Part shown: positions 1 to 64,000 of the stretch, piece after piece | Layout of the letters: the number at the start of each line of letters is the position of its first letter | How positions within the stretch are numbered: position 1 is the first letter of the stretch | Source of the DNA: Bacteroidales bacterium | GTDB taxonomy: Bacteria; Bacteroidota; Bacteroidia; Bacteroidales; VadinHA17 | Assembly: GCA_049975425.1 (NCBI GenBank) | Contig: JBNGDI010000007.1 | Span: 10,431-74,430 of the forward strand | Direction of reading: 5' to 3' | Length of the DNA stretch: 64,000 nt | The notes under the pieces: generated by a model | Seen by the model: the letters and a program-made list of their open reading frames with translations, nothing else | What the model was told of the DNA's origin: nothing | The model's database searches: none | Program-made: the position numbers and the translations under genes

Positions 1-74
1 CTGAAGGTGTAAGGGTGGCAATGGTTGAGCACAACAGAGCTCCCATCGAACTGATTGAATTTGAGAAGGAATAA
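1..74 (+). CDS. 3' end of a gene cut by the window edge; the peptide EGVRVAMVEHNRAPIELIEFEKE* resembles the C-terminus of VOC/glyoxalase-fold proteins such as methylmalonyl-CoA epimerase
   Basis: Frame 3 is open from position 3 to TAA at 72-74. Only 23 codons are visible, so the family guess is by eye. Confidence 0.25.
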   Translation, partial: EGVRVAMVEHNRAPIELIEFEKE

Positions 75-219
75 TTATATACACGACATCTTAATGTATT
101 GATTTTTCTATTGTTTCCACTGACATTATCCCGGAGCCATGTGGTGGAAAACCAAACGGAGCCCCCCGCCTCTCTGCAGAATCGGTTAAGGCCCCAAAAA
201 TCATTGAAGCGGAATGCTT

Positions 220-2784
220 TTATTCCCGGTCATCATAAAGATCAGCACTCACCCTGACCGTTCGGCTGCTGCGTCCGGCCCGGTCGAATGCTTTCAGGAG
301 GACTGTGTCCTCAACCGGTATTCGGGCGGTATATATTTCCGATTCACTGACGGGTTCTGTGCCATCAGTAGTATAATGTATATTGAATCCATCACAGGGC
401 ATACAGGCCTCCACCATATCGTTCCGAATCACGGCTCCGGGAGGAGGGACACGATAGTTGTACCCCCCGTTCCGCAAGGAAAGTTTCGGGAGTTCTTCCT
501 GATACAGGGTGATGAGAAACTGTTGCCACTGAATCTCTTTTTCTTTCAGGGCCTTTCCCTTTTCCGACGGGATTTCCCATACAGGTACTTCTGCCCAGGA
601 ACGTTCGGCAAAAGCAATCATTTTGGGAAGGAGGTAATATTCCATCATCTCCCCTCCCCTGATGGTTTCGTGCCACAGCTCAGCCTGCAGGCCAATGATA
701 TTTGGCCGTGCCCGGGATTCGAGTTTTTCAGATCCGGCGCTCTTATCCGGAATCATGTAAAAGGGTGCCAGTTCCCAGGCATCCCGCTCATTGTTGTATC
801 CTGCCCAGTACAAACCGGGTTCTTTCGGATGAGGGTCATAAGCCAGATCAAGATAGACATTGGTAGCCGGACACAGCACCACAGGATACCCGCTGTTCGC
901 CATCCGGTAGCCGAGATCTTCCGATCCACGCAGGTTATTCCAGATATAGGGAACCACATTCCTCCGGTTGAATTCTTCATTTACTCTGTATGTTCCATCT
1001 TCCAACCGGGTAAGGGCCACTTCCTCCCACCCACCGGTTTTCAGGCCCCTTTCTTCCAGAATACGAACAATCCGCCGGAAAAAGTAGTTCTGCAGGTTTT
1101 TCGGATCTGTGATTCCGGGCAGGCGGGCAAGCAATGTATCACATAACGGTGAATCTGTCCATACCCCGTCCGGCACCTCGTCACCTCCGGTATGAATCAT
1201 ATCCAGGGGGACTCCTGCTTCCCTGTACATAGCAATAACCTCATCAACCACGGTTTCAAAAAAATGATAAACCGATTCCCTGGCCACATTCACCACATTA
1301 TCGTCATAAAATTGTGCCGACCGGTACATCGATTTATCGTCCGGGTCGATAAGACGGTATTCTTCTGCCTCTTCCGGCTTCCCTTGTTCTATCAGGCGCC
1401 TGCAGCGGGCCTCCATAGCTCTGATGGCCGCCCTTGCATGACCCGGAAGGTTTATGCTGGGAATCACCTGAATATGCCTTTCATGGGCATAACGAATGAT
1501 TTCTTTAAACTCTTCCTGTGAATAATATCCAGTACCATAATTACCCGGGCGATCCGGGAAAGGCCCGGATCCATAAGCCGGAGGGAGGCATTCGGGCTCC
1601 TTTGCGGGATGGCCCCGGCGTGAACCCATTTCGGTAAGTTCTGGAAGCGCTTTGATCTGAATCCTCCACCCTTCATCTTCTGTAAGGTACAGGTGCAGCC
1701 GGTTCAGCTTATACATGCTCATCAGATCGATGATTTTCAGCAATTGTTTCCGGGTCTGGAAATTCCGGCATACATCGATGTGCTGCCCGCGGTATGCAAA
1801 GCGGGGAGCATCTTCGATATATATTTCGGAAAAGACAACCGATCCGTTTTTTCCCTGGCAGGCAGAAAAGGGAATAAGCCCCAGCAGGCTTTGTACTCCG
1901 TAGAACACACCGGCAGGAGTGCCCTGTATACGGATCATTCCGCTTTCCATTTCCAGCCGGTAACTTTCTTCCGTCTTCCCTCCCACAATCACCGGCATGT
2001 TTTTCAACTCAATGACCGGACCGGCCATTCTTTTCCGGCCGGTTACCAACAGTTCCATCCCGGTCAGTTCGGCTAATTTTTTCTTCAGATACCGGGCTTC
2101 AAAATTCAGACCTTCATCAAAAGAGATGACCCAGGTCGAATCCAGCATAAAGCGGTGTTCTCCGGTTTTGTATCTCACAGGAGAGGGGATCAGTGGCATG
2201 AATCCCATGGCAGAATCCGGTTTCATTGCGGCATATTCCCTGAGTCTTGCCGATGCCCAGGGAAGAGGAGAAGGATCGTTTCTGGAACAGCGCAACTGAC
2301 CGGGCCTTACAAAGGGTTTCACCCTGTAATCACCGATAACGATGATATCCTGCTGCTCTCCTTCTTCATTGTACAACACAAAATAAAGTCCCCGGGGAGC
2401 ATCGCTTTCCTTGAGATAACATCCCCGGAAGGCATAGTAAATATCAATGCTTTCGCCGGGAGGAAGATTAAACCCCTTGCGTGGCACAAGTTTGTACCAG
2501 TCGCCGTTGATATGCTGCACCTCTGCCTCTGCGGTGTCAGAAGCAGGAACAATCGACCGGGGAGCCATATTGAAATACAGGGCCCATCCGGAAGATCCCA
2601 GTATGGTCTTACCTGAATTAGTAAGAGTATAACAGGCCAGGGCACCCGGAGCAGGGTTGTCGACATTACTGACCAGTTCCCATTCCACCCGAATTTCCCC
2701 GACAGCAGGGCCATCGGGCAAAATTTTACATTGACTACTGATAATCATTAACATAAGAAATACAGAAATGAAATAATTTCTCAC
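220..2784 (-). CDS. GH20 beta-N-acetylhexosaminidase, secreted
   Basis: 854-aa ORF with an N-terminal signal-like segment (MRNYFISVFLMLMIISSQC). GH20 catalytic-region motifs are present: RGQHIDVCRNF, LHLYLTEDEGWRIQI, HTGGDEV. Confidence 0.9.
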   Translation of the reverse strand: MRNYFISVFLMLMIISSQCKILPDGPAVGEIRVEWELVSNVDNPAPGALACYTLTNSGKTILGSSGWALYFNMAPRSIVPASDTAEAEVQHINGDWYKLVPRKGFNLPPGESIDIYYAFRGCYLKESDAPRGLYFVLYNEEGEQQDIIVIGDYRVKPFVRPGQLRCSRNDPSPLPWASARLREYAAMKPDSAMGFMPLIPSPVRYKTGEHRFMLDSTWVISFDEGLNFEARYLKKKLAELTGMELLVTGRKRMAGPVIELKNMPVIVGGKTEESYRLEMESGMIRIQGTPAGVFYGVQSLLGLIPFSACQGKNGSVVFSEIYIEDAPRFAYRGQHIDVCRNFQTRKQLLKIIDLMSMYKLNRLHLYLTEDEGWRIQIKALPELTEMGSRRGHPAKEPECLPPAYGSGPFPDRPGNYGTGYYSQEEFKEIIRYAHERHIQVIPSINLPGHARAAIRAMEARCRRLIEQGKPEEAEEYRLIDPDDKSMYRSAQFYDDNVVNVARESVYHFFETVVDEVIAMYREAGVPLDMIHTGGDEVPDGVWTDSPLCDTLLARLPGITDPKNLQNYFFRRIVRILEERGLKTGGWEEVALTRLEDGTYRVNEEFNRRNVVPYIWNNLRGSEDLGYRMANSGYPVVLCPATNVYLDLAYDPHPKEPGLYWAGYNNERDAWELAPFYMIPDKSAGSEKLESRARPNIIGLQAELWHETIRGGEMMEYYLLPKMIAFAERSWAEVPVWEIPSEKGKALKEKEIQWQQFLITLYQEELPKLSLRNGGYNYRVPPPGAVIRNDMVEACMPCDGFNIHYTTDGTEPVSESEIYTARIPVEDTVLLKAFDRAGRSSRTVRVSADLYDDRE

Positions 2785-2889
2785 AGCAGTTATTATTTAT
2801 ATAAGAATTTAGTATCTTAAAACTGGCTTTTCAAATCCGGGAAACAGAAATCCGATAAAAACAATTCAAGTTATAAAAATATCGGAACA

Positions 2890-5241
2890 ATGCATTCAGT
2901 CAATTTCACAAATGTAGAGAGGCATTTCATTGGTGAAGCGAATATCGCACTGCAAAAAACCAATGTTCCCTACATTGTAGTGGATAATTTTCCCCTGCTT
3001 GGTCTTCTTACCTCGTTGCGGTTTCTTGAATGGGTTGCCGAAAACCCGGAAGGGGTGATCAGCCTGCCAACCGGTAAAACACCTGAGTATTTCATATTAT
3101 GGACCAGGTACCTGCTCGAGCAGTGGAATACCGGAAAAGGCAGGAAAATGCGGGACCGGTACGGCCTGGGAAAACTTTCGCGACCCGATCTCAGCCGTCT
3201 GCGTTTTGTTCAGATCGATGAATTTTACCCGATCGATTCATCCCAGCATAACAGTTTCTGTTATTACGTAAAGCATTTTTACCTCAATGGGTTCGGACTG
3301 AAAAGCCAGAATGCCATGCTGATCGATTCAGAAAAGATCCCCCTGGCGGAAGGAAAACATTACGCGGAAGTTTTTCCGGATTCGGTGGTTGATTTATCGC
3401 TCCGTTACCGTGAACCGGCCAGCAAATTCGAACAGCTTCAGCAGGAGTCCATTTTCATGATCGATAACTGGTGTTCGGAATACGAAGCCCGCATACGTAA
3501 AATGGGAGGTATCGGTTTTTTTCTCGGGGGAATCGGTCCTGACGGGCATATTGCTTTCAATACGCGGGGCTCCGATCATCATTCCACCACGCGGTTAACA
3601 TCCACCAATTTTGAAACCCAGGCGGTTGCTGCTACCGATCTGGGAGGAATCGAGATTGCCCGGAACCGTCTGGTCATTACCATTGGGTTGGAAACCATTA
3701 CCTACCATCCCGATACCACGGCCATTATTTTCGCGGCCGGTGATGCCAAAGCTCCCGTAGTAAGAAATGCTCTCGAGGAAAAGCCTGCAAATTTTCACCC
3801 TGCCTCGGCTTTGCACAAACTAAACAATGCACGTTTTTACCTCACCCGCGGAGCAGCTTCAAAACTCAGCGCAAGCATTGATCACTATTACAACACACAG
3901 GAGTGGAACGAGGAAAAAACCCAGCGTACGGTGATTGATCTGTGCCGTAAACTCGACAAATATGCCCACCACCTGACCATCGAGGATCTGCAAAGCGATC
4001 CATACTGCTCAAAAATTCCCGGTCTGAATGAAAAGACCGTTCAAACGGTGATAGATTCGGTGGTGCAAAAGATCAACCGGGGAATGAAAGGAGAAAGTCA
4101 CCAGGTATATTACCATACCGGCCCGCACCACGACGATATCATGCTGGGCATGCTGCCCCACATTCACCGTCTGCTCAGAAACGAAACCAACAAAGCCCAT
4201 TTTTCCATTCTAACTTCGGGATTTACTGCGGTTACCAACCGTTTCATAACAGAAGCGCTGGAGGACACCAAAAAATTTCTGAATGCGGGATTGATACAGA
4301 TGACCGAATATCCTGATTTTTTTGAGAAAGGGTATAAATACAAATGGGACAAGGATGTATATCATTATCTGATCAAGGTAGCTTCGGGGGAACCTTTTGA
4401 ATTAAGGCGGGGGCTTTCACACCGGATTGTCCGTTCCCTTGTGGAAATTTACGGGATCCATGATGTGAATGAGCTGAAGCAGCAAATCGACAAAATTCTC
4501 ACGGTTCTGTACAGCAGCTATGACGGAGAAAAAAATCCGGTACCTATTCAGCAATTAAAAGGGAGGATCAGGGAATTTGAAGAAGAACTGGTATGGGCAC
4601 GTTTCGGTATTCAGGTAAAGGATGTCCATCATATGCGGCTGGGATTCTATACCGGTGACATCTTCACCGAGCAGCCTTACCGGAAAAGGGATGTGGAGCC
4701 GGTGCTGAATCAAATGAAAGAGATTGACCCTACGGTGATCAGTCTGGCCTTTGACCCGGAAGGGAGCGGCCCCGACACCCATTATAAAGTGTTGCAGGTT
4801 CTTGCTGAAGCCATCAGGTTGTGGGGACAGGAGAAGGACCTTTCCGGGCTGAGGATATGGGGTTACCGCAATGTATGGCACCGGTTCCATCCAGCCGAGG
4901 CCAATGTGATTGTTCCGGTTTCGCTGAACGCCATGAGTGTAATGGACCATGCGTTTACCCACTGTTATCTCAGCCAGGTTGAGGCATCCTTCCCCAGCTA
5001 CGAATACGATGGAAAGTTCAGTGATCTGACAAGGCAAATCTGGGTGGATCAGCTCAGACAGATACAGCTGGTTCTGGGAAAAAACTTTTTCTACCAGCAT
5101 GAAAGCCCGCGAATACGTGCCACCCATGGTTTGTTGTTCTTTAAGGAAATGACGGCAGATGAATTCCTGGGGCATGCCAGAAGGCTGGAGGAAACGATGG
5201 AAGTAAGGAACTGGAGAGAAAAAGTCCGGGCCGTGAAATAA
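2890..5241 (+). CDS. nagB: Long-form glucosamine-6-phosphate deaminase: N-terminal NagB/6-phosphogluconolactonase-fold domain fused to a C-terminal domain of about 400 aa with a PIG-L/LmbE-like motif
   Basis: 783-aa ORF. The NagB signature GGIGPDGHIAFNTRGS is in the first third. YYHTGPHHDDIMLG at about residue 405 resembles the (A/P)HPDD metal-binding motif of PIG-L/LmbE deacetylases. The gene is divergent from the GH20 gene. Confidence 0.8.
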   Translation: MHSVNFTNVERHFIGEANIALQKTNVPYIVVDNFPLLGLLTSLRFLEWVAENPEGVISLPTGKTPEYFILWTRYLLEQWNTGKGRKMRDRYGLGKLSRPDLSRLRFVQIDEFYPIDSSQHNSFCYYVKHFYLNGFGLKSQNAMLIDSEKIPLAEGKHYAEVFPDSVVDLSLRYREPASKFEQLQQESIFMIDNWCSEYEARIRKMGGIGFFLGGIGPDGHIAFNTRGSDHHSTTRLTSTNFETQAVAATDLGGIEIARNRLVITIGLETITYHPDTTAIIFAAGDAKAPVVRNALEEKPANFHPASALHKLNNARFYLTRGAASKLSASIDHYYNTQEWNEEKTQRTVIDLCRKLDKYAHHLTIEDLQSDPYCSKIPGLNEKTVQTVIDSVVQKINRGMKGESHQVYYHTGPHHDDIMLGMLPHIHRLLRNETNKAHFSILTSGFTAVTNRFITEALEDTKKFLNAGLIQMTEYPDFFEKGYKYKWDKDVYHYLIKVASGEPFELRRGLSHRIVRSLVEIYGIHDVNELKQQIDKILTVLYSSYDGEKNPVPIQQLKGRIREFEEELVWARFGIQVKDVHHMRLGFYTGDIFTEQPYRKRDVEPVLNQMKEIDPTVISLAFDPEGSGPDTHYKVLQVLAEAIRLWGQEKDLSGLRIWGYRNVWHRFHPAEANVIVPVSLNAMSVMDHAFTHCYLSQVEASFPSYEYDGKFSDLTRQIWVDQLRQIQLVLGKNFFYQHESPRIRATHGLLFFKEMTADEFLGHARRLEETMEVRNWREKVRAVK

Positions 5242-5289
5242 ATTTCAGTGCGTCACATTCTGATATATAAGAAATGATACTTTTTTCCT

Positions 5290-6381
5290 ATGGAAAATAA
5301 ACGACTTTTATCACTCGATGCCTTTCGCGGGTTTACCATAGCCGCCATGATTATGGTCAACTTCCCCGGAAGCTGGTCACATGTTTATCCGCCACTGCTT
5401 CATGCCCGATGGCACGGAATGACACCCACGGATCTGATCTTCCCGTTTTTCCTCTTTATCGTGGGCGTATCCATTACGCTGGCCTATACCAAACTGCTGA
5501 ACCGGGGGGTGAGCCGCGGATCCATCTACAGAAAGATACTGTTCCGGACAATGAAAATCTTTCTGGTGGGGCTACTTCTGAATTACATTCACCATTTTGA
5601 CCTTTCCCAGCTGCGTTACGCCGGGGTTTTACAAAGAATTGCCATTGTATTTCTGGCGGTTTCCCTGTTATTTCTTCATACACGCTGGAAAACCCAGCTG
5701 GTAACCGGCGGATTGATACTGGTTGCTTACTGGCTGGCCATGGTGCTGATTCCCACTCCCGGATATGACAAAGCCATGCTTGAACCGGGTGTAAACCTGG
5801 CGGCCTGGGTTGACAGTCAATTGCTGCCGGGCAAGATGTGGCAGGGAACCTGGGATCCGGAAGGGATTCTCAGTACTTTTCCGGCTATCGCTACCGGAAT
5901 AATGGGTATGCTCACAGGCAGATTGATCTTAAGTGAAACAGAAGAAGAACGAAAGGTAATATGGATGTTTTTTCTGGGAACAATAGTGGCTATAGCCGGT
6001 TATATTTGGAGCTGGTTTTTCCCCCTCAACAAAAACCTATGGACCAGTTCGTATGTTCTGGTAACGGGAGGCTTTGCCATGATTTTGCTGGCAGCCAGCA
6101 TTTTTCGGGTAGACATGCAAAACAAAACAGGCATCGCCCGAATAGGAATCATTTTCGGATCGAACGCCATCACGATCTATGTTCTGGCCGATATCCTGGG
6201 ATTTGTTTTTTATGGCACGCCGATAGGTGGTTTCACGCTGAACAACTATTTCGTTGATCTGTCAAAACATACCCTGCTCTCACCCGAATTTATGAGCCTG
6301 TTATATGCCCTGTTGTATGTGGGAATCCTTTTCATCCCGGCCTGGTGGCTTTATCAAAAGAAAATATTCATAAAGCTATAG
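5290..6381 (+). CDS. Polytopic membrane protein of the heparan-alpha-glucosaminide N-acetyltransferase-like (DUF1624/DUF5009-type) family
   Basis: 363-aa ORF with many hydrophobic segments. The N-terminal LSLDAFRGFTIAAMIMVN is typical of this family. It lies directly downstream of the nagB-like gene. Confidence 0.7.
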   Translation: MENKRLLSLDAFRGFTIAAMIMVNFPGSWSHVYPPLLHARWHGMTPTDLIFPFFLFIVGVSITLAYTKLLNRGVSRGSIYRKILFRTMKIFLVGLLLNYIHHFDLSQLRYAGVLQRIAIVFLAVSLLFLHTRWKTQLVTGGLILVAYWLAMVLIPTPGYDKAMLEPGVNLAAWVDSQLLPGKMWQGTWDPEGILSTFPAIATGIMGMLTGRLILSETEEERKVIWMFFLGTIVAIAGYIWSWFFPLNKNLWTSSYVLVTGGFAMILLAASIFRVDMQNKTGIARIGIIFGSNAITIYVLADILGFVFYGTPIGGFTLNNYFVDLSKHTLLSPEFMSLLYALLYVGILFIPAWWLYQKKIFIKL

Positions 6382-6556
6382 CTATCAACAAATAATTATT
6401 TGATTTTACATGGCAGGCAAATGTACACATAGCCACATTTATTGTATAAAACCATCTGCAAGCAGGCACGGATAATACCAGAAGATCCGATGAACCAGAT
6501 GGTTCACCTGATTTTTTCGTAACTTGCCCGCCGTTTAATGCCATAAACAACTGATA

Positions 6557-7324
6557 ATGGAATCAAAAAAATGGTATGAATCGTTATTTGAAAATTACGG
6601 GCAACAGTACGACAGGGAATCGTTCACCCAGGGGACATCAGGCGAAGTTGATTTCATTGAAAGAGAACTGGATTACAACCGGTCACTCAAAATACTTGAT
6701 GTGGGATGCGGCACGGGAAGGCATGCCATTGAACTGACCAAACGGGGCTATTCCGTTACCGGGATTGATCTTTCGGAATCACAACTGAAAAGGGCCCGCG
6801 AAAACGCCCGCAAGCAGAATCTGGAGATCGATTTCCGCAGGTATGACGCAAGAAACCTGCCTTTTGATCAGGATTTTGATGCCGCCATCATGCTGTGTGA
6901 AGGAGGATTCCCCCTGATGGAAACCGACGAGATGAACTTTGAAATCCTGAAAAATGTAACCAAATCTCTCAAGAAAAAGTGCAAGTTTCTTTTCACCACC
7001 CTGAACGGATTGTTCCCTTTGTTTCATTCAGTGGAAGAATTTTGTAACTCATCTTCCGGAGAAGGCAATGCCACATACCGGAGCAAAACATTTGATCTGA
7101 TGACCTTCCGTGATCATAACCTTACAGAGGTAGAGGATGATGATGGCAACAGGAAGGTGCTGGAATGCAACGAAAGATATTATGTCCCCAGTGAAATTAC
7201 CTGGTTATTGAAATCTCTGGGATATACAAAAGTTGAGATATTCGGAGCCCGCCTCGGTGCTTTTTCAAGAAACGACCGGTTGACCACCGAGGATTATGAA
7301 ATGCTGGTCGTTGCGGAAAGATAA
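6557..7324 (+). CDS. Class I SAM-dependent methyltransferase
   Basis: Motif I, ILDVGCGTGRHAIELTKRGYSVTGIDLS. 255-aa ORF. Confidence 0.85.
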   Translation: MESKKWYESLFENYGQQYDRESFTQGTSGEVDFIERELDYNRSLKILDVGCGTGRHAIELTKRGYSVTGIDLSESQLKRARENARKQNLEIDFRRYDARNLPFDQDFDAAIMLCEGGFPLMETDEMNFEILKNVTKSLKKKCKFLFTTLNGLFPLFHSVEEFCNSSSGEGNATYRSKTFDLMTFRDHNLTEVEDDDGNRKVLECNERYYVPSEITWLLKSLGYTKVEIFGARLGAFSRNDRLTTEDYEMLVVAER

Positions 7325-7342
7325 TAAAGTAGAATTCGCCTT

Positions 7343-7669
7343 ATGCACTGGTTAACGCTGATTATAGCAGGTTTGTTTGAAACCGGATTTGCCATTTGCC
7401 TGGGTAAGGCCCGGGAAACCACGGGAAACGAATCCCTATTCTGGCTGGGCGGATTTGCAGCCAGTCTGGTCATCAGCATGTTGCTGCTATACAGAGTCAC
7501 CCGTTTTATTCCCATAGGCACGGCTTATGCTGTGTGGACGGGAATAGGAACAGCAGGGACGGTCGTTGCGGGCATTTTGCTTTTCAGGGAACCGGCTGAT
7601 TTCCGGCGCCTGTTTTTCCTGGTTATGCTGATCGTCTCCATTATTGGGCTAAGGCTTGTAAGCAAATAA
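7343..7669 (+). CDS. sugE: SMR-family small multidrug/guanidinium exporter (SugE/Gdx-like)
   Basis: 108 aa with four hydrophobic helices. The N-terminus MHWLTLIIAGLFETGFAICLGK carries the conserved membrane Glu. Confidence 0.85.
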   Translation: MHWLTLIIAGLFETGFAICLGKARETTGNESLFWLGGFAASLVISMLLLYRVTRFIPIGTAYAVWTGIGTAGTVVAGILLFREPADFRRLFFLVMLIVSIIGLRLVSK

Positions 7670-7751
7670 CCGGACATCATGAGGTTTCGGGAAATACTGA
7701 AATAAATAATTTGTAAAAGAATCATCAGGCGGGATAATCATAAACAGGTTC

Positions 7752-8504
7752 ATGATTATGGATGCACCGGTAAAAGATCAGGAAGAATGGATTTTTCTCG
7801 AGGCCTTCAGGCACATGAGCCAGGGATTCCCCAGCGGACGGATCATCAAGTCGGAGTCACCCGATTTTATTCTTCGCCATTCCCGCCGGTATGCCATTGG
7901 TATTGAAATAACACGTCTTACCGGCAGTTATGCCACACACGATTATTTTCAGCCGGGGCCCCATCATGAAGAAGAAAAAGGGATCCTGCAGGAAGCCTGT
8001 AGTTTATTTGAAACGAAACATGGCATCAGTTTGTATGTTCAGGCCGGTTTCCGTAATGATGCATGCCACCGTTCAGGTTCGGCACAAAACAAGGCAGCCC
8101 TGCTGGCTGAATGGGTGGGTGAACGGATAAAGGAAATAAACGGGGGAACAGAATACAGTTTGATTGAACAACAGCCGGTTGACCTTCCGTTTCTTGATCA
8201 CATCAGGGTTCTGTATATACCCGGACTTCGTTTCTCAAACTGGTCGATACACGATGAGCCTGACACAGGAGAATGGATTCCCGGTCTTATCGAACAGACC
8301 ATTCAACGTAAAACCCACAAGCTCAGTCTCTACCGAAAGCGTCGCCTCAATCAGTACTGGCTTATCATGGTAACCAGTACCACCGAGGGTCTGCCAAAAT
8401 TCAATCTTCAGGATCATCTGGATCAACGGCAGTGGTTCACTGGTTTTCAGCAGGTATTTCTTTTTGAACTTTTCCCGCCAAAGATCACGCCTGTATTTTC
8501 CTGA
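7752..8504 (+). CDS. Hypothetical protein with a weak PD-(D/E)xK-like N-terminal pattern
   Basis: 250-aa ORF with no overlapping better ORF. SESPDFILRH followed by YAIGIEITRL resembles a restriction-endonuclease-fold core, but the Lys is not evident. Confidence 0.5.
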   Translation: MIMDAPVKDQEEWIFLEAFRHMSQGFPSGRIIKSESPDFILRHSRRYAIGIEITRLTGSYATHDYFQPGPHHEEEKGILQEACSLFETKHGISLYVQAGFRNDACHRSGSAQNKAALLAEWVGERIKEINGGTEYSLIEQQPVDLPFLDHIRVLYIPGLRFSNWSIHDEPDTGEWIPGLIEQTIQRKTHKLSLYRKRRLNQYWLIMVTSTTEGLPKFNLQDHLDQRQWFTGFQQVFLFELFPPKITPVFS

Positions 8505-8643
8505 TCAACGGTTTACCGGCGTTATGAACAATCCGTCACAGGCATACCGTCAGTAACATTTTTAGACTCCCGGCATGGAAATAATAAATTTTGATCGTAC
8601 CTTCAGGGTAAGGAACAATCACGTAATACAAGAACATCATTCC

Positions 8644-9132
8644 ATGGAAAATCAATCAGCCGAAAATCAGGTAAACCGGGCAGGTATCCACCTGTTCAGG
8701 TATCAGTTGGTTTATGATATCTTTTTCCTGCTGATGGTCATAGCAGGAGGAGTACTGATCTATCTGGAAAAATCCGGAACACTTTTGATCCTGGCAGGCC
8801 TGGGACTTTCAGCCTTATTAAGCCTACTGGCGGCTTTTGCTCCTTTGCCCGAATCAACGGCGAAGGGAACCGACCGGTTCCTGTACAGGTTTAATGCCAT
8901 CCTGGTAGTGCTTATTCTTGCAGGCATCATTTTTGCGTTAATTAAACTTCCGCTGGCCAGACCCCTGTTAATTACCGGCACGGTAGGAATTCTGATTGCC
9001 GTACTGGCCATGCTGATCAGAAAAACCCGGTTTCCGGGGCAAAAAGTCATCCGATTCGGAATCATCATCAAATCGTTGATCCTGGGAATCAGCGGGGTTA
9101 TCATCTATATTATCGACGTGACAAGTTCCTGA
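8644..9132 (+). CDS. Hypothetical integral membrane protein (about 4 TM segments)
   Basis: The ORF track gives 8575..9132. The internal ATG (MENQSAENQ) at 8644 precedes the hydrophobic segments and is the more likely start. Confidence 0.55.
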   Translation: MENQSAENQVNRAGIHLFRYQLVYDIFFLLMVIAGGVLIYLEKSGTLLILAGLGLSALLSLLAAFAPLPESTAKGTDRFLYRFNAILVVLILAGIIFALIKLPLARPLLITGTVGILIAVLAMLIRKTRFPGQKVIRFGIIIKSLILGISGVIIYIIDVTSS

Positions 9133-9172
9133 ACACATTCCTTCCACACAATTCGTTAACAATAAAAACTAA

Positions 9173-9934
9173 ATGATGGGAAAATATACAACTGGTATTG
9201 CATTAGGAGGAGGGGGAGCCAGAGGATTCGCCCACCTGGGGATCATGAAAGCACTGCAGGAAAAAGGAGTTTATCCTGACATATATTCAGGAGTGAGCGC
9301 CGGAGCCATTGCTGGAGTATTCCTGGCAGCGGGGTTTTCTCCGGAAGAAACCCACAATATTCTGAAGGAAAACGGTTTTTTCAAGTATTCGAGGGTGCAC
9401 ATTCCCAAAACCGGGCTACTGAGCCTGGAAGGTCTCAAGGAAATTATTGAAAAACATATTGAAGCAAAGGATATTCAAGACCTGAAACACCCTTTGATAG
9501 TGACAGTAAGCAACATTACAGACGGAAAGGTTGAATACATAGACCGGGGTAATGTAGGAGAAACCATCCTGGCTTCCTGTTCCATCCCCATATTGTTTGC
9601 ACCGGTAGAAATTGACGGCAAATTATACGTGGACGGAGGCCTGTTCGATAATCTGCCCGTCAAGCCACTGCAGAAAAGATGTAAACGGATTATTGCCGCC
9701 AATATCAGTCCGTTATTGAAAAATGTTGAGCTGGACGGACTCGTGCAGATTGCCACCCGCATTTTTCATCTGAGTATCGGTTCAAAAATTGAGCAGAAGA
9801 AAGATCAGTGCGATTTGTTCATTGAACCGGAAGGGCTCAGGGATTATCATACCCTGGCAGCAGGTCATGCTGACGAATTGTTTGAGCTGGGATACAAATT
9901 TACCCGTGAGTTGTCTATCCAGTGGGAAAAATAG
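9173..9934 (+). CDS. Patatin-like phospholipase
   Basis: Oxyanion motif GGGGARGFAHLG and the nucleophile elbow GVSAGA. A DGG motif (YVDGGLFDN) supplies the catalytic Asp. Confidence 0.9.
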   Translation: MMGKYTTGIALGGGGARGFAHLGIMKALQEKGVYPDIYSGVSAGAIAGVFLAAGFSPEETHNILKENGFFKYSRVHIPKTGLLSLEGLKEIIEKHIEAKDIQDLKHPLIVTVSNITDGKVEYIDRGNVGETILASCSIPILFAPVEIDGKLYVDGGLFDNLPVKPLQKRCKRIIAANISPLLKNVELDGLVQIATRIFHLSIGSKIEQKKDQCDLFIEPEGLRDYHTLAAGHADELFELGYKFTRELSIQWEK

Positions 9935-9946
9935 TAGATTTGCAGC

Positions 9947-11479
9947 ATGACGGAAATATCGAAAATCGAGCTGAGGAACCTCCGGCTGAGTGATTACTAC
10001 GAGCTGAAGGAATCGATGATCGAAGCTTACAGGAACTGGGAAGGATCGTACTGGAAAGAACATCATATCAGGAAGCTGCTGGAAATTTTCCCGAAAGGTC
10101 AAATCTGCATCATCGCCGACGGCAAAGTAGTAGGCAGTGCTCTTTCTCTTATTGTACGGTATGATGATTTTGGCGATGACCATACCTACCGGCAGATCAC
10201 CGGGAACTACACATTCTCAACACATAATCCACGGGGGGATATTCTTTATGGTATTGATGTATTTATCCATCCGGAATACCGGGGGCTAAGGCTGGGAAGA
10301 AGACTTTATGAAGCACGCAAGGAATTATGTGACCAGCTCAATCTGAAGGGCATCCTGATGGGGGGACGTATTCCCGGTTATCACCGGTACGCCGATAATC
10401 TGAGTCCGAAGGAATATATTGAAAAGGTCAAACTGAAGGAAATCCACGATCCGGTGCTGAGTTTTCAGCTTTCAAACGATTTCCATGTAAAAAAGGTGCT
10501 CAGGGGGTATCTGTCGGGGGACAAGGAATCGAAAGAGTATGCCACCCTCCTGGAATGGAACAATATCTATTACACCAGCAAGCAGAAATGGTACAAACTT
10601 CCCAAAACCACCGTCAGGTTGGGGCTGGTACAATGGCAGATGCGTCATTTCAGAAATCTTGACGGTTTATATGAACAGATTGAATTCTTCATAGATGCCG
10701 TATCGGGATATAACAGCGATTTCATTTTGTTTCCCGAATTGTTCAACGCTCCCCTGATGGCAGATTACAATCACCTGACAGAAGCGGAGGCCATCAGGGA
10801 ACTGGCAAAATACACAGAATCCCTGCGCGACAAATTCATTGAGTATGCCATTTCATATAATATCAATATCATCACAGGCAGTATGCCGTTTATCAGAGAC
10901 AACAATCTGCTGAACATTGGATATGTTTGCCAGCGTGACGGTTCGTGTGATCACTATGAAAAACTGCACATTACTCCCAACGAGGAAGCATACTGGGGAA
11001 TGACAGGCGGTTCGAGAATCAGGGTTTTCGATACCGACAGCGGAAAAATCGGGGTGCTTATCTGCTATGATGTGGAATTCCCTGAATTGAGCCGGGTGAT
11101 GGCTGATGAAGGTATGCAGATACTCTTTGTCCCTTTCCTGACCGACACACAGAACGGATATTCAAGGGTAAGATATTGTGCACGGGCCAGAGCTATAGAG
11201 AACGAATGTTATGTAGCCATTGCAGGCAGTATCGGGAACCTCCCCAAGGTAAGCAATATGGACATTCAGTATGCTCAGGCAGCAGTTTTCACACCAGCCG
11301 ATTTTTCATTTCCCACCAACGGTTTAAAAGCCGAAGCCACCCCGAACACAGAAATGACCCTGATTGTAGATACCGATCTGGACCTGCTGAAAGAACTGCA
11401 CAATTACGGAAGCGTTCGCAACCTCAAGGACAGGCGGCTGGATCTGTATGAACTGAGACGGAGAGATCAAATCACCTGA
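9947..11479 (+). CDS. Bifunctional GNAT N-acetyltransferase / carbon-nitrogen hydrolase (nitrilase superfamily) protein
   Basis: 510 aa. The N-terminal GNAT-like region contains HPEYRGLRLGRRLY. The C-terminal nitrilase-superfamily region has FPELF (Glu) and the catalytic Cys motif GVLICYDVEFPE. Confidence 0.85.
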   Translation: MTEISKIELRNLRLSDYYELKESMIEAYRNWEGSYWKEHHIRKLLEIFPKGQICIIADGKVVGSALSLIVRYDDFGDDHTYRQITGNYTFSTHNPRGDILYGIDVFIHPEYRGLRLGRRLYEARKELCDQLNLKGILMGGRIPGYHRYADNLSPKEYIEKVKLKEIHDPVLSFQLSNDFHVKKVLRGYLSGDKESKEYATLLEWNNIYYTSKQKWYKLPKTTVRLGLVQWQMRHFRNLDGLYEQIEFFIDAVSGYNSDFILFPELFNAPLMADYNHLTEAEAIRELAKYTESLRDKFIEYAISYNINIITGSMPFIRDNNLLNIGYVCQRDGSCDHYEKLHITPNEEAYWGMTGGSRIRVFDTDSGKIGVLICYDVEFPELSRVMADEGMQILFVPFLTDTQNGYSRVRYCARARAIENECYVAIAGSIGNLPKVSNMDIQYAQAAVFTPADFSFPTNGLKAEATPNTEMTLIVDTDLDLLKELHNYGSVRNLKDRRLDLYELRRRDQIT

Positions 11480-11532
11480 CCTCGCCAACAGGCTGCAGAG
11501 AAAGGTGCTGCAATAACCATAATACACCCGGT

Positions 11533-11916
11533 TTATTCAAACAACCCTTCATCTCGTATAAGCATCAGGATAGCCGAATGGGGGACGATTACATATTTTT
11601 CCCTGTTGAATTCGATTTCGTAACCGCTTTTTTGCAGGTAAATGGCAAGATCACCTTCATGTGGCTGTAAAGGAACATATTTTACTTCCTCCGATTTCCC
11701 TTTCCAGGGCTCACTTTCGTCCATCAGGGCAGGAACGGGATAACCCGGACCCACTTTGAGCACATAACCGCTGTGAATTTTTTCGTTTTCCATCACTCCG
11801 GGAGGAAGGTACAATCCCGATTTGGTTTTTACCTGGTCGGCTTTGGGCTTGATCAGCACCCTGTCGCCCACCATGATGAACCTATTCAGGTCAGATTTGT
11901 CGGGAATAATTGCCAT
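11533..11916 (-). CDS. GroES-family co-chaperonin-like protein (long form)
   Basis: MVGDRVLIKP...KTKSGLYLP...G.VLKVGPG follows the GroES/Cpn10 pattern. It is 127 aa, longer than canonical GroES, and no groEL is adjacent. Confidence 0.65.
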   Translation of the reverse strand: MAIIPDKSDLNRFIMVGDRVLIKPKADQVKTKSGLYLPPGVMENEKIHSGYVLKVGPGYPVPALMDESEPWKGKSEEVKYVPLQPHEGDLAIYLQKSGYEIEFNREKYVIVPHSAILMLIRDEGLFE

Positions 11917-12017
11917 CTGTTTCGAGTTATTACCACAAAGATATAACTTTACGGAAAAAGCGGGAGGAAAACCCGTATGTAGCGAACTGATTATACAACA
12001 TACAAACAGGATCCTAT

Positions 12018-12713
12018 TTGGCCGATATCTATTTCATACTGGTAGAACCTGCTGTTCCGGGCAACATCGGTGCCAGTGCCAGAGCGATCAAAACCATGGG
12101 GTTCCGGAAGCTACGGCTGGTAAATCCTGCCGATCATCTGAACACAGAAGCCCGCACGCTGGCGCATGGTTCACACAATATTCTTGAGCAGGCCGAGGTA
12201 TTTGACACATTGGAAGCAGCCATTCACGATCTCGATTTTGTGGCAGGAACAAGTGCCCGGCATAAAAAGGCGCATCATGATTATTTTCCACTGGACACCT
12301 TACCCGGTTTCATCAAAACCCGGGAATCAATGATCAGAAAGGCAGGGATTGTTTTTGGAAAAGAGGAAAGCGGATTGAGCAACACCCAGCTCAGGGCCTG
12401 TGATGTAATGGTATACATTCCCATGCAAACGGATTTCCCTTCGCTGAACCTTTCACAGGCTGTTATGATTTGTGCCTACACCCTGTTTAAAGGGCAGATA
12501 AATAATAAACCTCCTGATCTGTTACCCACGGAGCCTGGGCCGGGTTTCCGACATCTGGCAAAAAAAATTGAAGACTCTATGAACCGCATTGGTATCTTAA
12601 AAGGAACGCCTCTCTACCACCGCATCAGGGAGCGTATCTCACTGATGGAGGAAACCGATATACACCTGCTTCTTTCGGTCATCAAGCACCTGGATAAGAC
12701 TCTGAATAAATAA
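12018..12713 (+). CDS. trmJ: SpoU/TrmH-family RNA 2'-O-methyltransferase, TrmJ-like
   Basis: IYFILVEPAVPGNIGASARAIKTMGF and FGKEESGLSN motifs. The apparent start is TTG, with no in-frame ATG nearby. Confidence 0.8.
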   Translation: MADIYFILVEPAVPGNIGASARAIKTMGFRKLRLVNPADHLNTEARTLAHGSHNILEQAEVFDTLEAAIHDLDFVAGTSARHKKAHHDYFPLDTLPGFIKTRESMIRKAGIVFGKEESGLSNTQLRACDVMVYIPMQTDFPSLNLSQAVMICAYTLFKGQINNKPPDLLPTEPGPGFRHLAKKIEDSMNRIGILKGTPLYHRIRERISLMEETDIHLLLSVIKHLDKTLNK

Positions 12714-12732
12714 CCGGATACATCCTTCATTT

Positions 12733-13410
12733 ATGGAACAGCATCACCCAAAAGTTATCAGCTTCGATTGCTATGGCACCCTGATCGACTGGAAACAGGG
12801 AGTGATCCAGAGCCTCCATCCTTTGCTGGCCGAATATCATCTGAACATTCCGGAAGAAGATCTGTTTACCCTTTTTGCGGAAGCCGACCGTTATTTTACC
12901 TCAGGAAAGTATATAACATACCGTGAAATACTCATCCGGACCATGAAATGGATTGCTGACAGGCTGGGTATCAACCTGCATGGAAATGACGAAAAAGCAC
13001 TGACAGGCAGTTTCCCCAACTGGAAACCTTTTCCTGATGTTCAGGAGGCACTTGGACAACTTAAGCGCAAATACCCCCTTGTTATTCTCTCCAATGTGGA
13101 TGACGACCTGTTTTCCTTCACCCGGAAGTTACTGGGGGTTACTTTCGACGAGGTAATTACCGCTTATCAGGTCCGATCCTATAAGCCTTCACCGGTACAT
13201 TTCCGTGAAGCAACGGACAGGCTGGGTATTGAGAAGGAAGAAATGCTGCATGTTGCCCAGAGCATCTATCATGATATTGAGCCCTGCCTGGAGCTGGGCA
13301 TTCCCTGTGTGTGGATAAACCGATATGGAGAGGCTGTTCCCAAAGTGATAAAAGACAATAAACTACCCTTTTTCCATGCACTTGATGACTTGGTGGAGGT
13401 TCTTATGTGA
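12733..13410 (+). CDS. HAD-superfamily hydrolase (haloacid dehalogenase type II-like)
   Basis: Motif I is VISFDCYGTLIDW. The motif-III-like SYKP is present, and ILSNVDDD also fits the family. Confidence 0.85.
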   Translation: MEQHHPKVISFDCYGTLIDWKQGVIQSLHPLLAEYHLNIPEEDLFTLFAEADRYFTSGKYITYREILIRTMKWIADRLGINLHGNDEKALTGSFPNWKPFPDVQEALGQLKRKYPLVILSNVDDDLFSFTRKLLGVTFDEVITAYQVRSYKPSPVHFREATDRLGIEKEEMLHVAQSIYHDIEPCLELGIPCVWINRYGEAVPKVIKDNKLPFFHALDDLVEVLM

Positions 13411-13594
13411 AAGACCCAGAACCCAGGTTTCATCTTAAATAATCCTGAGGTTTTCAACAGATAATTGTTCCTTTCATCAGTATGTACATGTTAAGAATTT
13501 ACAAAAGCTTCACAATACAGTAACCCAGGTTTCAGTTTCATGTGGTTAACCCGCCCTAATTTTACTCCCGGTACAAAGAAGCTGATTCCCGGAC

Positions 13595-14350
13595 ATGAAC
13601 CTGCTCATCCTTTCTGATCTTCATATTGGCAACGGTGATCCCTTCGGCACTTTTGGCTGGAGTCAGGAAGAGTTTATGATAGTGCTTGATCAGATCGTTG
13701 ATGAGTATAGTATTGACCAGGTAGTTCTGAATGGTGATATTTTTGAACTATACAAATATCCACTTGTTCAGATTCGGGAAGCCAATGGCAAACTGATCAA
13801 TTACCTGGAAAGCTCCGGATTCCTGTTCATCAAGGGAAATCACGACATTCTTCACCCGGCCGGAGAGGATTTTTTTCTAACCGAAAACAGCTCAGGACAG
13901 AAAATATATATTGAGCACGGTCATGAAGCCGATTTTATGAACGGGACAAAATTGGGCAGGTGGATGGGCAGGCGGCTCTTCAGCATGATCAAGCGACTTG
14001 CATCGTTTGATTTTTTTCTGAAGCAATATTTCAGGTTTGTGGAATATGATGATCAGATAAAGCGGATTCCCAAAAAATACAATACATATAAATACTTACA
14101 GTATGCCCTGAAGCTTCTTAGAACATATGATGTCGTGATTCTGGGCCATACCCATAAAATAGAGACCCATCACACCTATTATCTACAAAAAAAGAAACGC
14201 TACCTGAACTGTGGAACCTGTTCCATGGGCAGGTTTGAGGGGATTGTACTTGACACGGAGTCACTGAGGTATGAAATCATCAAAACCAGCAGAAAAGCTT
14301 TCAGGCATTTTTTTCAACCGTCTTTGTACAGTTATTCAATACCGGGTTAA
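13595..14350 (+). CDS. Calcineurin-like metallophosphoesterase (LpxH-like architecture)
   Basis: Motifs LILSDLHIG, NGDIFE, KGNHD and GHTH occur in the canonical order. Confidence 0.8.
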   Translation: MNLLILSDLHIGNGDPFGTFGWSQEEFMIVLDQIVDEYSIDQVVLNGDIFELYKYPLVQIREANGKLINYLESSGFLFIKGNHDILHPAGEDFFLTENSSGQKIYIEHGHEADFMNGTKLGRWMGRRLFSMIKRLASFDFFLKQYFRFVEYDDQIKRIPKKYNTYKYLQYALKLLRTYDVVILGHTHKIETHHTYYLQKKKRYLNCGTCSMGRFEGIVLDTESLRYEIIKTSRKAFRHFFQPSLYSYSIPG

Positions 14351-15120
14351 ATTTTTATGTAGCTTCTTTCCCTTTTTTCAAAAACCGCCAGTTTGGTGTA
14401 ACCGATTTTTTTGAGCATTTCCAGTGCTTCAGGGAAAAAACGAGCCACATCTCCGGGGTTGTGGGCATCCGAACCCAGGGTAACTGAAATACCCTTCTGA
14501 TGGCAGAGTTTAAGCAGGATTTCAGAAGGATAAAAATCACGGCAGGGTTTTGATTTTCCGCTGGTATTGAGTTCAACCACTATGTCCGATTCTTTTATTG
14601 CATCCAGGGCAGCGGAAATAAAATCACCATTGGTGCTTGACAGTCTGTGTCCGAATTTTTTCACCAGGTCGAGGTGACCCATGATATCAAATAGCCGGGA
14701 GCGGGCCAACTTTTCCACCAGGCTGTAGTAATAATCATAAATATGCCTCAGGTCTCTTTCTTCGTATCCGTCCGGAGAGGAATCAAAATTCCAGGTTCCC
14801 AGAAAATGTACCGAACCGATGATGTAATCAAGAGGGAGCTTATCCAGAATGGTGGACAGTTCCTCTTCCCTTTCGGGGAAATAATCCACTTCCAGTCCGG
14901 TTTTAACCCGGCAGGACCCCGAACATTCTTTTCTTACCCGCTGCATGCGTTTCTTCCAGGCAGGAAGATCATCCAATCCCATGGCCCAGGGAACAGGCCG
15001 CAGGCAAAAATGATCTGAAAAGCCCATTTCGGAAAGACCAAGCCTGAGCGCTTCATTGTAATATTCCCTGTGTTCACCGCTACCGTCGGAAAGCGAGGTA
15101 TGTATGTGATAATCGATCAT
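14347..15120 (-). CDS. PHP-domain histidinol-phosphatase family protein (HisJ-like)
   Basis: N-terminal MIDYHIHTSLSDG, internal GSVHF and C-terminal GSDAH are PHP metal-binding motifs. Confidence 0.85.
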   Translation of the reverse strand: MIDYHIHTSLSDGSGEHREYYNEALRLGLSEMGFSDHFCLRPVPWAMGLDDLPAWKKRMQRVRKECSGSCRVKTGLEVDYFPEREEELSTILDKLPLDYIIGSVHFLGTWNFDSSPDGYEERDLRHIYDYYYSLVEKLARSRLFDIMGHLDLVKKFGHRLSSTNGDFISAALDAIKESDIVVELNTSGKSKPCRDFYPSEILLKLCHQKGISVTLGSDAHNPGDVARFFPEALEMLKKIGYTKLAVFEKRERSYIKI

Positions 15121-15371
15121 GAAGGTTTTTCACTTATTTTTTTGACCTTTTGCAACTCAGTGCGGGCATCAATCATTCTGGCCCAGTTAACCTGCTTTCC
15201 CGATTCGAGTGACTCATAAACAAATCCCTGATCGGTATTCACAATTCTGCATTTCCCCATATCGTAGCGGTAAGAGATAACTATGTCCCCTTCTTTCAGA
15301 GGGGTGCCGTCCATATCGGCCATTTTTACCCGTCGTGAAGTATCTGACCGGTTTTTCAGAAAACGGAACAT
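15117..15371 (-). CDS. Small hypothetical protein
   Basis: The ORF track gives 15117..15422. The internal ATG (MFRFLKNR) at 15371 is the more likely start. Its stop overlaps the hisJ-like start (ATGA). No family recognised. Confidence 0.4.
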   Translation of the reverse strand: MFRFLKNRSDTSRRVKMADMDGTPLKEGDIVISYRYDMGKCRIVNTDQGFVYESLESGKQVNWARMIDARTELQKVKKISEKPS

Positions 15372-15529
15372 ATCGGTTGAGTTGAATTGGTTAAACGAAG
15401 TTAGGCATTTATGAGGAAACAATCCAATCGGTGAGATGATATTATTTTTCTTACATTTGGAAAGAACATCCGGCCGGTTTGTTTCCTGCCGGAAGCATCA
15501 AGCTGTAATCAAACAGAAAGGAGGACGTG

Positions 15530-16543
15530 ATGAAAGTGGCCATTTTCAGTACTCTCCCGCATGACAGGGAATATCTTGATGCAGCCAACAGGAACGGAAG
15601 GCATGAACTGGTTTATTTCGAGCACTCGCTGAAGAAAGAAACCGCACCCATTGCCCGGGGATTCGACGGGGTATGTGCCTTTGTCAACGATCGCATCGAC
15701 AGGGCCTGTATTGAGATCCTGCATTCTCTGCATATCAAAGTCATTGCACTTCGATGTGCCGGATTCAATCAGGTGGATCTTCAGGCAGCCCACGATTATG
15801 GTATTCCTGTGTTGAGGGTGCCTGCCTATTCTCCACACGCCATTGCCGAACATGCCGTGGCACTGATTCTGACACTCAACCGAAAAACCCACAAGGCCTA
15901 TAACCGGGTAAGGGAAGGCAATTTCTCCGCTGTGCGACTTACCGGCTTTGACCTGTATGGAAAAACCGCGGGTGTTATTGGCACCGGGAAAATTGGATCG
16001 GCCTTTGCCCGCATAATGATGGGATTCGGATGCAGGGTACTGGCATACGACAGGCACCCCAGTAAAACATTAGAGGAGCAGGGCATTGTATACACCGGCC
16101 TTGATGAACTGTACGCAGAGAGCGATATCATTTCACTCCATTGCCCCCTTACTCCCGAAACCTATAAAATGATCAATGAAACCAGTATCGCCAAAATGAA
16201 GGAGGGTGTCATGCTGATCAATACAAGCAGGGGCAAGCTGGTCAGCACCTCATCGGTTATCAGGGGTTTAAGGGAGCGAAAAATCGGGTACCTGGGAATA
16301 GATGTGTATGCACAGGAAGAAAATCTTTTTTTCAGGGATCTTTCGGAAATACTGATCGAAGACGAAGCCATCAACACCCTGATGACCTTCCCCAATGTAC
16401 TGGTAACTGCCCATCAGGCATTCATGACCCGCGAGGCACTTGAAGAAATTGCCCGAACTACCCTGCACAACCTGGACGATCTGGATGCGGGGCGGCAACT
16501 GGTCAATGAAGTGAAACTGGATGTGTTACAGGGGAAAAAATAA
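15530..16543 (+). CDS. ldhA: D-lactate dehydrogenase / D-isomer-specific 2-hydroxyacid dehydrogenase
   Basis: MKVAIFS start (ATG at 15530, one codon after an in-frame GTG). NAD-binding motif GVIGTGKIGSAF. Catalytic-region segments LINTSRG and VTAHQAF. Confidence 0.9.
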   Translation: MKVAIFSTLPHDREYLDAANRNGRHELVYFEHSLKKETAPIARGFDGVCAFVNDRIDRACIEILHSLHIKVIALRCAGFNQVDLQAAHDYGIPVLRVPAYSPHAIAEHAVALILTLNRKTHKAYNRVREGNFSAVRLTGFDLYGKTAGVIGTGKIGSAFARIMMGFGCRVLAYDRHPSKTLEEQGIVYTGLDELYAESDIISLHCPLTPETYKMINETSIAKMKEGVMLINTSRGKLVSTSSVIRGLRERKIGYLGIDVYAQEENLFFRDLSEILIEDEAINTLMTFPNVLVTAHQAFMTREALEEIARTTLHNLDDLDAGRQLVNEVKLDVLQGKK

Positions 16544-16556
16544 CCTTCTGAAAAAC

Positions 16557-17339
16557 ATGAAAATTTCTCTCTATCAGGTAGATGCTTTCACCCGGCATGT
16601 TTTCGGAGGGAACCCGGCCGCCGTATGTCCGCTGGAGCAATGGATTGACGACTCTCTCATGCAACAGATAGCCGCCGAGAACAACCTTTCGGAAACCGCT
16701 TTTTTCGTATTCTCAGGTGATCATTATGAAATCAGATGGTTTACACCCGAAACCGAGGTAGATCTGTGCGGACATGCCACCCTGGCCAGTGCCCATGTGC
16801 TGTTCCGGCACCTGGGATATGGCTCTTCCCGTATTCATTTTATGAGTCGCTACAGTGGTCATTTGTATGTTTCAATGGAAAATGACCGGATCATCCTCGA
16901 TTTCCCGGCCAGCCGGAATGAAAGGGCAGAGATTCCGGGGGCACTGGCCGGGGGGCTGGGCAAAGAACCGCTTGAACTGTACAGGGCCAGGGATTATATG
17001 GCCGTATTTAACAGGGAAGAAGATGTAATTGCCATGCGCCCCGATCATTCGAAACTGAATGACCTCGATGTGCTGGGTATTATTGTTACCGCTCCGGGAA
17101 ACGACTGCGATTTTGTTTCGCGGTTCTTTGCCCCGGCGGCCGGTATTACCGAAGATCCCGTAACCGGTTCGGCCCATACCATGCTTGTTCCATACTGGTC
17201 AAAGCGCCTGGGAAAAAAGAAACTGCACGCCTTACAGGTTTCTGAACGCCGGGGAGAACTGTTTTGCGAAATGAAACACAACCGTGTGGCCATCGGCGGA
17301 TATGCACGCACGTATCTTACTGGAAAAATTGAAATTTAA
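16557..17339 (+). CDS. PhzF-family isomerase
   Basis: MKISLYQVDAFT...GNPAAV, SETAF, CGHATLA and the TGSAH motif. The start was moved to the ATG at 16557 to remove the overlap with ldhA. Confidence 0.9.
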   Translation: MKISLYQVDAFTRHVFGGNPAAVCPLEQWIDDSLMQQIAAENNLSETAFFVFSGDHYEIRWFTPETEVDLCGHATLASAHVLFRHLGYGSSRIHFMSRYSGHLYVSMENDRIILDFPASRNERAEIPGALAGGLGKEPLELYRARDYMAVFNREEDVIAMRPDHSKLNDLDVLGIIVTAPGNDCDFVSRFFAPAAGITEDPVTGSAHTMLVPYWSKRLGKKKLHALQVSERRGELFCEMKHNRVAIGGYARTYLTGKIEI

Positions 17340-17348
17340 TCTTTCCTG

Positions 17349-17726
17349 TTACCGGGATAAAAGCAATTCATGGTAAGCCCTCCGGTACCTGAACAGAAAA
17401 TATACGTTCAGCCCCAGCGTTAACAGGGCCGGAGTGATATTCGGCAAATCAAGAAAAAGATGAAAAAAAACAAAATTCAGACTCAGGGGGAAGAGTACCG
17501 CCATGGCCAGAGCAATATACCGGCCGGAGAAAAGGGCGAGGGCAACAAGTATTTCAAAAACAGCCACCACAGGCATAATATATCCTGTATTCACCAGAGA
17601 TGAATAAAAAGAAACCGCTTCCCTCCGCATTTCGGGTACAGGCATGAATTGGAAAAACTTGTTCAGAGCATACAGCAGAAGGATCAGTCCCAGCAAATAT
17701 TGAAGAACTTTATTCAGTGTTTTCAT
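17349..17726 (-). CDS. DoxX-family membrane protein
   Basis: 125 aa with four hydrophobic helices and the LLGLILLLYALNKF N-terminus typical of DoxX-like proteins. Confidence 0.7.
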   Translation of the reverse strand: MKTLNKVLQYLLGLILLLYALNKFFQFMPVPEMRREAVSFYSSLVNTGYIMPVVAVFEILVALALFSGRYIALAMAVLFPLSLNFVFFHLFLDLPNITPALLTLGLNVYFLFRYRRAYHELLLSR

Positions 17727-17838
17727 TTTACCCGTTTTTATTTTACCGGTGAATAAACAAGATATGGATGGTTTTGTTTACAGGAAAAAATAGTTAATAT
17801 TGCCCACTAAAATAATAATAACACCAAAGGACTGCGAT

Positions 17839-18306
17839 ATGAAAAAATATCTGTTTTTTGTGGCTGTGGTATTTTCATTAACAAGCCAGTTGAATGCCCA
17901 GCACTATGTCAATTCCATCGGATTGCGCGGGGGGAATCCTTACGGACTCACCTTCAAACATTTCATGACTGAGGAGAATGCCTTTGAATTCATACTTTCT
18001 TCCTACTCATTTATTTCGGGGCTCCAGATTACCGGATTGTATGAAATGCATCGTCCCACCAATGAAGTGCCCAAGCTGAACTATTATTTCGGTGTGGGCG
18101 CCCATGCAGGTTATGACGACTATGGAAGGTTCTATACCAATCTGGGTGTTGAGCCGGTTCTGGGAGTGGATATGATAGGAGGTCTGGAATACACTTTCGA
18201 TGACCTCCCGCTGAATGTCAGTCTTGATCTGATACCGGGCCTTAATATCATCAGTACTTTCCGGCTGGTGATAGGAGGTGGTATATCTGTGCGATACATT
18301 TTCTGA
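17839..18306 (+). CDS. Small outer-membrane beta-barrel protein
   Basis: Signal peptide MKKYLFFVAVVFSLTSQLNA, alternating beta-strand pattern, and C-terminal SVRYIF with a terminal aromatic residue. Confidence 0.6.
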   Translation: MKKYLFFVAVVFSLTSQLNAQHYVNSIGLRGGNPYGLTFKHFMTEENAFEFILSSYSFISGLQITGLYEMHRPTNEVPKLNYYFGVGAHAGYDDYGRFYTNLGVEPVLGVDMIGGLEYTFDDLPLNVSLDLIPGLNIISTFRLVIGGGISVRYIF

Positions 18307-18353
18307 TGAAACAGACGAGCAGAACACCAGCCGGCATATTTTTTCGAAAAATA

Positions 18354-18383
18354 TTGACAAGAATAAAAAAGTTCTTATTTTTG
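18354..18383 (+). promoter_or_regulatory. Candidate promoter for tRNA-Glu/rpsT: TTGACA-like upstream box plus a Bacteroidota-type -7 box TATTTTTG (TAnnTTTG)
   Basis: attgacaagaataaaaaagttcTTATTTTTGcag ends about 29 nt upstream of the tRNA 5' end. Motif match only. Confidence 0.35.
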
Positions 18384-18411
18384 CAGTCCCAATAATGGGA
18401 AGTTCTTTAGG

Positions 18412-18483
18412 GGCCCGTTCGTCTAGGGGTTAGGACGCCAGGTTTTCATCCTGGTAACAGGGGTTCGATTCCCCTACGGGCTA
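18412..18483 (+). tRNA. tRNA-Glu (anticodon TTC)
   Basis: Hand-folded cloverleaf: acceptor GGCCCGT/ACGGGCT, D-arm GTCT..GGAC, anticodon stem CCAGG/CCTGG with loop TTTTCAT, T-arm AGGGG-TTCGATT-CCCCT. CCA is not encoded. Confidence 0.9.
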
Positions 18484-18513
18484 CATTTTTTATGAAAAGA
18501 AAGATAAGAAGGA

Positions 18514-18765
18514 ATGGCCAATCACAAATCAGCACTGAAAAGGATCAGGCAAACCGAAACCCGGCGTCTGAGAAACAGATATTATGCCCGGACAGCCCGG
18601 AACGCCGTAAAAAAGCTGCGTAAAACCACCAGCAAACAGGAAGCCGAAGAATTGCTTCCGAGAATAAATGCCATGCTTGACAAGCTTGCCAAAAAGAATG
18701 TCATTCACCGGAATAAAGCCGGAAACCTGAAAAGCAGCCTTGCCAAACATGTAAACAGCCTTTAA
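18514..18765 (+). CDS. rpsT: 30S ribosomal protein S20
   Basis: [24 protein letters not shown] is the canonical S20 N-terminus. 83 aa. Confidence 0.95.
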
Positions 18766-18806
18766 GTATACTTTCTTAATCGATATCCTTCATATTCATA
18801 ATAATT

Positions 18807-18840
18807 TGGCTGTCATATCATTATGGCAGCCATTTTTCTT
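18807..18840 (+). terminator. Rho-independent terminator downstream of rpsT
   Basis: An 11-bp stem, tggctgtcata / tatggcagcca (one G-U pair), with loop tcat, followed by TTTTT. Confidence 0.7.
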
Positions 18841-18918
18841 TACGAACCAGGTGAACAACCGTATTTTTAAATTCCCCTTAATTTTTCTATCTTTCATGTA
18901 TACTTTTCTCTTGCGGTC

Positions 18919-19614
18919 ATGGATTATCAAACCAGACTGAGCATCAAGGACTGGGCGGTGGAAGATCGTCCACGGGAAAAGCTTCTGGAAAAAGGAACAC
19001 ATACTCTGAGTGACGCAGAACTGATCGCCATATTGATCGGTTCGGGAAGCAGGAATGAAACTGCTGTAGAGGTCGCGAAAAAGATACTTCTCTCCGCTGG
19101 CAATAACCTGAACGAACTGGGCAAACTCAGTGTGCATGATCTGATGAAGCATAAAGGAATTGGAGAAGCCAAGGCCATTTCTATTGTGGCTGCTCTGGAA
19201 CTGGGACGCAGAAGGAAACTCTCAGACATCAGGGAAAAAAAGAAAATTTCATGCAGCCGTGATGTGGCCGAAATATTCCAGCAGATACTGGAAGACTTGC
19301 CCCATGAAGAATTCTGGATCCTTCTGCTGAACCGTTCAAACAGAATCATTGCCAAAATGAAAACCAGCCAGGGTGGTATAGCAGGAACCGTTACCGATGT
19401 AAGAATAATTCTGCGTGAAGCCCTGGAGAAAAGGGCTTCTTCCCTCATCCTCTGTCATAATCATCCCTCAGGCAATCTCACCCCCAGCGAAGCCGATATC
19501 AGCATCACGAAAAAACTCAAGGAAGCAGGCAAACTGATGGATATTCAGGTTCTTGACCATCTGATTATTGCCAACCACCAATTTTTCAGCTTTGCCGACG
19601 AAGGGCTCCTTTGA
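18919..19614 (+). CDS. radC: RadC-family JAB/MPN-domain protein
   Basis: The helix-hairpin-helix part contains ELIAILIGSG and GIGEAKA. The C-terminal JAMM motif is LILCHNHPSGNLTPSEAD. Confidence 0.9.
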   Translation: MDYQTRLSIKDWAVEDRPREKLLEKGTHTLSDAELIAILIGSGSRNETAVEVAKKILLSAGNNLNELGKLSVHDLMKHKGIGEAKAISIVAALELGRRRKLSDIREKKKISCSRDVAEIFQQILEDLPHEEFWILLLNRSNRIIAKMKTSQGGIAGTVTDVRIILREALEKRASSLILCHNHPSGNLTPSEADISITKKLKEAGKLMDIQVLDHLIIANHQFFSFADEGLL

Positions 19615-19628
19615 AAACTCCCGTTCAG

Positions 19629-20549
19629 ATGATCAGACACCTGGTCCAGAAAGAAATTAATCCCGCCAGATGGGATAAAGTAATCGCACGGTCCCTGAAT
19701 GCCAACATTTTTGGTTATTCATGGGTGCTCAACCGCCTGTTTGACCGATGGGACGCCCTGGTAAACAACGACTATGACATGGTCATGCCTCTTCCCTCGG
19801 GTAAACAATGGGGAATGCGGTGGTTGTCCAACCCGGTACCGGGAGTATCTCTGGGCGTTTATTCGCGTCAACCGCCTCCGGAAAAAATCATTCTTGAGTT
19901 TCTTCAGCCTGTTATTAAAGAATTCCATTTTATTTACTATCCCCTGCACAAATATACCCCTGTCCCGGTCAATAAAAAGTACCTGGATACCTATGCCACC
20001 ACGAGTCTTGACCTGATACGGCCATACCATCAATTGAAGCGTTCTTTTCACCGGGAAGTAAAGGATCTTGTTACCGGTAAATCTTATGCGACAGGTACCC
20101 GGCTGGTGCAACCCAACGATCTTATCACTATGTGGGAAGATCACGGAAACGACGGATCAACAGCCGGAAAAACCATCAACCTCCGTAATGCGAGGTTACT
20201 GGCAGCTCATGCCGTCAGGTACCGCTACGGGAATCTGTGGGGAATGTATTCTGAAGCAAATAACCTGTCTGCTGTTTGCCTGTTCATTTCAGGTCATCAG
20301 AAAACCCATCTCATGTACCCGCTGGAAACACCGGAAGGAAAAGAGGAGAAAGCGTTATGCCGCTTGATCAACCGGTATCTGGTGGAGCATTCGGGAAGAA
20401 ATCTGGTTATCGAAACCTGCAATCAATGGTTTAATAACGAGGAAAACCCCCTGTTGTTTTTTGGAGGAACGACGTTCAATGGCCCGGTCTTATCCCGCAA
20501 TCGCCTCCCTTTGATCTTCCCCTTCCTCAGCAGACATTCTCAGCCCTGA
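19629..20549 (+). CDS. Conserved hypothetical protein (possibly a FemAB/GNAT-like fold)
   Basis: The ORF track starts at a TTG (19611) overlapping the radC stop. The first ATG is at 19629. The INPARWDKVI motif recalls uncharacterised Bacteroidota acyltransferase-fold proteins, but this assignment is weak. Confidence 0.5.
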   Translation: MIRHLVQKEINPARWDKVIARSLNANIFGYSWVLNRLFDRWDALVNNDYDMVMPLPSGKQWGMRWLSNPVPGVSLGVYSRQPPPEKIILEFLQPVIKEFHFIYYPLHKYTPVPVNKKYLDTYATTSLDLIRPYHQLKRSFHREVKDLVTGKSYATGTRLVQPNDLITMWEDHGNDGSTAGKTINLRNARLLAAHAVRYRYGNLWGMYSEANNLSAVCLFISGHQKTHLMYPLETPEGKEEKALCRLINRYLVEHSGRNLVIETCNQWFNNEENPLLFFGGTTFNGPVLSRNRLPLIFPFLSRHSQP

Positions 20550-21037
20550 TCCTGTTCCCATGGAATCACTTCGGAATGGTCAGGACATCGGTCCAGCAGG
20601 GCTACCACATTCATGCCAAGAAGAGGATGCTTCCAGCCAGGAGCAATTTCCGCCAGCGGAGTCAGTGCAAATCTTCGTTCTTCAAGTCGGGGATGAGGAA
20701 TCGTAATACCGGGTTCATTGATAATGAGGTCATCATAGAAAAGAATATCAATATCTATTATCCGGTCGGCATAACCTGTTGTTTTTCTCAGGCGACCCAA
20801 TTCCTTTTCTGTTTCAAGGCAACGGAAGAGTACTTCATGCGGGGATAGTACGGTATCAAACAACAGGGCACGGTTAAGAAAATCATTCCTGCTTGCAAAG
20901 CCCCACGGCGGAGACCGGTAATACCCTGAAGCAGCCAGTTTTTTGCCTATGGTACGGCAAAGCAGATCTTCCGCCATTTCCATCTGTGCGCAGCGGTCAC
21001 CCAGATTACTTCCCAGTAACAGACATACAACTGACAT
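20540..21037 (-). CDS. folK: 2-amino-4-hydroxy-6-hydroxymethyldihydropteridine diphosphokinase
   Basis: LLLGSNLGDR, IIDIDILFYDD and IPHPRLEERRFALTPLAEI. The start is set at MSVVCLL (21037) rather than the ORF-track 21106. Confidence 0.9.
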   Translation of the reverse strand: MSVVCLLLGSNLGDRCAQMEMAEDLLCRTIGKKLAASGYYRSPPWGFASRNDFLNRALLFDTVLSPHEVLFRCLETEKELGRLRKTTGYADRIIDIDILFYDDLIINEPGITIPHPRLEERRFALTPLAEIAPGWKHPLLGMNVVALLDRCPDHSEVIPWEQDQG

Positions 21038-21181
21038 AGAAACGGATTCTATTACAATATCAAATGAACATATTTTGAAAACAAAAACAAACAACCAATT
21101 TTGCATTTGCTTATCTTTATGCTTTATTGCTTATCCAATTCGAACCAGATCATGTGAAATCAACCAAAAAAATCATTTCCC

Positions 21182-22951
21182 ATGAAAGAATTTCTGAAAT
21201 ACACCCTGGCAGCCATTCTGGGCTTTTTTGTCTCCTGTGTAATCATTTTCTTCCTATCACTCATTTTGTTCGGTGCTATGTTGTCAGCAGGTCAAAAGCC
21301 TGCCGTGATCAGAAAAAACTCTGTCCTGAAACTGGACCTGACACAGAGTATACCCGACCGTACCAGCAACAATCCATTTGAGAACTTTGATCCTTTTACC
21401 TTTGAGCTTACCACGCCCTCAGGGTTAAACGATATTTTAAATAATATTAAAAAAGCAAAGGATGATGATAACATCAGGGGTATCTATATCGAACTGGGAG
21501 TGTTGAGCCCGGGTTTTGCCACCCTTGAGGAGATCAGAAACGCCCTGATTGATTTCAGGGAATCTGGAAAATTCATCATCAGTTATTCTGACGAACTTAT
21601 TTCTCATGCCGCCTATTACCTGGCAACTGTATCCGACAAAATCTACCTCAGTCCAATTACCGAATTTCAGTTTTACGGCTTGCGTTCTGAGATCATGTTC
21701 TACAAGAATGCTTTGGAAAAACTGGGAGTTGAAGTGCAGGTAATCCGACATGGAAAATTCAAAAGCGCTGTAGAACCATTCATTCAGGATAAGATGAGTG
21801 ATGCCAACAGAGAACAGATTCTGACCTATATGGGAACCATCTGGGAATATCTTCTGAAGGGTATTGAGGAAGAACGAAAGATTCCTGTAGATACCTTGAA
21901 CCGGATTGCTGATAATCTTGAGATCCAGAATGCCGATGATGCCCTGAGGCTGGGTTTTATTGACGGATTGAAATACGAAGACGAAATGCTTGATGAGCTT
22001 CTAAGCCTATCTGATCTCAAGGAAACACAATCGGTAAGGTTTGTAAATATGTCAAAATACACCGGAGTAGAAGTTGAAAAAGAAAAGCCTGTGGATAACA
22101 AAATAGCGGTAGTGTATGCCCTGGGGGATATCGGCATGGATCTTACCGGAGGAGCCACCGGCATGAAGCCAGGCCAAATTGCAAAAGCCATTCGTGAAGC
22201 CAGAGCCGACAGTTCTGTTAAGGCCATCGTACTGAGGGTAAATTCTCCCGGAGGGAGTGTGATCGGCTCAGAAGCCATCTGGAGAGAAGTGAAGGTGTCA
22301 TCGGATGTTAAGCCGGTTGTGGCCAGTATGGGCAATGTAGCTGCATCGGGAGGTTATTATATCCTGGCTCCGGCAACCCGGGTACTGGCCAATCCGGTTA
22401 CCATTACAGGCTCCATAGGCGTTTTCGGAATAATTCCCAATGCCCAGGAATTGCTCACACGCAAGATCGGTGTCACATTTGATGTAGCCAAAACGAATGA
22501 ACACTCCGATTTTGCTTCTCTGTACCGACCACTAAAACCCACTGAACGCGAATATTTGCAGGCAGGCATTGAAGAAAATTATGAAGAGTTTGTTCAGTAT
22601 GTAGCCGACGGAAGAAATATAGAAGTGGAAAAAGTAAAAGAAATTGCAGAAGGAAGGGTATGGAGCGGAATAAATGCCATGGACATCCACCTGATCGACG
22701 GATTCGGAGGATTGAACGAAGCCATAAATCTGGCAGCCGAACTGGCCGGCATTGAAGACTGGGATATCAAAGAACTTCCGGCACAGCCCGATCCCATGGA
22801 ACAACTGCTGAAGAGTCTGACCGGCGAGGTCAGCATGCGCCTGGTAAAAAAAGAACTTGGCGATGCGGCCCGTCATTACGTTAACCTGCAGCAAATCCTT
22901 TCCATGGACAGGATTCAGGCGCGCCTTCCCTACTTCATTGAATTATACTGA
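21182..22951 (+). CDS. sppA: Signal peptide peptidase SppA, 67K (double-domain) type
   Basis: 589 aa with an N-terminal TM segment and two ClpP/crotonase-like halves. The motifs VLRVNSPGGS and NVAASGGYY include the Ser nucleophile region. Confidence 0.9.
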   Translation: MKEFLKYTLAAILGFFVSCVIIFFLSLILFGAMLSAGQKPAVIRKNSVLKLDLTQSIPDRTSNNPFENFDPFTFELTTPSGLNDILNNIKKAKDDDNIRGIYIELGVLSPGFATLEEIRNALIDFRESGKFIISYSDELISHAAYYLATVSDKIYLSPITEFQFYGLRSEIMFYKNALEKLGVEVQVIRHGKFKSAVEPFIQDKMSDANREQILTYMGTIWEYLLKGIEEERKIPVDTLNRIADNLEIQNADDALRLGFIDGLKYEDEMLDELLSLSDLKETQSVRFVNMSKYTGVEVEKEKPVDNKIAVVYALGDIGMDLTGGATGMKPGQIAKAIREARADSSVKAIVLRVNSPGGSVIGSEAIWREVKVSSDVKPVVASMGNVAASGGYYILAPATRVLANPVTITGSIGVFGIIPNAQELLTRKIGVTFDVAKTNEHSDFASLYRPLKPTEREYLQAGIEENYEEFVQYVADGRNIEVEKVKEIAEGRVWSGINAMDIHLIDGFGGLNEAINLAAELAGIEDWDIKELPAQPDPMEQLLKSLTGEVSMRLVKKELGDAARHYVNLQQILSMDRIQARLPYFIELY

Positions 22952-22967
22952 TTCCAGTGCAACAGCA

Positions 22968-22993
22968 GAAAGGGGCAGCTGCCCCTTTTTTTT
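22968..22993 (+). terminator. Rho-independent terminator downstream of sppA
   Basis: GC-rich palindrome aaaggggcagctgcccc followed by T8. Confidence 0.75.
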
Positions 22994-23000
22994 ATCTTTG
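22993..23000 (+). promoter_or_regulatory. Candidate -7 box TATCTTTG (TAnnTTTG) immediately upstream of lpxK
   Basis: Exact consensus match ending 6 nt before the lpxK ATG. If used, the mRNA would be nearly leaderless. Motif match only. Confidence 0.3.
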
Positions 23001-23005
23001 CATGT

Positions 23006-24115
23006 ATGAACCGGAAGCTCCCGCATACCTATCGTTTCCTTCTGCCCCTTTCATGGGTGTATGGACTGGTAATCTGGTGCCGTAATTTCCTGTATGATGT
23101 TAACCTGATCAGCTCGAGAACTTATCCGGTTCCGGTCATATCGGTTGGAAACATTACCGTAGGAGGAACCGGAAAAACCCCGCACATTGAATACCTCATC
23201 GGGTTACTCCATGATAAATACCGCCTGGCAGTACTCAGCAGAGGTTACCGGCGGAAAACCAGACGTTTTATGATAGGTCAGGCAGATTCCAGTGTGAGTG
23301 ACATTGGAGATGAAGCCAGGCAGATCAAAAGTAAATTTCCTGAGGTAACAGTAGCTGTTGACAGAAAACGAACCAGGGGTATCGAACGTTTGCTGAAACA
23401 TAATCCGCCTCCCGATGTCATTTTAATGGATGATGCTTTTCAGCACCGCAGGGTCAAACCCGGGCTGAATATGCTGCTGATAGACTGCCAGCGACCCATT
23501 TCCAGGGATTATTTACTTCCTGCCGGACGACTCAGGGAACATGCCATGGAAAAACGGCGGGCCCATACCATTATGGTTACTAAATGCCCGGAAAAAATGA
23601 CCCCCATGGAAAGAAGGATCATGATTAACGATACCCGCCCCTTTCCCTATCAGAAAATCTTCTTCAGCACTTTCCGTTATACCGATCCTGTTCCTGTATT
23701 TCCGGAGGATATTGAATTCCCGGGCAAACAGGTTGTGAAAACAGAAAAATACCAGATACTGCTTGTTACGGGAATTGCCAACAACAGGCCGCTGAAAAAG
23801 TATGTACGTGGATTCCAGTCCAGATTCAAAGAGTTACGGTTCCCCGACCACCATTACTATAACCTTTCCAATGTAAAAAATATCATTGCCAAATTTGAAG
23901 AATTACCGGGAAACAAAAAGATCATTCTTACAACAGAAAAAGATGCCATGCGTCTTAAGGAAAAAAAATTCCCGGAACATATCAGGCAAAACATGTATTA
24001 TGTCCCCGTGGAAGTAGACATCCTTTTTGGAAAATCCAGAACCTTCAACAGTCATATCCTCGACTATGTTAGAAAAAATAAAAGAAACAGCCGCTTATAT
24101 ACAGAGCAAAATTGA
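23006..24115 (+). CDS. lpxK: Tetraacyldisaccharide 4'-kinase
   Basis: P-loop GNITVGGTGKTP and DDAFQHR motifs. 369 aa. Confidence 0.9.
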   Translation: MNRKLPHTYRFLLPLSWVYGLVIWCRNFLYDVNLISSRTYPVPVISVGNITVGGTGKTPHIEYLIGLLHDKYRLAVLSRGYRRKTRRFMIGQADSSVSDIGDEARQIKSKFPEVTVAVDRKRTRGIERLLKHNPPPDVILMDDAFQHRRVKPGLNMLLIDCQRPISRDYLLPAGRLREHAMEKRRAHTIMVTKCPEKMTPMERRIMINDTRPFPYQKIFFSTFRYTDPVPVFPEDIEFPGKQVVKTEKYQILLVTGIANNRPLKKYVRGFQSRFKELRFPDHHYYNLSNVKNIIAKFEELPGNKKIILTTEKDAMRLKEKKFPEHIRQNMYYVPVEVDILFGKSRTFNSHILDYVRKNKRNSRLYTEQN

Positions 24116-24881
24116 TTTCTCCCCGAAGGTTGGAATCATACTGGGAACCGGTCTTGGCGGATTGACCCATGAAATTGAAATACTGCACGAATGGGATTAC
24201 CAGGCCATTCCCAATTTCCCGGTATCGACAGTTGAAGGACACAGGGGAAAGCTGATATTCGGAACCCTGAACGGCACCCGGGTGGTGGCCATGCAGGGCC
24301 GGTTTCATTATTATGAAGGATACAATATGGAACAGGTTACTTTCCCGGTCCGGGTATTGAAATTTCTGGGCATTCAATATCTGTTTCTTTCGAATGCCAG
24401 CGGCGGGGTAAACCCCGATTTTGAAATAGGAGATCTGATGATCCTGACCGATCATATTAACCTGTTACCGAATCCGCTGATAGGTAGACACTTTGAAGAA
24501 TTAGGGCCCCGGTTCCCCGACATGAGCGAAGTGTATGACAAGTCACTCATTACCAGGGCGGAACAAATTGCCTCCCGTCATCACATAGAAGTAAAAAAAG
24601 GCGTATACACGGCCACCAGCGGGCCTACTTATGAAACACCTGCCGAATACCAGTATTTCAGAAGTATCGGTTCAGATACGGTTGGCATGTCCACCACCCC
24701 AGAAACCATTGTGGCGCATCAAATGGGTATTCCGTGCTTCGCTGTTTCCATTATTACCGATCTGGGTGTCCCGGGGAAAATTGAAGTGATCACACACGAA
24801 AACGTACAAAAAATAGCCGCCCTGGCAGAGAAAAAAATGACCCTTCTGATGAAGGAATTGATTGCCAGTCTGGCAGATTAA
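24066..24881 (+). CDS. Purine nucleoside phosphorylase (PNP family, PunA-like)
   Basis: MLEKIKETAAYIQSK...GIILGTGLG, STVEGHRGKL, GRFHYYEGY and VGMSTTPE. The start is set at 24066 (ORF track 24027). It still overlaps the lpxK 3' end by 50 nt. Confidence 0.9.
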   Translation: MLEKIKETAAYIQSKIDFSPKVGIILGTGLGGLTHEIEILHEWDYQAIPNFPVSTVEGHRGKLIFGTLNGTRVVAMQGRFHYYEGYNMEQVTFPVRVLKFLGIQYLFLSNASGGVNPDFEIGDLMILTDHINLLPNPLIGRHFEELGPRFPDMSEVYDKSLITRAEQIASRHHIEVKKGVYTATSGPTYETPAEYQYFRSIGSDTVGMSTTPETIVAHQMGIPCFAVSIITDLGVPGKIEVITHENVQKIAALAEKKMTLLMKELIASLAD

Positions 24882-24894
24882 TTTCACGGGAGCT

Positions 24895-26073
24895 ATGAGG
24901 AAAGGTAAAGATAACAGAAAAAGCGACCACCATGGCATTTATCTGATCTCTGCTGCCCATCTGCTGCATGACACGTACTCAGCCTTTCTTGCTCAGGCCC
25001 TTCCCCTGTTAATGATTAAACTGGGATTTTCCACAACCCTCGGCGGGATGCTATCAGTTGTTCAGAGAATTCCTTCGATGTTTAATTTTCTGGTAGGTAT
25101 TCTGGCCGAAAATGTAAAGGCCCGGTATTTTGTAATTTTTTCGCCTGCTTTGACAGCCATCGCTATGAGCCTGATCGGTGTAGCGCCGGGGTACATTTTC
25201 CTGACCGTCCTGTTATTTGTCAGCGGAGTCAGCTCCACCCTGTTTCATGTTCCAGCTCCTGTCATGATCAAAAAACTATCGGGTAACCGGGTTGGCAGAG
25301 GCATGAGTTTTTTTATGCTGGGCGGGGAACTGGCCAGAACACTTGGCCCCCTGGTTGTTGTTGGGATAGTCAGTATCTGGGGCATTGAAGGCACCTGGCG
25401 GATGATACCACTGGGACTGCTGGCTTCACTGATCCTGTTCCTTAAGCTGAGGCATGTAAGCATCAGCAAGAATATCCCCACCGAGAAGGAAAAAGGATAT
25501 TACTGGAAAATATTCGTCAGGTTCCTGCCGGTTTTTATGGCCATTGCCGGAATTACATTTTTTCAGGCCGGGATGAAATCATCTCTTACCTTTTATCTTC
25601 CTACATTTATCACTCAGAGAACCGGGAATTATGAATTTTCAGGCCTTTCCCTTTCCATTCTTCAATTGGCGGGAGCAGCCGGGACGTTTTATTCAGGCAA
25701 TATATCAGACCGCATTGGCAGAAAAACAGCCCTGTTTATAATTACCCTGGTAACCCCAGTTATGATGTGGATATTCATACATACCAGCGGATGGTTCACA
25801 ATCCCGGTGTTGGTAGTACTGGGGTTTTTCATGATGGCTCCTACCCCGGTTTTTCTGGCTATAATCCATGAACTGAGAACCGAACACCTTTCATTTGTAA
25901 ACGGTGTTTATATGACCATTAATTTTTTTATCAATTCTACCATGGTCTTGCTGATTGGGTATGTATCCGATCAGTTGGGCATGGAAATCACATTTAAGAT
26001 AGCAGCCATATTTGCCGTATTTGCCGTTTTTGCCGCCCTCAGGCTTCCTGGAATCATCAGGAAAAAAAGGTAA
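24895..26073 (+). CDS. MFS transporter
   Basis: About 12 hydrophobic segments and a DRIGRK motif between TM segments. The start is set at MRKGKDN (24895). Confidence 0.8.
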   Translation: MRKGKDNRKSDHHGIYLISAAHLLHDTYSAFLAQALPLLMIKLGFSTTLGGMLSVVQRIPSMFNFLVGILAENVKARYFVIFSPALTAIAMSLIGVAPGYIFLTVLLFVSGVSSTLFHVPAPVMIKKLSGNRVGRGMSFFMLGGELARTLGPLVVVGIVSIWGIEGTWRMIPLGLLASLILFLKLRHVSISKNIPTEKEKGYYWKIFVRFLPVFMAIAGITFFQAGMKSSLTFYLPTFITQRTGNYEFSGLSLSILQLAGAAGTFYSGNISDRIGRKTALFIITLVTPVMMWIFIHTSGWFTIPVLVVLGFFMMAPTPVFLAIIHELRTEHLSFVNGVYMTINFFINSTMVLLIGYVSDQLGMEITFKIAAIFAVFAVFAALRLPGIIRKKR

Positions 26074-26076
26074 AGC

Positions 26077-28716
26077 CTACAGACGGCGTGCCAGGACACA
26101 GGTTTTTTTAAGCTTCTTTACACGACCATTCAGATCAAATACTTCAATATAAAACACATAGATTCCCATACCGGCCTGAGAACCGTTTTCCATCCTTCCA
26201 TCCCATGATATCCCACCCTCCGTACCCATCAAATGGTTCCGTACCAGTCTTCTAACTTCCCGGCCACGGGCATCATAAAGGGTAATACTGGCAACATAAC
26301 CGGGCTCGGGCATATGGTAATACAGGTTGACCACATCATCTATCCCATCGTTATCAGGAGAGAACACTTCCGGTTCAACAACAAATTCTTCCTCCAGAGA
26401 ACTTATTTCACTGAACTGCGAATTCACCATCCCAGGAGTTCCGTATCCAGCTGTTTCGGAAGCTGAATGCCAGTTGGATGCATCGTTCGCGGGTCTGTCA
26501 TAATGCACTCTTTCCAGAGAAACCCCCTCAAACTTTCTTAACAGGGGAAAATGCATATCTTCGGTGTACCTGAATTCATCAATAACCTGCATTTTTTGAT
26601 TCAACAGAACGACTATGCCTTCCGTATCGGGCAAAGAGGGCAGGTTTTCCACACAGACAAAAGCCTTTTGATCATGGTAATAATACCTGCCGATCACGCT
26701 GGACGGGTCTATGGTGAATACCTTATACTCTCCCGGAAAAACCAGTTCTCCCTCAGACACCCTGAAAACCTGGTTAAGTTCCCCGTCGTCCTTGTTTCTG
26801 CTGGCAAGATATGTGGCACCCAGATCATATACCCGGTCTGATCTGTTATATATCTCCACAAAATCGGGTTCGTCAGGAAACGGATTGAAAAGCACTTCAT
26901 TTATTACCATATCTCCGGGCAGTATCATTTCAGGAACAGCAACTCTGGTTCCGGCAAAATTGGCTGCAGGGTTACCGGCACAATCGGTAAGGGAATCCTT
27001 AAATGTCAGTAAATAAATTACTCCCGTTCGCAGGGTATCACGAAAAAACAGTTCAACACGGTCGTATGCAGGGAAATATGCATTGGCAGAAAAAGGAGAG
27101 CCGAACTCATGATCCAACCTGTAATTTGCCGTATCGATAGCCCGTAATGAATCCATCGGCTCAGAAAATTCCACCATGAACTGACTCCCTCCGGTGAATT
27201 TTAAGCGTTTTGCCACAGGCCTTTCCATGTCAGGAAAATTGCCCGCCACTGCATTCTCCCTGCCCGGTGTCCCTCCCGAATAATCTGTACTTGTCATCCA
27301 GTTTCCGCAAGGATCACATGGGTTGGACGGATCTACCCTTTCTAGTGCCCACCCTCCTTGTGTTTTATATGATTCTGAATGCCAGCTCGGATCATACCTT
27401 ACATAAGTAATCAGGCGTCCGTCAGGTGAGCAGAGGAATATTTCTCCTCCTGCATTATTCAGGGCGGGAAAGCCGGGTATCCCGAGCACATTCCCGTACA
27501 CTGCGAATTCACCGGCATAAAACATATCCGCAAGAATAAGATATTGCCCCGGATCCATGGTAACAGACGGCAGTTCAACCCTGGTTGTTCCGGTAGACAA
27601 TATCCAGTTGTAAAGATCCTGTTTGTGCTCACTACGGTTAAATATTTCTATATACTCGGCCTGGGGAAGAAGAACCCGGGGAACAGGATCATACATAATT
27701 TCATTTATTACTACATCCTGAAACGAAGGCTCAAGATATACAAATTCAGCTTGGGCAGGCAGCATCATGTTTCCTGATAAATCCGCTAATCCTTCTATAT
27801 TAAGCAGGTATTCGGCATTCTGCTCAAATACAGAAGAAAAATACAGAAGCAGTTCATGGCCTCGTGCCAGGAAAACGGAATCAGGTGAACCAATTCCATC
27901 AACCATATAATGCCATGGATCAACTGCTTCACCTTCTTCAATATCTTCAGAAAAGATCAGCCGCAGGGTGTTACGGTCAACCACAACCAGGCTATCCAGA
28001 ACAGGTGGCAGGGTATCGGGAATAAACCGACCGGTGATGGAAATGTCATCCATCCATAACTTCATATCCTGGGCTTTGGTATACTTATATCTAATACCAA
28101 AATACCTTCCTGGTTTATCTATTCTGTAAAAACCACTCCCCACATTTTCAACAGAAGAAAAGCTGCCTGCCGAATCAATTCTGACTTGCCAAATTCCACC
28201 CGGAAAATATTCCACCTCCACAGCGGGTGCTGCCTGTATGCCGATACCGGTTTCCCAGTTCACTGAAGTGGCAAGAATTTCCTGATATTTTCCATCATTC
28301 AAATGCCAGAGTTTCAAAAGTTTGTCGGTTCCCTGAACATTTACTCCCAAAACATATCCATTGATTTGATCGGTAGTGCCCATGTATTTTGCCCAGCGGT
28401 TGGCCAGGAGAAAAACTCCCCAGTTGTTATATGACGAAGGACCGTATCCGTGCCGGATACGAAATCGCCACACTGCACCTGAGCTATCGGGAAACAGGGG
28501 GTCTGTAAGTAAGGATATGGCATCGATAGATGCTTCTGAATTGTCATAAGCATGATGAAGGGAAAAATTGCCTGAAACAGGTTCTACGGAAGAAATTTCC
28601 CATCGGTTTGGCAGATAGGATTCCCAGAACACAAGATCCTCCGTCTCAAAATCATAAAACACCTGTGCACCTGCCGGAAGGGAAAAAGAAAAAAATATCC
28701 AGAGGATCTTTCTCAT
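26077..28716 (-). CDS. Secreted multidomain protein with two lamin-tail-domain (LTD) modules and a C-terminal FlgD-Ig/T9SS-like beta-sandwich
   Basis: Signal peptide MRKILWIFFSFSLPAGAQ. Two LTD signatures, VINEIMYDP...EYIEIFN and VINEVLFNP...DFVEIYN. The C-terminus has FSPDNDGIDDV...GIYVFYIEV. Confidence 0.8.
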   Translation of the reverse strand: MRKILWIFFSFSLPAGAQVFYDFETEDLVFWESYLPNRWEISSVEPVSGNFSLHHAYDNSEASIDAISLLTDPLFPDSSGAVWRFRIRHGYGPSSYNNWGVFLLANRWAKYMGTTDQINGYVLGVNVQGTDKLLKLWHLNDGKYQEILATSVNWETGIGIQAAPAVEVEYFPGGIWQVRIDSAGSFSSVENVGSGFYRIDKPGRYFGIRYKYTKAQDMKLWMDDISITGRFIPDTLPPVLDSLVVVDRNTLRLIFSEDIEEGEAVDPWHYMVDGIGSPDSVFLARGHELLLYFSSVFEQNAEYLLNIEGLADLSGNMMLPAQAEFVYLEPSFQDVVINEIMYDPVPRVLLPQAEYIEIFNRSEHKQDLYNWILSTGTTRVELPSVTMDPGQYLILADMFYAGEFAVYGNVLGIPGFPALNNAGGEIFLCSPDGRLITYVRYDPSWHSESYKTQGGWALERVDPSNPCDPCGNWMTSTDYSGGTPGRENAVAGNFPDMERPVAKRLKFTGGSQFMVEFSEPMDSLRAIDTANYRLDHEFGSPFSANAYFPAYDRVELFFRDTLRTGVIYLLTFKDSLTDCAGNPAANFAGTRVAVPEMILPGDMVINEVLFNPFPDEPDFVEIYNRSDRVYDLGATYLASRNKDDGELNQVFRVSEGELVFPGEYKVFTIDPSSVIGRYYYHDQKAFVCVENLPSLPDTEGIVVLLNQKMQVIDEFRYTEDMHFPLLRKFEGVSLERVHYDRPANDASNWHSASETAGYGTPGMVNSQFSEISSLEEEFVVEPEVFSPDNDGIDDVVNLYYHMPEPGYVASITLYDARGREVRRLVRNHLMGTEGGISWDGRMENGSQAGMGIYVFYIEVFDLNGRVKKLKKTCVLARRL

Positions 28717-28796
28717 TTTCCGGAAGGGTATTACTTTTAACTTTCTTGTTGAAAAGGACTGTTATTATATAATTTTCTATCAAGATAATAAAAAAA

Positions 28797-29801
28797 ATGA
28801 AAAATCAACCCATCACACTGGCGGTAATTGGAGCAACCGGCCTGGTTGGACGAAAAATGCTTCAGGTGCTGGAAGAGAGAAATTTCCCGGCAACCCGGGT
28901 AATCCCTGTTGCCTCTGAAAAATCAGCAGGAAAAACCGTTCATTTCAGAGGAAAGGATATCCCGGTAATGAACCTGGAAAACGCTGTTGAGCAGAAACCG
29001 TCACTGGTATTGTTTTCAGCCGGAGGAAGTATTTCACAGGCATGGGCGCCCCGTTTTGCAGAAACAGGCTCTTACGTGGTGGATAATTCCTCGGCATGGC
29101 GTATGGATCCTGATGTCCCGCTTGTTGTTCCGGAAATCAACCCCCATACCATTCATTCAGGGACACGCATCATTGCGAATCCAAATTGTTCCACCATTCA
29201 GATGGTTATGGTACTTGCCCCACTGCACAAAAATTTTGGTATCAAAAGAGTGGTAGTATCGACTTACCAGTCAGTTACCGGGACAGGAAAAAAGGCGGTT
29301 GAACAGCTGGAAAATGAACGCGCGGGTTCAGCAGCGGAGAAAGTATATCCGCACCCCATCGATCTGAATTGCCTGCCACATTGTGATGTATTCCTGGAGA
29401 ACGGATATACCCGCGAAGAAATGAAGATGGTAAATGAAACCAGAAAAATTTTACAGGATGCTTCCATCCAAATAACAGCCACAGCCGTACGCGTTCCGGT
29501 AATGGGAGGACACTCAGAATCGGTAAATGTTGAACTGAAAAAAACCTTCGGGATGGATGAGATCAGAAAACTGCTTGCCGCTACACCCGGTATCAAGGTA
29601 CAAGATGACCCGAAACATTTTCAATATCCGATGCCTCTTACCAGTCATGAACGGGATGATGTATTTGTTGGCAGGCTTCGTAAAGATGAATCATGCGACA
29701 ACGCCTTGAATTTATGGATAGTATCCGACAATCTGCGGAAGGGAGCTGCCACCAATGCCGTTCAGATTTCCGAATATTTGCTGGATCAGGATTTAATATA
29801 A
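28797..29801 (+). CDS. asd: Aspartate-semialdehyde dehydrogenase
   Basis: LAVIGATGLVGRKM NAD-binding motif and the active-site motif IANPNCSTIQM. Confidence 0.95.
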   Translation: MKNQPITLAVIGATGLVGRKMLQVLEERNFPATRVIPVASEKSAGKTVHFRGKDIPVMNLENAVEQKPSLVLFSAGGSISQAWAPRFAETGSYVVDNSSAWRMDPDVPLVVPEINPHTIHSGTRIIANPNCSTIQMVMVLAPLHKNFGIKRVVVSTYQSVTGTGKKAVEQLENERAGSAAEKVYPHPIDLNCLPHCDVFLENGYTREEMKMVNETRKILQDASIQITATAVRVPVMGGHSESVNVELKKTFGMDEIRKLLAATPGIKVQDDPKHFQYPMPLTSHERDDVFVGRLRKDESCDNALNLWIVSDNLRKGAATNAVQISEYLLDQDLI

Positions 29802-30986
29802 AAAGTTCTCATAGGGATACCTGTTTACATGTATCTCCCTGACTTTTTCATACAGTATTCGCTTAAGCTCCGGCAAATTGGTCTTTTCTCTGGCCGAAAT
29901 AAAGATACTTGAGCGGTTGTTCCTTCCCATCCATGTATTTTTCAGTTCATCCAGGGAATATTGACCGGCTTCAGGAGGTGTAAGATCATCCTCATCTCTG
30001 GGAATATGGGTATAAGCGTCAATTTTGTTAAACACCAGATAAGTGGGCTTATCGGCGGCTTCCAGGTCGTGAAGTGTTTCTTCCACAACCCTGATCTGTT
30101 CTTCAAAGCCCGCATGGGATATATCCACCACGTGTATCAGGATATCCGCTTCACGTACCTCATCAAGAGTTGATTTAAAACTTTCCACCAGATGATGGGG
30201 AAGTTTCCTGATAAAACCTACCGTATCTGAAAGCAGGAACGGCAGGTTGTCAATAATTACTTTTCGCACCGTGGTATCGAGGGTAGCAAACAATTTGTTT
30301 TCCGCAAACACATCCGATTTACTCAGTAAATTCATCAGAGTGGATTTCCCCGCATTGGTATACCCCACTAATGCCACCCTGACATATTTCCCCCGATTCT
30401 TTCTCTGAGTGACCATCTGTCTGTCAATCTGCTTCAGATGATCCTGCAGTCGCGCTATTCGGTCGCGTATCACCCTCCGGTCAGTTTCAATTTCTCTTTC
30501 TCCGGGTCCCCGAAGACCGATACCGCCTCGTTGTCTTTCAAGGTGGGTCCACATACCAGCCAGACGCGGCAGAATATACTGGTACTGGGCCAGCTCCACC
30601 TGTACTTTGGCATAGGAAGTACGTGCCCTGCGTGCAAATATATCGAGTATCAAACTGGTACGGTCAAGCACCTTGCATTTTGCCATTTGTTCAACATTCC
30701 TGAGCTGGCTGGGTGATAATTCATCATCAAAAATCAGTAAATCGGCCTCCAGTTCTTTCACACAATCAGCTATCTCACGCATTTTCCCTGTTCCCACGAA
30801 CGTCTTTGGATTGGGAGCATCGAGTTTCTGGGTGAATTTCTTCAAGGGAATGGCTCCTGCCGTTTCGGCCAGGAAAGCCAATTCATTAAGATAATCGAGC
30901 GTAACTCTCTCATCCTGGCCGGGAAGAATAAGTCCAACCAATACGGCCCGTTCTGCTTCAGGAATTGTTTTAATATATTCAGGCAT
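29793..30986 (-). CDS. hflX: GTPase HflX
   Basis: GLRGPGEREIETDRR motif in the HflX N-domain. G1 motif GYTNAGKST and G3 motif SDTVGF. Confidence 0.95.
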   Translation of the reverse strand: MPEYIKTIPEAERAVLVGLILPGQDERVTLDYLNELAFLAETAGAIPLKKFTQKLDAPNPKTFVGTGKMREIADCVKELEADLLIFDDELSPSQLRNVEQMAKCKVLDRTSLILDIFARRARTSYAKVQVELAQYQYILPRLAGMWTHLERQRGGIGLRGPGEREIETDRRVIRDRIARLQDHLKQIDRQMVTQRKNRGKYVRVALVGYTNAGKSTLMNLLSKSDVFAENKLFATLDTTVRKVIIDNLPFLLSDTVGFIRKLPHHLVESFKSTLDEVREADILIHVVDISHAGFEEQIRVVEETLHDLEAADKPTYLVFNKIDAYTHIPRDEDDLTPPEAGQYSLDELKNTWMGRNNRSSIFISAREKTNLPELKRILYEKVREIHVNRYPYENFLY

Positions 30987-31062
30987 AGAAAAAATGCGGC
31001 ACAGGGCCGCAAAATTAATGAATTTTCAGATGGAATGGAACAAGTCATTCCAATGGTGATTA

Positions 31063-32232
31063 TCATATGATGTACCTTCTGTTTCGGTACAGTATGTCAC
31101 GGATAGCCATTTTCAGTGTTTCGGTACCACGGAAAACCATTTCCACATCAGTCGGAAAAGGAAGAGGCTCCAGTTTGATCAGTTCCTGATCTTCCTTGTC
31201 AAGAGCGTTCACATCCCCCACGGCCCGCGCAGAATGGTGTTCGAATGTACTTTCAGCGCCGATGGGATCCTTTCGTAATACTCGCGTAGGATTCAGCTGT
31301 ATAATTTCCACATCCCCTTGCACCATCACCGATTTTTTTTGCAGCGTTTCAATGACTGTGCATGTAAGGGTTTTATACTTTGGCACTTTGATGTCGTTGC
31401 CTGCGGTATCTTTCATAACATTACCCCGGGCATCCAGAACATACTCCCATCCATCTTCCACCTTACGCTCCACCATACGATCCGATTCGGCCACATGATC
31501 GGGAGAAACCTCAATGGAATTCAGATTCACATAAATGTGATAATCGTATTCGATGTTTTCATCCAGATCGCGAGTATGATATTCCACCCACTCCGAATTC
31601 AGATCGGCCGGGCTTATTGCAAGCAGTTCCTGTTCATATTCCGGGGGAAGTTTTAATACGCTATTGTTCTGCATCATAATAAGAACCCTGCTCATGCCCA
31701 TATTTTTTGCCTGCATCAGCAGTTCGTCAACGTTTTCATAACTCCCTGCATATTCCTTTACTTTCATCAATTCATAATAAGCAGTTCGGTATGATTCCTT
31801 GTCCCCATTATTCATCAATTGCTGAGCATGCTCATAAAAGTAACTGGCAGCTCCCTGTTTGGCTTTCACTATTTCAGCATCAAAGTCTACATATTCATAG
31901 TCTATGGTCCTGTTTCCCATTTGAAGGGGAAGCACAGTACGCACCTTCGACTGCCGGTTTTTCAGAGCAATGTACCTGTTTAGAATTTCATCCCAGTTAT
32001 TGGGGTTATTTTCCAGTTTGAGGTAGCGGATCCTTTCCAGATCCTGTTCATTGGCAATGCGATAAGCTCGATCGAGTATTTCGATCTCTTCCTGATCGGT
32101 GGGTTTTTTCATCAGATTTTTCACTGATTTGTCTATTGCCAGGTCGTAATTCCCCTTCTGAAGTTGTTTTTTTGAGGAACCGCAACCCATGAATACCATG
32201 GAAAGTAGAAGTATGTAAGCCAGATTTTTCAT
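31063..32232 (-). CDS. Hypothetical lipoprotein
   Basis: The lipobox is in MKNLAYILLLSMVFMGCGSS (start at 32232, ORF track 32286). No family recognised. Confidence 0.6.
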   Translation of the reverse strand: MKNLAYILLLSMVFMGCGSSKKQLQKGNYDLAIDKSVKNLMKKPTDQEEIEILDRAYRIANEQDLERIRYLKLENNPNNWDEILNRYIALKNRQSKVRTVLPLQMGNRTIDYEYVDFDAEIVKAKQGAASYFYEHAQQLMNNGDKESYRTAYYELMKVKEYAGSYENVDELLMQAKNMGMSRVLIMMQNNSVLKLPPEYEQELLAISPADLNSEWVEYHTRDLDENIEYDYHIYVNLNSIEVSPDHVAESDRMVERKVEDGWEYVLDARGNVMKDTAGNDIKVPKYKTLTCTVIETLQKKSVMVQGDVEIIQLNPTRVLRKDPIGAESTFEHHSARAVGDVNALDKEDQELIKLEPLPFPTDVEMVFRGTETLKMAIRDILYRNRRYII

Positions 32233-32355
32233 AATGGCAGCAGATTGATTACATGTTCTAAAATACAAAAAATCGTGCCAAATCAAACCAGAGTACCATG
32301 TATTTGAAAAAAAACCCTGGTTTGAAACCAGGGTTTTTTGAATTTCACATATTCT

Positions 32356-33045
32356 TTACTGGAGAACGAATACAATGGGGAAGGTATAAGCTACCCTCAC
32401 AGGTTTACCACGCTGTTTCCCCGGCTCCCACTTGGGAGAAGAAGAAACCACACGCACGGCTTCAGCATCCAGTGCCGGGTCAACTCCTCTGACGACCTCC
32501 ACATTGCTGACGCTTCCGTCAGGTTCCACAACAAAGCGGACAAATACCCGGCCGCTGATTCCGTTTTCAGCGGCAATTTCAGGATATCTCAGGTTCTGCT
32601 GGATCCATTCCCTGAATCCTTCCTGCCCCTTTCCCTGGAAACTGGGCATATCTTCAACAATAAAGAAAATCTGCTGTTCTTCCACTTCTTCCTCTTCCTC
32701 ACCTTCAAACTCGATGATTTCGATTTCCGTATCCTGGGTAACTTCCATATCTTCCAGAATCAACTCATCATCCAGTTCAACATCATCATCAACAATATTC
32801 AGAATCTCCGTTACTTTCGGGGGTTCAGGCGGCTTTTGTGGCTCAGGTTGCTCCTGACGGGTAATGGGAATTATTTCCTCTTCCAATGCCTCATCTCCTA
32901 CCATCATAATATCCGTATTGCCAAGATCACGGCTTGTCCATTCAAAAGCAATTAACACTATTGAAAGAACAATAACCAGCCCCAGCTCAAGGAACAGACC
33001 TTTGCGCTTTTCCAGATCTGCTTTTTCTGATTTCTTGACTTCCAT
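32356..33045 (-). CDS. tonB: Energy transducer TonB
   Basis: N-terminal TM anchor, Pro/Glu-rich spacer (EQPEPQKPPEPPK, EEEEEVEE) and a C-terminal TonB domain (YPEIAAENGISGRVFVRFVV...G). Confidence 0.85.
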   Translation of the reverse strand: MEVKKSEKADLEKRKGLFLELGLVIVLSIVLIAFEWTSRDLGNTDIMMVGDEALEEEIIPITRQEQPEPQKPPEPPKVTEILNIVDDDVELDDELILEDMEVTQDTEIEIIEFEGEEEEEVEEQQIFFIVEDMPSFQGKGQEGFREWIQQNLRYPEIAAENGISGRVFVRFVVEPDGSVSNVEVVRGVDPALDAEAVRVVSSSPKWEPGKQRGKPVRVAYTFPIVFVLQ

Positions 33046-33283
33046 ATCTTTTCAAATTTTTGAAGTGCTAAAAATAAATAATTATCCCGGTATCTTCAAA
33101 GCCATTTTCAAAGAATCAGTTCAAATAGTCTTCATTTCATAAAATACTATTTTTTTTGTATCTCTTTCCTACAAATATACTACAAAAATTATTCCATGTC
33201 AATATTTTGTGCAGGCAGGAACATGATAGTCACCTGTATGGGATTCTGCCAAAAGATGTATTTCCCGGTACTATTTTTTTTTA

Positions 33284-33291
33284 TATATTTG
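33284..33291 (+). promoter_or_regulatory. Candidate -7 box TATATTTG (TAnnTTTG) upstream of tRNA-Ala
   Basis: Exact consensus match 39 nt upstream of the tRNA 5' end. Motif match only. Confidence 0.3.
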
Positions 33292-33329
33292 ACCCGTTTT
33301 TTAGGCTACAGATAGTAGCATTTATTGTT

Positions 33330-33403
33330 GGGGTATTAGCTCAGTTGGCTAGAGCGCTTGACTGGCAGTCAAGAGGTCAGCGGTTCGACTCCGCTATACT
33401 CCA
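33330..33403 (+). tRNA. tRNA-Ala (anticodon GGC)
   Basis: Hand-folded cloverleaf: acceptor GGGGTAT/ATACTCC with the G3:U70 Ala identity pair, D-arm GCTC-AGTTGGCTA-GAGC, anticodon stem CTTGA/TCAAG with loop CTGGCAG, T-arm AGCGG-TTCGACT-CCGCT. CCA is not encoded. Confidence 0.9.
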
Positions 33404-33412
33404 CAAATCTTG

Positions 33413-33440
33413 AAAGACGGGATGATCTTCCGTCTTTTTC
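33413..33440 (+). terminator. Rho-independent terminator after tRNA-Ala
   Basis: Stem aaagacgg / ccgtcttt with a 9-nt loop, followed by a T-run. Confidence 0.6.
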
Positions 33441-33623
33441 TTTTACTTTTCCTGCTTAATTTCCCTAATTCCTCATCAATCATTTTATAATAAAAACATA
33501 TCCCTGCTCAATATTCTCCAGAAATGACCTCACTGATTCATTATACTTTTCCAATATAAAACCCTTTTCTACTGGCTCTCTCTTCTTTCCGGTCTTCTTT
33601 CATCCTGAACATAACTCAATTTT

Positions 33624-33783
33624 GGCTCAGTTGGTCCCGAAAAACCGGCAATCTCCGATTGCCCGGTTTTTCGTGGATCCTCGAAAATCATCTGTTCGCC
33701 TTTATGCGAACAGTGATTTTCGGGACTAGAGCGCTTGACTGGCAGTCAAGAGGTCAGCGGTTCGACTCCGCTATACTCCACCA
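33624..33783 (+). pseudogene. tRNA-Ala(GGC)-derived relic or tRNA-like element: D-arm 5' half, 91-nt insert, then a perfect copy of tRNA positions from the D-loop to the discriminator plus CCA
   Basis: 33726-33780 is 55/55 identical to 33349-33403. GGCTCAGTTGG at 33624-33634 matches the D-arm of the intact gene at 10/11 positions. The 7 nt upstream (tcaattt) cannot pair with ATACTCC, so there is no acceptor stem. Confidence 0.55.
33635..33725 (+). repeat. Twin-hairpin (MITE/REP-like) insert with pairing termini TCC...GGA
   Basis: Hairpin 1 spans 33638-33673 (16 bp, one bulge, loop tcc). Hairpin 2 spans 33682-33722 (17 bp, one bulge, loop ctttat). Both are framed by CGAAAA...TTTTCG. The insert ends, tcccgaaaa and ttttcggga, are reverse complements. 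Confidence 0.6.
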
Positions 33784-33789
33784 GAACCA

Positions 33790-33822
33790 AAAGACGGAAA
33801 AGTTTTTCCGTCTATTTTTTTT
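33790..33822 (+). terminator. Rho-independent terminator after the tRNA-Ala relic
   Basis: Stem agacggaaaa / ttttccgtct followed by T8. It is homologous in position and stem sequence to the terminator at 33413-33440. Confidence 0.6.
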
Positions 33823-34128
33823 GCATGCCACCTATTGAAAACCTGAACCGGAAAAGACTCTTTTTTATTGGATGAAACAAAAACCGGAATGTTAAATCAA
33901 TCCTTCTCAGGCAAAAATAAATTCTTTATCCTACTGGATCAGAACCCTGACCCCTGTCAATTCTTAGATCAGCACCCACTGTCTCTATTGAAATAACTCA
34001 AAGCCTCCTGTCTTATTCCTAACCCATACTTTCCGACTCAACCCTTCCGTGATTCCATACAAATCTATTATGGTTCAGTTACCTGCCTACCGGCAGGCAT
34101 GGTTCCGAAATCTTAAAAATAATGACCG

Positions 34129-35631
34129 TTATCCCGTCATTCTTCTCACAATCCTGTTATTAAACAGGAGCAACCCTGCCAAAAGAATCAGCCATTGCAT
34201 CCATATGGTTGCAATACTGTATGGATTAAATGGATTAAGCCATTCTCCGGGAGCAAACTGGGTAATAGCAAGGAACATCCACCAGATAAGAAGTATCAGT
34301 GCCGCAATTGGTATAAAATAACTGATGATATAATCCCACCATTTCCCCAGTTTCCAGTCGTTTTTCATGGCATTCAAATCCGAACGAAAAGCAGCAGTCC
34401 CGCCTTTAATAACGGTACAGGCAATAATAGCTCCCGAGATCATCAGTCCGAGCCCCCATACAAAATCCTGGTTACTGAGAAAATCGAGGTTTCGCGCTGA
34501 AGGAATTCCCAGCAAATAACTGATACCAACTACTATCAACACAGCCCGGCTGCGCTGAATACCTGTGTCAACCAGCAGGCGGGAAGCCAGCTCAAACATA
34601 GCTATGAGAGAACTGAACCCTGCAAAGCTCAATCCCAGAAAAAACAGTACCGCCAGAATGCTTCCAAACGGCATTCTGGCAAATAACTGCGGCATCCACA
34701 TAAAGGTCAAGCCTGTAGAAGCCGGACCACTTTCACGCATCACCTCAAGCACCTGTGCATCGGCCATCCCCAGATGTCCCTGCAAAATAGAAAATACCGT
34801 TCCGAAGATCATCACCGCAGCCAGTATACTGACCATATTGTTTCCAATCCCGGTAGTAAAAGCATTCTTTACAGCCCCGTGTTCCAATTTCATATAGGCT
34901 GCATAGGTAAGGAACAGTCCCCATCCGGCACCAGTATCCCATGCATTCTGTGTAAGCGCCTGTAACCAGATTTCAGGCCGGGCAAGTTGATTCCACTGGG
35001 GTCTGAATAAATAACCAATTCCGGCTCCGGCTCCCGGAAGAGTTACTGCCCTGAGAACCGACAGAATCACAATAATCAGCAAGGCAGGGATCAGAATCTT
35101 ATTCACCCTTTCTATTCTCCTGACCCCTTTCCCTATGGATAAACCGGCAAACGTGACCGCTGCAAGATGAACAAGGAAAGGCCAACCACTGCTCTGGAAA
35201 CCATCCCACATCTGAACGGCGGTTTCCGTATCCTGGGGCAGAGGATACAGAACTGTTTGTACCAGATAATACAGGCACCAGCCAACTACTACTGCATAAA
35301 AAAAAGCAATGGCGGTAGCCACCATGGCAACAAATCCACCCATCCAGGCAAATTTGCCACCCATGGCTTTAATAAAAATACCTATGACACCCGAGCGATG
35401 TTTCCGGCCCAGTCCATATTCTGCAATGATTAAAGGAATACTCCATAGAAACAGAAAGATAAGCCAGGCAATCAGAAAAGCTCCTGCCCCTTCTTCCCCT
35501 CCTGTTTGAGCAGCGATCCGAGGAAACCTCCAGATATTTCCCGTTCCTACTGCAATACCCAGTGCACTCAATATTAAACCAAACCTGGATGAAAATCGCT
35601 GGTGAATGCTGGCATCAAGTAAACGGGACAT
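34129..35631 (-). CDS. Sodium-dependent transporter of the neurotransmitter:sodium symporter (SNF) family
   Basis: GTGNIWRFP motif in TM1. 500 aa with about 12 TM segments. Confidence 0.9.
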   Translation of the reverse strand: MSRLLDASIHQRFSSRFGLILSALGIAVGTGNIWRFPRIAAQTGGEEGAGAFLIAWLIFLFLWSIPLIIAEYGLGRKHRSGVIGIFIKAMGGKFAWMGGFVAMVATAIAFFYAVVVGWCLYYLVQTVLYPLPQDTETAVQMWDGFQSSGWPFLVHLAAVTFAGLSIGKGVRRIERVNKILIPALLIIVILSVLRAVTLPGAGAGIGYLFRPQWNQLARPEIWLQALTQNAWDTGAGWGLFLTYAAYMKLEHGAVKNAFTTGIGNNMVSILAAVMIFGTVFSILQGHLGMADAQVLEVMRESGPASTGLTFMWMPQLFARMPFGSILAVLFFLGLSFAGFSSLIAMFELASRLLVDTGIQRSRAVLIVVGISYLLGIPSARNLDFLSNQDFVWGLGLMISGAIIACTVIKGGTAAFRSDLNAMKNDWKLGKWWDYIISYFIPIAALILLIWWMFLAITQFAPGEWLNPFNPYSIATIWMQWLILLAGLLLFNNRIVRRMTG

Positions 35632-35945
35632 ATACTCTTTTTTTTTGTATAAATTAACAACCCTCCCTTAACATTTCCAAAACCACGATGGAATATCCTG
35701 AATACCCAATGATAGTTATCATATAGTTTAGTTTACTAATTGATAAACTGACCTGTGAGGCATTATATGCAGAAAAACCTGATATGAAAATTTGTAAATA
35801 ATGCATTTGTTTTTATAATTTTACGTATAAGCCTTTCAACCGTTATCGTGTTAGATATTTGTAACAAAAGATGCAACCCATCATTTTGCATTTCATTCCC
35901 CTTAAATTTTTCTCTATTCCATCAACACCTGAAATTTTCCGGTTT

Positions 35946-37166
35946 ATGAAGAAAACAATGTTAGCATTCATTGCATGCATCGTAATGCCGGCTGTTATTT
36001 CAGGACAACCCGATCTGCGGCCGGGCTACATTATCCAGAGCGACGGAAACATTCACCACGGACAGCTTGTACACAGAAGCGGATACCAGGCATCTGCCTT
36101 ATGCGAACTTTTCGATGAGTCATCAGGAAAAAAAGTTCAATACAAACCTCCAGATATCCTGGGTTACGGTTATTATCATAGGAAGAAATATATCAGCCGA
36201 ACATTCCTGGATGAGAAGACTGAAAAAAATCTCTTCCTGGAATTGCTGATCGATGGCATGATCGACCTTTACCGCTATTATGACCAAAAAACTGCAGAAA
36301 TTTTTGTTATCGCAAATGAAGAAAACGCTTTCAGATTATATCCGGTACAATACGTTCACAGGGACAACATCGGGCAGTTCAAATCATCTATTGGAACTTT
36401 ACGCATTCTTTTCAATGACTGCGCTTCTCTCAAATCTTCTCTGGAAAATATAAAAAACCTGCCCGGAGAATTGATAATCAGCTTCATCAAAAAATACCAT
36501 CAATGCATGATGTATGAGTATCAGGATTATACCCTGAAAAATATTCAAAAAAATCCCGTAAGCTTTTCCTTTATGGCGGGTGGGCATTTTTACCATTTTT
36601 TAACTTATCAAAACTTCCCCGACCTTCAGGAAGATCATCCTTTCCGCTCATTTTCCTATAAAGCTGGTAGCAGAATAACGTGGCCAACTCCCATACATCA
36701 AATTTCGGGCGGTTTCAATATAAATTTCTTGAATTATCATAATATGTCAACTACCAATTACCAGAATCTTCGCAAAACCTCCTATGAATTCAATGTATAT
36801 GAAATTGAATTCTCCATGATCACATTAAATGCGAATATAATATACACCCCGTTTCAGCAAAGAAAAGTCCGTCCTTATCTATTTGCCGGACCTTATGCCG
36901 GAAAAATTTTCGGGATTCGAACCGGAATGCAGGAGAGAAGGTATATAGAACCTGATTATGTCGTAAATTTAGATTTCCTTGAATCAGAAAATATTCCCGA
37001 CAAGAATTACGGAATATGCTGAGGAGCAGGAATATCAGTCGTTCTGTCAGACAAATTGAATGTTTTTTTTGAAGGAGTTTTCAACCGCGCTCTCGTTATG
37101 CCTCCGTTCAGAAATTATATGCTGACACAGGGGATAGAATTCCATACTGGGATTTCCTTTCGTTGA
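35946..37166 (+). pseudogene. Outer-membrane beta-barrel-like protein gene interrupted by an in-frame TGA at 37020-37022
   Basis: The ORF (signal peptide MKKTMLAFIACIVMPAVISG) stops after ...KNYGIC. The same frame continues for 47 codons, GAGISVVLSDKLNVFFEGVFNRALVMPPFRNYMLTQGIEFHTGISFR*, which reads like the terminal strands of a beta-barrel. Confidence 0.5.
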
Positions 37167-37190
37167 GATGAAAATAAGACTTTTATAACA

Positions 37191-37807
37191 ATGAAATTAA
37201 AACTTATAGGAATCATTTCATTCTCCCTGCTCGCCTCCTGCACGGAGAAAATCAATTATGACCTGGTCAGATACAGGGAATATGAATCGCTAAAACCGGA
37301 ACAAAAAATTGAAATATATGCGGAACACTTCACAGACCATTCAGGAATCTGGCCTGAAGATTCTGTAATTAGCGGAATCAGCCAGATCGAAAACGGTTTT
37401 TACTGGCTAACCAATCTCAACCGGGCTTATTTTGAAGTCAAACGATCTGTTCACGAGGCGAAGGGCTCTTTGCGTGAAATTGAAGTGCTGGTTAAACTGA
37501 CTGAAAACCCGGATAATCAATTTTTCCAGATAAATCTGCAGTCGGTTTTTTTTTGGGAATTTCTTTTCAGGAAATCAGAATAGGTACAACAGATATAATG
37601 TCGGGACAATCTGTTTTAAACGGTTATAACGAGTTTAATAAACTGACCGTCAGAATCATTTACAAATCTGTGCTGTTATATGTAAATGATAACTTGATAT
37701 GGGTGCAACGTCTGGAAAATTACAATGACTACTTCGGTTTCCGGATAGGACGAAATATCACAGCGCTGGTAGATTACATTAAGATCTATAGTCTTGATAT
37801 TGAGTAA
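37191..37807 (+). pseudogene. Lipoprotein gene split by a frameshift in a T9 homopolymer (ORFs 37191..37583 and 37553..37807)
   Basis: Lipobox MKLKLIGIISFSLLASC. The two ORFs overlap exactly at the T-run 37546-37554. One extra T would join them into a single protein of about 205 aa. Confidence 0.55.
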
Positions 37808-37916
37808 GTCGCGGGTATTAGGATAACTCTAGTAAAATATTATTCTCTTTTTCTCCCCGCCTGCAGAAAAGATTTCATACTTTTACTTTCGGCCGAAATC
37901 AAATACTATTGAAACC

Positions 37917-40643
37917 ATGAATAAAATCCATTTATTATCGCTGCGTTTATACCTCTTCATTTTTTTTCTTCTTCCCGGCTCACTGGCACTATCCCAGGAA
38001 AGTAAGCCCTGTTTGTCGACTGAAGATTACGATTCCTGGCATTCACTGGGGCAAACCAGCATATCGCCGGACGGGAAATGGATTGCCTATTCCCTGGATT
38101 ATGTCAGTAGTACGGATACACTTTTCATCAAACAAACTCAGGGGGAAAAGATATATGAAATACCTCACGGAAACCGGCTTGCTTTCACGGAAGATTCAAA
38201 ATGGGCTGCCTGCCTGATGGGATATTCCGAAGCAGAAAGAGAGAAAATGCAGGAGAAAAAGGAGGAAATCAGAAATAAACTGGTACTGATCCGACTTGCT
38301 GACGGTGAGAAAAAAACAATAAAAGATATTCAGTCATTTACCTTTGCCAGAAATTCCATTCATCTGGCCATGGAAACCTATGCGGGAAAGGATGGAAGGA
38401 AAGACCTGATCATCAGGAATCTTGAGCACGGAACGCACCTGACCCTGGGAAACCTGTCGGAATGGTCATTCAACAAACCCGGAACACACCTTGCCTGTCT
38501 AATGAATACTGAAGGACACAGAGGCAACGGGGCCCATCTGATCCAACTTGACAACTATCGCATCCATATCCTTGATAGTGATACCGTAACCTACCGGCAA
38601 CTTTCATGGGACAGGGAGGGCTCGGCCCTAGCATTTCTGAAATCATTTACCGATACCTTGTTCAAAGATGAAAGCCATATCCTTTTTGCCTTGAATGATC
38701 TGAACAAACCACAATCATTGAAAGTGCTCGACCAGAGAAAAATGCAAAGCTTTCCGGAAAACATGAAAATCAGCGAACATTTTACGCCACGCTGGTCAGA
38801 AGACCTTTCAACCGTTTTTTTCGGGATTATCGATTGGGAGCCTGCTGAGAATGATTCTGTTAATCAGGGCAAAAAGAGAAACGAAAAAATCCCGGGGGTG
38901 GATATCTGGCACTGGAAGGACGATCCGATACAGCCACGTCAGGAAAAAAACTACAACCGGGATAAAAATTTTTCGTGCCTGTGCGCATGGCATCCAGAAA
39001 CCGGTAATACTGTCCGTTTGAATGATGCAAAAACCCGTGAAGCCACACTCACCGGCAACCAAAAATATGCCATGGTATGGGATAAGACTCCCTATCAGCC
39101 GCAATTCCGTCTTGAACATGGAGATCTTTACCTGGTCAATGTTACCAGTGGAAAGAAAAGCCGTGTACTGACAAATTTCAAAATCCAGTATTTTGCGGGG
39201 TCATCGCCGGAAGGAAAATATCTGCTGTATTTCAGGGATCATCACTGGTGGACATATGATATTGCCGAGAATAAACATACCAATTTAACCGGCAGCATGC
39301 CGGTGCCTTTCTGGAATACAAGGGATGACGGGCCCCTGGTTGAAAAACCTCCCTTCGGATCAGGAGGCTGGATGAAAAACGACCGGGAAGTAATTCTTTA
39401 TTCTGAATACGATGCATGGAGTTTCCGCCCCGACGGAAGCAATGCCCTGAATCTGACCCATGGAGAGGAAGATGAGATACGTTACCGCATTTTACGCCTC
39501 GACAGAGAAGAAGAATGGATGGATCCTGATCAGCCGGTTTATTTTTCCAAATTCGGGGACAAGACAAAAAAATCGGGATTCAGTATGCTGGAACCCGGGA
39601 AAAAACTACGGGAACTGTTGTATGAAGATAAACTTTGCCGACAGCTGAGCAAGGCAAAAAACACACAATCTTTTATTTACACGGCAGAATCTTATGAAGA
39701 TTCGCCCGACATATATTTTACTGACAATCTTTTCAGGAAAAGTATTCCCCTCACCAGAACCAACCCTCAACAATCCCATTTTTCATGGGGAAAAGCCGAA
39801 CTGATTGACTTCACCAGCCGGATCGGAAAACCGCTCCAGGGAGTGTTACATTACCCTGCCAATTTTATCCCAGGAAAACTATATCCCATGGTGGTTTATA
39901 TTTATGAGATACGTTCCAGTTCGCTGCACCAGTACATTCATCCTTCCCCGCGAAGCTTCTATAATATCACTCATTTTTCACAGCAGGGATACTTCGTTTT
40001 TCAACCCGATATTGTATACGAAGTAAACGAACCGGGGATGTCGGCTGTAAACTGCGTGCTTCCCGGTGTTGAAAAGGTTCTTGAAACCGGAATGATAGAT
40101 ATAAACAGTATCGGACTAATGGGCCACAGCTGGGGGGCCTATCAAACAGCCTTTATCATAACCCAGACTGATCTTTTTTCTGCAGCAGTAGCAGGAGCCC
40201 CGCTAACCAACATGATCAGCATGTACAATTCCATTTATTGGAATACCGGAACACCCGATCAGCAAATATTCGAAACAAGTCAGGGTAGATTCAGAAAACC
40301 CTACTGGGAATTAATGGACGAATATATACGGAATTCCCCGCTTTTCCAGGCTGAGAATATCAAAACACCCCTTCTGGTAGCTTTCGGGGATGAAGATGGA
40401 GCCGTTGACTGGCACCAGGGAATCGAATTGTACATTACCATGAGAAGAATGCAAAAACCAATGATTATGCTGGTTTATGCCGGGGAAAATCATTCGGTCA
40501 GGAAAAAAGAGAATATGCTGGATTATACCAGAAAAATCCATCAGTTTTTCGACCATTACCTGAAAAATGAAAAGGCCGAGCCATGGATTACAGAAGGAAT
40601 GAAATACATTGACAAGAAAAAACTGGAAAAAGAAAATAAATAA
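37917..40643 (+). CDS. S9-family serine peptidase (prolyl oligopeptidase/dipeptidyl-peptidase type) with an N-terminal beta-propeller region
   Basis: 908 aa with a signal peptide. The nucleophile motif is GHSWGAY, and the C-terminal alpha/beta-hydrolase region ends with GDEDGAVD and ENH. Confidence 0.9.
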   Translation: MNKIHLLSLRLYLFIFFLLPGSLALSQESKPCLSTEDYDSWHSLGQTSISPDGKWIAYSLDYVSSTDTLFIKQTQGEKIYEIPHGNRLAFTEDSKWAACLMGYSEAEREKMQEKKEEIRNKLVLIRLADGEKKTIKDIQSFTFARNSIHLAMETYAGKDGRKDLIIRNLEHGTHLTLGNLSEWSFNKPGTHLACLMNTEGHRGNGAHLIQLDNYRIHILDSDTVTYRQLSWDREGSALAFLKSFTDTLFKDESHILFALNDLNKPQSLKVLDQRKMQSFPENMKISEHFTPRWSEDLSTVFFGIIDWEPAENDSVNQGKKRNEKIPGVDIWHWKDDPIQPRQEKNYNRDKNFSCLCAWHPETGNTVRLNDAKTREATLTGNQKYAMVWDKTPYQPQFRLEHGDLYLVNVTSGKKSRVLTNFKIQYFAGSSPEGKYLLYFRDHHWWTYDIAENKHTNLTGSMPVPFWNTRDDGPLVEKPPFGSGGWMKNDREVILYSEYDAWSFRPDGSNALNLTHGEEDEIRYRILRLDREEEWMDPDQPVYFSKFGDKTKKSGFSMLEPGKKLRELLYEDKLCRQLSKAKNTQSFIYTAESYEDSPDIYFTDNLFRKSIPLTRTNPQQSHFSWGKAELIDFTSRIGKPLQGVLHYPANFIPGKLYPMVVYIYEIRSSSLHQYIHPSPRSFYNITHFSQQGYFVFQPDIVYEVNEPGMSAVNCVLPGVEKVLETGMIDINSIGLMGHSWGAYQTAFIITQTDLFSAAVAGAPLTNMISMYNSIYWNTGTPDQQIFETSQGRFRKPYWELMDEYIRNSPLFQAENIKTPLLVAFGDEDGAVDWHQGIELYITMRRMQKPMIMLVYAGENHSVRKKENMLDYTRKIHQFFDHYLKNEKAEPWITEGMKYIDKKKLEKENK

Positions 40644-40784
40644 GGGATGATCATCCTGCCGGTTTTGCAGATTTTTTTAAAAAAATACATCATAGAAAAA
40701 AAACTCGACCTTTACATTAAATATACATGGGTGGCATGATGATTGTCCATCCCTCATAGTGTTTTAATCAAAACAGCCATTGTC

Positions 40785-42401
40785 ATGAGAACCATTCCCG
40801 TTATCGTACTAAATTTTGCTCTGTTTTTCCCATCACTACTCAGGGCAAACAACGATCCGATCCCTGTTACCGGGCAAATCCAGTCCGTCACAGTATTTCA
40901 GAAAGGAGCCCAGGTTTTTCGTACCGGAACTGCCGCAATACCCTCGGGTAAATCCACCCTGGTTTTTGAAAATCTTCCCCGGGATTTGAATCCTCAGAGT
41001 CTACAGGTTTCAGGAGAGGGCAGATTCACCATACTGGCGGTTTCTCACCGCATCAACTATCTGCAGGACAGAACAAAGAACGAGCAAATACATGCCCTGG
41101 AAACCAAACTGAAATCCCTGGAAAAGGAAAAAGCCATTCAGGATGGACTAAAACAGGTGTTTGAAGCAGAAGAATCTATGTTGCTGGCTAACAAAGCAAT
41201 CGGAGGCGCCCAGAACGGCGTGGAAACCACACGGCTGAAAGAAGTTGCTGATTTTCTGCGCAAAAGACTTACAGAAATATCTTCAGAGAAAATTAAAATA
41301 CTGGAAAAAATTCGTTTCCTGGAAGAGGAAATCCGGAACATCAGGAATCAATTGAACCAGCTGGGAAGTTCAGGCAGGATCCCTGTGAGTGAAGTACAGG
41401 TACAGGTCAGTGCGGGAAATCCGCAGCAGGGGAAACTGGAAATCAGTTATATGGTGAACCAGGCTGGCTGGACTCCCAGGTATGATATCCGGGCAACAGA
41501 TATCCAGCAACCCATTGATCTGGTTTACAAAGCGGCCGTTTATCAGAATACAGGCGAAGACTGGAAAGAAATTCCCCTGACCCTTTCAACCGGAAACCCT
41601 CAAATCGGCGGAACAAGACCCAAATTGAATCCATGGTATCTGGATTTTTATGTGCCGGTATACCGGGATGTGCAGAAAAAAACGGCTGGTGTTCAGGCCA
41701 TCCCCATGAGAAACATGGCTGAAATGGAAGAAGCTGTGGCCAGCGCTCCGGAAGCTTCCACAGCAGTATCCTATACGACTGTAAGCGAAGGGCAAATGCA
41801 GGTGTTGTTCGAGATAAAAATTCCCTATACAATCCCTTCCGACGGGCAGGAAAACATGGTGGAAATCTCGGGGTTTTCAATCCCGGCCATTTTCGCATAC
41901 CATGCTGTTCCAAAGCTCGACAGGGATGCCTTTTTACAGGCAAAACTTACAGATTGGAAAAAATATAATCTGTTGCCGGGAGAAATGAATTTGTTCTTCG
42001 AGGGAACTTATGTTGGAAAATCTTTTCTGGATACACGCAGTACAGGCGACACGCTGGAGCTTTCACTCGGAAGAGACCGGCAGATCATTGTTGAGCGTAT
42101 CATGATGAGGGATTACTCAAAAAAACAATTCCTCGGTAACAAGGTCACTGATACACGAAGCTGGGAAATCCGCATCAGGAATAACAAATCTTCACCTGTA
42201 CATCTGGTGGTGCAGGACCAGTTCCCGGTATCCACCAATAAGGAAATTGAAGTATCCCTGACAGAAAGTTCGGGAGCACGTGTTAACCATAACACAGGCA
42301 TTTTCACATGGGACATACACCTCCAGCCAGATGAAAGCCTTACTCTGCGGGTTGGTTACGAGGTAAAATATCCATCAGGGAAAAACATCATCCTGGAGTA
42401 A
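40785..42401 (+). CDS. DUF4139/DUF4140 (MuiA-like) family protein
   Basis: Signal-like MRTIPVIVLNFALFFPSLLRA, a central coiled-coil segment and a C-terminal beta-rich region. VTVFQKGAQV...L...SLQV is typical of this conserved hypothetical family. Confidence 0.75.
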   Translation: MRTIPVIVLNFALFFPSLLRANNDPIPVTGQIQSVTVFQKGAQVFRTGTAAIPSGKSTLVFENLPRDLNPQSLQVSGEGRFTILAVSHRINYLQDRTKNEQIHALETKLKSLEKEKAIQDGLKQVFEAEESMLLANKAIGGAQNGVETTRLKEVADFLRKRLTEISSEKIKILEKIRFLEEEIRNIRNQLNQLGSSGRIPVSEVQVQVSAGNPQQGKLEISYMVNQAGWTPRYDIRATDIQQPIDLVYKAAVYQNTGEDWKEIPLTLSTGNPQIGGTRPKLNPWYLDFYVPVYRDVQKKTAGVQAIPMRNMAEMEEAVASAPEASTAVSYTTVSEGQMQVLFEIKIPYTIPSDGQENMVEISGFSIPAIFAYHAVPKLDRDAFLQAKLTDWKKYNLLPGEMNLFFEGTYVGKSFLDTRSTGDTLELSLGRDRQIIVERIMMRDYSKKQFLGNKVTDTRSWEIRIRNNKSSPVHLVVQDQFPVSTNKEIEVSLTESSGARVNHNTGIFTWDIHLQPDESLTLRVGYEVKYPSGKNIILE

Positions 42402-42465
42402 TCTTCCCCGGAAAAACGGAAATAACATAACCGGTAAATTGCCTTCAGGTGCTTTAACGAAGCTA

Positions 42466-44589
42466 TTATTTGCCCGATGTCTTTCCCCGATGGACGGCCA
42501 CGGCATATTGACCTGGTTTCAGTTCCCGGGGCATAATTACCAGGCTGTGACCAATAGTTTTCATTTCGAAGGAAATGGATGTCCATGCTCCCCCGGCATC
42601 TTTCCGGTATAACAGCAGTATTGATTCGGGACCCGGGGTATTTTTCATCTTACCAAATAATTTTTCTCCAAAAGAAAAATACGGATCAATAAAAAAGCTG
42701 CTTTTCATAACGCAATTCCCGGCGGAAATCCATTGCACATCCCAATATCTGTCACCGGCAATATACTCTTCCATTTCTATTCCTTCGGGTTCAATCCATA
42801 TTAACGATGGCCTAAGCAACAATGAATCTGTAATATCAAGAACTTCGACAACCATATTTTCTTCCGGAAGTTCATACCTGCCCGGATCGTGGATCATTTT
42901 TAACTGATCAGTTACAGCATCAGAAACCTTCTCCTCAGGATCCAACCATGCGGCCACCGGGAAAAATGGAAGCATAAACTCCTGATACGTTCTATTCCCG
43001 GGGAATTTTACCGTTCTTTTAATCCTGTTCAGGTACCTGTCAACAAACAGTACTTCTATCCTGTTGTCAAGCGTAAATAATTTCCGGCCCCGAAGCCTCT
43101 GTCCCACAAAAATTCCGGTACGGTATCTGGAGCCCTCATGAATAATATTCATAGAATCAATAGTAAACACGGGAAAACCTTCCGTATAGATCCATGCATT
43201 AAAAAACGGCGTCAGGTCAGTTCCGGAATATTCAGAAAAAAACCGTTCCATTTCACGTGTGGTAACCGATTGGAAAGCATACTGCCTGAGGTATTCCCTG
43301 AGGGTACGGAAAAACAATCCGTCTCCCATAAAACCTCTGAGAGTATGTACCATGTCAGCTCCTTTATCATATACAGTAGTTCCGTAAGTAATTTCTTCAG
43401 GAATACCATATACCGGATAGTATCCTTCATCTCTCAGATGTGCCTGCTGAAGTACCCTGTAATGATTTCTCCTTACATAATCCTTGAAGGCTTTCCGGCC
43501 CACGGCATATTCCAGAAACAAAGCTTCTGCATAGGTAGCCCAGCCTTCGTTAAGCCACATATCCTCAGCTGTGGCACAGGTTACCTGATTCCCTACCCAG
43601 CTGTGCGCCAGCTCGTGAGCATACAAAAGCCGGTATTTGTCATCTCCGGTAATTGTGGAAGCTGATAAAGCAATATTACAGGCATGTTCCATAGCACCGC
43701 CTGAAAATGGAACTGACACATATCCAATCCGGGGCCAGGAGTACGGTCCGAAATAATGCTCAAATGCTTCCAGTATTTGGGGAAGTGATTTAAAAGATTT
43801 AACAGCTTTGAGAGAATCGGCGGGTTTAACATAAATGGAAACGGGTATCTCCCTCTCCGTGCCAGAAATAATGGATTCCAGGGCGACATAATCTGAAACG
43901 GCTATTGACGAAAGATAAGTAGGAACAGGTTCATCCAGTTTCCAGTGAAAGGTACGGTCTGGTCCGGTATGATCTATTACCTCGAGTAATTCTCCACTGC
44001 ATACAGCCGTCAGTTGGTCTTCCACTTCTATAAAATATTCATAACTGGCACGATCGGTAAAATTATCCACACATGGGAACCAGGCCCTGCCAAAAGTTGG
44101 CGGAGCAGAACCCATACCAACCCCCATATTGTAAGCCGTCCCTTCTTTAAAATAAAACCCCCCCCACCTGGGATCGATAGCAGGTTTCCCCCGATAAAAA
44201 ACCGTTACCATAAATGAAGTATTCTTCTCCAATGAATAAGGCAGCGGGATAAAAAGCAATTGCCCGTTATAGGTGAACCCTTCCACAATTTCTTCGTTGA
44301 ACCAGACTGAATCCACCTGCATTGATAAAAGGTCAAGATACACGTGGGTCAGGTTCTCACCTGTGGCAATGATCTGTATGTCGGTATGCCCCTCTATATA
44401 ATGATCGTACACATCAGGTATTTTCAGATGCAAAAGATAATGGATCACATCGATGTCCTGGCCTGAAGCAGAATTCTGCCTTCCGGCCTGTAAATAAGTT
44501 GTGCCGGATATTGACGGAAAACATACAAAACTGAAAAGCAAAATCCATAGCCGTCTCAGGGATACAGTATGTAAAACATTCGTAAGCAA
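42466..44589 (-). CDS. M1-family zinc metallopeptidase (aminopeptidase N-like)
   Basis: GAMEH exopeptidase motif and the zinc motif HELAHSW-x17-WLNEGWATY. Confidence 0.9.
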   Translation of the reverse strand: MLTNVLHTVSLRRLWILLFSFVCFPSISGTTYLQAGRQNSASGQDIDVIHYLLHLKIPDVYDHYIEGHTDIQIIATGENLTHVYLDLLSMQVDSVWFNEEIVEGFTYNGQLLFIPLPYSLEKNTSFMVTVFYRGKPAIDPRWGGFYFKEGTAYNMGVGMGSAPPTFGRAWFPCVDNFTDRASYEYFIEVEDQLTAVCSGELLEVIDHTGPDRTFHWKLDEPVPTYLSSIAVSDYVALESIISGTEREIPVSIYVKPADSLKAVKSFKSLPQILEAFEHYFGPYSWPRIGYVSVPFSGGAMEHACNIALSASTITGDDKYRLLYAHELAHSWVGNQVTCATAEDMWLNEGWATYAEALFLEYAVGRKAFKDYVRRNHYRVLQQAHLRDEGYYPVYGIPEEITYGTTVYDKGADMVHTLRGFMGDGLFFRTLREYLRQYAFQSVTTREMERFFSEYSGTDLTPFFNAWIYTEGFPVFTIDSMNIIHEGSRYRTGIFVGQRLRGRKLFTLDNRIEVLFVDRYLNRIKRTVKFPGNRTYQEFMLPFFPVAAWLDPEEKVSDAVTDQLKMIHDPGRYELPEENMVVEVLDITDSLLLRPSLIWIEPEGIEMEEYIAGDRYWDVQWISAGNCVMKSSFFIDPYFSFGEKLFGKMKNTPGPESILLLYRKDAGGAWTSISFEMKTIGHSLVIMPRELKPGQYAVAVHRGKTSGK

Positions 44590-44631
44590 AGCAGATGATT
44601 AATAACTTATAATAAATGAGGATTCAGGCAA

Positions 44632-45345
44632 TTAGTTACTCGTACTGATGCGCTTGTCCTTCACTGCCCGGATTAGAGATTCGAAAATAATCCTGCCATC
44701 GGTAATACCTAATTCATCATCAGCAGCACGTTCAGGATGCGGCATCATACCGAATACATTTTTCCCTGCATTGCATACACCAGCAATGTTTTCTACCGAT
44801 CCGTTCGGATTAACGGCTTCAGAAATTTCCCCGTTTTTATCACAGTACCTGAACAGAATTTGATGATTCTGCCGCATGGTTATCAAATCATCATTGGGAG
44901 CATAGTAACGACCTTCTTTATGGGCAATGGGAATTTTCAGTGGTTTGTTTTTATCCAGCATGGATGTCAGGGGGGTGGCATTATTGTCCGGCACAATGTA
45001 AATGTTCTTGCATACGAACTTCTGATGGTTATTGTGCAATAGTGCTCCCGGTAATAATCCCGCTTCACATAAAATCTGGAACCCGTTGCAGATACCCAGC
45101 ACAAATCCCCCCCTCTTGGCAAATTCAATGACTTTTTCCATAATGGGAGAGTACCTGGCAATGGCTCCTGCCCGGAGGTAATCTCCGTAAGAAAAACCAC
45201 CCGGTAGTATCACGGCATCCGATTTCTTGAGGTCTGCATCCTTATGCCACAGCTCCACCACATCCTGCTCCATCACCTCATTAAGTACATAGATCACATC
45301 ATGATCGCAATTTGATCCCGGGAATATGACAACACCAAACCTCAT
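44632..45345 (-). CDS. purQ: Phosphoribosylformylglycinamidine synthase subunit PurQ
   Basis: MRFGVVIFPGSNCDHD, the nucleophile motif GICNGFQIL, and MMPHPER. Confidence 0.95.
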   Translation of the reverse strand: MRFGVVIFPGSNCDHDVIYVLNEVMEQDVVELWHKDADLKKSDAVILPGGFSYGDYLRAGAIARYSPIMEKVIEFAKRGGFVLGICNGFQILCEAGLLPGALLHNNHQKFVCKNIYIVPDNNATPLTSMLDKNKPLKIPIAHKEGRYYAPNDDLITMRQNHQILFRYCDKNGEISEAVNPNGSVENIAGVCNAGKNVFGMMPHPERAADDELGITDGRIIFESLIRAVKDKRISTSN

Positions 45346-45493
45346 AGCCTAAAATTATCTTTTCAAATATAGAAATTATTGGCAAGACAATTTGTCCTGA
45401 CATACAATTTTAAAAGCCCGGAACAATTTAGTTGACAGCCGGTATTGAAAAGATCCCATATTTTTTGTTATTTGGAGTCTAAATCTGGAAATC

Positions 45494-46552
45494 ATGTCAA
45501 GAATTCTGAAATTCGCCACCTATTTTGTCCTGTCAGTAATTATTCTTTTCGGTCTTTTTTTGCTGGTTTTCACTTTAAAAGACTACCAGCCTGCAGAAAG
45601 GATCATAATTTATGAATCGGATAATCCGGACACGCTCAGGGCAAATCATTACCTTGCTTTAAGCTGGAATATCGGTTATGCCGGGCTGGACCAGGATATG
45701 GATTTTTTCTATGACGGGGGGACCCAGGTTCGTACCTATCGGGAAAAAACAGAACAAAACCTTCGTTTCATTGAAAATTTTCTTGTCACCCGCGATTCTG
45801 TGGATTTTATTTTCCTGCAGGAAGTTGATATAAATTCACGTCGTACATACCGGTTCAATGAATTCGACAGCATTGATAATGTACTCGAGCAATATAAGGG
45901 CTGGTTTACCCCGAATTATAAAGTGGGATTCGTACCCCTGCCCATCACACAACCCATGGGAAAAGTAAACAGCGGTCTTGCTCTCTTTTCCCTCTATGAG
46001 CCATCCCTGGTGGAAAGGTTCGATTATCCCGGGAAATATTCCTGGCCCACCCGCATCTTTATGCTTGACAGGTGCTTTCTGGTAGCACATTTCCCCCTTT
46101 CCAGCGGCAAGGAATTGCTGGTGATCAATTCTCACAACTCAGCCTTCGACGACGGCACCCTGAAGGAACAGGAAATGCAGTACCTAAGAAAATACCTTCA
46201 GGAACAACATAAGGCCGGTCATAAAATAGTGGTTGGAGCTGACTGGAATCAGAATCCACCCGGCATCAGTGCTTCCCATTTTTTATCTCCTCCTGATTTT
46301 GACAAGTTTACGCTGAACTCCATCAGCCCTGACTTTTTACCCGACGATTGGATATGGTGCTATGACCCCCGTATCCCAACCAACAGGGATCTGAGGCATC
46401 CCTACAGAGAAGGCGAAACCTATACCACCATTATCGATTTTTTTCTCCTTTCACCGGGCTTGTCTCTTTTAAAAGTTGAGGCAACAGACATGAAGTTCCG
46501 GCATTCAGATCATCAGCCAGTATTGTTATCTTTCGGTTTATCCAAAGATTAA
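45494..46552 (+). CDS. Endonuclease/exonuclease/phosphatase (EEP) family protein, membrane anchored
   Basis: N-terminal TM segment, FLQEVD, NSHNSAFD and the C-terminal SDHQPV motif. Confidence 0.8.
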   Translation: MSRILKFATYFVLSVIILFGLFLLVFTLKDYQPAERIIIYESDNPDTLRANHYLALSWNIGYAGLDQDMDFFYDGGTQVRTYREKTEQNLRFIENFLVTRDSVDFIFLQEVDINSRRTYRFNEFDSIDNVLEQYKGWFTPNYKVGFVPLPITQPMGKVNSGLALFSLYEPSLVERFDYPGKYSWPTRIFMLDRCFLVAHFPLSSGKELLVINSHNSAFDDGTLKEQEMQYLRKYLQEQHKAGHKIVVGADWNQNPPGISASHFLSPPDFDKFTLNSISPDFLPDDWIWCYDPRIPTNRDLRHPYREGETYTTIIDFFLLSPGLSLLKVEATDMKFRHSDHQPVLLSFGLSKD

Positions 46553-46572
46553 CTGTTTCTACCAGGGGAATC

Positions 46573-47412
46573 ATGGAGTCAGGCAAGCTGGATATTGATG
46601 CTTTTGTTTCGGTGATCCAGGAAGGTTCCGAATTCGATCTAAGTAACTATTCTTACAAATCATTGCACAGAAGGCTGGCAAGAATACTGACCGATCTTGA
46701 TACAGATATGCCATCCCTGCTCCGGAAAATGAAAAATGATCCCCTCTTCATTGAACGGATGGTTATGGAATGTACTATCAGTACAACAGAGCTCTTTCGG
46801 GACCCCCAGGTATGGAAATTAATCCGTAAGGATTTTTTAAGACAATTCCATGGGGATGAAGATATAAATATCTGGCATGCAGGATGTTCTACGGGGCAGG
46901 AGGTGTATTCCATGCTCATGCTGCTGGATGTGGAACATATGCTAAACAGGGGAAATGTTACCGCTACCGATCTCAATCCAAACTATCTGAATACTGCCAT
47001 TCAGGGATGTTATAAATACCGGTACAATTTACAATATCTTGACAATTTTGATACGGTCATGAAAGAAAATCCGGACGATCCGGATTTTCTGGAAGACATC
47101 GCCTATGATCGGTATATGATCATTGATCCCTCTGATGATACTATCCGGATGAGACAATTCCTCCTGGAGAAACCCGTCTTTTTACAGCATGACCTGGTAA
47201 AAGGAAAAAGAGTGGACTCCGGTCCGTTTGATCTGATACTGTGCAGGAATGTGATTATTTATTTCAATTTCAATCTGCAAAACAGGGTTCTTCAACTGCT
47301 GTACAGTCATTTAAAAAAGGGCGGGCTGCTGGTTCTGGGTCCTCATGAATCCATTCTTGGCAGTTTGTCGGATAAATTCGAACGTTGCCGGATGGGCTAT
47401 CTGAAAAAGTAG
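46573..47412 (+). CDS. CheR-type protein-glutamate O-methyltransferase, stand-alone
   Basis: CheR N-domain followed by TELFRDPQVW. SAM-binding motifs IWHAGCSTGQEVYSMLMLL and DLILCRNVIIYF. Confidence 0.85.
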   Translation: MESGKLDIDAFVSVIQEGSEFDLSNYSYKSLHRRLARILTDLDTDMPSLLRKMKNDPLFIERMVMECTISTTELFRDPQVWKLIRKDFLRQFHGDEDINIWHAGCSTGQEVYSMLMLLDVEHMLNRGNVTATDLNPNYLNTAIQGCYKYRYNLQYLDNFDTVMKENPDDPDFLEDIAYDRYMIIDPSDDTIRMRQFLLEKPVFLQHDLVKGKRVDSGPFDLILCRNVIIYFNFNLQNRVLQLLYSHLKKGGLLVLGPHESILGSLSDKFERCRMGYLKK

Positions 47413-47517
47413 GTAAATGCTGTCCCCGAGTAAATGATTCATTGGATGCCAGGGTATGCAATCAATCAATAATATTTTTCTATTTTTATTGTCAATGATA
47501 AATGAATACAGGCACAT

Positions 47518-50500
47518 ATGAGTGAAGAAATCCTGAAAGCCCTGATGCAGTTGTTTGCTCTGATCGTGAAACAGGATGGTGGCGTTGAACAGAGTGAAAG
47601 AAATTATGTTCTTGGATTTCTTACCAGTCAGCTCAATGATGAAGATGCCAGTGATTATATCCGGTTATTTGATGAATATGCCGGAATTGGTGACGGCCGC
47701 ATCCCATCGAAGGAAAACATCCCAACCACAGTAAAGGATTCTGTAAGGATCCTGAGCATTTGTAAAAAAATCAACCGTACCCTTACCCAGGAGCAGAAAG
47801 TGGTGGTTCTGGTAAGACTGTATGAACTGGTCAACACCGATAAGAAGTTCACCGAGCAGCGAATGAATATCATCAATACTGTGGCAGAGGTTTTCAGATT
47901 CACCAGGGAAGAGTTCACGGACATTGAACATTTTGTGAAGGAAGGGCAGCTTGAGCAGGTCGCATCGGAAAATATCATGCTGATATCAGGAAAAGATATG
48001 GATTGCCCACGTTGCAGGCATATTCGCGTTGAGTCGCTTCCCGGAACCCTTGCTGTGCTCCGGATATCCAGTGTTGACCTGTATTTCCTGAAAGTTTTTC
48101 CCGGCCACGAAGTATCGTTGAACGGTCTGCCTGTCACTCCAAACCGCATTTATCTCCTGGCCCATGGAAGCGTTATTCGCATGCCGATGGGCAAACCGGT
48201 ATATTACAGCGATATTGTTGCACATTTCTACTCCGATGTATCACGGGAGAAGATATCCTTTCAGGTAAATAATCTGACCCACGTTTTCCAATCTGGAGAA
48301 ACTGCCCTTCATCAGATATCTTTTGCTGAAGAAGAAGGGAAGCTCATTGGGATCATGGGCGCCAGCGGGACCGGAAAAACCACTCTGCTGAACATAATGG
48401 CAGGAATGGAAATCCCTACTTCCGGAGAGGTCAGGATCAATCAGATAAATCTCCACCGTGAAAAAGATAAAGTTCAGGGTATCCTGGGGTATATTCCTCA
48501 GGACGATCTGCTGATTGAGGACCTTACCGTTTTTGAAAACCTGTATTATAGCGCCCGGCTGTGTTTCAGCAACTTGTCTGAAAAAGAAATCACCCGCCGG
48601 GTATTCCAAACGCTTCATAACCTGGGATTATATGAGAAAAAAGACCTCAGGGTAGGATCACCCATGAACAAGGTGATTAGCGGAGGGCAGAGAAAACGAT
48701 TGAATATTGCACTGGAACTGATCAGAGAACCTCTCATTCTGTTTGTTGATGAACCCACGTCCGGATTGTCATCAAGAGATTCCGAAAATGTCATGGACCT
48801 GCTTCGTGAACTTTCCCTGAAGGGAAAACTAATCTTCGTAGTAATCCATCAGCCTTCCTCTGAATTGTTTAAAATGTTCGACAATGTTCTGGTTCTGGAC
48901 CAGGGCGGTTACATGGCATATTACGGCAATCCTGTGGAGGCGGTAATATATTTTAAAACGCAGGATGCTCAGATTAACAGGGATATTGGCGAGTGTCCTG
49001 TATGCGGAAATGTGAATCCCGAGCTAATATTCACCATCATGGAATCACAGGTGGTGGATGAGTTTGGACGATATAAAGACAAACGCAGAGTAACCCCGGA
49101 AAAATGGGAAAAACGTTTCAGGGAACATCACAGCCCACAGCCTGTTGAAGAAGTGGTTAAAATTCCCGCCTCACGTACCAGCCTGCCCGGAAGACTAAAA
49201 CAATTTTTTATTTATCTGATCAGGGATGTGAAATCGAAAATTGCCAATCGGCAGTATGTTGTCCTCACCCTGCTGGAAGCTCCGGTGCTTGCCCTTATAC
49301 TTTCATATATAACCAGATATATTGCCGATCCGAATTCACAGGAATATATTTTCCGGGAAAATGAGAATATTCCCATCTATATTTTCATGAGCCTGATTGT
49401 TGCTCTGTTTCTCGGACTTACACTCAGCGCGGAAGAAATTTTCAGGGACAGAAAACTGCTGAAACGTGAATCCTTTCTGAATCTCAGCCGTTTAAGTTAC
49501 CTGATGAGCAAAATTGTACTCCTTTTCAGTCTTTCAGCCATTCAAGCCCTTGTGTTTGTTCTTATCGGCAACAGTATACTGGGTATCCGCGACATGTATT
49601 TTGAATACTGGATGGCCTTTTTTACCACAGCAGCCTTTGCCAATATGCTGGGTTTAAATATTTCCGCCTCCTTTAATTCGGCTATCACCATTTACATCAT
49701 TATTCCGTTGCTGATCATTCCCATGATGGTGCTAAGCGGCGCCATGTTCAGTTTCGACAAACTGAACAGGAATATATCCGGCGTCGGGGAGGTCCCTGTA
49801 ATCGCAGAATTGATGGCAACGAAATGGAGCTATGAGGCCCTCATGGTTCACCAGTTTACCGGTAATAAGTATGAGCGTCTGCTGTACGATGTGGAAAAGG
49901 ATGAAAGCAATACGTATTTCAAATCTGTGGAATATATCCCCTTTTTACAGCAAATACTCAATAAAACGATAACGGCAATGAATCAACCGGAATTGCGTGA
50001 AGAATACACCCGGTATTTGCTGTTACTTAAAAATGAAACCGAATCGGAGCTTGAAATTAACCCTGATATCCCCTTTGCCTCGGCCGGACAGTTACACCCT
50101 GATTCCTTCCGGATAGAAACTGCCATTCTGACCAGAGAATACCTGAACAATCTGAAGGAACATTATGCCAACCTGAGCCGGCAGGCAAGTTTCCGCAAGG
50201 AAAAACTCATGGAATATTACGACCGGCAGGATCCGGACCTTTTCCGTGAATTGCGTAAAAACTATCACAATGAAAGTGTTGCGGATATCGTACGAAATGT
50301 ATATGAACGCCATCCAGTCCTGGTTTACAAGAACCGGGTGGTCAGGCAGTATGAACCGGTCTTTTTTGATCCTGAACCTTCAGGTTACCTGGATTTCAGG
50401 TCGCATTTCTATGCTCCCAGAAAATTCTTTATGGGGAAATACCGTAATACTTTTCACTTCAATATGGGGATTATCTGGATAATGAGCCTGATTTGTTATA

Positions 50501-50610
50501 TAACCCTGTATTTTGAGAGCCTGAAAAAAACAATTCAGTTCTTCGAATCTATCGGAACAAAAAAATTTAATCCGCTGGTATCTTTGGGTAAAATCAAAAT
50601 ATTTCATTAA
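47518..50610 (+). CDS. ABCG-like (NBD-then-TMD) ABC transporter with an N-terminal TerB-like repeat and an FHA-like domain
   Basis: Walker A GASGTGKTT, signature ISGGQRKR, Walker B ILFVDEPTSGLS. An ABC-2-type membrane domain spans about residues 590-790. A soluble region of about 200 aa and one final hydrophobic helix follow. The N-terminus has LMQLFALIVKQDGGVEQSER (TerB-like) and LRISSVDLYFLKVFPGHEVSLNG...GSVIRM (FHA-like). Confidence 0.9.
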   Translation: MSEEILKALMQLFALIVKQDGGVEQSERNYVLGFLTSQLNDEDASDYIRLFDEYAGIGDGRIPSKENIPTTVKDSVRILSICKKINRTLTQEQKVVVLVRLYELVNTDKKFTEQRMNIINTVAEVFRFTREEFTDIEHFVKEGQLEQVASENIMLISGKDMDCPRCRHIRVESLPGTLAVLRISSVDLYFLKVFPGHEVSLNGLPVTPNRIYLLAHGSVIRMPMGKPVYYSDIVAHFYSDVSREKISFQVNNLTHVFQSGETALHQISFAEEEGKLIGIMGASGTGKTTLLNIMAGMEIPTSGEVRINQINLHREKDKVQGILGYIPQDDLLIEDLTVFENLYYSARLCFSNLSEKEITRRVFQTLHNLGLYEKKDLRVGSPMNKVISGGQRKRLNIALELIREPLILFVDEPTSGLSSRDSENVMDLLRELSLKGKLIFVVIHQPSSELFKMFDNVLVLDQGGYMAYYGNPVEAVIYFKTQDAQINRDIGECPVCGNVNPELIFTIMESQVVDEFGRYKDKRRVTPEKWEKRFREHHSPQPVEEVVKIPASRTSLPGRLKQFFIYLIRDVKSKIANRQYVVLTLLEAPVLALILSYITRYIADPNSQEYIFRENENIPIYIFMSLIVALFLGLTLSAEEIFRDRKLLKRESFLNLSRLSYLMSKIVLLFSLSAIQALVFVLIGNSILGIRDMYFEYWMAFFTTAAFANMLGLNISASFNSAITIYIIIPLLIIPMMVLSGAMFSFDKLNRNISGVGEVPVIAELMATKWSYEALMVHQFTGNKYERLLYDVEKDESNTYFKSVEYIPFLQQILNKTITAMNQPELREEYTRYLLLLKNETESELEINPDIPFASAGQLHPDSFRIETAILTREYLNNLKEHYANLSRQASFRKEKLMEYYDRQDPDLFRELRKNYHNESVADIVRNVYERHPVLVYKNRVVRQYEPVFFDPEPSGYLDFRSHFYAPRKFFMGKYRNTFHFNMGIIWIMSLICYITLYFESLKKTIQFFESIGTKKFNPLVSLGKIKIFH

Positions 50611-50645
50611 TTTGTTGATTGCCAAAAAAAACTAAACCACCTGAA

Positions 50646-51551
50646 ATGTCACATAGCTGGTTTTATGGAATAGTAATGGTATGCTTGCTGTTTTCCTGCA
50701 GGAACAGAAGTTCAACCGATGTGGATAATGAATTCTATTTTACCGACACATTTGAAGTAGCAGACTCTTTCGGGATCCATCAGGAAGTCATGGAAGACAT
50801 CATCGAAAACCTGGCTTCCCCTGTTGAAATAGCCGGATTACTGGACAAAATCAACGCCCCCTTCTCAAATACCTACCTTGCTTCAACTGATTATCTGGAT
50901 GATTACAACACAACCTTTAAGAAAGCTGTTGCTCTGGGAGTTTTTGGTGCTGACCTGGGCTATCTGAATATGTACAATATCAATAATACCGTACTGGATT
51001 ATCTTTCTGCCGTAAAATCTCTGGCCGATGATCTGAAAGTTGGGCAGTTTTTTGATTTCAACACTTTGAAAAGACTGGCTACCAACAGTGAGAATCTTGA
51101 TTCACTCATGTTTTTGTCTGTCAGAAGCTTTAACCAGATGGACCAGTATCTCAGAGAAAACAAACGCGGGCATCTCAGCTCATTGATCATGGGAGGTCTT
51201 TGGATTGAGGGCATGCACCTCGCTACCCAGGTGGCCAAAACATCTCCCCATCCCGATCTGTATAACCGCATTGGCGAGCAGAAAATTGTTATCCCTGATC
51301 TTTTAGCTTTGCTGGGAAGGTACCGGGTAGATCCGAAATTTGAGAAGCTCTTTGCCGATCTGGAAAATGTAAAAAATTCCTTCGATAAAGTAAACATTTC
51401 CTATGAAGTGGGAGAACCCGAGATGATTGAAAAAGAAGGAAAGTTGATTTTTATTCAAAACGAAACAAGTCTTGTAGAAATGCCGGACTCTTTGTTGCAG
51501 GAGATTACCCTGAAAATTGAAGACCTTAGAAACCAATTAATCGGGATTTAA
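50646..51551 (+). CDS. Hypothetical lipoprotein, probably mostly alpha-helical
   Basis: Lipobox MSHSWFYGIVMVCLLFSC (ATG at 50646; the ORF-track start at 50619 is a TTG). It starts 36 nt after the ABC gene. No family recognised. Confidence 0.6.
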   Translation: MSHSWFYGIVMVCLLFSCRNRSSTDVDNEFYFTDTFEVADSFGIHQEVMEDIIENLASPVEIAGLLDKINAPFSNTYLASTDYLDDYNTTFKKAVALGVFGADLGYLNMYNINNTVLDYLSAVKSLADDLKVGQFFDFNTLKRLATNSENLDSLMFLSVRSFNQMDQYLRENKRGHLSSLIMGGLWIEGMHLATQVAKTSPHPDLYNRIGEQKIVIPDLLALLGRYRVDPKFEKLFADLENVKNSFDKVNISYEVGEPEMIEKEGKLIFIQNETSLVEMPDSLLQEITLKIEDLRNQLIGI

Positions 51552-51552
51552 C

Positions 51553-51984
51553 ATGAGACCCGTTCTAATGTTCATATCATTCCTTCTTCTCCCTCTGACA
51601 ATCATCGGACAGACTGATCAGAATGACCTGTTTCAGTCCTGCCGGCAACAGGCAGGTGAAGATGCAGTGTATTTGAAGGATTTTGTGGTTAAATTCCCGG
51701 CTGCCAGAGATGGCCAGGATATTCCCGTTTCGAAAAATTCGGTCATCCTTTCAAAAAACATTGTGTACCGATTTACGATCTGTTCTTCCGATCATCTTGA
51801 AGGAGAAGCCATATTGCAATTATGGGATGACCGGCGCATGCTGGTTACAAACCATGTTTCAGGAAAGGTCTATTCTTCCATAGATTTTCACTGCCAGAAA
51901 ACCGGAAGATATCATGTTCTGATATCATTCAAAGAAGGGAAAGCGGGTGAGGCTGTTTCCATCATGAGTTATATAAGAGATTAA
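51553..51984 (+). CDS. Hypothetical small secreted protein
   Basis: Signal peptide MRPVLMFISFLLLPLTIIG. The ATG lies 2 nt after the upstream stop, suggesting translational coupling. No family recognised. Confidence 0.55.
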   Translation: MRPVLMFISFLLLPLTIIGQTDQNDLFQSCRQQAGEDAVYLKDFVVKFPAARDGQDIPVSKNSVILSKNIVYRFTICSSDHLEGEAILQLWDDRRMLVTNHVSGKVYSSIDFHCQKTGRYHVLISFKEGKAGEAVSIMSYIRD

Positions 51985-52036
51985 CACATCTTCCTGTCAG
52001 AAAAAAACAATTCGGCAAGGCCCATCTGCCCGATTT

Positions 52037-53026
52037 TTACAATACATAGGCTGATATTTGTAAATATCCCAGGGCCAATAAATAACCCCATAATAATATC
52101 TCATACTTCCATGCCGGTTGCCTGACGATGAAATAGGATGAAAAAAGGTAGGAAACGGAAAGGGCAACAATCACCAGCATTTCGACTGAAGCTGCAGGGA
52201 TCAGAAAATAACCTGCCAGGGAAATCACAAAAGTCCAGAAAATAATGACCAGATATAACCTTGAGCTCACTTTTCTTGTGTTAAACCGGGCAATCATGTA
52301 AAAGGAGCTCACCAGTATCAAAAGAGCAAGATATCCAAAAAAAACAAAATGGGCCGTAGTGAAATCTTCCCATTCTATCAATTCCGTAATTCCTTTAACA
52401 AACTTTCCCGGCAGGAGTTCCCACTCTCCAGTCACAATGAAATTAATTCCAACATAAAAATAATATGGCAGAAATATTCCAATCAGGGGTGTAAGCCATT
52501 CCCTCCAGTTAAATGTTCTCAGTACAAACTGGGCAATGTAGATAAGCAGGAAAAATATGATCAAGGGAGGATAAAACAGGCTGCCCAGACCGATTAAAAT
52601 GGCTGCCTGGAAAAAATGAAAGCTGGTCCCATTGTACCTGTATGTCTGAAACAGAAGTTTAAGGGCAAAAAACAGAAAAAAACCGGCTAAGATTACCGGG
52701 TGAAACACCTGTGTTCCAGGAAGGGCAGCAGAAAGGGTTACAACAAATAAAGCGGGGAAATAAGTTCGTTCAGGGATAAAATTGAAACGCGTATTCAAAT
52801 GCACAGCCAGAAAAGCATAGGTGACAGTCAGGGTAATCATGATCAATTTCCCGGGAACCTGGTCAGCCCAGTCGGCTAACATCCAGTCCGACAGAGGTCC
52901 GGCAACAGGAACCCATCCGAATCTTTCAGCCTGATAAAAAAACCCTGGCAACCAGATCAACAGGGCAACCAGAACAATAAAAAATATCACCCCCGGCCGG
53001 TAACTTCTTAAAAACCTGACCATCAT
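52037..53026 (-). CDS. Hypothetical polytopic membrane protein
   Basis: 329 aa and almost entirely hydrophobic helices. It lies immediately downstream of purD on the same strand. Confidence 0.65.
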   Translation of the reverse strand: MMVRFLRSYRPGVIFFIVLVALLIWLPGFFYQAERFGWVPVAGPLSDWMLADWADQVPGKLIMITLTVTYAFLAVHLNTRFNFIPERTYFPALFVVTLSAALPGTQVFHPVILAGFFLFFALKLLFQTYRYNGTSFHFFQAAILIGLGSLFYPPLIIFFLLIYIAQFVLRTFNWREWLTPLIGIFLPYYFYVGINFIVTGEWELLPGKFVKGITELIEWEDFTTAHFVFFGYLALLILVSSFYMIARFNTRKVSSRLYLVIIFWTFVISLAGYFLIPAASVEMLVIVALSVSYLFSSYFIVRQPAWKYEILLWGYLLALGYLQISAYVL

Positions 53027-53032
53027 AGAAAA

Positions 53033-54316
53033 TTATGAATGATACCGTTTCAGATCAAATCCAATGTCTTTTCGGAAATATTTTTTCTCAAAATGTATTT
53101 TTTCAATATTCCGGTAGCTCAATTTAAGAGATGAATCCATATTTTCTGCCAGAGCAGTAACAGCAAGTACCCGACCACCGGAGGTAACCAGTTCTTTCCC
53201 ATCACGGCGTGTACCGGCATGAAAAATGAAACAATCTGTGGTATTCTCAAGACCTCTGATGATCTTTCCTTTTTCATAATTACCGGGGTATCCGCCTGAG
53301 GCCAGAACGACAGTACTGGCTGTTTCCGGGACAACCTCGATTTTATGTTCTCTCAACTTACCTTCTCCCGCTGCAACAAGCAGTTCCAGCAAATCACTTT
53401 TAATCCTTGGAATTATCGCCTGTGCCTCAGGATCTCCCAGTCTTACATTGAATTCAACCACATAAGGATCCCCTTCCCTGTTCATCAGGCCAACATATAA
53501 AAAACCAGTATACGGTATATGCTCTTTTCGTAATCCTGTGATTGTTGGGATCACAATTCTTTTTTCCACCTTTTTTAAAAAGCCGTCGTCAATAAAGGGA
53601 ACGGGAGATATCGCGCCCATTCCTCCGGTATTCAACCCCGTATCTCTTTCTCTCGCTCGCTTATAGTCCTTGGCGCTGGGCAGGATCAAATAAGAATCCC
53701 CATCTGTTAAAACAAAAACCGATGCTTCGATCCCTCTCATGTATTGCTCAATCACCACCGTTTTACTGGCATCCCCAAACTTGCCCCCGAGCATTTCACG
53801 CAGTTCCTTTTCCGCATGATTCAGTGTATCCACAATCAAAACCCCCTTTCCTGCCGCCAAACCGTCGGCTTTTAGCACATAGGGCGGCTCCATCCGTTTT
53901 AAAAAAGAAATGCCATCTTCCACGTGCTCTGCATTCACACTGAAAGAAAAGGCCGTAGGTATTCCATACCTTTCCATAAATTCCTTGGCAAAATGCTTGC
54001 TTCCTTCCAGCATGGCGCCCGCCCTGGAAGGACCGATCAAATATATTTCCTTCAGCTTCGCATCCGATTTGAAAAAATCATAAATCCCCTCTACCAGGGG
54101 AGCCTCCGGGCCCACCACTACCATATCGATACGCCTCTCCAGCACTACCCTTTTTATGCTTTCGAAATCATCAGGTGAAACCGGAATATTATCTCCTATG
54201 GAAACCGTACCTCCATTCCCGGGAGCAATAAATAATTCATTCAGTATCGGGCTTTGTGCTATTTTCCAGGCAAGAGCGTGTTCGCGACCGCCTGCTCCAA
54301 GAATAAGTACCTTCAT
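53033..54316 (-). CDS. purD: Phosphoribosylamine--glycine ligase
   Basis: MKVLILGAGGREHALAWK N-terminus, ATP-grasp core, and GPEAPL motif. Confidence 0.95.
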   Translation of the reverse strand: MKVLILGAGGREHALAWKIAQSPILNELFIAPGNGGTVSIGDNIPVSPDDFESIKRVVLERRIDMVVVGPEAPLVEGIYDFFKSDAKLKEIYLIGPSRAGAMLEGSKHFAKEFMERYGIPTAFSFSVNAEHVEDGISFLKRMEPPYVLKADGLAAGKGVLIVDTLNHAEKELREMLGGKFGDASKTVVIEQYMRGIEASVFVLTDGDSYLILPSAKDYKRARERDTGLNTGGMGAISPVPFIDDGFLKKVEKRIVIPTITGLRKEHIPYTGFLYVGLMNREGDPYVVEFNVRLGDPEAQAIIPRIKSDLLELLVAAGEGKLREHKIEVVPETASTVVLASGGYPGNYEKGKIIRGLENTTDCFIFHAGTRRDGKELVTSGGRVLAVTALAENMDSSLKLSYRNIEKIHFEKKYFRKDIGFDLKRYHS

Positions 54317-54414
54317 AAACCATCTGGTATTTTTCAGTAAAGCGTAAACTTATAAAAAATATAAGGCTTCCGGAATAGAAGCCTTATATAGTACAAAAAT
54401 TTTAGTCATTAAGC

Positions 54415-55317
54415 TTACCGCAGAAAGTTACCAAATTGATAAATCAGCATGATTTCATGCGAACCACTGCTTACGGTACGTATATCAGATAGAGAAGCAT
54501 CGTAGCAGTAACCTACCAGAAAAGGCCCATGATTATAACCGGCCATAATGGCAATGGCGTCACCTGTCCGGTAAGATATTCCCAGGGAAACCATTTCGCG
54601 GTACACAGCACGTACATTAATATCTGCCTGAAACTTCCCGGCCTCGATAAATTTCATCAGCAAGGACGGTTCCACTGCAAATTCCCCTCCGGTTTCAAAA
54701 CGGTATCCGCCGTGAAGGTAATAATGCCGAACCTGTCGCTGCTCCAGCAACCTGTCTGTCTGCAGATCCACTCTCCTTTCGAACAACTGAGGTATGGCCA
54801 GACCCACATAATAATTATCTCCGTAAAAATAGGCGCCAAACGATATATCCGGAACAACCATTTTATCGGTTGCCTCAGCCAGTACAAGATCATTGGGATC
54901 TTCCAGGTTCAATGTGCCCACATCAAGAAAATACTGATAAATTAAACCCGACAAACCGAAAGCCAATGTCTGGTCGCCATCATTCAGAGGCAGATGATAG
55001 GCATAGGTAGCCTCAAAACCTGTACGACGCAATGGCCCTGCAGAATAATTAAACACTTTTGCCCCCACGCCCATATGATCGGCAACCTCCAGATGAGCCG
55101 AAAGATTCTGAATGGAAGGGGAACCTTCAAATCCCGCCCACAATTTCCGAAACGAGAATGCCAGGGGGAATCCTTCCTGACTTCCGGCTACAGCCGGATT
55201 AAGATCATACAAATGAAGCATATACTGACTGTTCTGTATCAATTGCTGTGCGCTGCAAGTTAGTGCAAACAGTCCGATGATAGCAATTAGCAGTAATTTT
55301 CTCATGCTGCGGTACAT
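54415..55317 (-). CDS. PorP/SprF-family type IX secretion system membrane protein
   Basis: Signal peptide, then AQQLIQNSQYMLHLYDLNPAVAG, the hallmark N-terminus of PorP/SprF. Beta-barrel-like alternation follows. Its start abuts the stop of the upstream adhesin gene (55317/55318). Confidence 0.85.
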   Translation of the reverse strand: MYRSMRKLLLIAIIGLFALTCSAQQLIQNSQYMLHLYDLNPAVAGSQEGFPLAFSFRKLWAGFEGSPSIQNLSAHLEVADHMGVGAKVFNYSAGPLRRTGFEATYAYHLPLNDGDQTLAFGLSGLIYQYFLDVGTLNLEDPNDLVLAEATDKMVVPDISFGAYFYGDNYYVGLAIPQLFERRVDLQTDRLLEQRQVRHYYLHGGYRFETGGEFAVEPSLLMKFIEAGKFQADINVRAVYREMVSLGISYRTGDAIAIMAGYNHGPFLVGYCYDASLSDIRTVSSGSHEIMLIYQFGNFLR

Positions 55318-58300
55318 TTACTTGATAATACTTACCGTTCCTTTAAGCAGTTCATTGCCATCTCCATAAAGATCAATAATATAGTAATAGGTTCCTGATG
55401 GCAATTCCTTGCCGCCCGAACGCCCGTCCCATGGCTCGGGGTAGCCGGGCTCGGATTCATAAACAAGGCTACCCCATGCATTAAAAATCTTCACAACAAC
55501 GCCGGGATATTCCCATAATCCGTGAATAACCCAGGTATCGTTCGAACCGTCGCCGTTGGGGGTAATGGCGTCAAATATTTCAAACTCCTCAATGTGTATT
55601 TCTTCACTTAATACCGGACCGCAACCATTTACATCGTCCAGCTCAATCTGATATATCCCGGCTGTTAGTCCCGAAAACACACCGGTATTGTTTGAAGCCA
55701 GGGGTTCGGTACCGGTTTTCAGAATATAGGTATAAGGTTCGGTTCCTCCTGTTGCTGTAATGGAAATGGTATTCCCTTCAACCACAGGGTCCCCCAGAAC
55801 CAGCTCAGCAGGTTCCGAAACGGTGAGCATTCCCCCGTCTTCTTCACAACCTATGACATCACGTACCATCACATTGTAGTCACCTGCCGGCAGGCCGGTG
55901 AACTCACTTTCCAAAACCCATGTATTCCCCCCGTCAATCGAATATTCCAGAGGCTCCCGTCCGGAGGCGGTGATGCTGATGGTCCCGTCTGTTTCACCGT
56001 GACACGTGATATCGGTTACATCCACAGTGCTTATCGTAATACCCAGCGGATCAGTAAGTGAAAGCATGCTTCCGCTGGTTTCGCACCCGTTTGCATCCTT
56101 TACTTTTACCTGGTAGTTCCCCGAACAAAGTCCTGTAAATTCACCGGATATCTGCCAGGTGGATCCGTCATCAATAGAATACTCATAAGAAGGAGTGCCT
56201 CCCCCGGCCGAAAGCGAAATGGAACCAGTGCATTCGCCAGCACACTCCGGATCGGTAAATTCTTCCGAAACCATCACCAGCTCGGCTGGTTCTGTAATAG
56301 CTCCTTCAAAGGTTTCTGAACAGTTATTGGCATCGGTAATAAGAAGAGTATAATCACCGGCACATGCTCCGGTAAGGTTCTTGCTTGTTCCCACCAAACT
56401 GCCTCCTCCGTCATACCATTCATAGCTGTAAGGAGTAGTCCCTCCCGATACGGTCATGACAATGCTTCCGTCACAATCACCGAAACAATCCACATGATCA
56501 GGCACAGAGCTGTACTGAATGGCCGGGGGCTCTGTCACCGTATAGGGCCCGAACTGCCGTGAACAACCGTTTTCATCAGTAACGGTAACCCGATAGTTGC
56601 CGGCTTCAAGAAAACGGGCGGTAAGACTGGTTTGCGCAGCCGGATCGTCCCATTGCACACTCAGCAAACCAGTACCCCCTGAAACGGCAACGGTTAGCTC
56701 CCCCTCAAGGTCACCGTTACATGGGTTATTCACGGTAGAAACAAGATTACATGAAATTACCGGAGGCTGGTCAATAGGAATGTTGTTCACTTCAGCCGTA
56801 CAGCCATTGGCATCGGTTACCGTTACAGAATAATTACCGGGACAAAGTCCTGCAACATCCTTGCTGGTGGAGGTGAATCCGGAAGGTCCAACCCATGCAT
56901 AGCTGTAAGGAGGAGTACCTCCGGAAACCAGTGTGAGATCAATTTTCCCGTTACAGGAACCATAACAGGTAACATCTGTTTTATTGTAAGTTATGGAAGG
57001 CAGGCTGGAAGGTTCATCAATGGTCACCTGAACGGTGGAGGGAGAACCGGGGGGTGTTCCGTCATCAGTAACAGTTACTGCATAGGTGCCGGCCGGAGCA
57101 TCAAGCAGTTCATGGGTGGTACTTACCACCAGTCCGCCGGGCACGGTAGTCCATTCATAAGTCAGGCTCCCCACGGCATTTTCCGTACAGACCCTGGCGT
57201 ATCCGTCATTCCCTCCATAACACGATACATCGTTCTGCTCACATATATAAGCAAAAAACAGATATCCGTCGTCAACAGTGATGATGGTATCTGCCGTACA
57301 TGTATTCGCATCGGTTACCGTTACGGAATAATTACCTGCATCACAAAGGCTGGTCAGGTCTTCATCGGTGGAAGTAAAGCCCGATGGACCAGACCAGGAA
57401 TACGCATAACCGGGTGTGCCACCGTTCACCTGCAGATCAATGGCTCCGTTGCATCCGGCTGGCAGGACAATATCCGTTACAGAAGTCCCTTCAAAGGTAA
57501 TCGGAAGAGGTTCATTCACTGAAAAATTCTCCACACCTGTACATCCATTGCCATCCGTTACTGTAACAGAATAATCACCGGCTGTCAGTCCTGTTTGGTC
57601 TTCAGTCTCGGTACTGACCCCCTCTCCTGTCCAGGCAAAGGCATAAGGAGGGGTTCCTCCGCTTACGGTAATATCAATGGCCCCGTTGTTGCCTCCGTAA
57701 CAGCTGACATCAGTAATGTCATATGCGATAGTGACAGGTTCTGGCTCTAAAATTTCAATGTTGACCACTTCCGTCGAATCCCGCACATCTTTTACAGTAA
57801 CCGTATAATCTCCGGCTGCCAGGCCGGTAGCAATGGAATCGTTCAGCATGGCATCATGACTCCATTCATACGTAAAAGGATATACACCAAAGTAAGGTGT
57901 AACAATGATTTCGCCGTCAGACCCCCCGTTACAGGTAACATCCTGTTTGTGCGAAATTGCTACAGAAAAGCCATACTCATAATGGGCTACAAAACCCATA
58001 TACATCGTGGGGTTGGGATTTGACAATGAAAACTCCCCGATTTCAAGGGGATTGGAACGTGAGCGTCCAATAATCAGGGTTTGTCCGTTCTGGTCATAGG
58101 CTACACCCTGTCCTTCATCATGTTCGGTTCCCCCGATACCCTGTCCTCCAACCGGATTACCGTTGCGGTCGAAAATAGCAAACCCTGTGTTCACGTCAGT
58201 GGGCCCGCTGCTCCTCAGGGTATCCTGATTAATCACCAGTTCATCTGCATACATACCGGCAAACTGGACCATTTCCTGAAAAATAGCCAGGCCGTAAGCA

Positions 58301-59412
58301 TTGTCAGCATTGGGAGTTCCTTCCCTTCTGACCCATTGCAACGTTCCCGATGAGCTGTATTTACAGATATAGAAATCAACGCCCCCGATAGAAGCCAGTG
58401 GTTCAGCACTTAAAGTAGCAGTACTGTCAAATACAATGGGATCCGATTCTGTCTTTCCTGAAATATACAAATTACCATATTTACTTATTGTAGAAGAGTT
58501 TACATGGTCAAAAGCCGGGCCCCCTGCCGTTCTTCCCCATATATAATTGAGGTTATCGTCTACACGCATCAGCATAATATCCATAAAGGCAACATCCCCT
58601 GTAGAAGTGGTAAACAAAGTGTTTTCCCCTCCGTCCTGCAACTCCCCCAGGATATCACCGGTTATATAATACCCTCCGAAAAGGCAGGGGTGAACCCTCC
58701 TGAAGGCAGATTGCTGTATAGTAGGGATAAACCTGCTGATAGCCTGGAAACTGCCGGCAGTATCGTATTTGGCGATAAACAGGTTTTTGTTTCCTGTAAA
58801 GGGGAGGGTACCGCCTGTACCCCCGTCATCATAGTAGAAGGGATCGGATTTATAATTGCCGATAATAACCATTAAATCATCCTTGAAATCTATGTCCTGC
58901 AACCGGTCATTGTGATTACCCCAGAACAACCTTTTTGCCCATACAATCGTACCATCGGGCTTATATTTTGCCACAAAGGGCTCCCATCTGCCAGAGGTGG
59001 AGTTGTTCAGTACCACATTCTCGGCGGGATTTGTTGATTCAATGGTAACAGAAGCCCCTTTGAATGCACCTACTACGTAAACATGTCCGCTCTTGTGAAT
59101 TCTGAAACTACCAATCTCATCGTCATCTGCCCCTCCACACCCAACGATCCACAAAATATTTCCATTTTCATCGAATTTAGCCAAAAAAGCATCCTGACTT
59201 CCATAAGAATTCAAATCCTGGGACTGAACTGTAAGAGGGGTCCCTCCCTCCCATGTCCCTGCTACATAAACATGATTGTTGGCATCTGTTTGTATATGTA
59301 CCGTGCCGACATCACCGGAAGCAGTGAATTGTTCAGTCCATGACCATTTTTGCGCGGTCAGATGAAGACTGAAACAAATAAATAATCCGATAGCCAGTGA
59401 AAAAGTTCTCAT
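55318..59412 (-). CDS. Giant cell-surface protein: N-terminal beta-propeller-like repeats, about 10 SprB-type repeats, and a C-terminal gliding-motility (type B) T9SS sorting domain
   Basis: 1364 aa with a signal peptide. The Cys-containing repeat DV(T/S)C.G..(D/N)G.I...V.GGT.PY.Y.W recurs. The C-terminus AITPNGDGSNDTWVIHGL...GTYYYIIDL matches the CHU_C/type B CTD pattern. Confidence 0.9.
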   Translation of the reverse strand: MRTFSLAIGLFICFSLHLTAQKWSWTEQFTASGDVGTVHIQTDANNHVYVAGTWEGGTPLTVQSQDLNSYGSQDAFLAKFDENGNILWIVGCGGADDDEIGSFRIHKSGHVYVVGAFKGASVTIESTNPAENVVLNNSTSGRWEPFVAKYKPDGTIVWAKRLFWGNHNDRLQDIDFKDDLMVIIGNYKSDPFYYDDGGTGGTLPFTGNKNLFIAKYDTAGSFQAISRFIPTIQQSAFRRVHPCLFGGYYITGDILGELQDGGENTLFTTSTGDVAFMDIMLMRVDDNLNYIWGRTAGGPAFDHVNSSTISKYGNLYISGKTESDPIVFDSTATLSAEPLASIGGVDFYICKYSSSGTLQWVRREGTPNADNAYGLAIFQEMVQFAGMYADELVINQDTLRSSGPTDVNTGFAIFDRNGNPVGGQGIGGTEHDEGQGVAYDQNGQTLIIGRSRSNPLEIGEFSLSNPNPTMYMGFVAHYEYGFSVAISHKQDVTCNGGSDGEIIVTPYFGVYPFTYEWSHDAMLNDSIATGLAAGDYTVTVKDVRDSTEVVNIEILEPEPVTIAYDITDVSCYGGNNGAIDITVSGGTPPYAFAWTGEGVSTETEDQTGLTAGDYSVTVTDGNGCTGVENFSVNEPLPITFEGTSVTDIVLPAGCNGAIDLQVNGGTPGYAYSWSGPSGFTSTDEDLTSLCDAGNYSVTVTDANTCTADTIITVDDGYLFFAYICEQNDVSCYGGNDGYARVCTENAVGSLTYEWTTVPGGLVVSTTHELLDAPAGTYAVTVTDDGTPPGSPSTVQVTIDEPSSLPSITYNKTDVTCYGSCNGKIDLTLVSGGTPPYSYAWVGPSGFTSTSKDVAGLCPGNYSVTVTDANGCTAEVNNIPIDQPPVISCNLVSTVNNPCNGDLEGELTVAVSGGTGLLSVQWDDPAAQTSLTARFLEAGNYRVTVTDENGCSRQFGPYTVTEPPAIQYSSVPDHVDCFGDCDGSIVMTVSGGTTPYSYEWYDGGGSLVGTSKNLTGACAGDYTLLITDANNCSETFEGAITEPAELVMVSEEFTDPECAGECTGSISLSAGGGTPSYEYSIDDGSTWQISGEFTGLCSGNYQVKVKDANGCETSGSMLSLTDPLGITISTVDVTDITCHGETDGTISITASGREPLEYSIDGGNTWVLESEFTGLPAGDYNVMVRDVIGCEEDGGMLTVSEPAELVLGDPVVEGNTISITATGGTEPYTYILKTGTEPLASNNTGVFSGLTAGIYQIELDDVNGCGPVLSEEIHIEEFEIFDAITPNGDGSNDTWVIHGLWEYPGVVVKIFNAWGSLVYESEPGYPEPWDGRSGGKELPSGTYYYIIDLYGDGNELLKGTVSIIK
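55700..57950 (-). repeat. Coding tandem array of about 10 SprB-type repeats (period about 80-95 codons) inside the adhesin gene; boundaries approximate
   Basis: The recurring C.G...G.I...(V/A)SGGT.PY.Y(.)W motif was read in the translation. The DNA copies have diverged. Confidence 0.7.
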
Positions 59413-59521
59413 ACAGTATATTTTTTCATAGGATGGTCAAATTGATGTATTTTTGAAAAGTCAAAATGGGGGAAAAATATAAGGTGTATACCTTTTTGAA
59501 AATGTGTATAGATCCATTTGT

Positions 59522-60553
59522 ATGCATTCTGTAGTACCCAAATTTACAAAATTATTTAAACATCAAAGCTTTTCATGCAATAACATCATTAAATTGAAAA
59601 AAAAAACCTGCTTGATACATGTCCACCTGGGGCCGTTGCCTGAATGGTTTCAACTATTTCTGCTTACGGCTGCTGCAAACCCACAATACCACTGGCTGAT
59701 TTTCACTGAACAACCTGTTTCTTCAACCTTTCGTGAAAATATCAGTACAAAGGTGCTGACAAGGAAGGAGCTGGAAACCTTAGTCCATAAAAAAACAGGA
59801 ATTGCCGTCAGCCTGTCTAACCCCTATAAGGTATGCGACCTGAAACCATTGTTCGGTCTCTTGTTTGAAGAGCACCTCCAATCCTTTTCATGGTGGGGTT
59901 ACTGCGATAACGACATCATTTTTGGAAGGATGGACCATTTCCTGAAACCCGAATGGTTTGACCAGTACCAGATCATAAGCACCTATTCGGGCTATTTATC
60001 CGGCCCCCTGACATTCTATAGGAATACACCAGGTATTAAGCGGCTCTTCACACGTGTGCCGGCATGGGAAAGTATCATCAAAAATCCATCCTGCCAGGGT
60101 TTTGATGAAAATCTGAGGGGCCATCCTGCCGGAAAAACTCTGGCTGATATTCTTCTTTTCCCCTTCCATATTCCGGAAATCATCGCATCAGATACATATT
60201 TCCTGCCGGCCAAAAAAGAAATATTGCACCAGTATCACTGGAGAATAAAAAAAAGGCAGGCAGGGAAACACCGGTTGTACGATATGACAGATATCGCTCA
60301 TGTTATGGAAAAATCCCAAAAAAAAACCGTGTTATTTACCAGTCTCCTGGCTTCCGACATATATTTCGAACGGACAGGATTAAAAAAATGGGAAATGGTA
60401 TGGGAACAAAGCTGCCTGACTGAAAAAATAACAGGTAAGGAAATGCTGGCCTTTCATTTCAGACAAACTAAAGCGGAGATGGGGGAAATTCCCTTTCCGA
60501 ACTGTCACAACCTGAATCGTTTCACCCTGACAAAAAAAGGATTTCATGTCTGA
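59522..60553 (+). CDS. DXD-motif protein, paralog 1 of 3 (putative GT-A-like glycosyltransferase of an uncharacterised family)
   Basis: Shares with its two neighbours HLGPLPEWF..FL.....NP...WLIFT.Q, NPYKVCDLKP.FG, WWGYCDNDIIFG, GFDEN and a C-terminal W.MVWE...L...FHF. The start is uncertain: GTG 59504, ATG 59522 or TTG 59594. Confidence 0.65.
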   Translation: MHSVVPKFTKLFKHQSFSCNNIIKLKKKTCLIHVHLGPLPEWFQLFLLTAAANPQYHWLIFTEQPVSSTFRENISTKVLTRKELETLVHKKTGIAVSLSNPYKVCDLKPLFGLLFEEHLQSFSWWGYCDNDIIFGRMDHFLKPEWFDQYQIISTYSGYLSGPLTFYRNTPGIKRLFTRVPAWESIIKNPSCQGFDENLRGHPAGKTLADILLFPFHIPEIIASDTYFLPAKKEILHQYHWRIKKRQAGKHRLYDMTDIAHVMEKSQKKTVLFTSLLASDIYFERTGLKKWEMVWEQSCLTEKITGKEMLAFHFRQTKAEMGEIPFPNCHNLNRFTLTKKGFHV

Positions 60554-61535
60554 TGCCTTCCCCTCCATCGGAATTGTCATCACCTGGTTCGGCCCCTGGC
60601 CTCCATGGACAGAATATTTTCTTTTGTCCTGCCGGGCGAATCCTTCGGTCAATTGGATTCTCCTTTCAGATCAAGCGGTACCGGCAAACATACCCGAAAA
60701 TGTAAGGTACATCCCAATGAAAATATCGGAATGGATTCGAATGACGGAAAAAAGACTAAAATGCCGGATTCGTGTAAATCATCCGTATAAAATATGCGAT
60801 CTGAAGCCGGCCTATGGATATATTTTTTCAGAGTATCTTCAGGAATATGCTTTCTGGGGATACGGTGACATGGACCTGGTATATGGCAATTTCAGACGTC
60901 TGCTCTCTTCCTCTGAAATGGCTGCGGCTGATGTGATCTCAACTCATTCTGATTTCATCCCTGCACATCTTTGCCTCCTCAGGAACACGCAGGAGATAAA
61001 CACCCTTTTCACACTGGGAGGAAGATACAGACAGGTTTTTGCCCGCCCCGATTACATGGGTTTTGATGAAAATCTGTTGAGGTTCCCCGTCAGAACATCA
61101 TGGGAAGTCATTGATATAGACAAAAAAAAAGTACAACAGTGGGATCAAAAACGAACCAGAATAGCCCGGTCAAAATGGATCACTCCACTGAAAATAATAA
61201 GAAAACAACTGATTAAGCCCTTCAGAACCAATTCCGAATCGGTTCCCGGAGATTTTAATAAAATTCTGGATCAACAGCACTCAAAAGGAAATGTCCGGAT
61301 TAACAGGAAGACCCGTTTCGAATGCGATAACATGTACAAAAAACAGGGAATTACCCGGTGGAAAATCATATGGGAAAAAGGACAATTGATTTCTGAAAAT
61401 TTGGGAGAAAAAAGGGAACTGTTGTACTTTCACTTTATGCTGTCAAAACAAAATCCCAAATTTAAAATCCGGGTATCCGGAAAGAATACCGGTTCATTTG
61501 TGATTTTTCCTGAAGGAATAAGACCCGTTTCATAA
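60546..61535 (+). CDS. DXD-motif protein, paralog 2 of 3
   Basis: WFGPWPPWTEYFLLSC..NP.VNWILLSDQ, HPYKICDLKPAYG, WGYGDMDLVYG, GFDEN, WKIIWEKGQL...LLYFHF. The ATG overlaps the stop region of paralog 1 by 8 nt. Confidence 0.7.
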   Translation: MSDAFPSIGIVITWFGPWPPWTEYFLLSCRANPSVNWILLSDQAVPANIPENVRYIPMKISEWIRMTEKRLKCRIRVNHPYKICDLKPAYGYIFSEYLQEYAFWGYGDMDLVYGNFRRLLSSSEMAAADVISTHSDFIPAHLCLLRNTQEINTLFTLGGRYRQVFARPDYMGFDENLLRFPVRTSWEVIDIDKKKVQQWDQKRTRIARSKWITPLKIIRKQLIKPFRTNSESVPGDFNKILDQQHSKGNVRINRKTRFECDNMYKKQGITRWKIIWEKGQLISENLGEKRELLYFHFMLSKQNPKFKIRVSGKNTGSFVIFPEGIRPVS

Positions 61536-62458
61536 TGAACCTGCGAATTCTGATCGTACACTTTGGTCCATGGCCGTCCTGGATACCGTATTTTCTTCAA
61601 ACCTGCGGATGGAATTCCCGCATTGACTGGTTGATCTTCACAGATCAACCCCTTCCCCGGAATTGTCCCCCCCATGTTATCATGCATCAAATCAGCCTGC
61701 AAGCATTTGGCGAAATACTGTCCAGCCACTTTAACATATCCGTTTCTATTCATAATCCCTATAAAATATGTGATTACCGGCCGGCTTTCGGAGAAATTTT
61801 CAAACAATGGCTGAATGGCTATGATTACTGGGGATATTCAGACCTGGACCTGGTGTACGGGAACGTATTCCCGTTCATTGAACCTCATATGAAAAGGAAA
61901 ACAGACATAATCGGGGTCAGAGAACAATACCTCGCCGGTCATTTTGCCCTTTTCAGAAACACACCGGAAATCAGTTCATTATATAAATTGTATCCCCATT
62001 ACTTGCAAGTTTTTTCAGATACCCGGCACCATTATGGTTTTGATGAAAAATCCAGTCTGATCGGGAAAAAACTGAAACATCCCGGCGAGACCCATTTAAG
62101 GCACCTGTGTTCAAGGTTGCTGGAAAAACCCATCCGTAAAATCAAATTTAAAAAGGCCTCGATTTCTGCCGGAGAGAACAGGGATCTGGATCAGATTTCA
62201 AAAAATATGGCCCGCCAGGGTAAAATCTCTTTGTTCAGAAAAGACATGGTAAGGTCGGACCTATGGTACAGAAAGAAGCATATTCCTGATTGGGAAATTG
62301 TCTGGAAGAATGGAAAATTGATTGACAAAAAAACAGACGAAGAGCTTCTGCACTTCCACTTTATTAAATCAAAAAACACGAAATGGTTCCACCCTGAACC
62401 CTGGCGTGAAAACAGTGGTTTCCGGATCAACCGGAAGGGAATCCATATTCAGGAATAA
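61535..62458 (+). CDS. DXD-motif protein, paralog 3 of 3
   Basis: HFGPWPSWIPYFLQTC...IDWLIFTDQ, NPYKICDYRPAFG, WGYSDLDLVYG, GFDEK, WEIVWKNGKL...LLHFHF. The start overlaps the stop of paralog 2 (TAATG). Confidence 0.7.
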   Translation: MNLRILIVHFGPWPSWIPYFLQTCGWNSRIDWLIFTDQPLPRNCPPHVIMHQISLQAFGEILSSHFNISVSIHNPYKICDYRPAFGEIFKQWLNGYDYWGYSDLDLVYGNVFPFIEPHMKRKTDIIGVREQYLAGHFALFRNTPEISSLYKLYPHYLQVFSDTRHHYGFDEKSSLIGKKLKHPGETHLRHLCSRLLEKPIRKIKFKKASISAGENRDLDQISKNMARQGKISLFRKDMVRSDLWYRKKHIPDWEIVWKNGKLIDKKTDEELLHFHFIKSKNTKWFHPEPWRENSGFRINRKGIHIQE

Positions 62459-63357
62459 AAACTATACCTTTGTAAAAATCCATAGAGTTTTATTTTCTCC
62501 TCAACCTGCTGGATTAATTCAGGAGTCCACCGGATCAATTCACGGCTCCGGTGCGGTTTATCATAAACAATGGCAGCACAGGATGACAGGTAGTCAGATG
62601 AGGCCTCCAGCCCAAGAAAGTTTATCAGCTTCGTTAATTCTTTTTCCGGACAGGCAATAAAATCTTCATGGTACACATCAATAATTTCATGTTGCGATTT
62701 TCCCCTGAACCCATTCACAGCCTCAACCCTGTTGAAAAAGGCAGAAATGGATGGGAGCAATTCTTCCGGATCTGCATTTTCCGTCCAGGCATTTTGTTTT
62801 TCAAGTCTTCTTCGGGTCATGGTAGTTATGATATCAAATGGATTCCTGATAACATGGATCCATTTAATGGGATATCCCAATGATTTTTTCATCCTTTCTA
62901 TCACTGATGGATCCTCCTGTATCAGAAGAGATGTCCTGCCTCCCAGTTTATCACCTATTACACGGATCTGTTGGTAACGTCCCTGCCATTGACCCTCCAC
63001 CCTGTATGAATAACCGGTCCATGTATTGTTTTCCTTTTTTCTGAATTGACGGCTGTTATTAACAAGGGAATAAATAATCTGATTTTTGTTGTACCCCATT
63101 CCCAGATGGGGTAAAACTCCCCACTCCATCCCCATGACCACTTCCGGATGGGCGTCCAGTAAGGCGGCAATCAGGCTGTGCCCGCTGCGTGGATAACCAA
63201 TGAACATACAAAAGTTTTTAATATGTGAATATTGGTCCCGTTTCATCCGGCCCATGGCAAAGGAATGCATATAGGCCAGAATGAATCGTAACTTTCTTAT
63301 TATTCTGTATATAAAGTAATTCATTGACAAAAATCTTCCATTTATTTTCCGGAACAA
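62449..63357 (-). CDS. Sulfotransferase-family protein
   Basis: 5'-PSB-like loop IGYPRSGHSLIA, 3'-PB-like IHVIRNPFD, and YHEDFIACPEKELTKLINFLGL (the typical YEDL..DP......FLG tail). Its 3' end overlaps paralog 3 convergently by 10 nt. Confidence 0.8.
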   Translation of the reverse strand: MFRKINGRFLSMNYFIYRIIRKLRFILAYMHSFAMGRMKRDQYSHIKNFCMFIGYPRSGHSLIAALLDAHPEVVMGMEWGVLPHLGMGYNKNQIIYSLVNNSRQFRKKENNTWTGYSYRVEGQWQGRYQQIRVIGDKLGGRTSLLIQEDPSVIERMKKSLGYPIKWIHVIRNPFDIITTMTRRRLEKQNAWTENADPEELLPSISAFFNRVEAVNGFRGKSQHEIIDVYHEDFIACPEKELTKLINFLGLEASSDYLSSCAAIVYDKPHRSRELIRWTPELIQQVEEKIKLYGFLQRYSFYS

Positions 63358-64000
63358 CCCAGGTGAAATGCTAATTTATCATTCCATCTTCTTAAATGAT
63401 AGGCCATCCGCTTCATAGCAAGTGCCCTTTTTTGCCGGATATCCTGTTTCCCCCACCCTGTTAATACATACCCCAATTGTTTCAGCCATCTGCCTGACAG
63501 ACATTCCATAGCTGTAATTTCTTCCGGTTTCAACAAACTAACCCATTGATCAATCTTGTCACAGTCAGGCTTCTCCGGGATACTCCGGTGAATTGTTTTC
63601 ATTTCAACAGACATTCTTTCATATAGGTCACCCTGGCTGTTCTCATCCCACGAGCCGTCAATGCCCAGTATTTCCTCTAACCTGTGCAAAATAATTTGTT
63701 GATCACGTATAAATGATTCAAAAAAAATAATCTGTACCAAACCCCGGGCCACCAGTTTTGACGATTTCCTGACAAACCGGTTCCAATCAAGAGCCGTTTT
63801 GACTGGATCTATGCTCATCGGCTCATTCCCGGGTAACATGGGGGTTCTTTTTTGCGACTCGTATATGGCACGAACATCCCGGATCAGAACCAGAGGATGA
63901 AATACCATTCCTGTATGAGCAGCTTTACTTATTTTACCAAAAAGATATAATAATCGCTCCGCCTTGAAAAGCACTAGTGTGGCACCAGGTTTTACCTCGT
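63342..64000 (-). CDS. Second sulfotransferase-family protein, N-terminus beyond the window edge
   Basis: The frame is open to position 64000 (...EVKPGATLVLFKAER). It has LIRDVRAIYES (3'-PB-like) and FFESFIRDQQIILHRLEEILGI. The PAPS-binding P-loop is expected upstream, outside the window. Confidence 0.6.
   Translation of the reverse strand, partial: EVKPGATLVLFKAERLLYLFGKISKAAHTGMVFHPLVLIRDVRAIYESQKRTPMLPGNEPMSIDPVKTALDWNRFVRKSSKLVARGLVQIIFFESFIRDQQIILHRLEEILGIDGSWDENSQGDLYERMSVEMKTIHRSIPEKPDCDKIDQWVSLLKPEEITAMECLSGRWLKQLGYVLTGWGKQDIRQKRALAMKRMAYHLRRWNDKLAFHLGCSGK

Follow-up and report, generated by a model that had tools for sequence, protein, structure and literature searches.

The CheR gene in the 64-kb window (the whole stretch of DNA analysed here, from an uncultured Bacteroidales bacterium) lies in what we tentatively read as the reduced version of an operon, conserved in Bacteroidales, that links signalling to export. 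According to this reading CheR1 would still be a working methyltransferase, and its likely substrates would be GAF/PAS sensors encoded elsewhere in the genome.

Gene content of the locus and the CheR protein

The four genes of the original prediction, encoding CheR, a TerB/FHA-like/ABCG-type transporter, a lipoprotein and a small exported protein, were all recovered as ORFs on the + strand. The features considered are as follows.

45494..46552, + strand: membrane-anchored endonuclease/exonuclease/phosphatase-family (EEP) protein (PF03372, E 2.5e-10), 20 nt upstream of CheR
46573..47412, + strand: predicted CheR1-type SAM-dependent protein-glutamate methyltransferase (PF01739, E 4.8e-34)
47413..47517, + strand: CheR-transporter spacer, with an AT-rich conserved block inside
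47518..50610, + strand: half-transporter, 1030 aa (Pfam and NCBIfam; model and Foldseek for the FHA-like part)
50646..51551, + strand: lipoprotein, 301 aa, with lipobox, without known family
51553..51984, + strand: small exported protein, 143 aa, with signal peptide and three invariant Cys, without known family

The spacing is 105 nt between CheR and the transporter and 35 nt between the transporter and the lipoprotein, counted from the ATG at 50646, a start backed by orthologues; these gaps had been given as 106 and 36 nt. The gap of 1 nt between the lipoprotein and the small protein is as predicted.

The window has 50 ORFs of at least 120 aa, and the Pfam scan covered 46 of them. The rest are purQ (44632-45345), purD (53033-54316) and the genes for PorP/SprF and SprB (54415-59412), names that were taken from the Pfam families recorded for the L045/L046 orthologues. 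Unlike in canonical chemotaxis, and as had been predicted, no MCP, CheA, CheW, CheB or CheY was found in the 46 ORFs scanned, nor was any histidine kinase or receiver. The CheB, CheR2, GAF, SiaA, SiaB and SiaC proteins of relatives, used as tblastn queries, found nothing in the window.

In the window clade and in L012, L013, L030 and L045 the EEP gene precedes CheR1 or the transporter; it is missing from L046 and from most full operons. It is a syntenic neighbour, possibly co-transcribed with CheR, and probably stands outside the core of the module. The spacer contains a conserved AT-rich block at about 47462-47495 (with ...AATATTTTTCTATTTTTATTG...), also present in L045 and L046, and its last ~60 nt are nearly invariant among the window, L001 and L002 despite a dS of about 0.3. 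This block could be a putative promoter of the transporter's own.

The SAM domain places the window protein in the CheR family (117.9 bits against a Pfam cut-off of 27). The complete CheR that had been claimed, with N-domain and SAM domain, is thus confirmed for the SAM domain, while the all-alpha N-terminal domain, CheR_N (PF03705), reached 19.1 bits, below its cut-off of 27. Residues 20-263 align with Bacillus subtilis CheR (5FTW, E 5e-20), beginning at residue 16 of that chain, and the SAM-site motifs AGCSTGQE, ATD and CRNVIIYF are retained in this alignment. The protein resembles canonical CheR (Salmonella 1AF7/1BC5 and B. subtilis 5FTW) in its SAM-binding motifs and probably, at sequence level, in its two-domain fold, but differs in its low identity and in about 20 extra residues (roughly 160-185), which split the Pfam match in two. 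Because it shares 46-49% identity with the CheR1 proteins of full operons versus 27% with CheR2, it is considered a CheR1 orthologue. The gene is under purifying selection, with a dN/dS of about 0.12 (0.11-0.13 for the window against L001/L002) that equals the value of the transporter, and no lineage shows a broken reading frame. In the reduced and divergent layouts, though not in full operons, CheR1 changes more quickly than the transporter, which could mean a partly relaxed constraint.

The transporter and its extracytoplasmic partners

Full-length orthologues of the transporter were found in 33 Bacteroidales genomes. Its domains are listed below.

Residues 1-137: TerB (PF05099, Pfam match 8-136, 41.6 bits against a cut-off of 24.4, E 1.8e-10)
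Residues about 150-245: FHA-like beta-sandwich (fold only)
Residues 246-480: NBD (ABC_tran match 264-415, E 1e-30)
Residues about 560-800: ABC-2 membrane domain (ABC2_membrane match 562-777, E 1.2e-19)
C-terminal region: about 200 aa without assigned fold, then a terminal hydrophobic helix

The NBD precedes the ABC-2 membrane domain in one polypeptide, which is the organization of ABCG/White-type half-transporters. The match to TIGR00955 (ABCG/White-type) has an E value of 4e-76 but lies under the trusted cut-off of that model; the best PDB sequence matches are ABCG1/2/5 and ABCA, with ABCG1 aligned over residues 261-750. The TerB and ABCG parts of the predicted TerB/FHA-ABCG architecture are thereby confirmed, whereas FHA is recovered by fold and not by sequence. 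FHA (PF00498) gave no Pfam or PDB sequence match in the transporter even at E 10, and among the phosphothreonine-binding residues (Arg / Ser-x-x-His / Asn) only the Asn (LNG) is invariant in 25 orthologues. With the AlphaFold model of residues 138-250 (pLDDT 83.8), the best 50 Foldseek matches in the PDB are all FHA domains, with moderate scores (E 2e-3 to 7e-2, TM 0.35-0.53) led by 5yyz_A (E 2.1e-3, TM 0.52). Since the sequence methods are silent and Foldseek matches FHA, the modelled domain is described as FHA-like by fold only. All segments of the transporter show dN/dS values of 0.06-0.15, and those of TerB and the FHA-like domain lie at 0.06-0.13.

An FHA-domain ABC exporter of Mycobacterium tuberculosis, Rv1747, which is under the control of the kinase PknF, is likewise an NBD-first ABC-2/ABCG-like half-transporter with N-terminal FHA-type domain(s) encoded beside a regulator gene (PMC3138270). 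However, its two FHA domains are recognisable from sequence and bind phosphothreonine (PMC3138270), whereas the window transporter has one TerB and a beta-sandwich resembling FHA in fold alone, with the conserved Arg/Ser/His phospho-binding set not evident. The neighbour of the window exporter is a methyltransferase and that of Rv1747 a Ser/Thr kinase.

The lipoprotein has a predicted signal peptide and lipobox LLFSC (MSHSWFYGIVMVCLLFSC), the Cys18 of which is nearly invariant in 23 orthologues and marks the protein as a putative lipoprotein. As the original prediction had suggested, neither this protein nor the small exported protein could be assigned to a family, with no match in Pfam, NCBIfam or PDB sequences. 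The lipoprotein model (pLDDT 78.8) shows a bundle of helices, then a sheet of four strands and finally a terminal helix, and the structural comparison proposed for 50646-51551 still gave no family, with a best Foldseek E of only 0.19 against the PDB.

Related loci and the origin of the reduced layout

The comparison covered 40 related loci; the first scan gave 33 loci with a full-length transporter, and 31 loci could be assessed for the genes downstream. Among the assessable loci, only L031 lacks the lipoprotein gene after the transporter, and the small-protein gene follows the lipoprotein gene wherever the downstream DNA suffices, with the same exception. The three genes are therefore found together in 30 of 31 loci, which supports the claim of one conserved module for transporter, lipoprotein and small exported protein. 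The four genes as a whole system do not stand, because relatives carry a cassette of about eleven genes, CheR1-CheR2-CheB-GAF-SiaA-SiaB-SiaC-ABC-Lipo-Small. Its domains are, in order, CheR, CheR, CheB (PF01339, 1e-46), GAF, GAF-PAS-PAS-SpoIIE, DUF6272, SiaC (PF09345, 3e-41) and ABC; the DUF6272 protein matches SiaB (6KKO_A, 4.6e-15) and a 127-aa protein matches SiaC (6KKO_C, 6e-18). SiaA-SiaB-SiaC lie directly upstream of the transporter in 26/33 loci, and in many loci the CheR1-CheR2-CheB-GAF block is found further upstream. CheR is linked to the transporter in 17 of the 33 full-length loci, and a fetch with CheR as query added seven more contigs with this linkage. CheB is present in 14 loci, always with a CheR gene immediately upstream, which is of the CheR2 type in 13 of them (the copy in L027 is too diverged for typing). 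It was never found where the sole CheR is CheR1, the window included.

The related loci share with SiaABCD of Pseudomonas aeruginosa (PMC8457831, PMC7647112; PDB 6KKO) homologues of SiaB and SiaC together with a SiaA-like PP2C phosphatase, and the transporter occupies the place of SiaD, directly after the Sia genes. Unlike in SiaABCD, the gene at the output end codes for an ABC exporter, not for a diguanylate cyclase. The window has no SiaA, SiaB or SiaC within its 64 kb, so it does not itself encode this partner switch.

The tree built from the transporter groups the CheR1-only genomes in one clade (support 100), whose sister consists of two genomes without CheR at the locus (joint support 100); both groups share the purQ ... 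DUF6427-purD flanks. The sister lineage, L012 and L030, has the same transporter N-terminus, and L013 retains EEP-CheR1-...-SiaC-ABC. The reduced layout was found at CheR identities of 74%, 61% and 54%, in at least four lineages. Judged from the tree and the gene orders, CheR2 through SiaC were lost in one ancestral event of the window clade, and CheR1 was kept directly upstream of the transporter. The original prediction had named chance adjacency as one possible refutation; this is not upheld, since related genomes show CheR in synteny with the transporter module. CheR1 orthology, the single ancestral loss, presence in at least four lineages and purifying selection show that the adjacency has been inherited and is stable. 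The orphan state of CheR is accordingly secondary, because the four genes are a cut-down derivative of the larger cassette. Within the clade, however, the adjacency says little about a functional tie, since gene order around the locus is conserved generally, and a CheR1 gene at the locus is dispensable for the exporter, as L012 and L030 have none.

Candidate substrates of CheR1

The reading we favour, still tentatively, would start from an ancestor in which a switch of SiaA (a GAF-PAS-PP2C phosphatase), SiaB (a kinase) and SiaC (a phosphoprotein) stood ahead of the exporter, with CheR1, CheR2, CheB and a membrane GAF protein further upstream. The core would be an ABCG-type exporter with a cytoplasmic TerB and FHA-like regulatory N-terminus, presumably transcribed as an operon with its two dedicated extracytoplasmic partners, the lipoprotein and the small disulfide-containing protein. 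Its cargo may be a lipid or other envelope component, a best guess from the ABCG/ABCA relationship. With the deletion of CheR2 through SiaC in the common ancestor of the window clade, CheR1 would have come to lie about 100 nt before the exporter. In relatives, SiaA and its paralogues possess a conserved Glu-pair helix after the GAF domain, and such signalling helices of GAF/PAS sensors are the obvious candidate substrates. None of these sensors is encoded in the window; the likeliest substrates of CheR1 would be such helices in sensors of this kind encoded elsewhere in the genome, which would still feed the kept regulatory N-terminus of the exporter.

CheR1 would then work with no esterase gene in its own neighbourhood. 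A comparable case is RsbM of Bacillus cereus, an unpaired enzyme that methylates the S-helix of RsbK, a CHASE3-HAMP-GAF sensor kinase (PMC4574943). Both are CheR-type methyltransferases without a cognate methylesterase and without an MCP, for CheR1 as far as the window shows, and the target of RsbM is a signalling helix after GAF in a membrane sensor that governs a PP2C/partner-switch pathway (PMC4574943); GAF, Glu-pair helix, PP2C phosphatase and partner switch recur in the relatives of the window locus. However, B. cereus encodes RsbK beside RsbM and its output is sigma-B (PMC4574943), whereas the window locus has no sensor nearby, an ABC exporter as neighbour and a methylation that is only presumed, and the ancestral cassette also held CheB and a second CheR.

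Alternatively, CheR1 may methylate the exporter itself, at Glu residues of the TerB/FHA-like N-terminus, as the original prediction had proposed, or of another cytoplasmic part. Export activity would be set directly, and the partner switch would therefore be dispensable in the window clade. We regard this as rather unlikely. The triad is the only element common to the full, divergent and CheR1-only layouts, at least four lineages that lost the switch have kept CheR1 immediately ahead of the transporter, the N-terminal domains are under purifying selection without a local SiaC, and TerB, the best-conserved regulatory part, has conserved Glx pairs (E3E4 in all orthologues, E113Q114 in 91%). Against this, the transporter has no match to the MCP-type methylation consensus, the Glx pairs are conserved to the same degree in loci without CheR1, no alignment column separates CheR1-plus from CheR1-minus loci, and L012 and L030 retain the N-terminus. 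The stricter form, an ABC transporter gated by carboxyl-methylation of Glu in the TerB/FHA-like N-terminus, with the window clade as its minimal natural form, is less likely still; if true, that form would consist of a methyltransferase and a transporter, with neither partner switch nor esterase.

It is about as doubtful that CheR serves a cluster elsewhere in the genome, either a relocated CheR2-CheB-GAF-SiaABC or a canonical MCP/CheA/CheW set, and that its position is merely historical. The selection on the N-terminus of the exporter suggests that a regulator persists somewhere, and CheR is still functional judged by its dN/dS. But in about 40 related loci no MCP, CheA or CheW was found near CheR1, the orthologues of CheR1 consistently keep to the exporter locus, and no such cluster was found in the window (46 kb upstream, 12 kb downstream) or in the fetched L042-L046 flanks (about 4 to 10 kb each side). 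That CheR is a functionless deletion relic or a chance neighbour is disfavoured as highly improbable: it is the remnant of a ~5.9 kb deletion, the sister lineage lost CheR entirely, and CheR1, compared with the transporter, evolves more quickly in this layout than in full operons, but the intact frame, SAM-binding motifs and low dN/dS, the retention of the gene down to 54% identity and the recurrence of the exporter linkage in three independent layouts all speak against it.

The locus had been put forward as a system not previously described, and we found no description of this CheR/exporter wiring in the literature. In the reading favoured here, CheR points to a so far unstudied signalling-to-export system in trimmed form, and would be the sole survivor of the signalling cassette that relatives keep before the exporter.

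Gene content of the locus and fold of the transporter middle domain

The ORF listing contains five co-directional genes, with DUF6427 and purD genes in convergent orientation after them:
45494-46552, +, membrane-anchored endonuclease/exonuclease/phosphatase-family (EEP) protein
46573-47412, +, CheR (PF01739, E 4.8e-34, Pfam)
47518-50610, +, ABC protein of 1030 aa (TerB, ABC_tran and ABC2_membrane in Pfam; TIGR00955, ABCG/White type, E 4e-76 in NCBIfam)
50646-51551, +, lipoprotein (the ATG at 50646 is the orthologue-supported start)
51553-51984, +, exported protein of 143 aa

The N-terminal domain of CheR is detected only weakly by Pfam, and both domains align to B. subtilis CheR (5FTW) with intact SAM-site motifs. 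A Pfam scan of 46 of the 50 window ORFs of at least 120 aa gave no match to MCP, CheA, CheW, CheB, CheY, histidine kinase or receiver domains. The four ORFs left out, purQ, purD, PorP/SprF and SprB, were named from the recorded Pfam families of their orthologues in L045 and L046, two related contigs. The CHU_C, PorP/SprF and SprB genes in the window are consistent with a T9SS/gliding Bacteroidota. Since the ORF listing, the domains and the 46-ORF scan agree, the original prediction of a CheR lacking chemotaxis partners, followed by a TerB/FHA-ABCG transporter and two exported proteins, is correct save for the FHA label. Elsewhere in the window, the similarity of a 127-aa ORF (11533-11916, -) to the Cpn10/GroES profile is confined to the first half of that profile (positions 3-46 of 93); this ORF may represent a co-chaperonin-like gene that is either truncated or divergent.

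Neither Pfam nor a profile search of the PDB detected an FHA domain by sequence in transporter residues 138-250, even at E 10. The AlphaFold model of this segment, made with 25 orthologues, is beta-rich (pLDDT 83.8), and all of the best 50 Foldseek PDB matches listed are FHA domains, including those of Mek1, Rad53, KIF1A, CEP170 and EssC (top match E 2.1e-3, TM about 0.5). Among the usual phosphothreonine-binding residues, only the Asn of an LNG motif is invariant in the orthologues. The segment is thus FHA-like by its modelled fold and not by sequence. All transporter segments, the TerB and FHA-like domains included, are under constraint, with dN/dS of 0.06-0.15. In comparisons of the window or the related locus L001 with the related locus L002, dS reaches 0.57-0.62 at 47929-48252 (residues 138-245), about double the 0.15-0.29 of the other transporter segments, and the dN/dS of the same pairs stays near 0.09; a recombined patch or a local difference in mutation rate could account for the raised dS.

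The lipoprotein possesses a lipobox with a nearly invariant Cys, and the 143-aa protein a signal peptide and three invariant Cys. Searches of Pfam and NCBIfam and a sequence-profile search of the PDB gave no match for either protein, and no relative of known function was detected for the 143-aa protein in these databases. In the lipoprotein model (pLDDT 78.8), a helical bundle leads into a four-stranded sheet and then a helix, and Foldseek gave no significant PDB neighbour; a likeness to the EfeO/Algp7 helical bundle was not accepted, given its Foldseek E of 0.4-0.8 and low probability.

Related loci and the origin of the window layout

A total of 33 full-length transporter orthologues from Bacteroidales MAGs were collected in one scan of species-representative genomes, and their neighbours were mapped by tblastn. 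Wherever the downstream DNA is long enough, the transporter is followed by the lipoprotein and the small protein; L031 is the one exception. In 26 of the 33 loci three genes directly precede the transporter, encoding a GAF-PAS-PAS-SpoIIE phosphatase, a DUF6272 protein and a PF09345 protein; the latter two match P. aeruginosa SiaB (E 4.6e-15) and SiaC (E 6e-18) in PDB 6KKO. Further upstream, nine loci carry CheR1-CheR2-CheB-GAF, where CheR1 and CheR2 are two types of CheR, and five carry a single CheR followed by CheB and GAF, this CheR being of the CheR2 type in four and too diverged to type in the L027 copy. Another five have a divergently transcribed CheR1 adjoining a PP2C-less sensor paralogue, and six have the Sia genes alone. 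A CheR gene stands directly upstream of CheB in all 14 CheB loci, and CheB never accompanies CheR1 alone. The window CheR is a CheR1 orthologue (46-49% identity to CheR1 vs 27% to CheR2). In about 40 related loci, none of the genes that were checked encodes a chemoreceptor, CheA or CheW.

The divergent layout occurs in L018, L019, L022, L026 and L029, which have neither CheB nor CheR2. Their SiaA-sensor paralogue (about 1600-4200 of each locus) is transcribed divergently from CheR1, with SiaABC and the transporter downstream, and comprises an MCP-like N-terminal sensor region, a HAMP-like region, GAF, a Glu-pair helix and two PAS domains, without PP2C. Besides the pair adjoining the transporter, L008 has another, diverged SiaB-SiaC pair upstream of CheR1 (170-1074; identities of 30% and 44%).

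In the window, L001 and L002, CheR1 lies directly upstream of the transporter; in L012 and L030 the EEP gene takes that position and CheR is absent. All five share the purQ ... DUF6427-purD-PorP flanks. The locus L013 has the order EEP-CheR1-CheR2-CheB-GAF-SiaA-SiaB-SiaC-ABC. A metagenome scan with CheR returned near-identical relatives only, and a protein search with CheR yielded intermediate relatives whose contigs share the reduced layout. L045 (CheR 61% identical) reads purQ-EEP-CheR-ABC-301 aa-143 aa-DUF6427-purD-PorP-SprB, L046 and L047 (54%) have the same layout minus EEP, and L048 (74%) has CheR followed by a TerB-bearing ORF. An earlier transporter tree was built without these intermediate relatives, which the later tree includes. 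In the maximum-likelihood transporter tree, the CheR1-only genomes form one clade with support of 100, and L012 and L030 are its sister with joint support of 100. The CheR-exporter adjacency is real and not a matter of chance. The four genes had been proposed as one module; the full cassette of the relatives marks the window as a trimmed member of a wider operon family and not as a self-contained system of four genes. In the simplest history, the segment from CheR2 to SiaC, about 5.9 kb, would have been deleted once in the ancestor of the group, and CheR1 would have been lost later on the branch to L012 and L030. Even at E 10, the spacer and the window as a whole yielded no trace of the deleted genes.

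Two side observations concern these contigs and flanks. L047 and L046 encode identical CheR proteins. Of their lipoprotein genes (L047 4460-5365; L046 12124-13029), one is whole, at 301 aa, and the other is broken into ORFs of 124 aa and 147 aa, which reflects a frameshift variant or else an assembly error. The PorP/SprF gene of the window (54415-55317, -) has dS of about 0.55 vs L002 and 0.13 vs L001. The value for L002 far exceeds that of the neighbouring genes in this pair and suggests allele exchange at the SprB/PorP adhesin locus.

Constraint on CheR and candidate methylation targets

CheR shows dN/dS of 0.11-0.13 among the window, L001 and L002 (dS 0.11-0.34), equal to that of the transporter (0.10-0.12) and of housekeeping neighbours. 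On these values and an intact frame in all lineages, the idea of a decaying relic is rejected. Relative to the transporter, CheR1 evolves a little faster where the layout is CheR1-only or divergent, and at the same rate or slower in full operons; its constraints have therefore changed but not vanished. The CheR-transporter spacer spans 105 nt, and its AT-rich block (about 47462-47495), conserved even in L045 and L046, may be a promoter of the transporter.

In the relatives, a conserved Glu-pair-rich helix (...NEEELRQNAEEM..T.EELE...) comes after the GAF domain of SiaA and its paralogues. It is reminiscent of the S-helix that can be methylated in B. cereus RsbK; the enzyme that modifies RsbK is the methyltransferase RsbM, which has no cognate esterase (PMC4574943). 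CheR1 may be an RsbM-like one-way modifier, and CheR2 and CheB may form a reversible pair. The window itself contains no GAF/Glu-pair-helix sensor. The exporter itself is a possible target of CheR1. However, no MCP-type methylation consensus was found in the transporter, its conserved Glx pairs (E3E4, E113Q114 and E639E640) are kept to the same degree in loci lacking CheR1, and no alignment column distinguishes loci with CheR1 from those without it. These results thus lend no support to direct methylation of the exporter by CheR1. Regulation may converge on the exporter N-terminus. Rv1747 is an FHA-ABC exporter regulated by PknF (PMC3138270).

A proposed family of signalling-to-export operons

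Literature searches covering SiaC/DUF1987 together with ABC transporters, TerB and ABC in Bacteroidetes, and orphan CheR turned up work on SiaABCD of Pseudomonas, on RsbK/RsbM and on Rv1747, and no link of CheR or SiaABC to an ABC exporter in Bacteroidota. The locus belongs to a wider, so far undescribed family of signalling-to-export operons, in which we infer every functional link among CheR, the switch and the exporter. CheR-type enzymes occur in thousands of Bacteroidales genomes (2943 homologues at E 1e-30 or better).

Bacteroidales are gliding or non-motile. The locus and its relatives connect CheR-type enzymes to a phospho-switch and an uncharacterised envelope exporter. The window clade represents a natural deletion experiment, in which the triad of exporter, lipoprotein and small protein would function without a locally encoded switch, and one of the two methyltransferases is kept with no esterase. 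The comparison separates what can be lost (CheR2, CheB, GAF and SiaABC) from what persists together (CheR1, the exporter, the lipoprotein and the small protein). If methylation controls the transporter, directly or via sensors, carboxyl-methylation signalling would extend past motility, and this would offer a handle on an exporter family found across gut, sediment and sludge Bacteroidales.

Follow-up and report, generated by a model that had tools for sequence, protein, structure and literature searches.

We favor, with some reserve, a reading in which three adjacent genes of a Bacteroidales genome form an operon for three distinct and active cytoplasmic GT-A glycosyltransferases of the DUF6625 family, which would extend a lipid-linked glycan sugar by sugar before it is sulfated. 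The genes lie in the stretch of 64,000 nucleotides analyzed here (positions 10,431 to 74,430 of contig JBNGDI010000007.1), hereafter called the window. The assignment of DUF6625 to the GT-A fold rests on the predicted structure together with the gene context, and the conserved Bacteroidales cluster to which the genes belong probably decorates and sulfates a sugar chain of the cell surface. On present evidence, a glycosyltransferase-like DUF within a glycan locus is the expected kind of gene in the expected place.

The three genes lie on the same strand, the end of one running into the start of the next without a terminator in between, as the genes of an operon do (Table 1). Both overlaps described in the first-pass annotation, of 8 nt and 1 nt, were read directly in the sequence. 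At the first junction (...ttcATGtcTGAtgcc), the ATG at 60546 lies within the 3' end of paralog 1, whose TGA ends at 60553; at the second (tcaTAATGaac), a single nucleotide is shared at 61535 (TAATG). Translation across these junctions is presumably coupled by reinitiation. The 3' end of paralog 3 also overlaps the convergent sulfotransferase 1 gene by 10 nt, and overlaps of 4 to 17 nt are found at most gene junctions of the clusters in loci L001 to L003. Paralog 1 has three candidate starts, namely, a GTG at 59504 (349 aa), an ATG at 59522 (343 aa), and a TTG at 59594 (319 aa). The length range of 307 to 349 aa given previously for the three proteins fits the GTG, while the ATG chosen at that time gives 343 aa. 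Compared with paralogs 2 and 3, paralog 1 carries 24 to 30 additional N-terminal residues without counterpart, and translation from the TTG would bring its N-terminus into alignment with theirs; a more distant ortholog of this position, in L001, is called shorter too (279 aa). The divergent intergenic region contains TATTTTTG (59448-59455), in agreement with TAnnTTTG, the -7 consensus of Bacteroidetes promoters known from Bacteroides, and we take it to be a candidate promoter. Scans of the sequence for sigma-70 promoters and for terminators gave no signal above chance.

Table 1. Features at and around the DUF6625 operon (window coordinates)
Feature	Position	Strand	Basis
PorP/SprF-family outer-membrane partner of type-B T9SS cargo	54415..55317	-	PorP_SprF E 4e-68
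SprB-repeat surface protein, 1364 aa, CHU_C type-B T9SS signal, divergent	55318..59412	-	Pfam
Divergent intergenic region, SprB-type gene (-) / DUF6625 operon (+)	59413..59521	.	Sequence reading
DUF6625 paralog 1 (position-1 ortholog group)	59522..60553	+	PF20330 match
DUF6625 paralog 2 (position-2 ortholog group), 329 aa	60546..61535	+	PF20330 match
DUF6625 paralog 3 (position-3 ortholog group), 307 aa	61535..62458	+	PF20330 match
Sulfotransferase 1, 302 aa, convergent with DUF6625 operon	62449..63357	-	Pfam Sulfotransfer_3 E 2e-14
Sulfotransferase 2, C-terminal 218 codons, runs off window end	63342..64000	-	Frame open to edge

Judged from their sequences, the three genes are paralogs, with a similarity in pairwise BLASTP far above chance level: 27% identity between paralogs 1 and 2 (E 4e-41), 29% between 1 and 3 (E 8e-47), and 31% between 2 and 3 (E 1e-54). 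All of them match one Pfam model, PF20330 (DUF6625), above its gathering score of 27 bits, with 164 bits for paralog 1 (E 8e-48), 195 bits for paralog 2 (E 2.4e-57), and 192 bits for paralog 3 (E 3e-56; profile positions 1-246 of 267), and the model is also matched by all 33 aligned relatives. The paralogy proposed earlier is thereby confirmed, and the guess of an uncharacterized DUF family of polysaccharide-type loci now has a name. Each motif listed at that stage was found in all three proteins, i.e., GP(W/L)PxW...FL, (N/H)PYK(V/I)CD(L/Y)(K/R)P, WGYxDxD(I/L)(I/V)(F/Y)G, GFDE(N/K), and W(E/K)(M/I)(V/I)W...FHF, which in paralog 1 include NPYKVCDLKP, WWGYCDNDIIFG, GFDEN, and AFHF. Clustered at 50% identity, DUF6625 falls into about 4,900 groups, with members in Bacteroidota, Proteobacteria, and other phyla, and our genome scan matched at least 589 DUF6625 loci. 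The source annotations give nothing beyond "hypothetical protein" or "DUF6625 family protein," the latter being the only name used for relatives at NCBI. An exact-sequence look-up of paralog 2 returned no record, literature searches for "DUF6625" and "PF20330" found no paper and no experiment on any member, and neither a solved structure nor a functional name was found for the family.

The predicted structures argued for a glycosyltransferase. AlphaFold2 models were obtained for paralog 2 (pLDDT 93.0, pTM 0.90) and for paralog 1 built from the TTG start (pLDDT 83.8, pTM 0.83), and they predict a Rossmann-like α/β/α nucleotide-binding core with the strand order of GT-A enzymes. In Foldseek searches against the PDB, paralog 2 matched GT6 and GT8 (LgtC) enzymes (E about 2.5e-5, probability 1.0), and the best matches of paralog 1 were GT6 ABO transferases and the GT8 glycogenin; for both models, the top 50 matches were all GT-A enzymes of the retaining families GT6 and GT8 (E 3e-6 to 1e-4, probability 1.0). 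The query-normalized TM-scores are low (0.23-0.40), with about 150-220 core columns aligned at modest rmsd and an rmsd of 8 or more in the longer alignments, and the likeness is therefore restricted to the GT-A core. A library of viral structures gave GT32-type, GT8, GT34, Fringe-like, and other nucleotide-diphospho-sugar transferases. In the paralog 2 model, the secondary structure runs β1-α-β2-β3-α-α-β4-DXD-β5, and the DXD (residues 108-110) follows strand 103-107 directly. A DXD metal/diphosphate motif is thus predicted where GT-A enzymes carry it, at the C-terminal end of a central β-strand. Among 123 relatives, K82, D85, P88, D108, D110, G114, and E175 (paralog 2 numbering) are 100% conserved, C84, N52, N147, and W104 98%, D174 and K301 97%, and H296 88%; the three window paralogs retain all of these residues. 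The first-pass annotation had suggested a GT-A fold with a DXD after a hydrophobic strand and had named three outcomes that would speak against it, i.e., the lack of a nucleotide-sugar fold, an unconserved DXD, and membership of an already characterized family with a different activity. None of them was observed.

That annotation had also seen no well-known glycosyltransferase signature, and our searches agree, by sequence as well as profile against profile. At E<=10, a Pfam scan of the 33 family members found only DUF6625 and noise, no glycosyltransferase model, PF01501 (Glyco_transf_8) included, matched any of them, and the PDB sequences gave no match in sequence and profile searches. An NCBIfam scan of the paralogs returned nothing relevant. 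With hhalign, DUF6625 was not significantly similar to LgtC (E 0.14, probability below 1%) or to a purpose-built profile of 34 GT8 sequences (E 0.23, probability 0.3%); the sole local alignment, itself not significant, places the DUF6625 DXD on D103-x-D105 of LgtC. Membership of GT8 (PF01501) is not apparent by sequence, and neither is that of GT6, the Foldseek identities being 8-14%. Since the GT8 comparisons are not significant, we regard DUF6625 as a separate family. In one relative, the N-terminus matches GT2 weakly (E 1e-4), below the cut-off of Pfam.

The description of the genes as a triplication proved misleading. The three gene positions correspond to three ortholog clades, position-conserved across about a dozen loci with a full triple, and the copies share no meaningful nucleotide similarity; on both grounds, we reject a recent local triplication. 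These old groups seem to be maintained for separate functions rather than as redundant copies, in support of which we note the clades themselves, the clade-specific residue immediately before the DXD (C/G/S), and the dN/dS values. It would be extremely improbable that one or more copies are catalytically dead or redundant and that only one is functional. Such a decay could be suspected from related genomes with just one or two copies (others have three) and from the amino-acid identity to the nearest genome, which is 95% for paralog 1 and drops to 78% for paralog 2 and 76% for paralog 3. However, none of the three proteins has lost a family-invariant residue, the orthologs of each position are conserved as a group, and all three genes are under purifying selection, with dN/dS of 0.13 for paralog 1 (against its L004 ortholog), 0.29 for paralog 2, and 0.22 for paralog 3. 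Given the latter two values and the intact motifs, we reject pseudogenization of paralogs 2 and 3, and their divergence, raised at synonymous sites too, suggests recombination or mosaicism instead of decay.

The gene neighborhood suggests where these three enzymes would act. The conserved block, found in about 25 species-level Bacteroidales metagenome-assembled genomes (MAGs), runs from the SprB-type T9SS protein through one to three DUF6625 genes to two sulfotransferases, two GT4 glycosyltransferases, a CE4 deacetylase, and a TMEM260-like GT-C, the last four lying beyond the window. Wherever the fetched DNA of a window-type locus reaches past the DUF6625 genes, sulfotransferase 1 adjoins them, and sulfotransferase 2 is orthologous to 323-aa Sulfotransfer_3 proteins in L001 to L004. 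The cluster is closed by the TMEM260-like protein (roughly 1000 aa, TMEM260_N/TMEM260_2), and that of L003 contains an additional GT-C, PMT_2. Within the conserved cluster, we found no initiating phosphoglycosyltransferase, flippase, polymerase, or exporter. With its sulfotransferases, GT4 enzymes, and CE4 deacetylase, the cluster would yield a surface glycan that carries sulfate. DUF6625 genes also occur singly in Pseudomonas, Stutzerimonas, Azoarcus, and Thauera, within LPS-core-type clusters that include genes for a WaaP-like kinase, a carbamoyltransferase, GT4s, WaaL, and MsbA.

The same neighborhood could be taken to mean that the DUF6625 enzymes act on a protein or peptide such as the SprB-type adhesin, or build an oligosaccharide that the TMEM260-like GT-C transfers to periplasmic or surface proteins, which we consider rather unlikely. 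The SprB-type protein (SprB repeat E 3e-74 over 8 stretches, CHU_C E 1e-22) is the divergent neighbor in every window-type locus with fetched DNA reaching it, and the human TMEM260 O-mannosylates proteins at Ig-like IPT domains (PMC10214176). Moreover, a Flavobacteriia/Chitinophagia subclade of DUF6625 adjoins genes for C39-peptidase ABC exporters, thioredoxin-like proteins, and double-glycine-leader peptides, and some members may therefore glycosylate peptides. Nevertheless, this subclade branches apart from all three window clades, and clade 2 falls together with the LPS-core-type genes. The adjacency of SprB and DUF6625, from which the first-pass annotation drew its link to a T9SS adhesin, is kept in about 25 loci, but the housekeeping gene purD and DUF6427 are equally syntenic, so that the adjacency may reflect inheritance; we therefore rejected it as evidence of a functional link or of protein glycosylation. 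T9SS cargo proteins pass the inner membrane unfolded via Sec, which, together with the lack of a signal peptide in the DUF6625 proteins, argues against direct glycosylation of the adhesin in the cytoplasm. No study of a bacterial TMEM260 homolog was found, the "DUF2723/TMEM260" literature being eukaryotic only, and searches on glycocins in Bacteroidota and on Bacteroidetes O-glycosylation transferases yielded nothing bearing on DUF6625. A bolder version, in which DUF6625, as a new retaining GT-A family, together with the sulfotransferases, the GT4 and CE4 enzymes, and the TMEM260 homolog would assemble a sulfated oligosaccharide and attach it, by a pathway not described before, to the Ig-like repeats of the SprB-type adhesin, as a bacterial counterpart of TMEM260-dependent IPT O-glycosylation, seems to us very unlikely.

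We propose instead a model of stepwise assembly on a lipid carrier, for which we infer the enzymatic activity, the metal dependence, the retaining stereochemistry, the lipid-linked acceptor, the order of action, and the nature of the final glycan. Each DUF6625 enzyme would be a soluble or peripherally membrane-bound protein of the cytoplasm. No signal peptide or transmembrane segment was found in the three proteins (maximum Kyte-Doolittle 19-mer value of 1.23), and their net charge (+10 to +19) and basic helical insert of 81-96 residues would fit a peripheral attachment to the membrane. We picture a divalent metal held by the DXD (D108/D110 in paralog 2), probably together with the C-terminal His of (F/Y)H(F/L), and binding the diphosphate of the nucleotide-sugar donor. 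The donor and acceptor site may be lined by the PYKxCD(L)(K/R) helix together with the FDE motif. A retaining mechanism (alpha-linkage) is our best guess because the nearest structural neighbors are GT6 and GT8. Working at the inner face of the cytoplasmic membrane, the enzymes would extend a lipid-linked oligosaccharide by three sugars, either different ones or one after the other, on an acceptor that could be an LPS-core-like or an undecaprenyl-linked glycan, and the two GT4s, the two PAPS-type sulfotransferases, and the CE4 deacetylase of the cluster would act afterwards.

A GT-A-like fold could also serve a nonclassical activity, either the synthesis of polyprenyl-phosphate sugars for the GT-C or a sugar-1-phosphate transfer (Stealth/Xpt1-like) resulting in a phosphodiester-linked glycan. 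The GT-C enzymes of the cluster (TMEM260-like, and PMT_2 in L003) would need polyprenyl-phosphate-sugar donors, and a GT2-type synthase is absent; an enzyme working at an interface would be well served by the basic amphipathic insert, and a Stealth protein appears at rank 50 among the weaker viral fold matches. Still, we hold such an activity to be highly improbable: the closest folds are Leloir retaining GT6 and GT8 enzymes and not GT2 synthases of the DPM1/GtrB type, the proteobacterial LPS-core clusters have no GT-C apart from WaaL, and three paralogous carrier-sugar synthases in tandem would be unusual.

If the stepwise model is true, DUF6625 gains a function and may merit an entry in glycosyltransferase classifications, and the cluster of the window becomes a tractable case of sulfated surface-glycan synthesis in uncultured Bacteroidales. 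Both bacterial sulfated glycans and the bacterial homologs of TMEM260 are poorly understood.

Among known systems, GT8 (LgtC of Neisseria, glycogenin) ranks near the top of the fold searches with either model and shares with DUF6625, as predicted, the GT-A core and a DXD at the end of β4. Both have a C-terminal His followed by a Lys, H244-x5-K250 in GT8 (invariant in the GT8 alignment) and H296-x4-K301 in DUF6625, and a conserved acidic pair in mid-protein, D188-Q189 in GT8 and FDE in DUF6625. DUF6625 differs from GT8 in lacking significant sequence or profile similarity (TM-scores about 0.3), in its β1 loop ((Y/F)FGxxP against DxxY), and in its PYKxCD motif, basic helical insert, and C-terminal β-rich subdomain. 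GT6 (human ABO GTA/GTB, bovine α3GalT, Bacteroides ovatus BoGT6a) gave the best Foldseek E-values for both models and likewise has a DXD-type GT-A core. Its H-D-E motif contains the catalytic Glu and, at the sequence level, resembles the invariant F-D-E of DUF6625; however, GT6 shows 8-14% identity and no sequence match, and it has no C-terminal His as metal ligand.

The sublancin cluster of Bacillus (sunA-sunT-bdbA-sunS-bdbB) encodes the GT2 S-glycosyltransferase SunS. By analogy, the gene set of the Flavobacteriia/Chitinophagia subclade, and of this subclade only, may be regarded as glycocin-like, with its double-glycine-leader peptide, thioredoxin-like protein, glycosyltransferase-like protein, and C39-ABC exporter. 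It is a lead that differs from the glycocin clusters in that the transferase would be DUF6625 and not a GT2 enzyme, and the DUF6625 genes of the window have no such neighbors. In the enterobacterial waa operon, tandem paralogous GT-A genes of family GT8 (WaaI/WaaO, WaaJ/WaaR, WaaT) build the LPS outer core, each enzyme adding the next sugar. This operon is a direct functional analogue of the DUF6625 triple as proposed here, and the proteobacterial DUF6625 genes are likewise placed in LPS-core clusters.

The three tandem genes in the window belong to a family that is catalogued yet unstudied, and the locus around them is of the expected type. Each scores 164 to 195 bits against Pfam PF20330 (DUF6625), where the threshold is 27 bits, in line with the first-pass annotation, which had suggested an uncharacterised DUF family. 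NCBIfam holds no model for DUF6625, the PDB contains no chain similar in sequence, our literature search found no paper containing "DUF6625" or "PF20330," and the source annotations of relatives read just "hypothetical" or "DUF6625 family protein." The family comprises 4,874 clusters at 50% identity (E ≤ 1e-3) and occurs in Bacteroidota, Pseudomonas/Stutzerimonas, Azoarcus/Thauera, and Desulfobacterales, as well as in MAGs labelled Woesearchaeota or Saccharibacteria. Rare fusions, found among the relative proteins P0159 (1294 aa), P0160 (519 aa), and P0167 (791 aa), place an NRPS-like AMP-binding/PCP/thioesterase module, LRR repeats, or a weak GT2 match ahead of DUF6625.

Structure prediction points to a GT-A core. 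The model of paralog 2 is confident along the whole chain (pLDDT 93.0, pTM 0.90), and that of paralog 1 (pLDDT 83.8, pTM 0.83) has low confidence in the insert at residues 175 to 223 only. With both models, the best 50 Foldseek matches in the PDB were all GT-A structures of the retaining families GT6 (ABO GTA/GTB, α3GalT, BoGT6a) and GT8 (LgtC, glycogenin, LARGE1, an Anaerococcus GT8), at E values of 3e-6 to 1e-4 and probability 1.0. Matches in a viral-structure library were a GT32-type "sugar-binding region," GT8, GT34, DUF616/TOD1, Fringe-like, and other nucleotide-diphospho-sugar transferases. TM-scores were low (0.23 to 0.40), with about 150 to 220 columns aligning at modest rmsd; the resemblance is therefore limited to the GT-A core, the family-specific parts being a basic helical insert (81 to 96 residues, 16 to 24 Lys+Arg) and a β-rich C-terminal portion. 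In the paralog 2 model, the DXD (D108-M-D110) lies directly after strand 103-107, the canonical GT-A position, and ahead of strand 111-113.

Conservation of the DXD across homologs, named beforehand as a test of the glycosyltransferase interpretation, was complete. Among 123 DUF6625 sequences drawn from the window and 83 fetched loci (84 sources; paralog 2 numbering), K82, D85, P88, D108, D110, G114, and E175 are 100% conserved, C84, N52, N147, and W104 98%, D174 and K301 97%, and H296 88%, and all are kept in the three window paralogs. With the qualification that the fold is predicted, the earlier glycosyltransferase interpretation is supported, and we consider it probable that the paralogs are GT-A-type glycosyltransferases; a non-classical activity on this GT-A scaffold appears quite improbable.

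In a Pfam scan at E ≤ 10, none of 33 DUF6625 members matched a GT model, which agrees with the earlier remark that well-known GT signatures are absent. Motif likeness to GT8, judged by LgtC and by the columns that are invariant in a GT8 alignment, would include the common DXD, a mid-chain acidic pair (FDE in DUF6625 versus D188-Q189 in GT8), and a C-terminal His and Lys (His-x4-Lys versus H244-x5-K250). In hhalign, the link fails at the sequence level (E 0.14 against LgtC, 0.23 against a 34-sequence GT8 profile), the lone local alignment returned placing the DUF6625 DXD on LgtC D103-x-D105. Membership in GT6 or GT8 was rejected for want of a sequence- or profile-level link, and DUF6625 is for that reason best treated as a separate family whose core is predicted to be GT-A.

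The gene layout was as first described: ORF and junction reads (see the table) gave consecutive same-strand genes overlapping by 8 nt (ATGTCTGA) and 1 nt (TAATG), and the last 10 nt of paralog 3 are shared with the convergent sulfotransferase gene. The start codon of paralog 1 is uncertain. With TTG at 59594, its N terminus would line up with those of paralogs 2 and 3; the 24 to 30 residues upstream have no counterpart in either paralog or in a shorter distant-ortholog gene. This region is retained in L004 (Bacteroidetes bacterium SpSt-1193, the closest genome, 91% nucleotide identity across 13.4 kb), at 96% nucleotide identity, a relative too close to be informative.

Features of the DUF6625 loci and of the window
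Feature	Location	Strand	Content
Paralog 1 ORF	window 59504 (GTG) / 59522 (ATG) to 60553	+	
Paralog 2 ORF	window 60546-61535	+	
Paralog 3 ORF	window 61535-62458	+	
Block, part 1		-	DUF6427, purD, (PorP/SprF), SprB-repeat T9SS protein
Block, part 2		+	1-3 DUF6625
Block, part 3		-	1-2 Sulfotransfer_3, two GT4 (Glycos_transf_1), (extra DUF1972-type GT4; PMT_2 in L003), Polysacc_deac_1 (CE4), ~1000-aa TMEM260_N/DUF8416/TMEM260_2 GT-C protein
Continuation beyond 64000 in relatives	L001 11916-20988; L002 11932-20788; L003 11015-20107; L004 11904-18231		
LPS-core-type DUF6625 locus	L026 3855-15708; also L025, L061, L072, L077 and others		L026: Stutzerimonas kunmingensis
Double-glycine-leader peptide ORFs	L030 8232-8471; L065 8133-8378; L048 8087-8323 and 8539-8736; L037; L043 9582-9800		
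DUF6625 genes of these five loci	about 9986-10828		
Mosaic divergence from L004	window 57500-59400, 61000-62500, 63500-64000		
Second T9SS-type surface protein	window 26077-28716	-	879 aa; Lamin Tail Domain, Big_5, weak CHU_C match
1030-aa protein	window 47518-50610	+	N-terminal TerB, ABC ATPase, ABC-2 membrane domain (an unusual combination)

Pairwise BLASTP among the three proteins (E 4e-41 to 1e-54, 27 to 31% identity over nearly full length) bore out their proposed paralogy; all motifs listed earlier occur in each, and pairwise comparison of the genes found no meaningful nucleotide similarity. By sequence, they are true but old paralogs. An HMM search across all fetched loci counted three tandem genes in the window and in roughly a dozen MAGs of Bacteroidales type (L001-L011, L016), two in L013-L022 and L054 and in three loci of non-window type (L028, L058, L068), and one in all others. 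In a neighbour-joining tree, the position 1, 2, and 3 genes form three separate clades (mean identity 36 to 43% inside versus 27 to 34% across clades), and two-gene loci combine clade 1 with 2 or 3, marking the triple as an old, conserved set. The residue immediately preceding the DXD is Cys, Gly, and Ser at positions 1, 2, and 3, compatible with differing donor or acceptor specificities. Moreover, dN/dS values against L004 of 0.13, 0.29, and 0.22 for paralogs 1 to 3 indicate purifying selection on all three; that they include redundant or dead copies is very improbable.

Divergence from L004 is mosaic: protein identity is 92 to 97% for flanking genes and paralog 1 and 76 to 79% for paralogs 2 and 3 and the second sulfotransferase. 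Synonymous divergence is also raised (dS 0.45 to 0.68 versus 0.13 to 0.18 in flanking genes and paralog 1), and nucleotide identity falls to 83 to 88% in the N-terminal portion of the SprB-type gene. Such a pattern is suggestive of recombination or allelic exchange affecting surface-related genes.

The window stops inside a conserved cluster. The same gene block recurs in all three metagenomic contigs compared (orthologs 39 to 42% identical to paralog 2) and in about 25 species-representative genomes, continuing past the window with the second sulfotransferase, two GT4s, a CE4 polysaccharide deacetylase, and a TMEM260-type GT-C protein; in L001, a Lipid_A_deac gene follows. The block lacks an initiating phosphoglycosyltransferase, a flippase, a polymerase, and an exporter, and it looks like an enzyme set elaborating an acceptor made elsewhere. 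Adjacency to the SprB-type adhesin, which together with the sulfotransferases had been taken to make a surface-glycan or protein-glycosylation pathway plausible, is itself conserved but gives no evidence of a functional link, because the housekeeping gene purD is equally syntenic. Human TMEM260 O-mannosylates Ig-like IPT domains (PMC10214176); our literature search turned up no work on bacterial TMEM260/DUF2723 homologs.

In about 17 proteobacterial loci (Pseudomonas, Stutzerimonas, Azoarcus, Thauera), a single DUF6625 gene lies inside a cluster of LPS-core type that also has a WaaP-like kinase, a carbamoyltransferase, GT4s, a hexapeptide acyltransferase, a WaaL-like ligase, and MsbA. Neighbour-joining of these very divergent sequences weakly suggests grouping with the position 2 clade. 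Cultured strains of these genera are the easiest place for testing DUF6625 function. A different subclade, in about 18 loci of Flavobacteriia, Chitinophagia, and Sphingobacteriia, adjoins a C39-peptidase ABC exporter and thioredoxin-like or VKOR proteins, and in Flavobacterium and Chryseobacterium small double-glycine-leader peptide genes (e.g., MQKLKTTKMSLANIEGKLTLEEMENVMAGSG/FLTSCAGAS...QWGASCR) lie ≤2 kb upstream of the DUF6625 gene. The arrangement is reminiscent of glycocin (sublancin-type) clusters, with DUF6625 taking the place of the GT2, and may represent an undescribed class of glycosylated bacteriocins in Bacteroidota. In this, DUF6625 resembles a typical GT family recruited to varied acceptors; for the window paralogs, a protein or peptide acceptor is unlikely.

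A lipid-linked acceptor for GT-A-type paralogs is the reading that we moderately favor as a whole. Strongly basic and free of signal peptides and TM segments, the three proteins are proposed to be cytoplasmic enzymes that probably work at the surface of the membrane. Most economically, they would be metal-dependent, probably retaining Leloir glycosyltransferases, each adding one sugar to a lipid-linked oligosaccharide. Building up and decorating this glycan further would fall to the GT4s, the CE4 deacetylase, and the sulfotransferase pair of the same conserved cluster. What raises the locus above the routine is that DUF6625 is wholly uncharacterised, that its association with sulfotransferases and with a bacterial homolog of TMEM260 is conserved, and that it offers a side lead toward glycocin-like clusters. 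The closest functional analogue of the triple would be the enterobacterial waa outer-core operon, in which paralogous GT8 genes are neighbours and their products work one after another.
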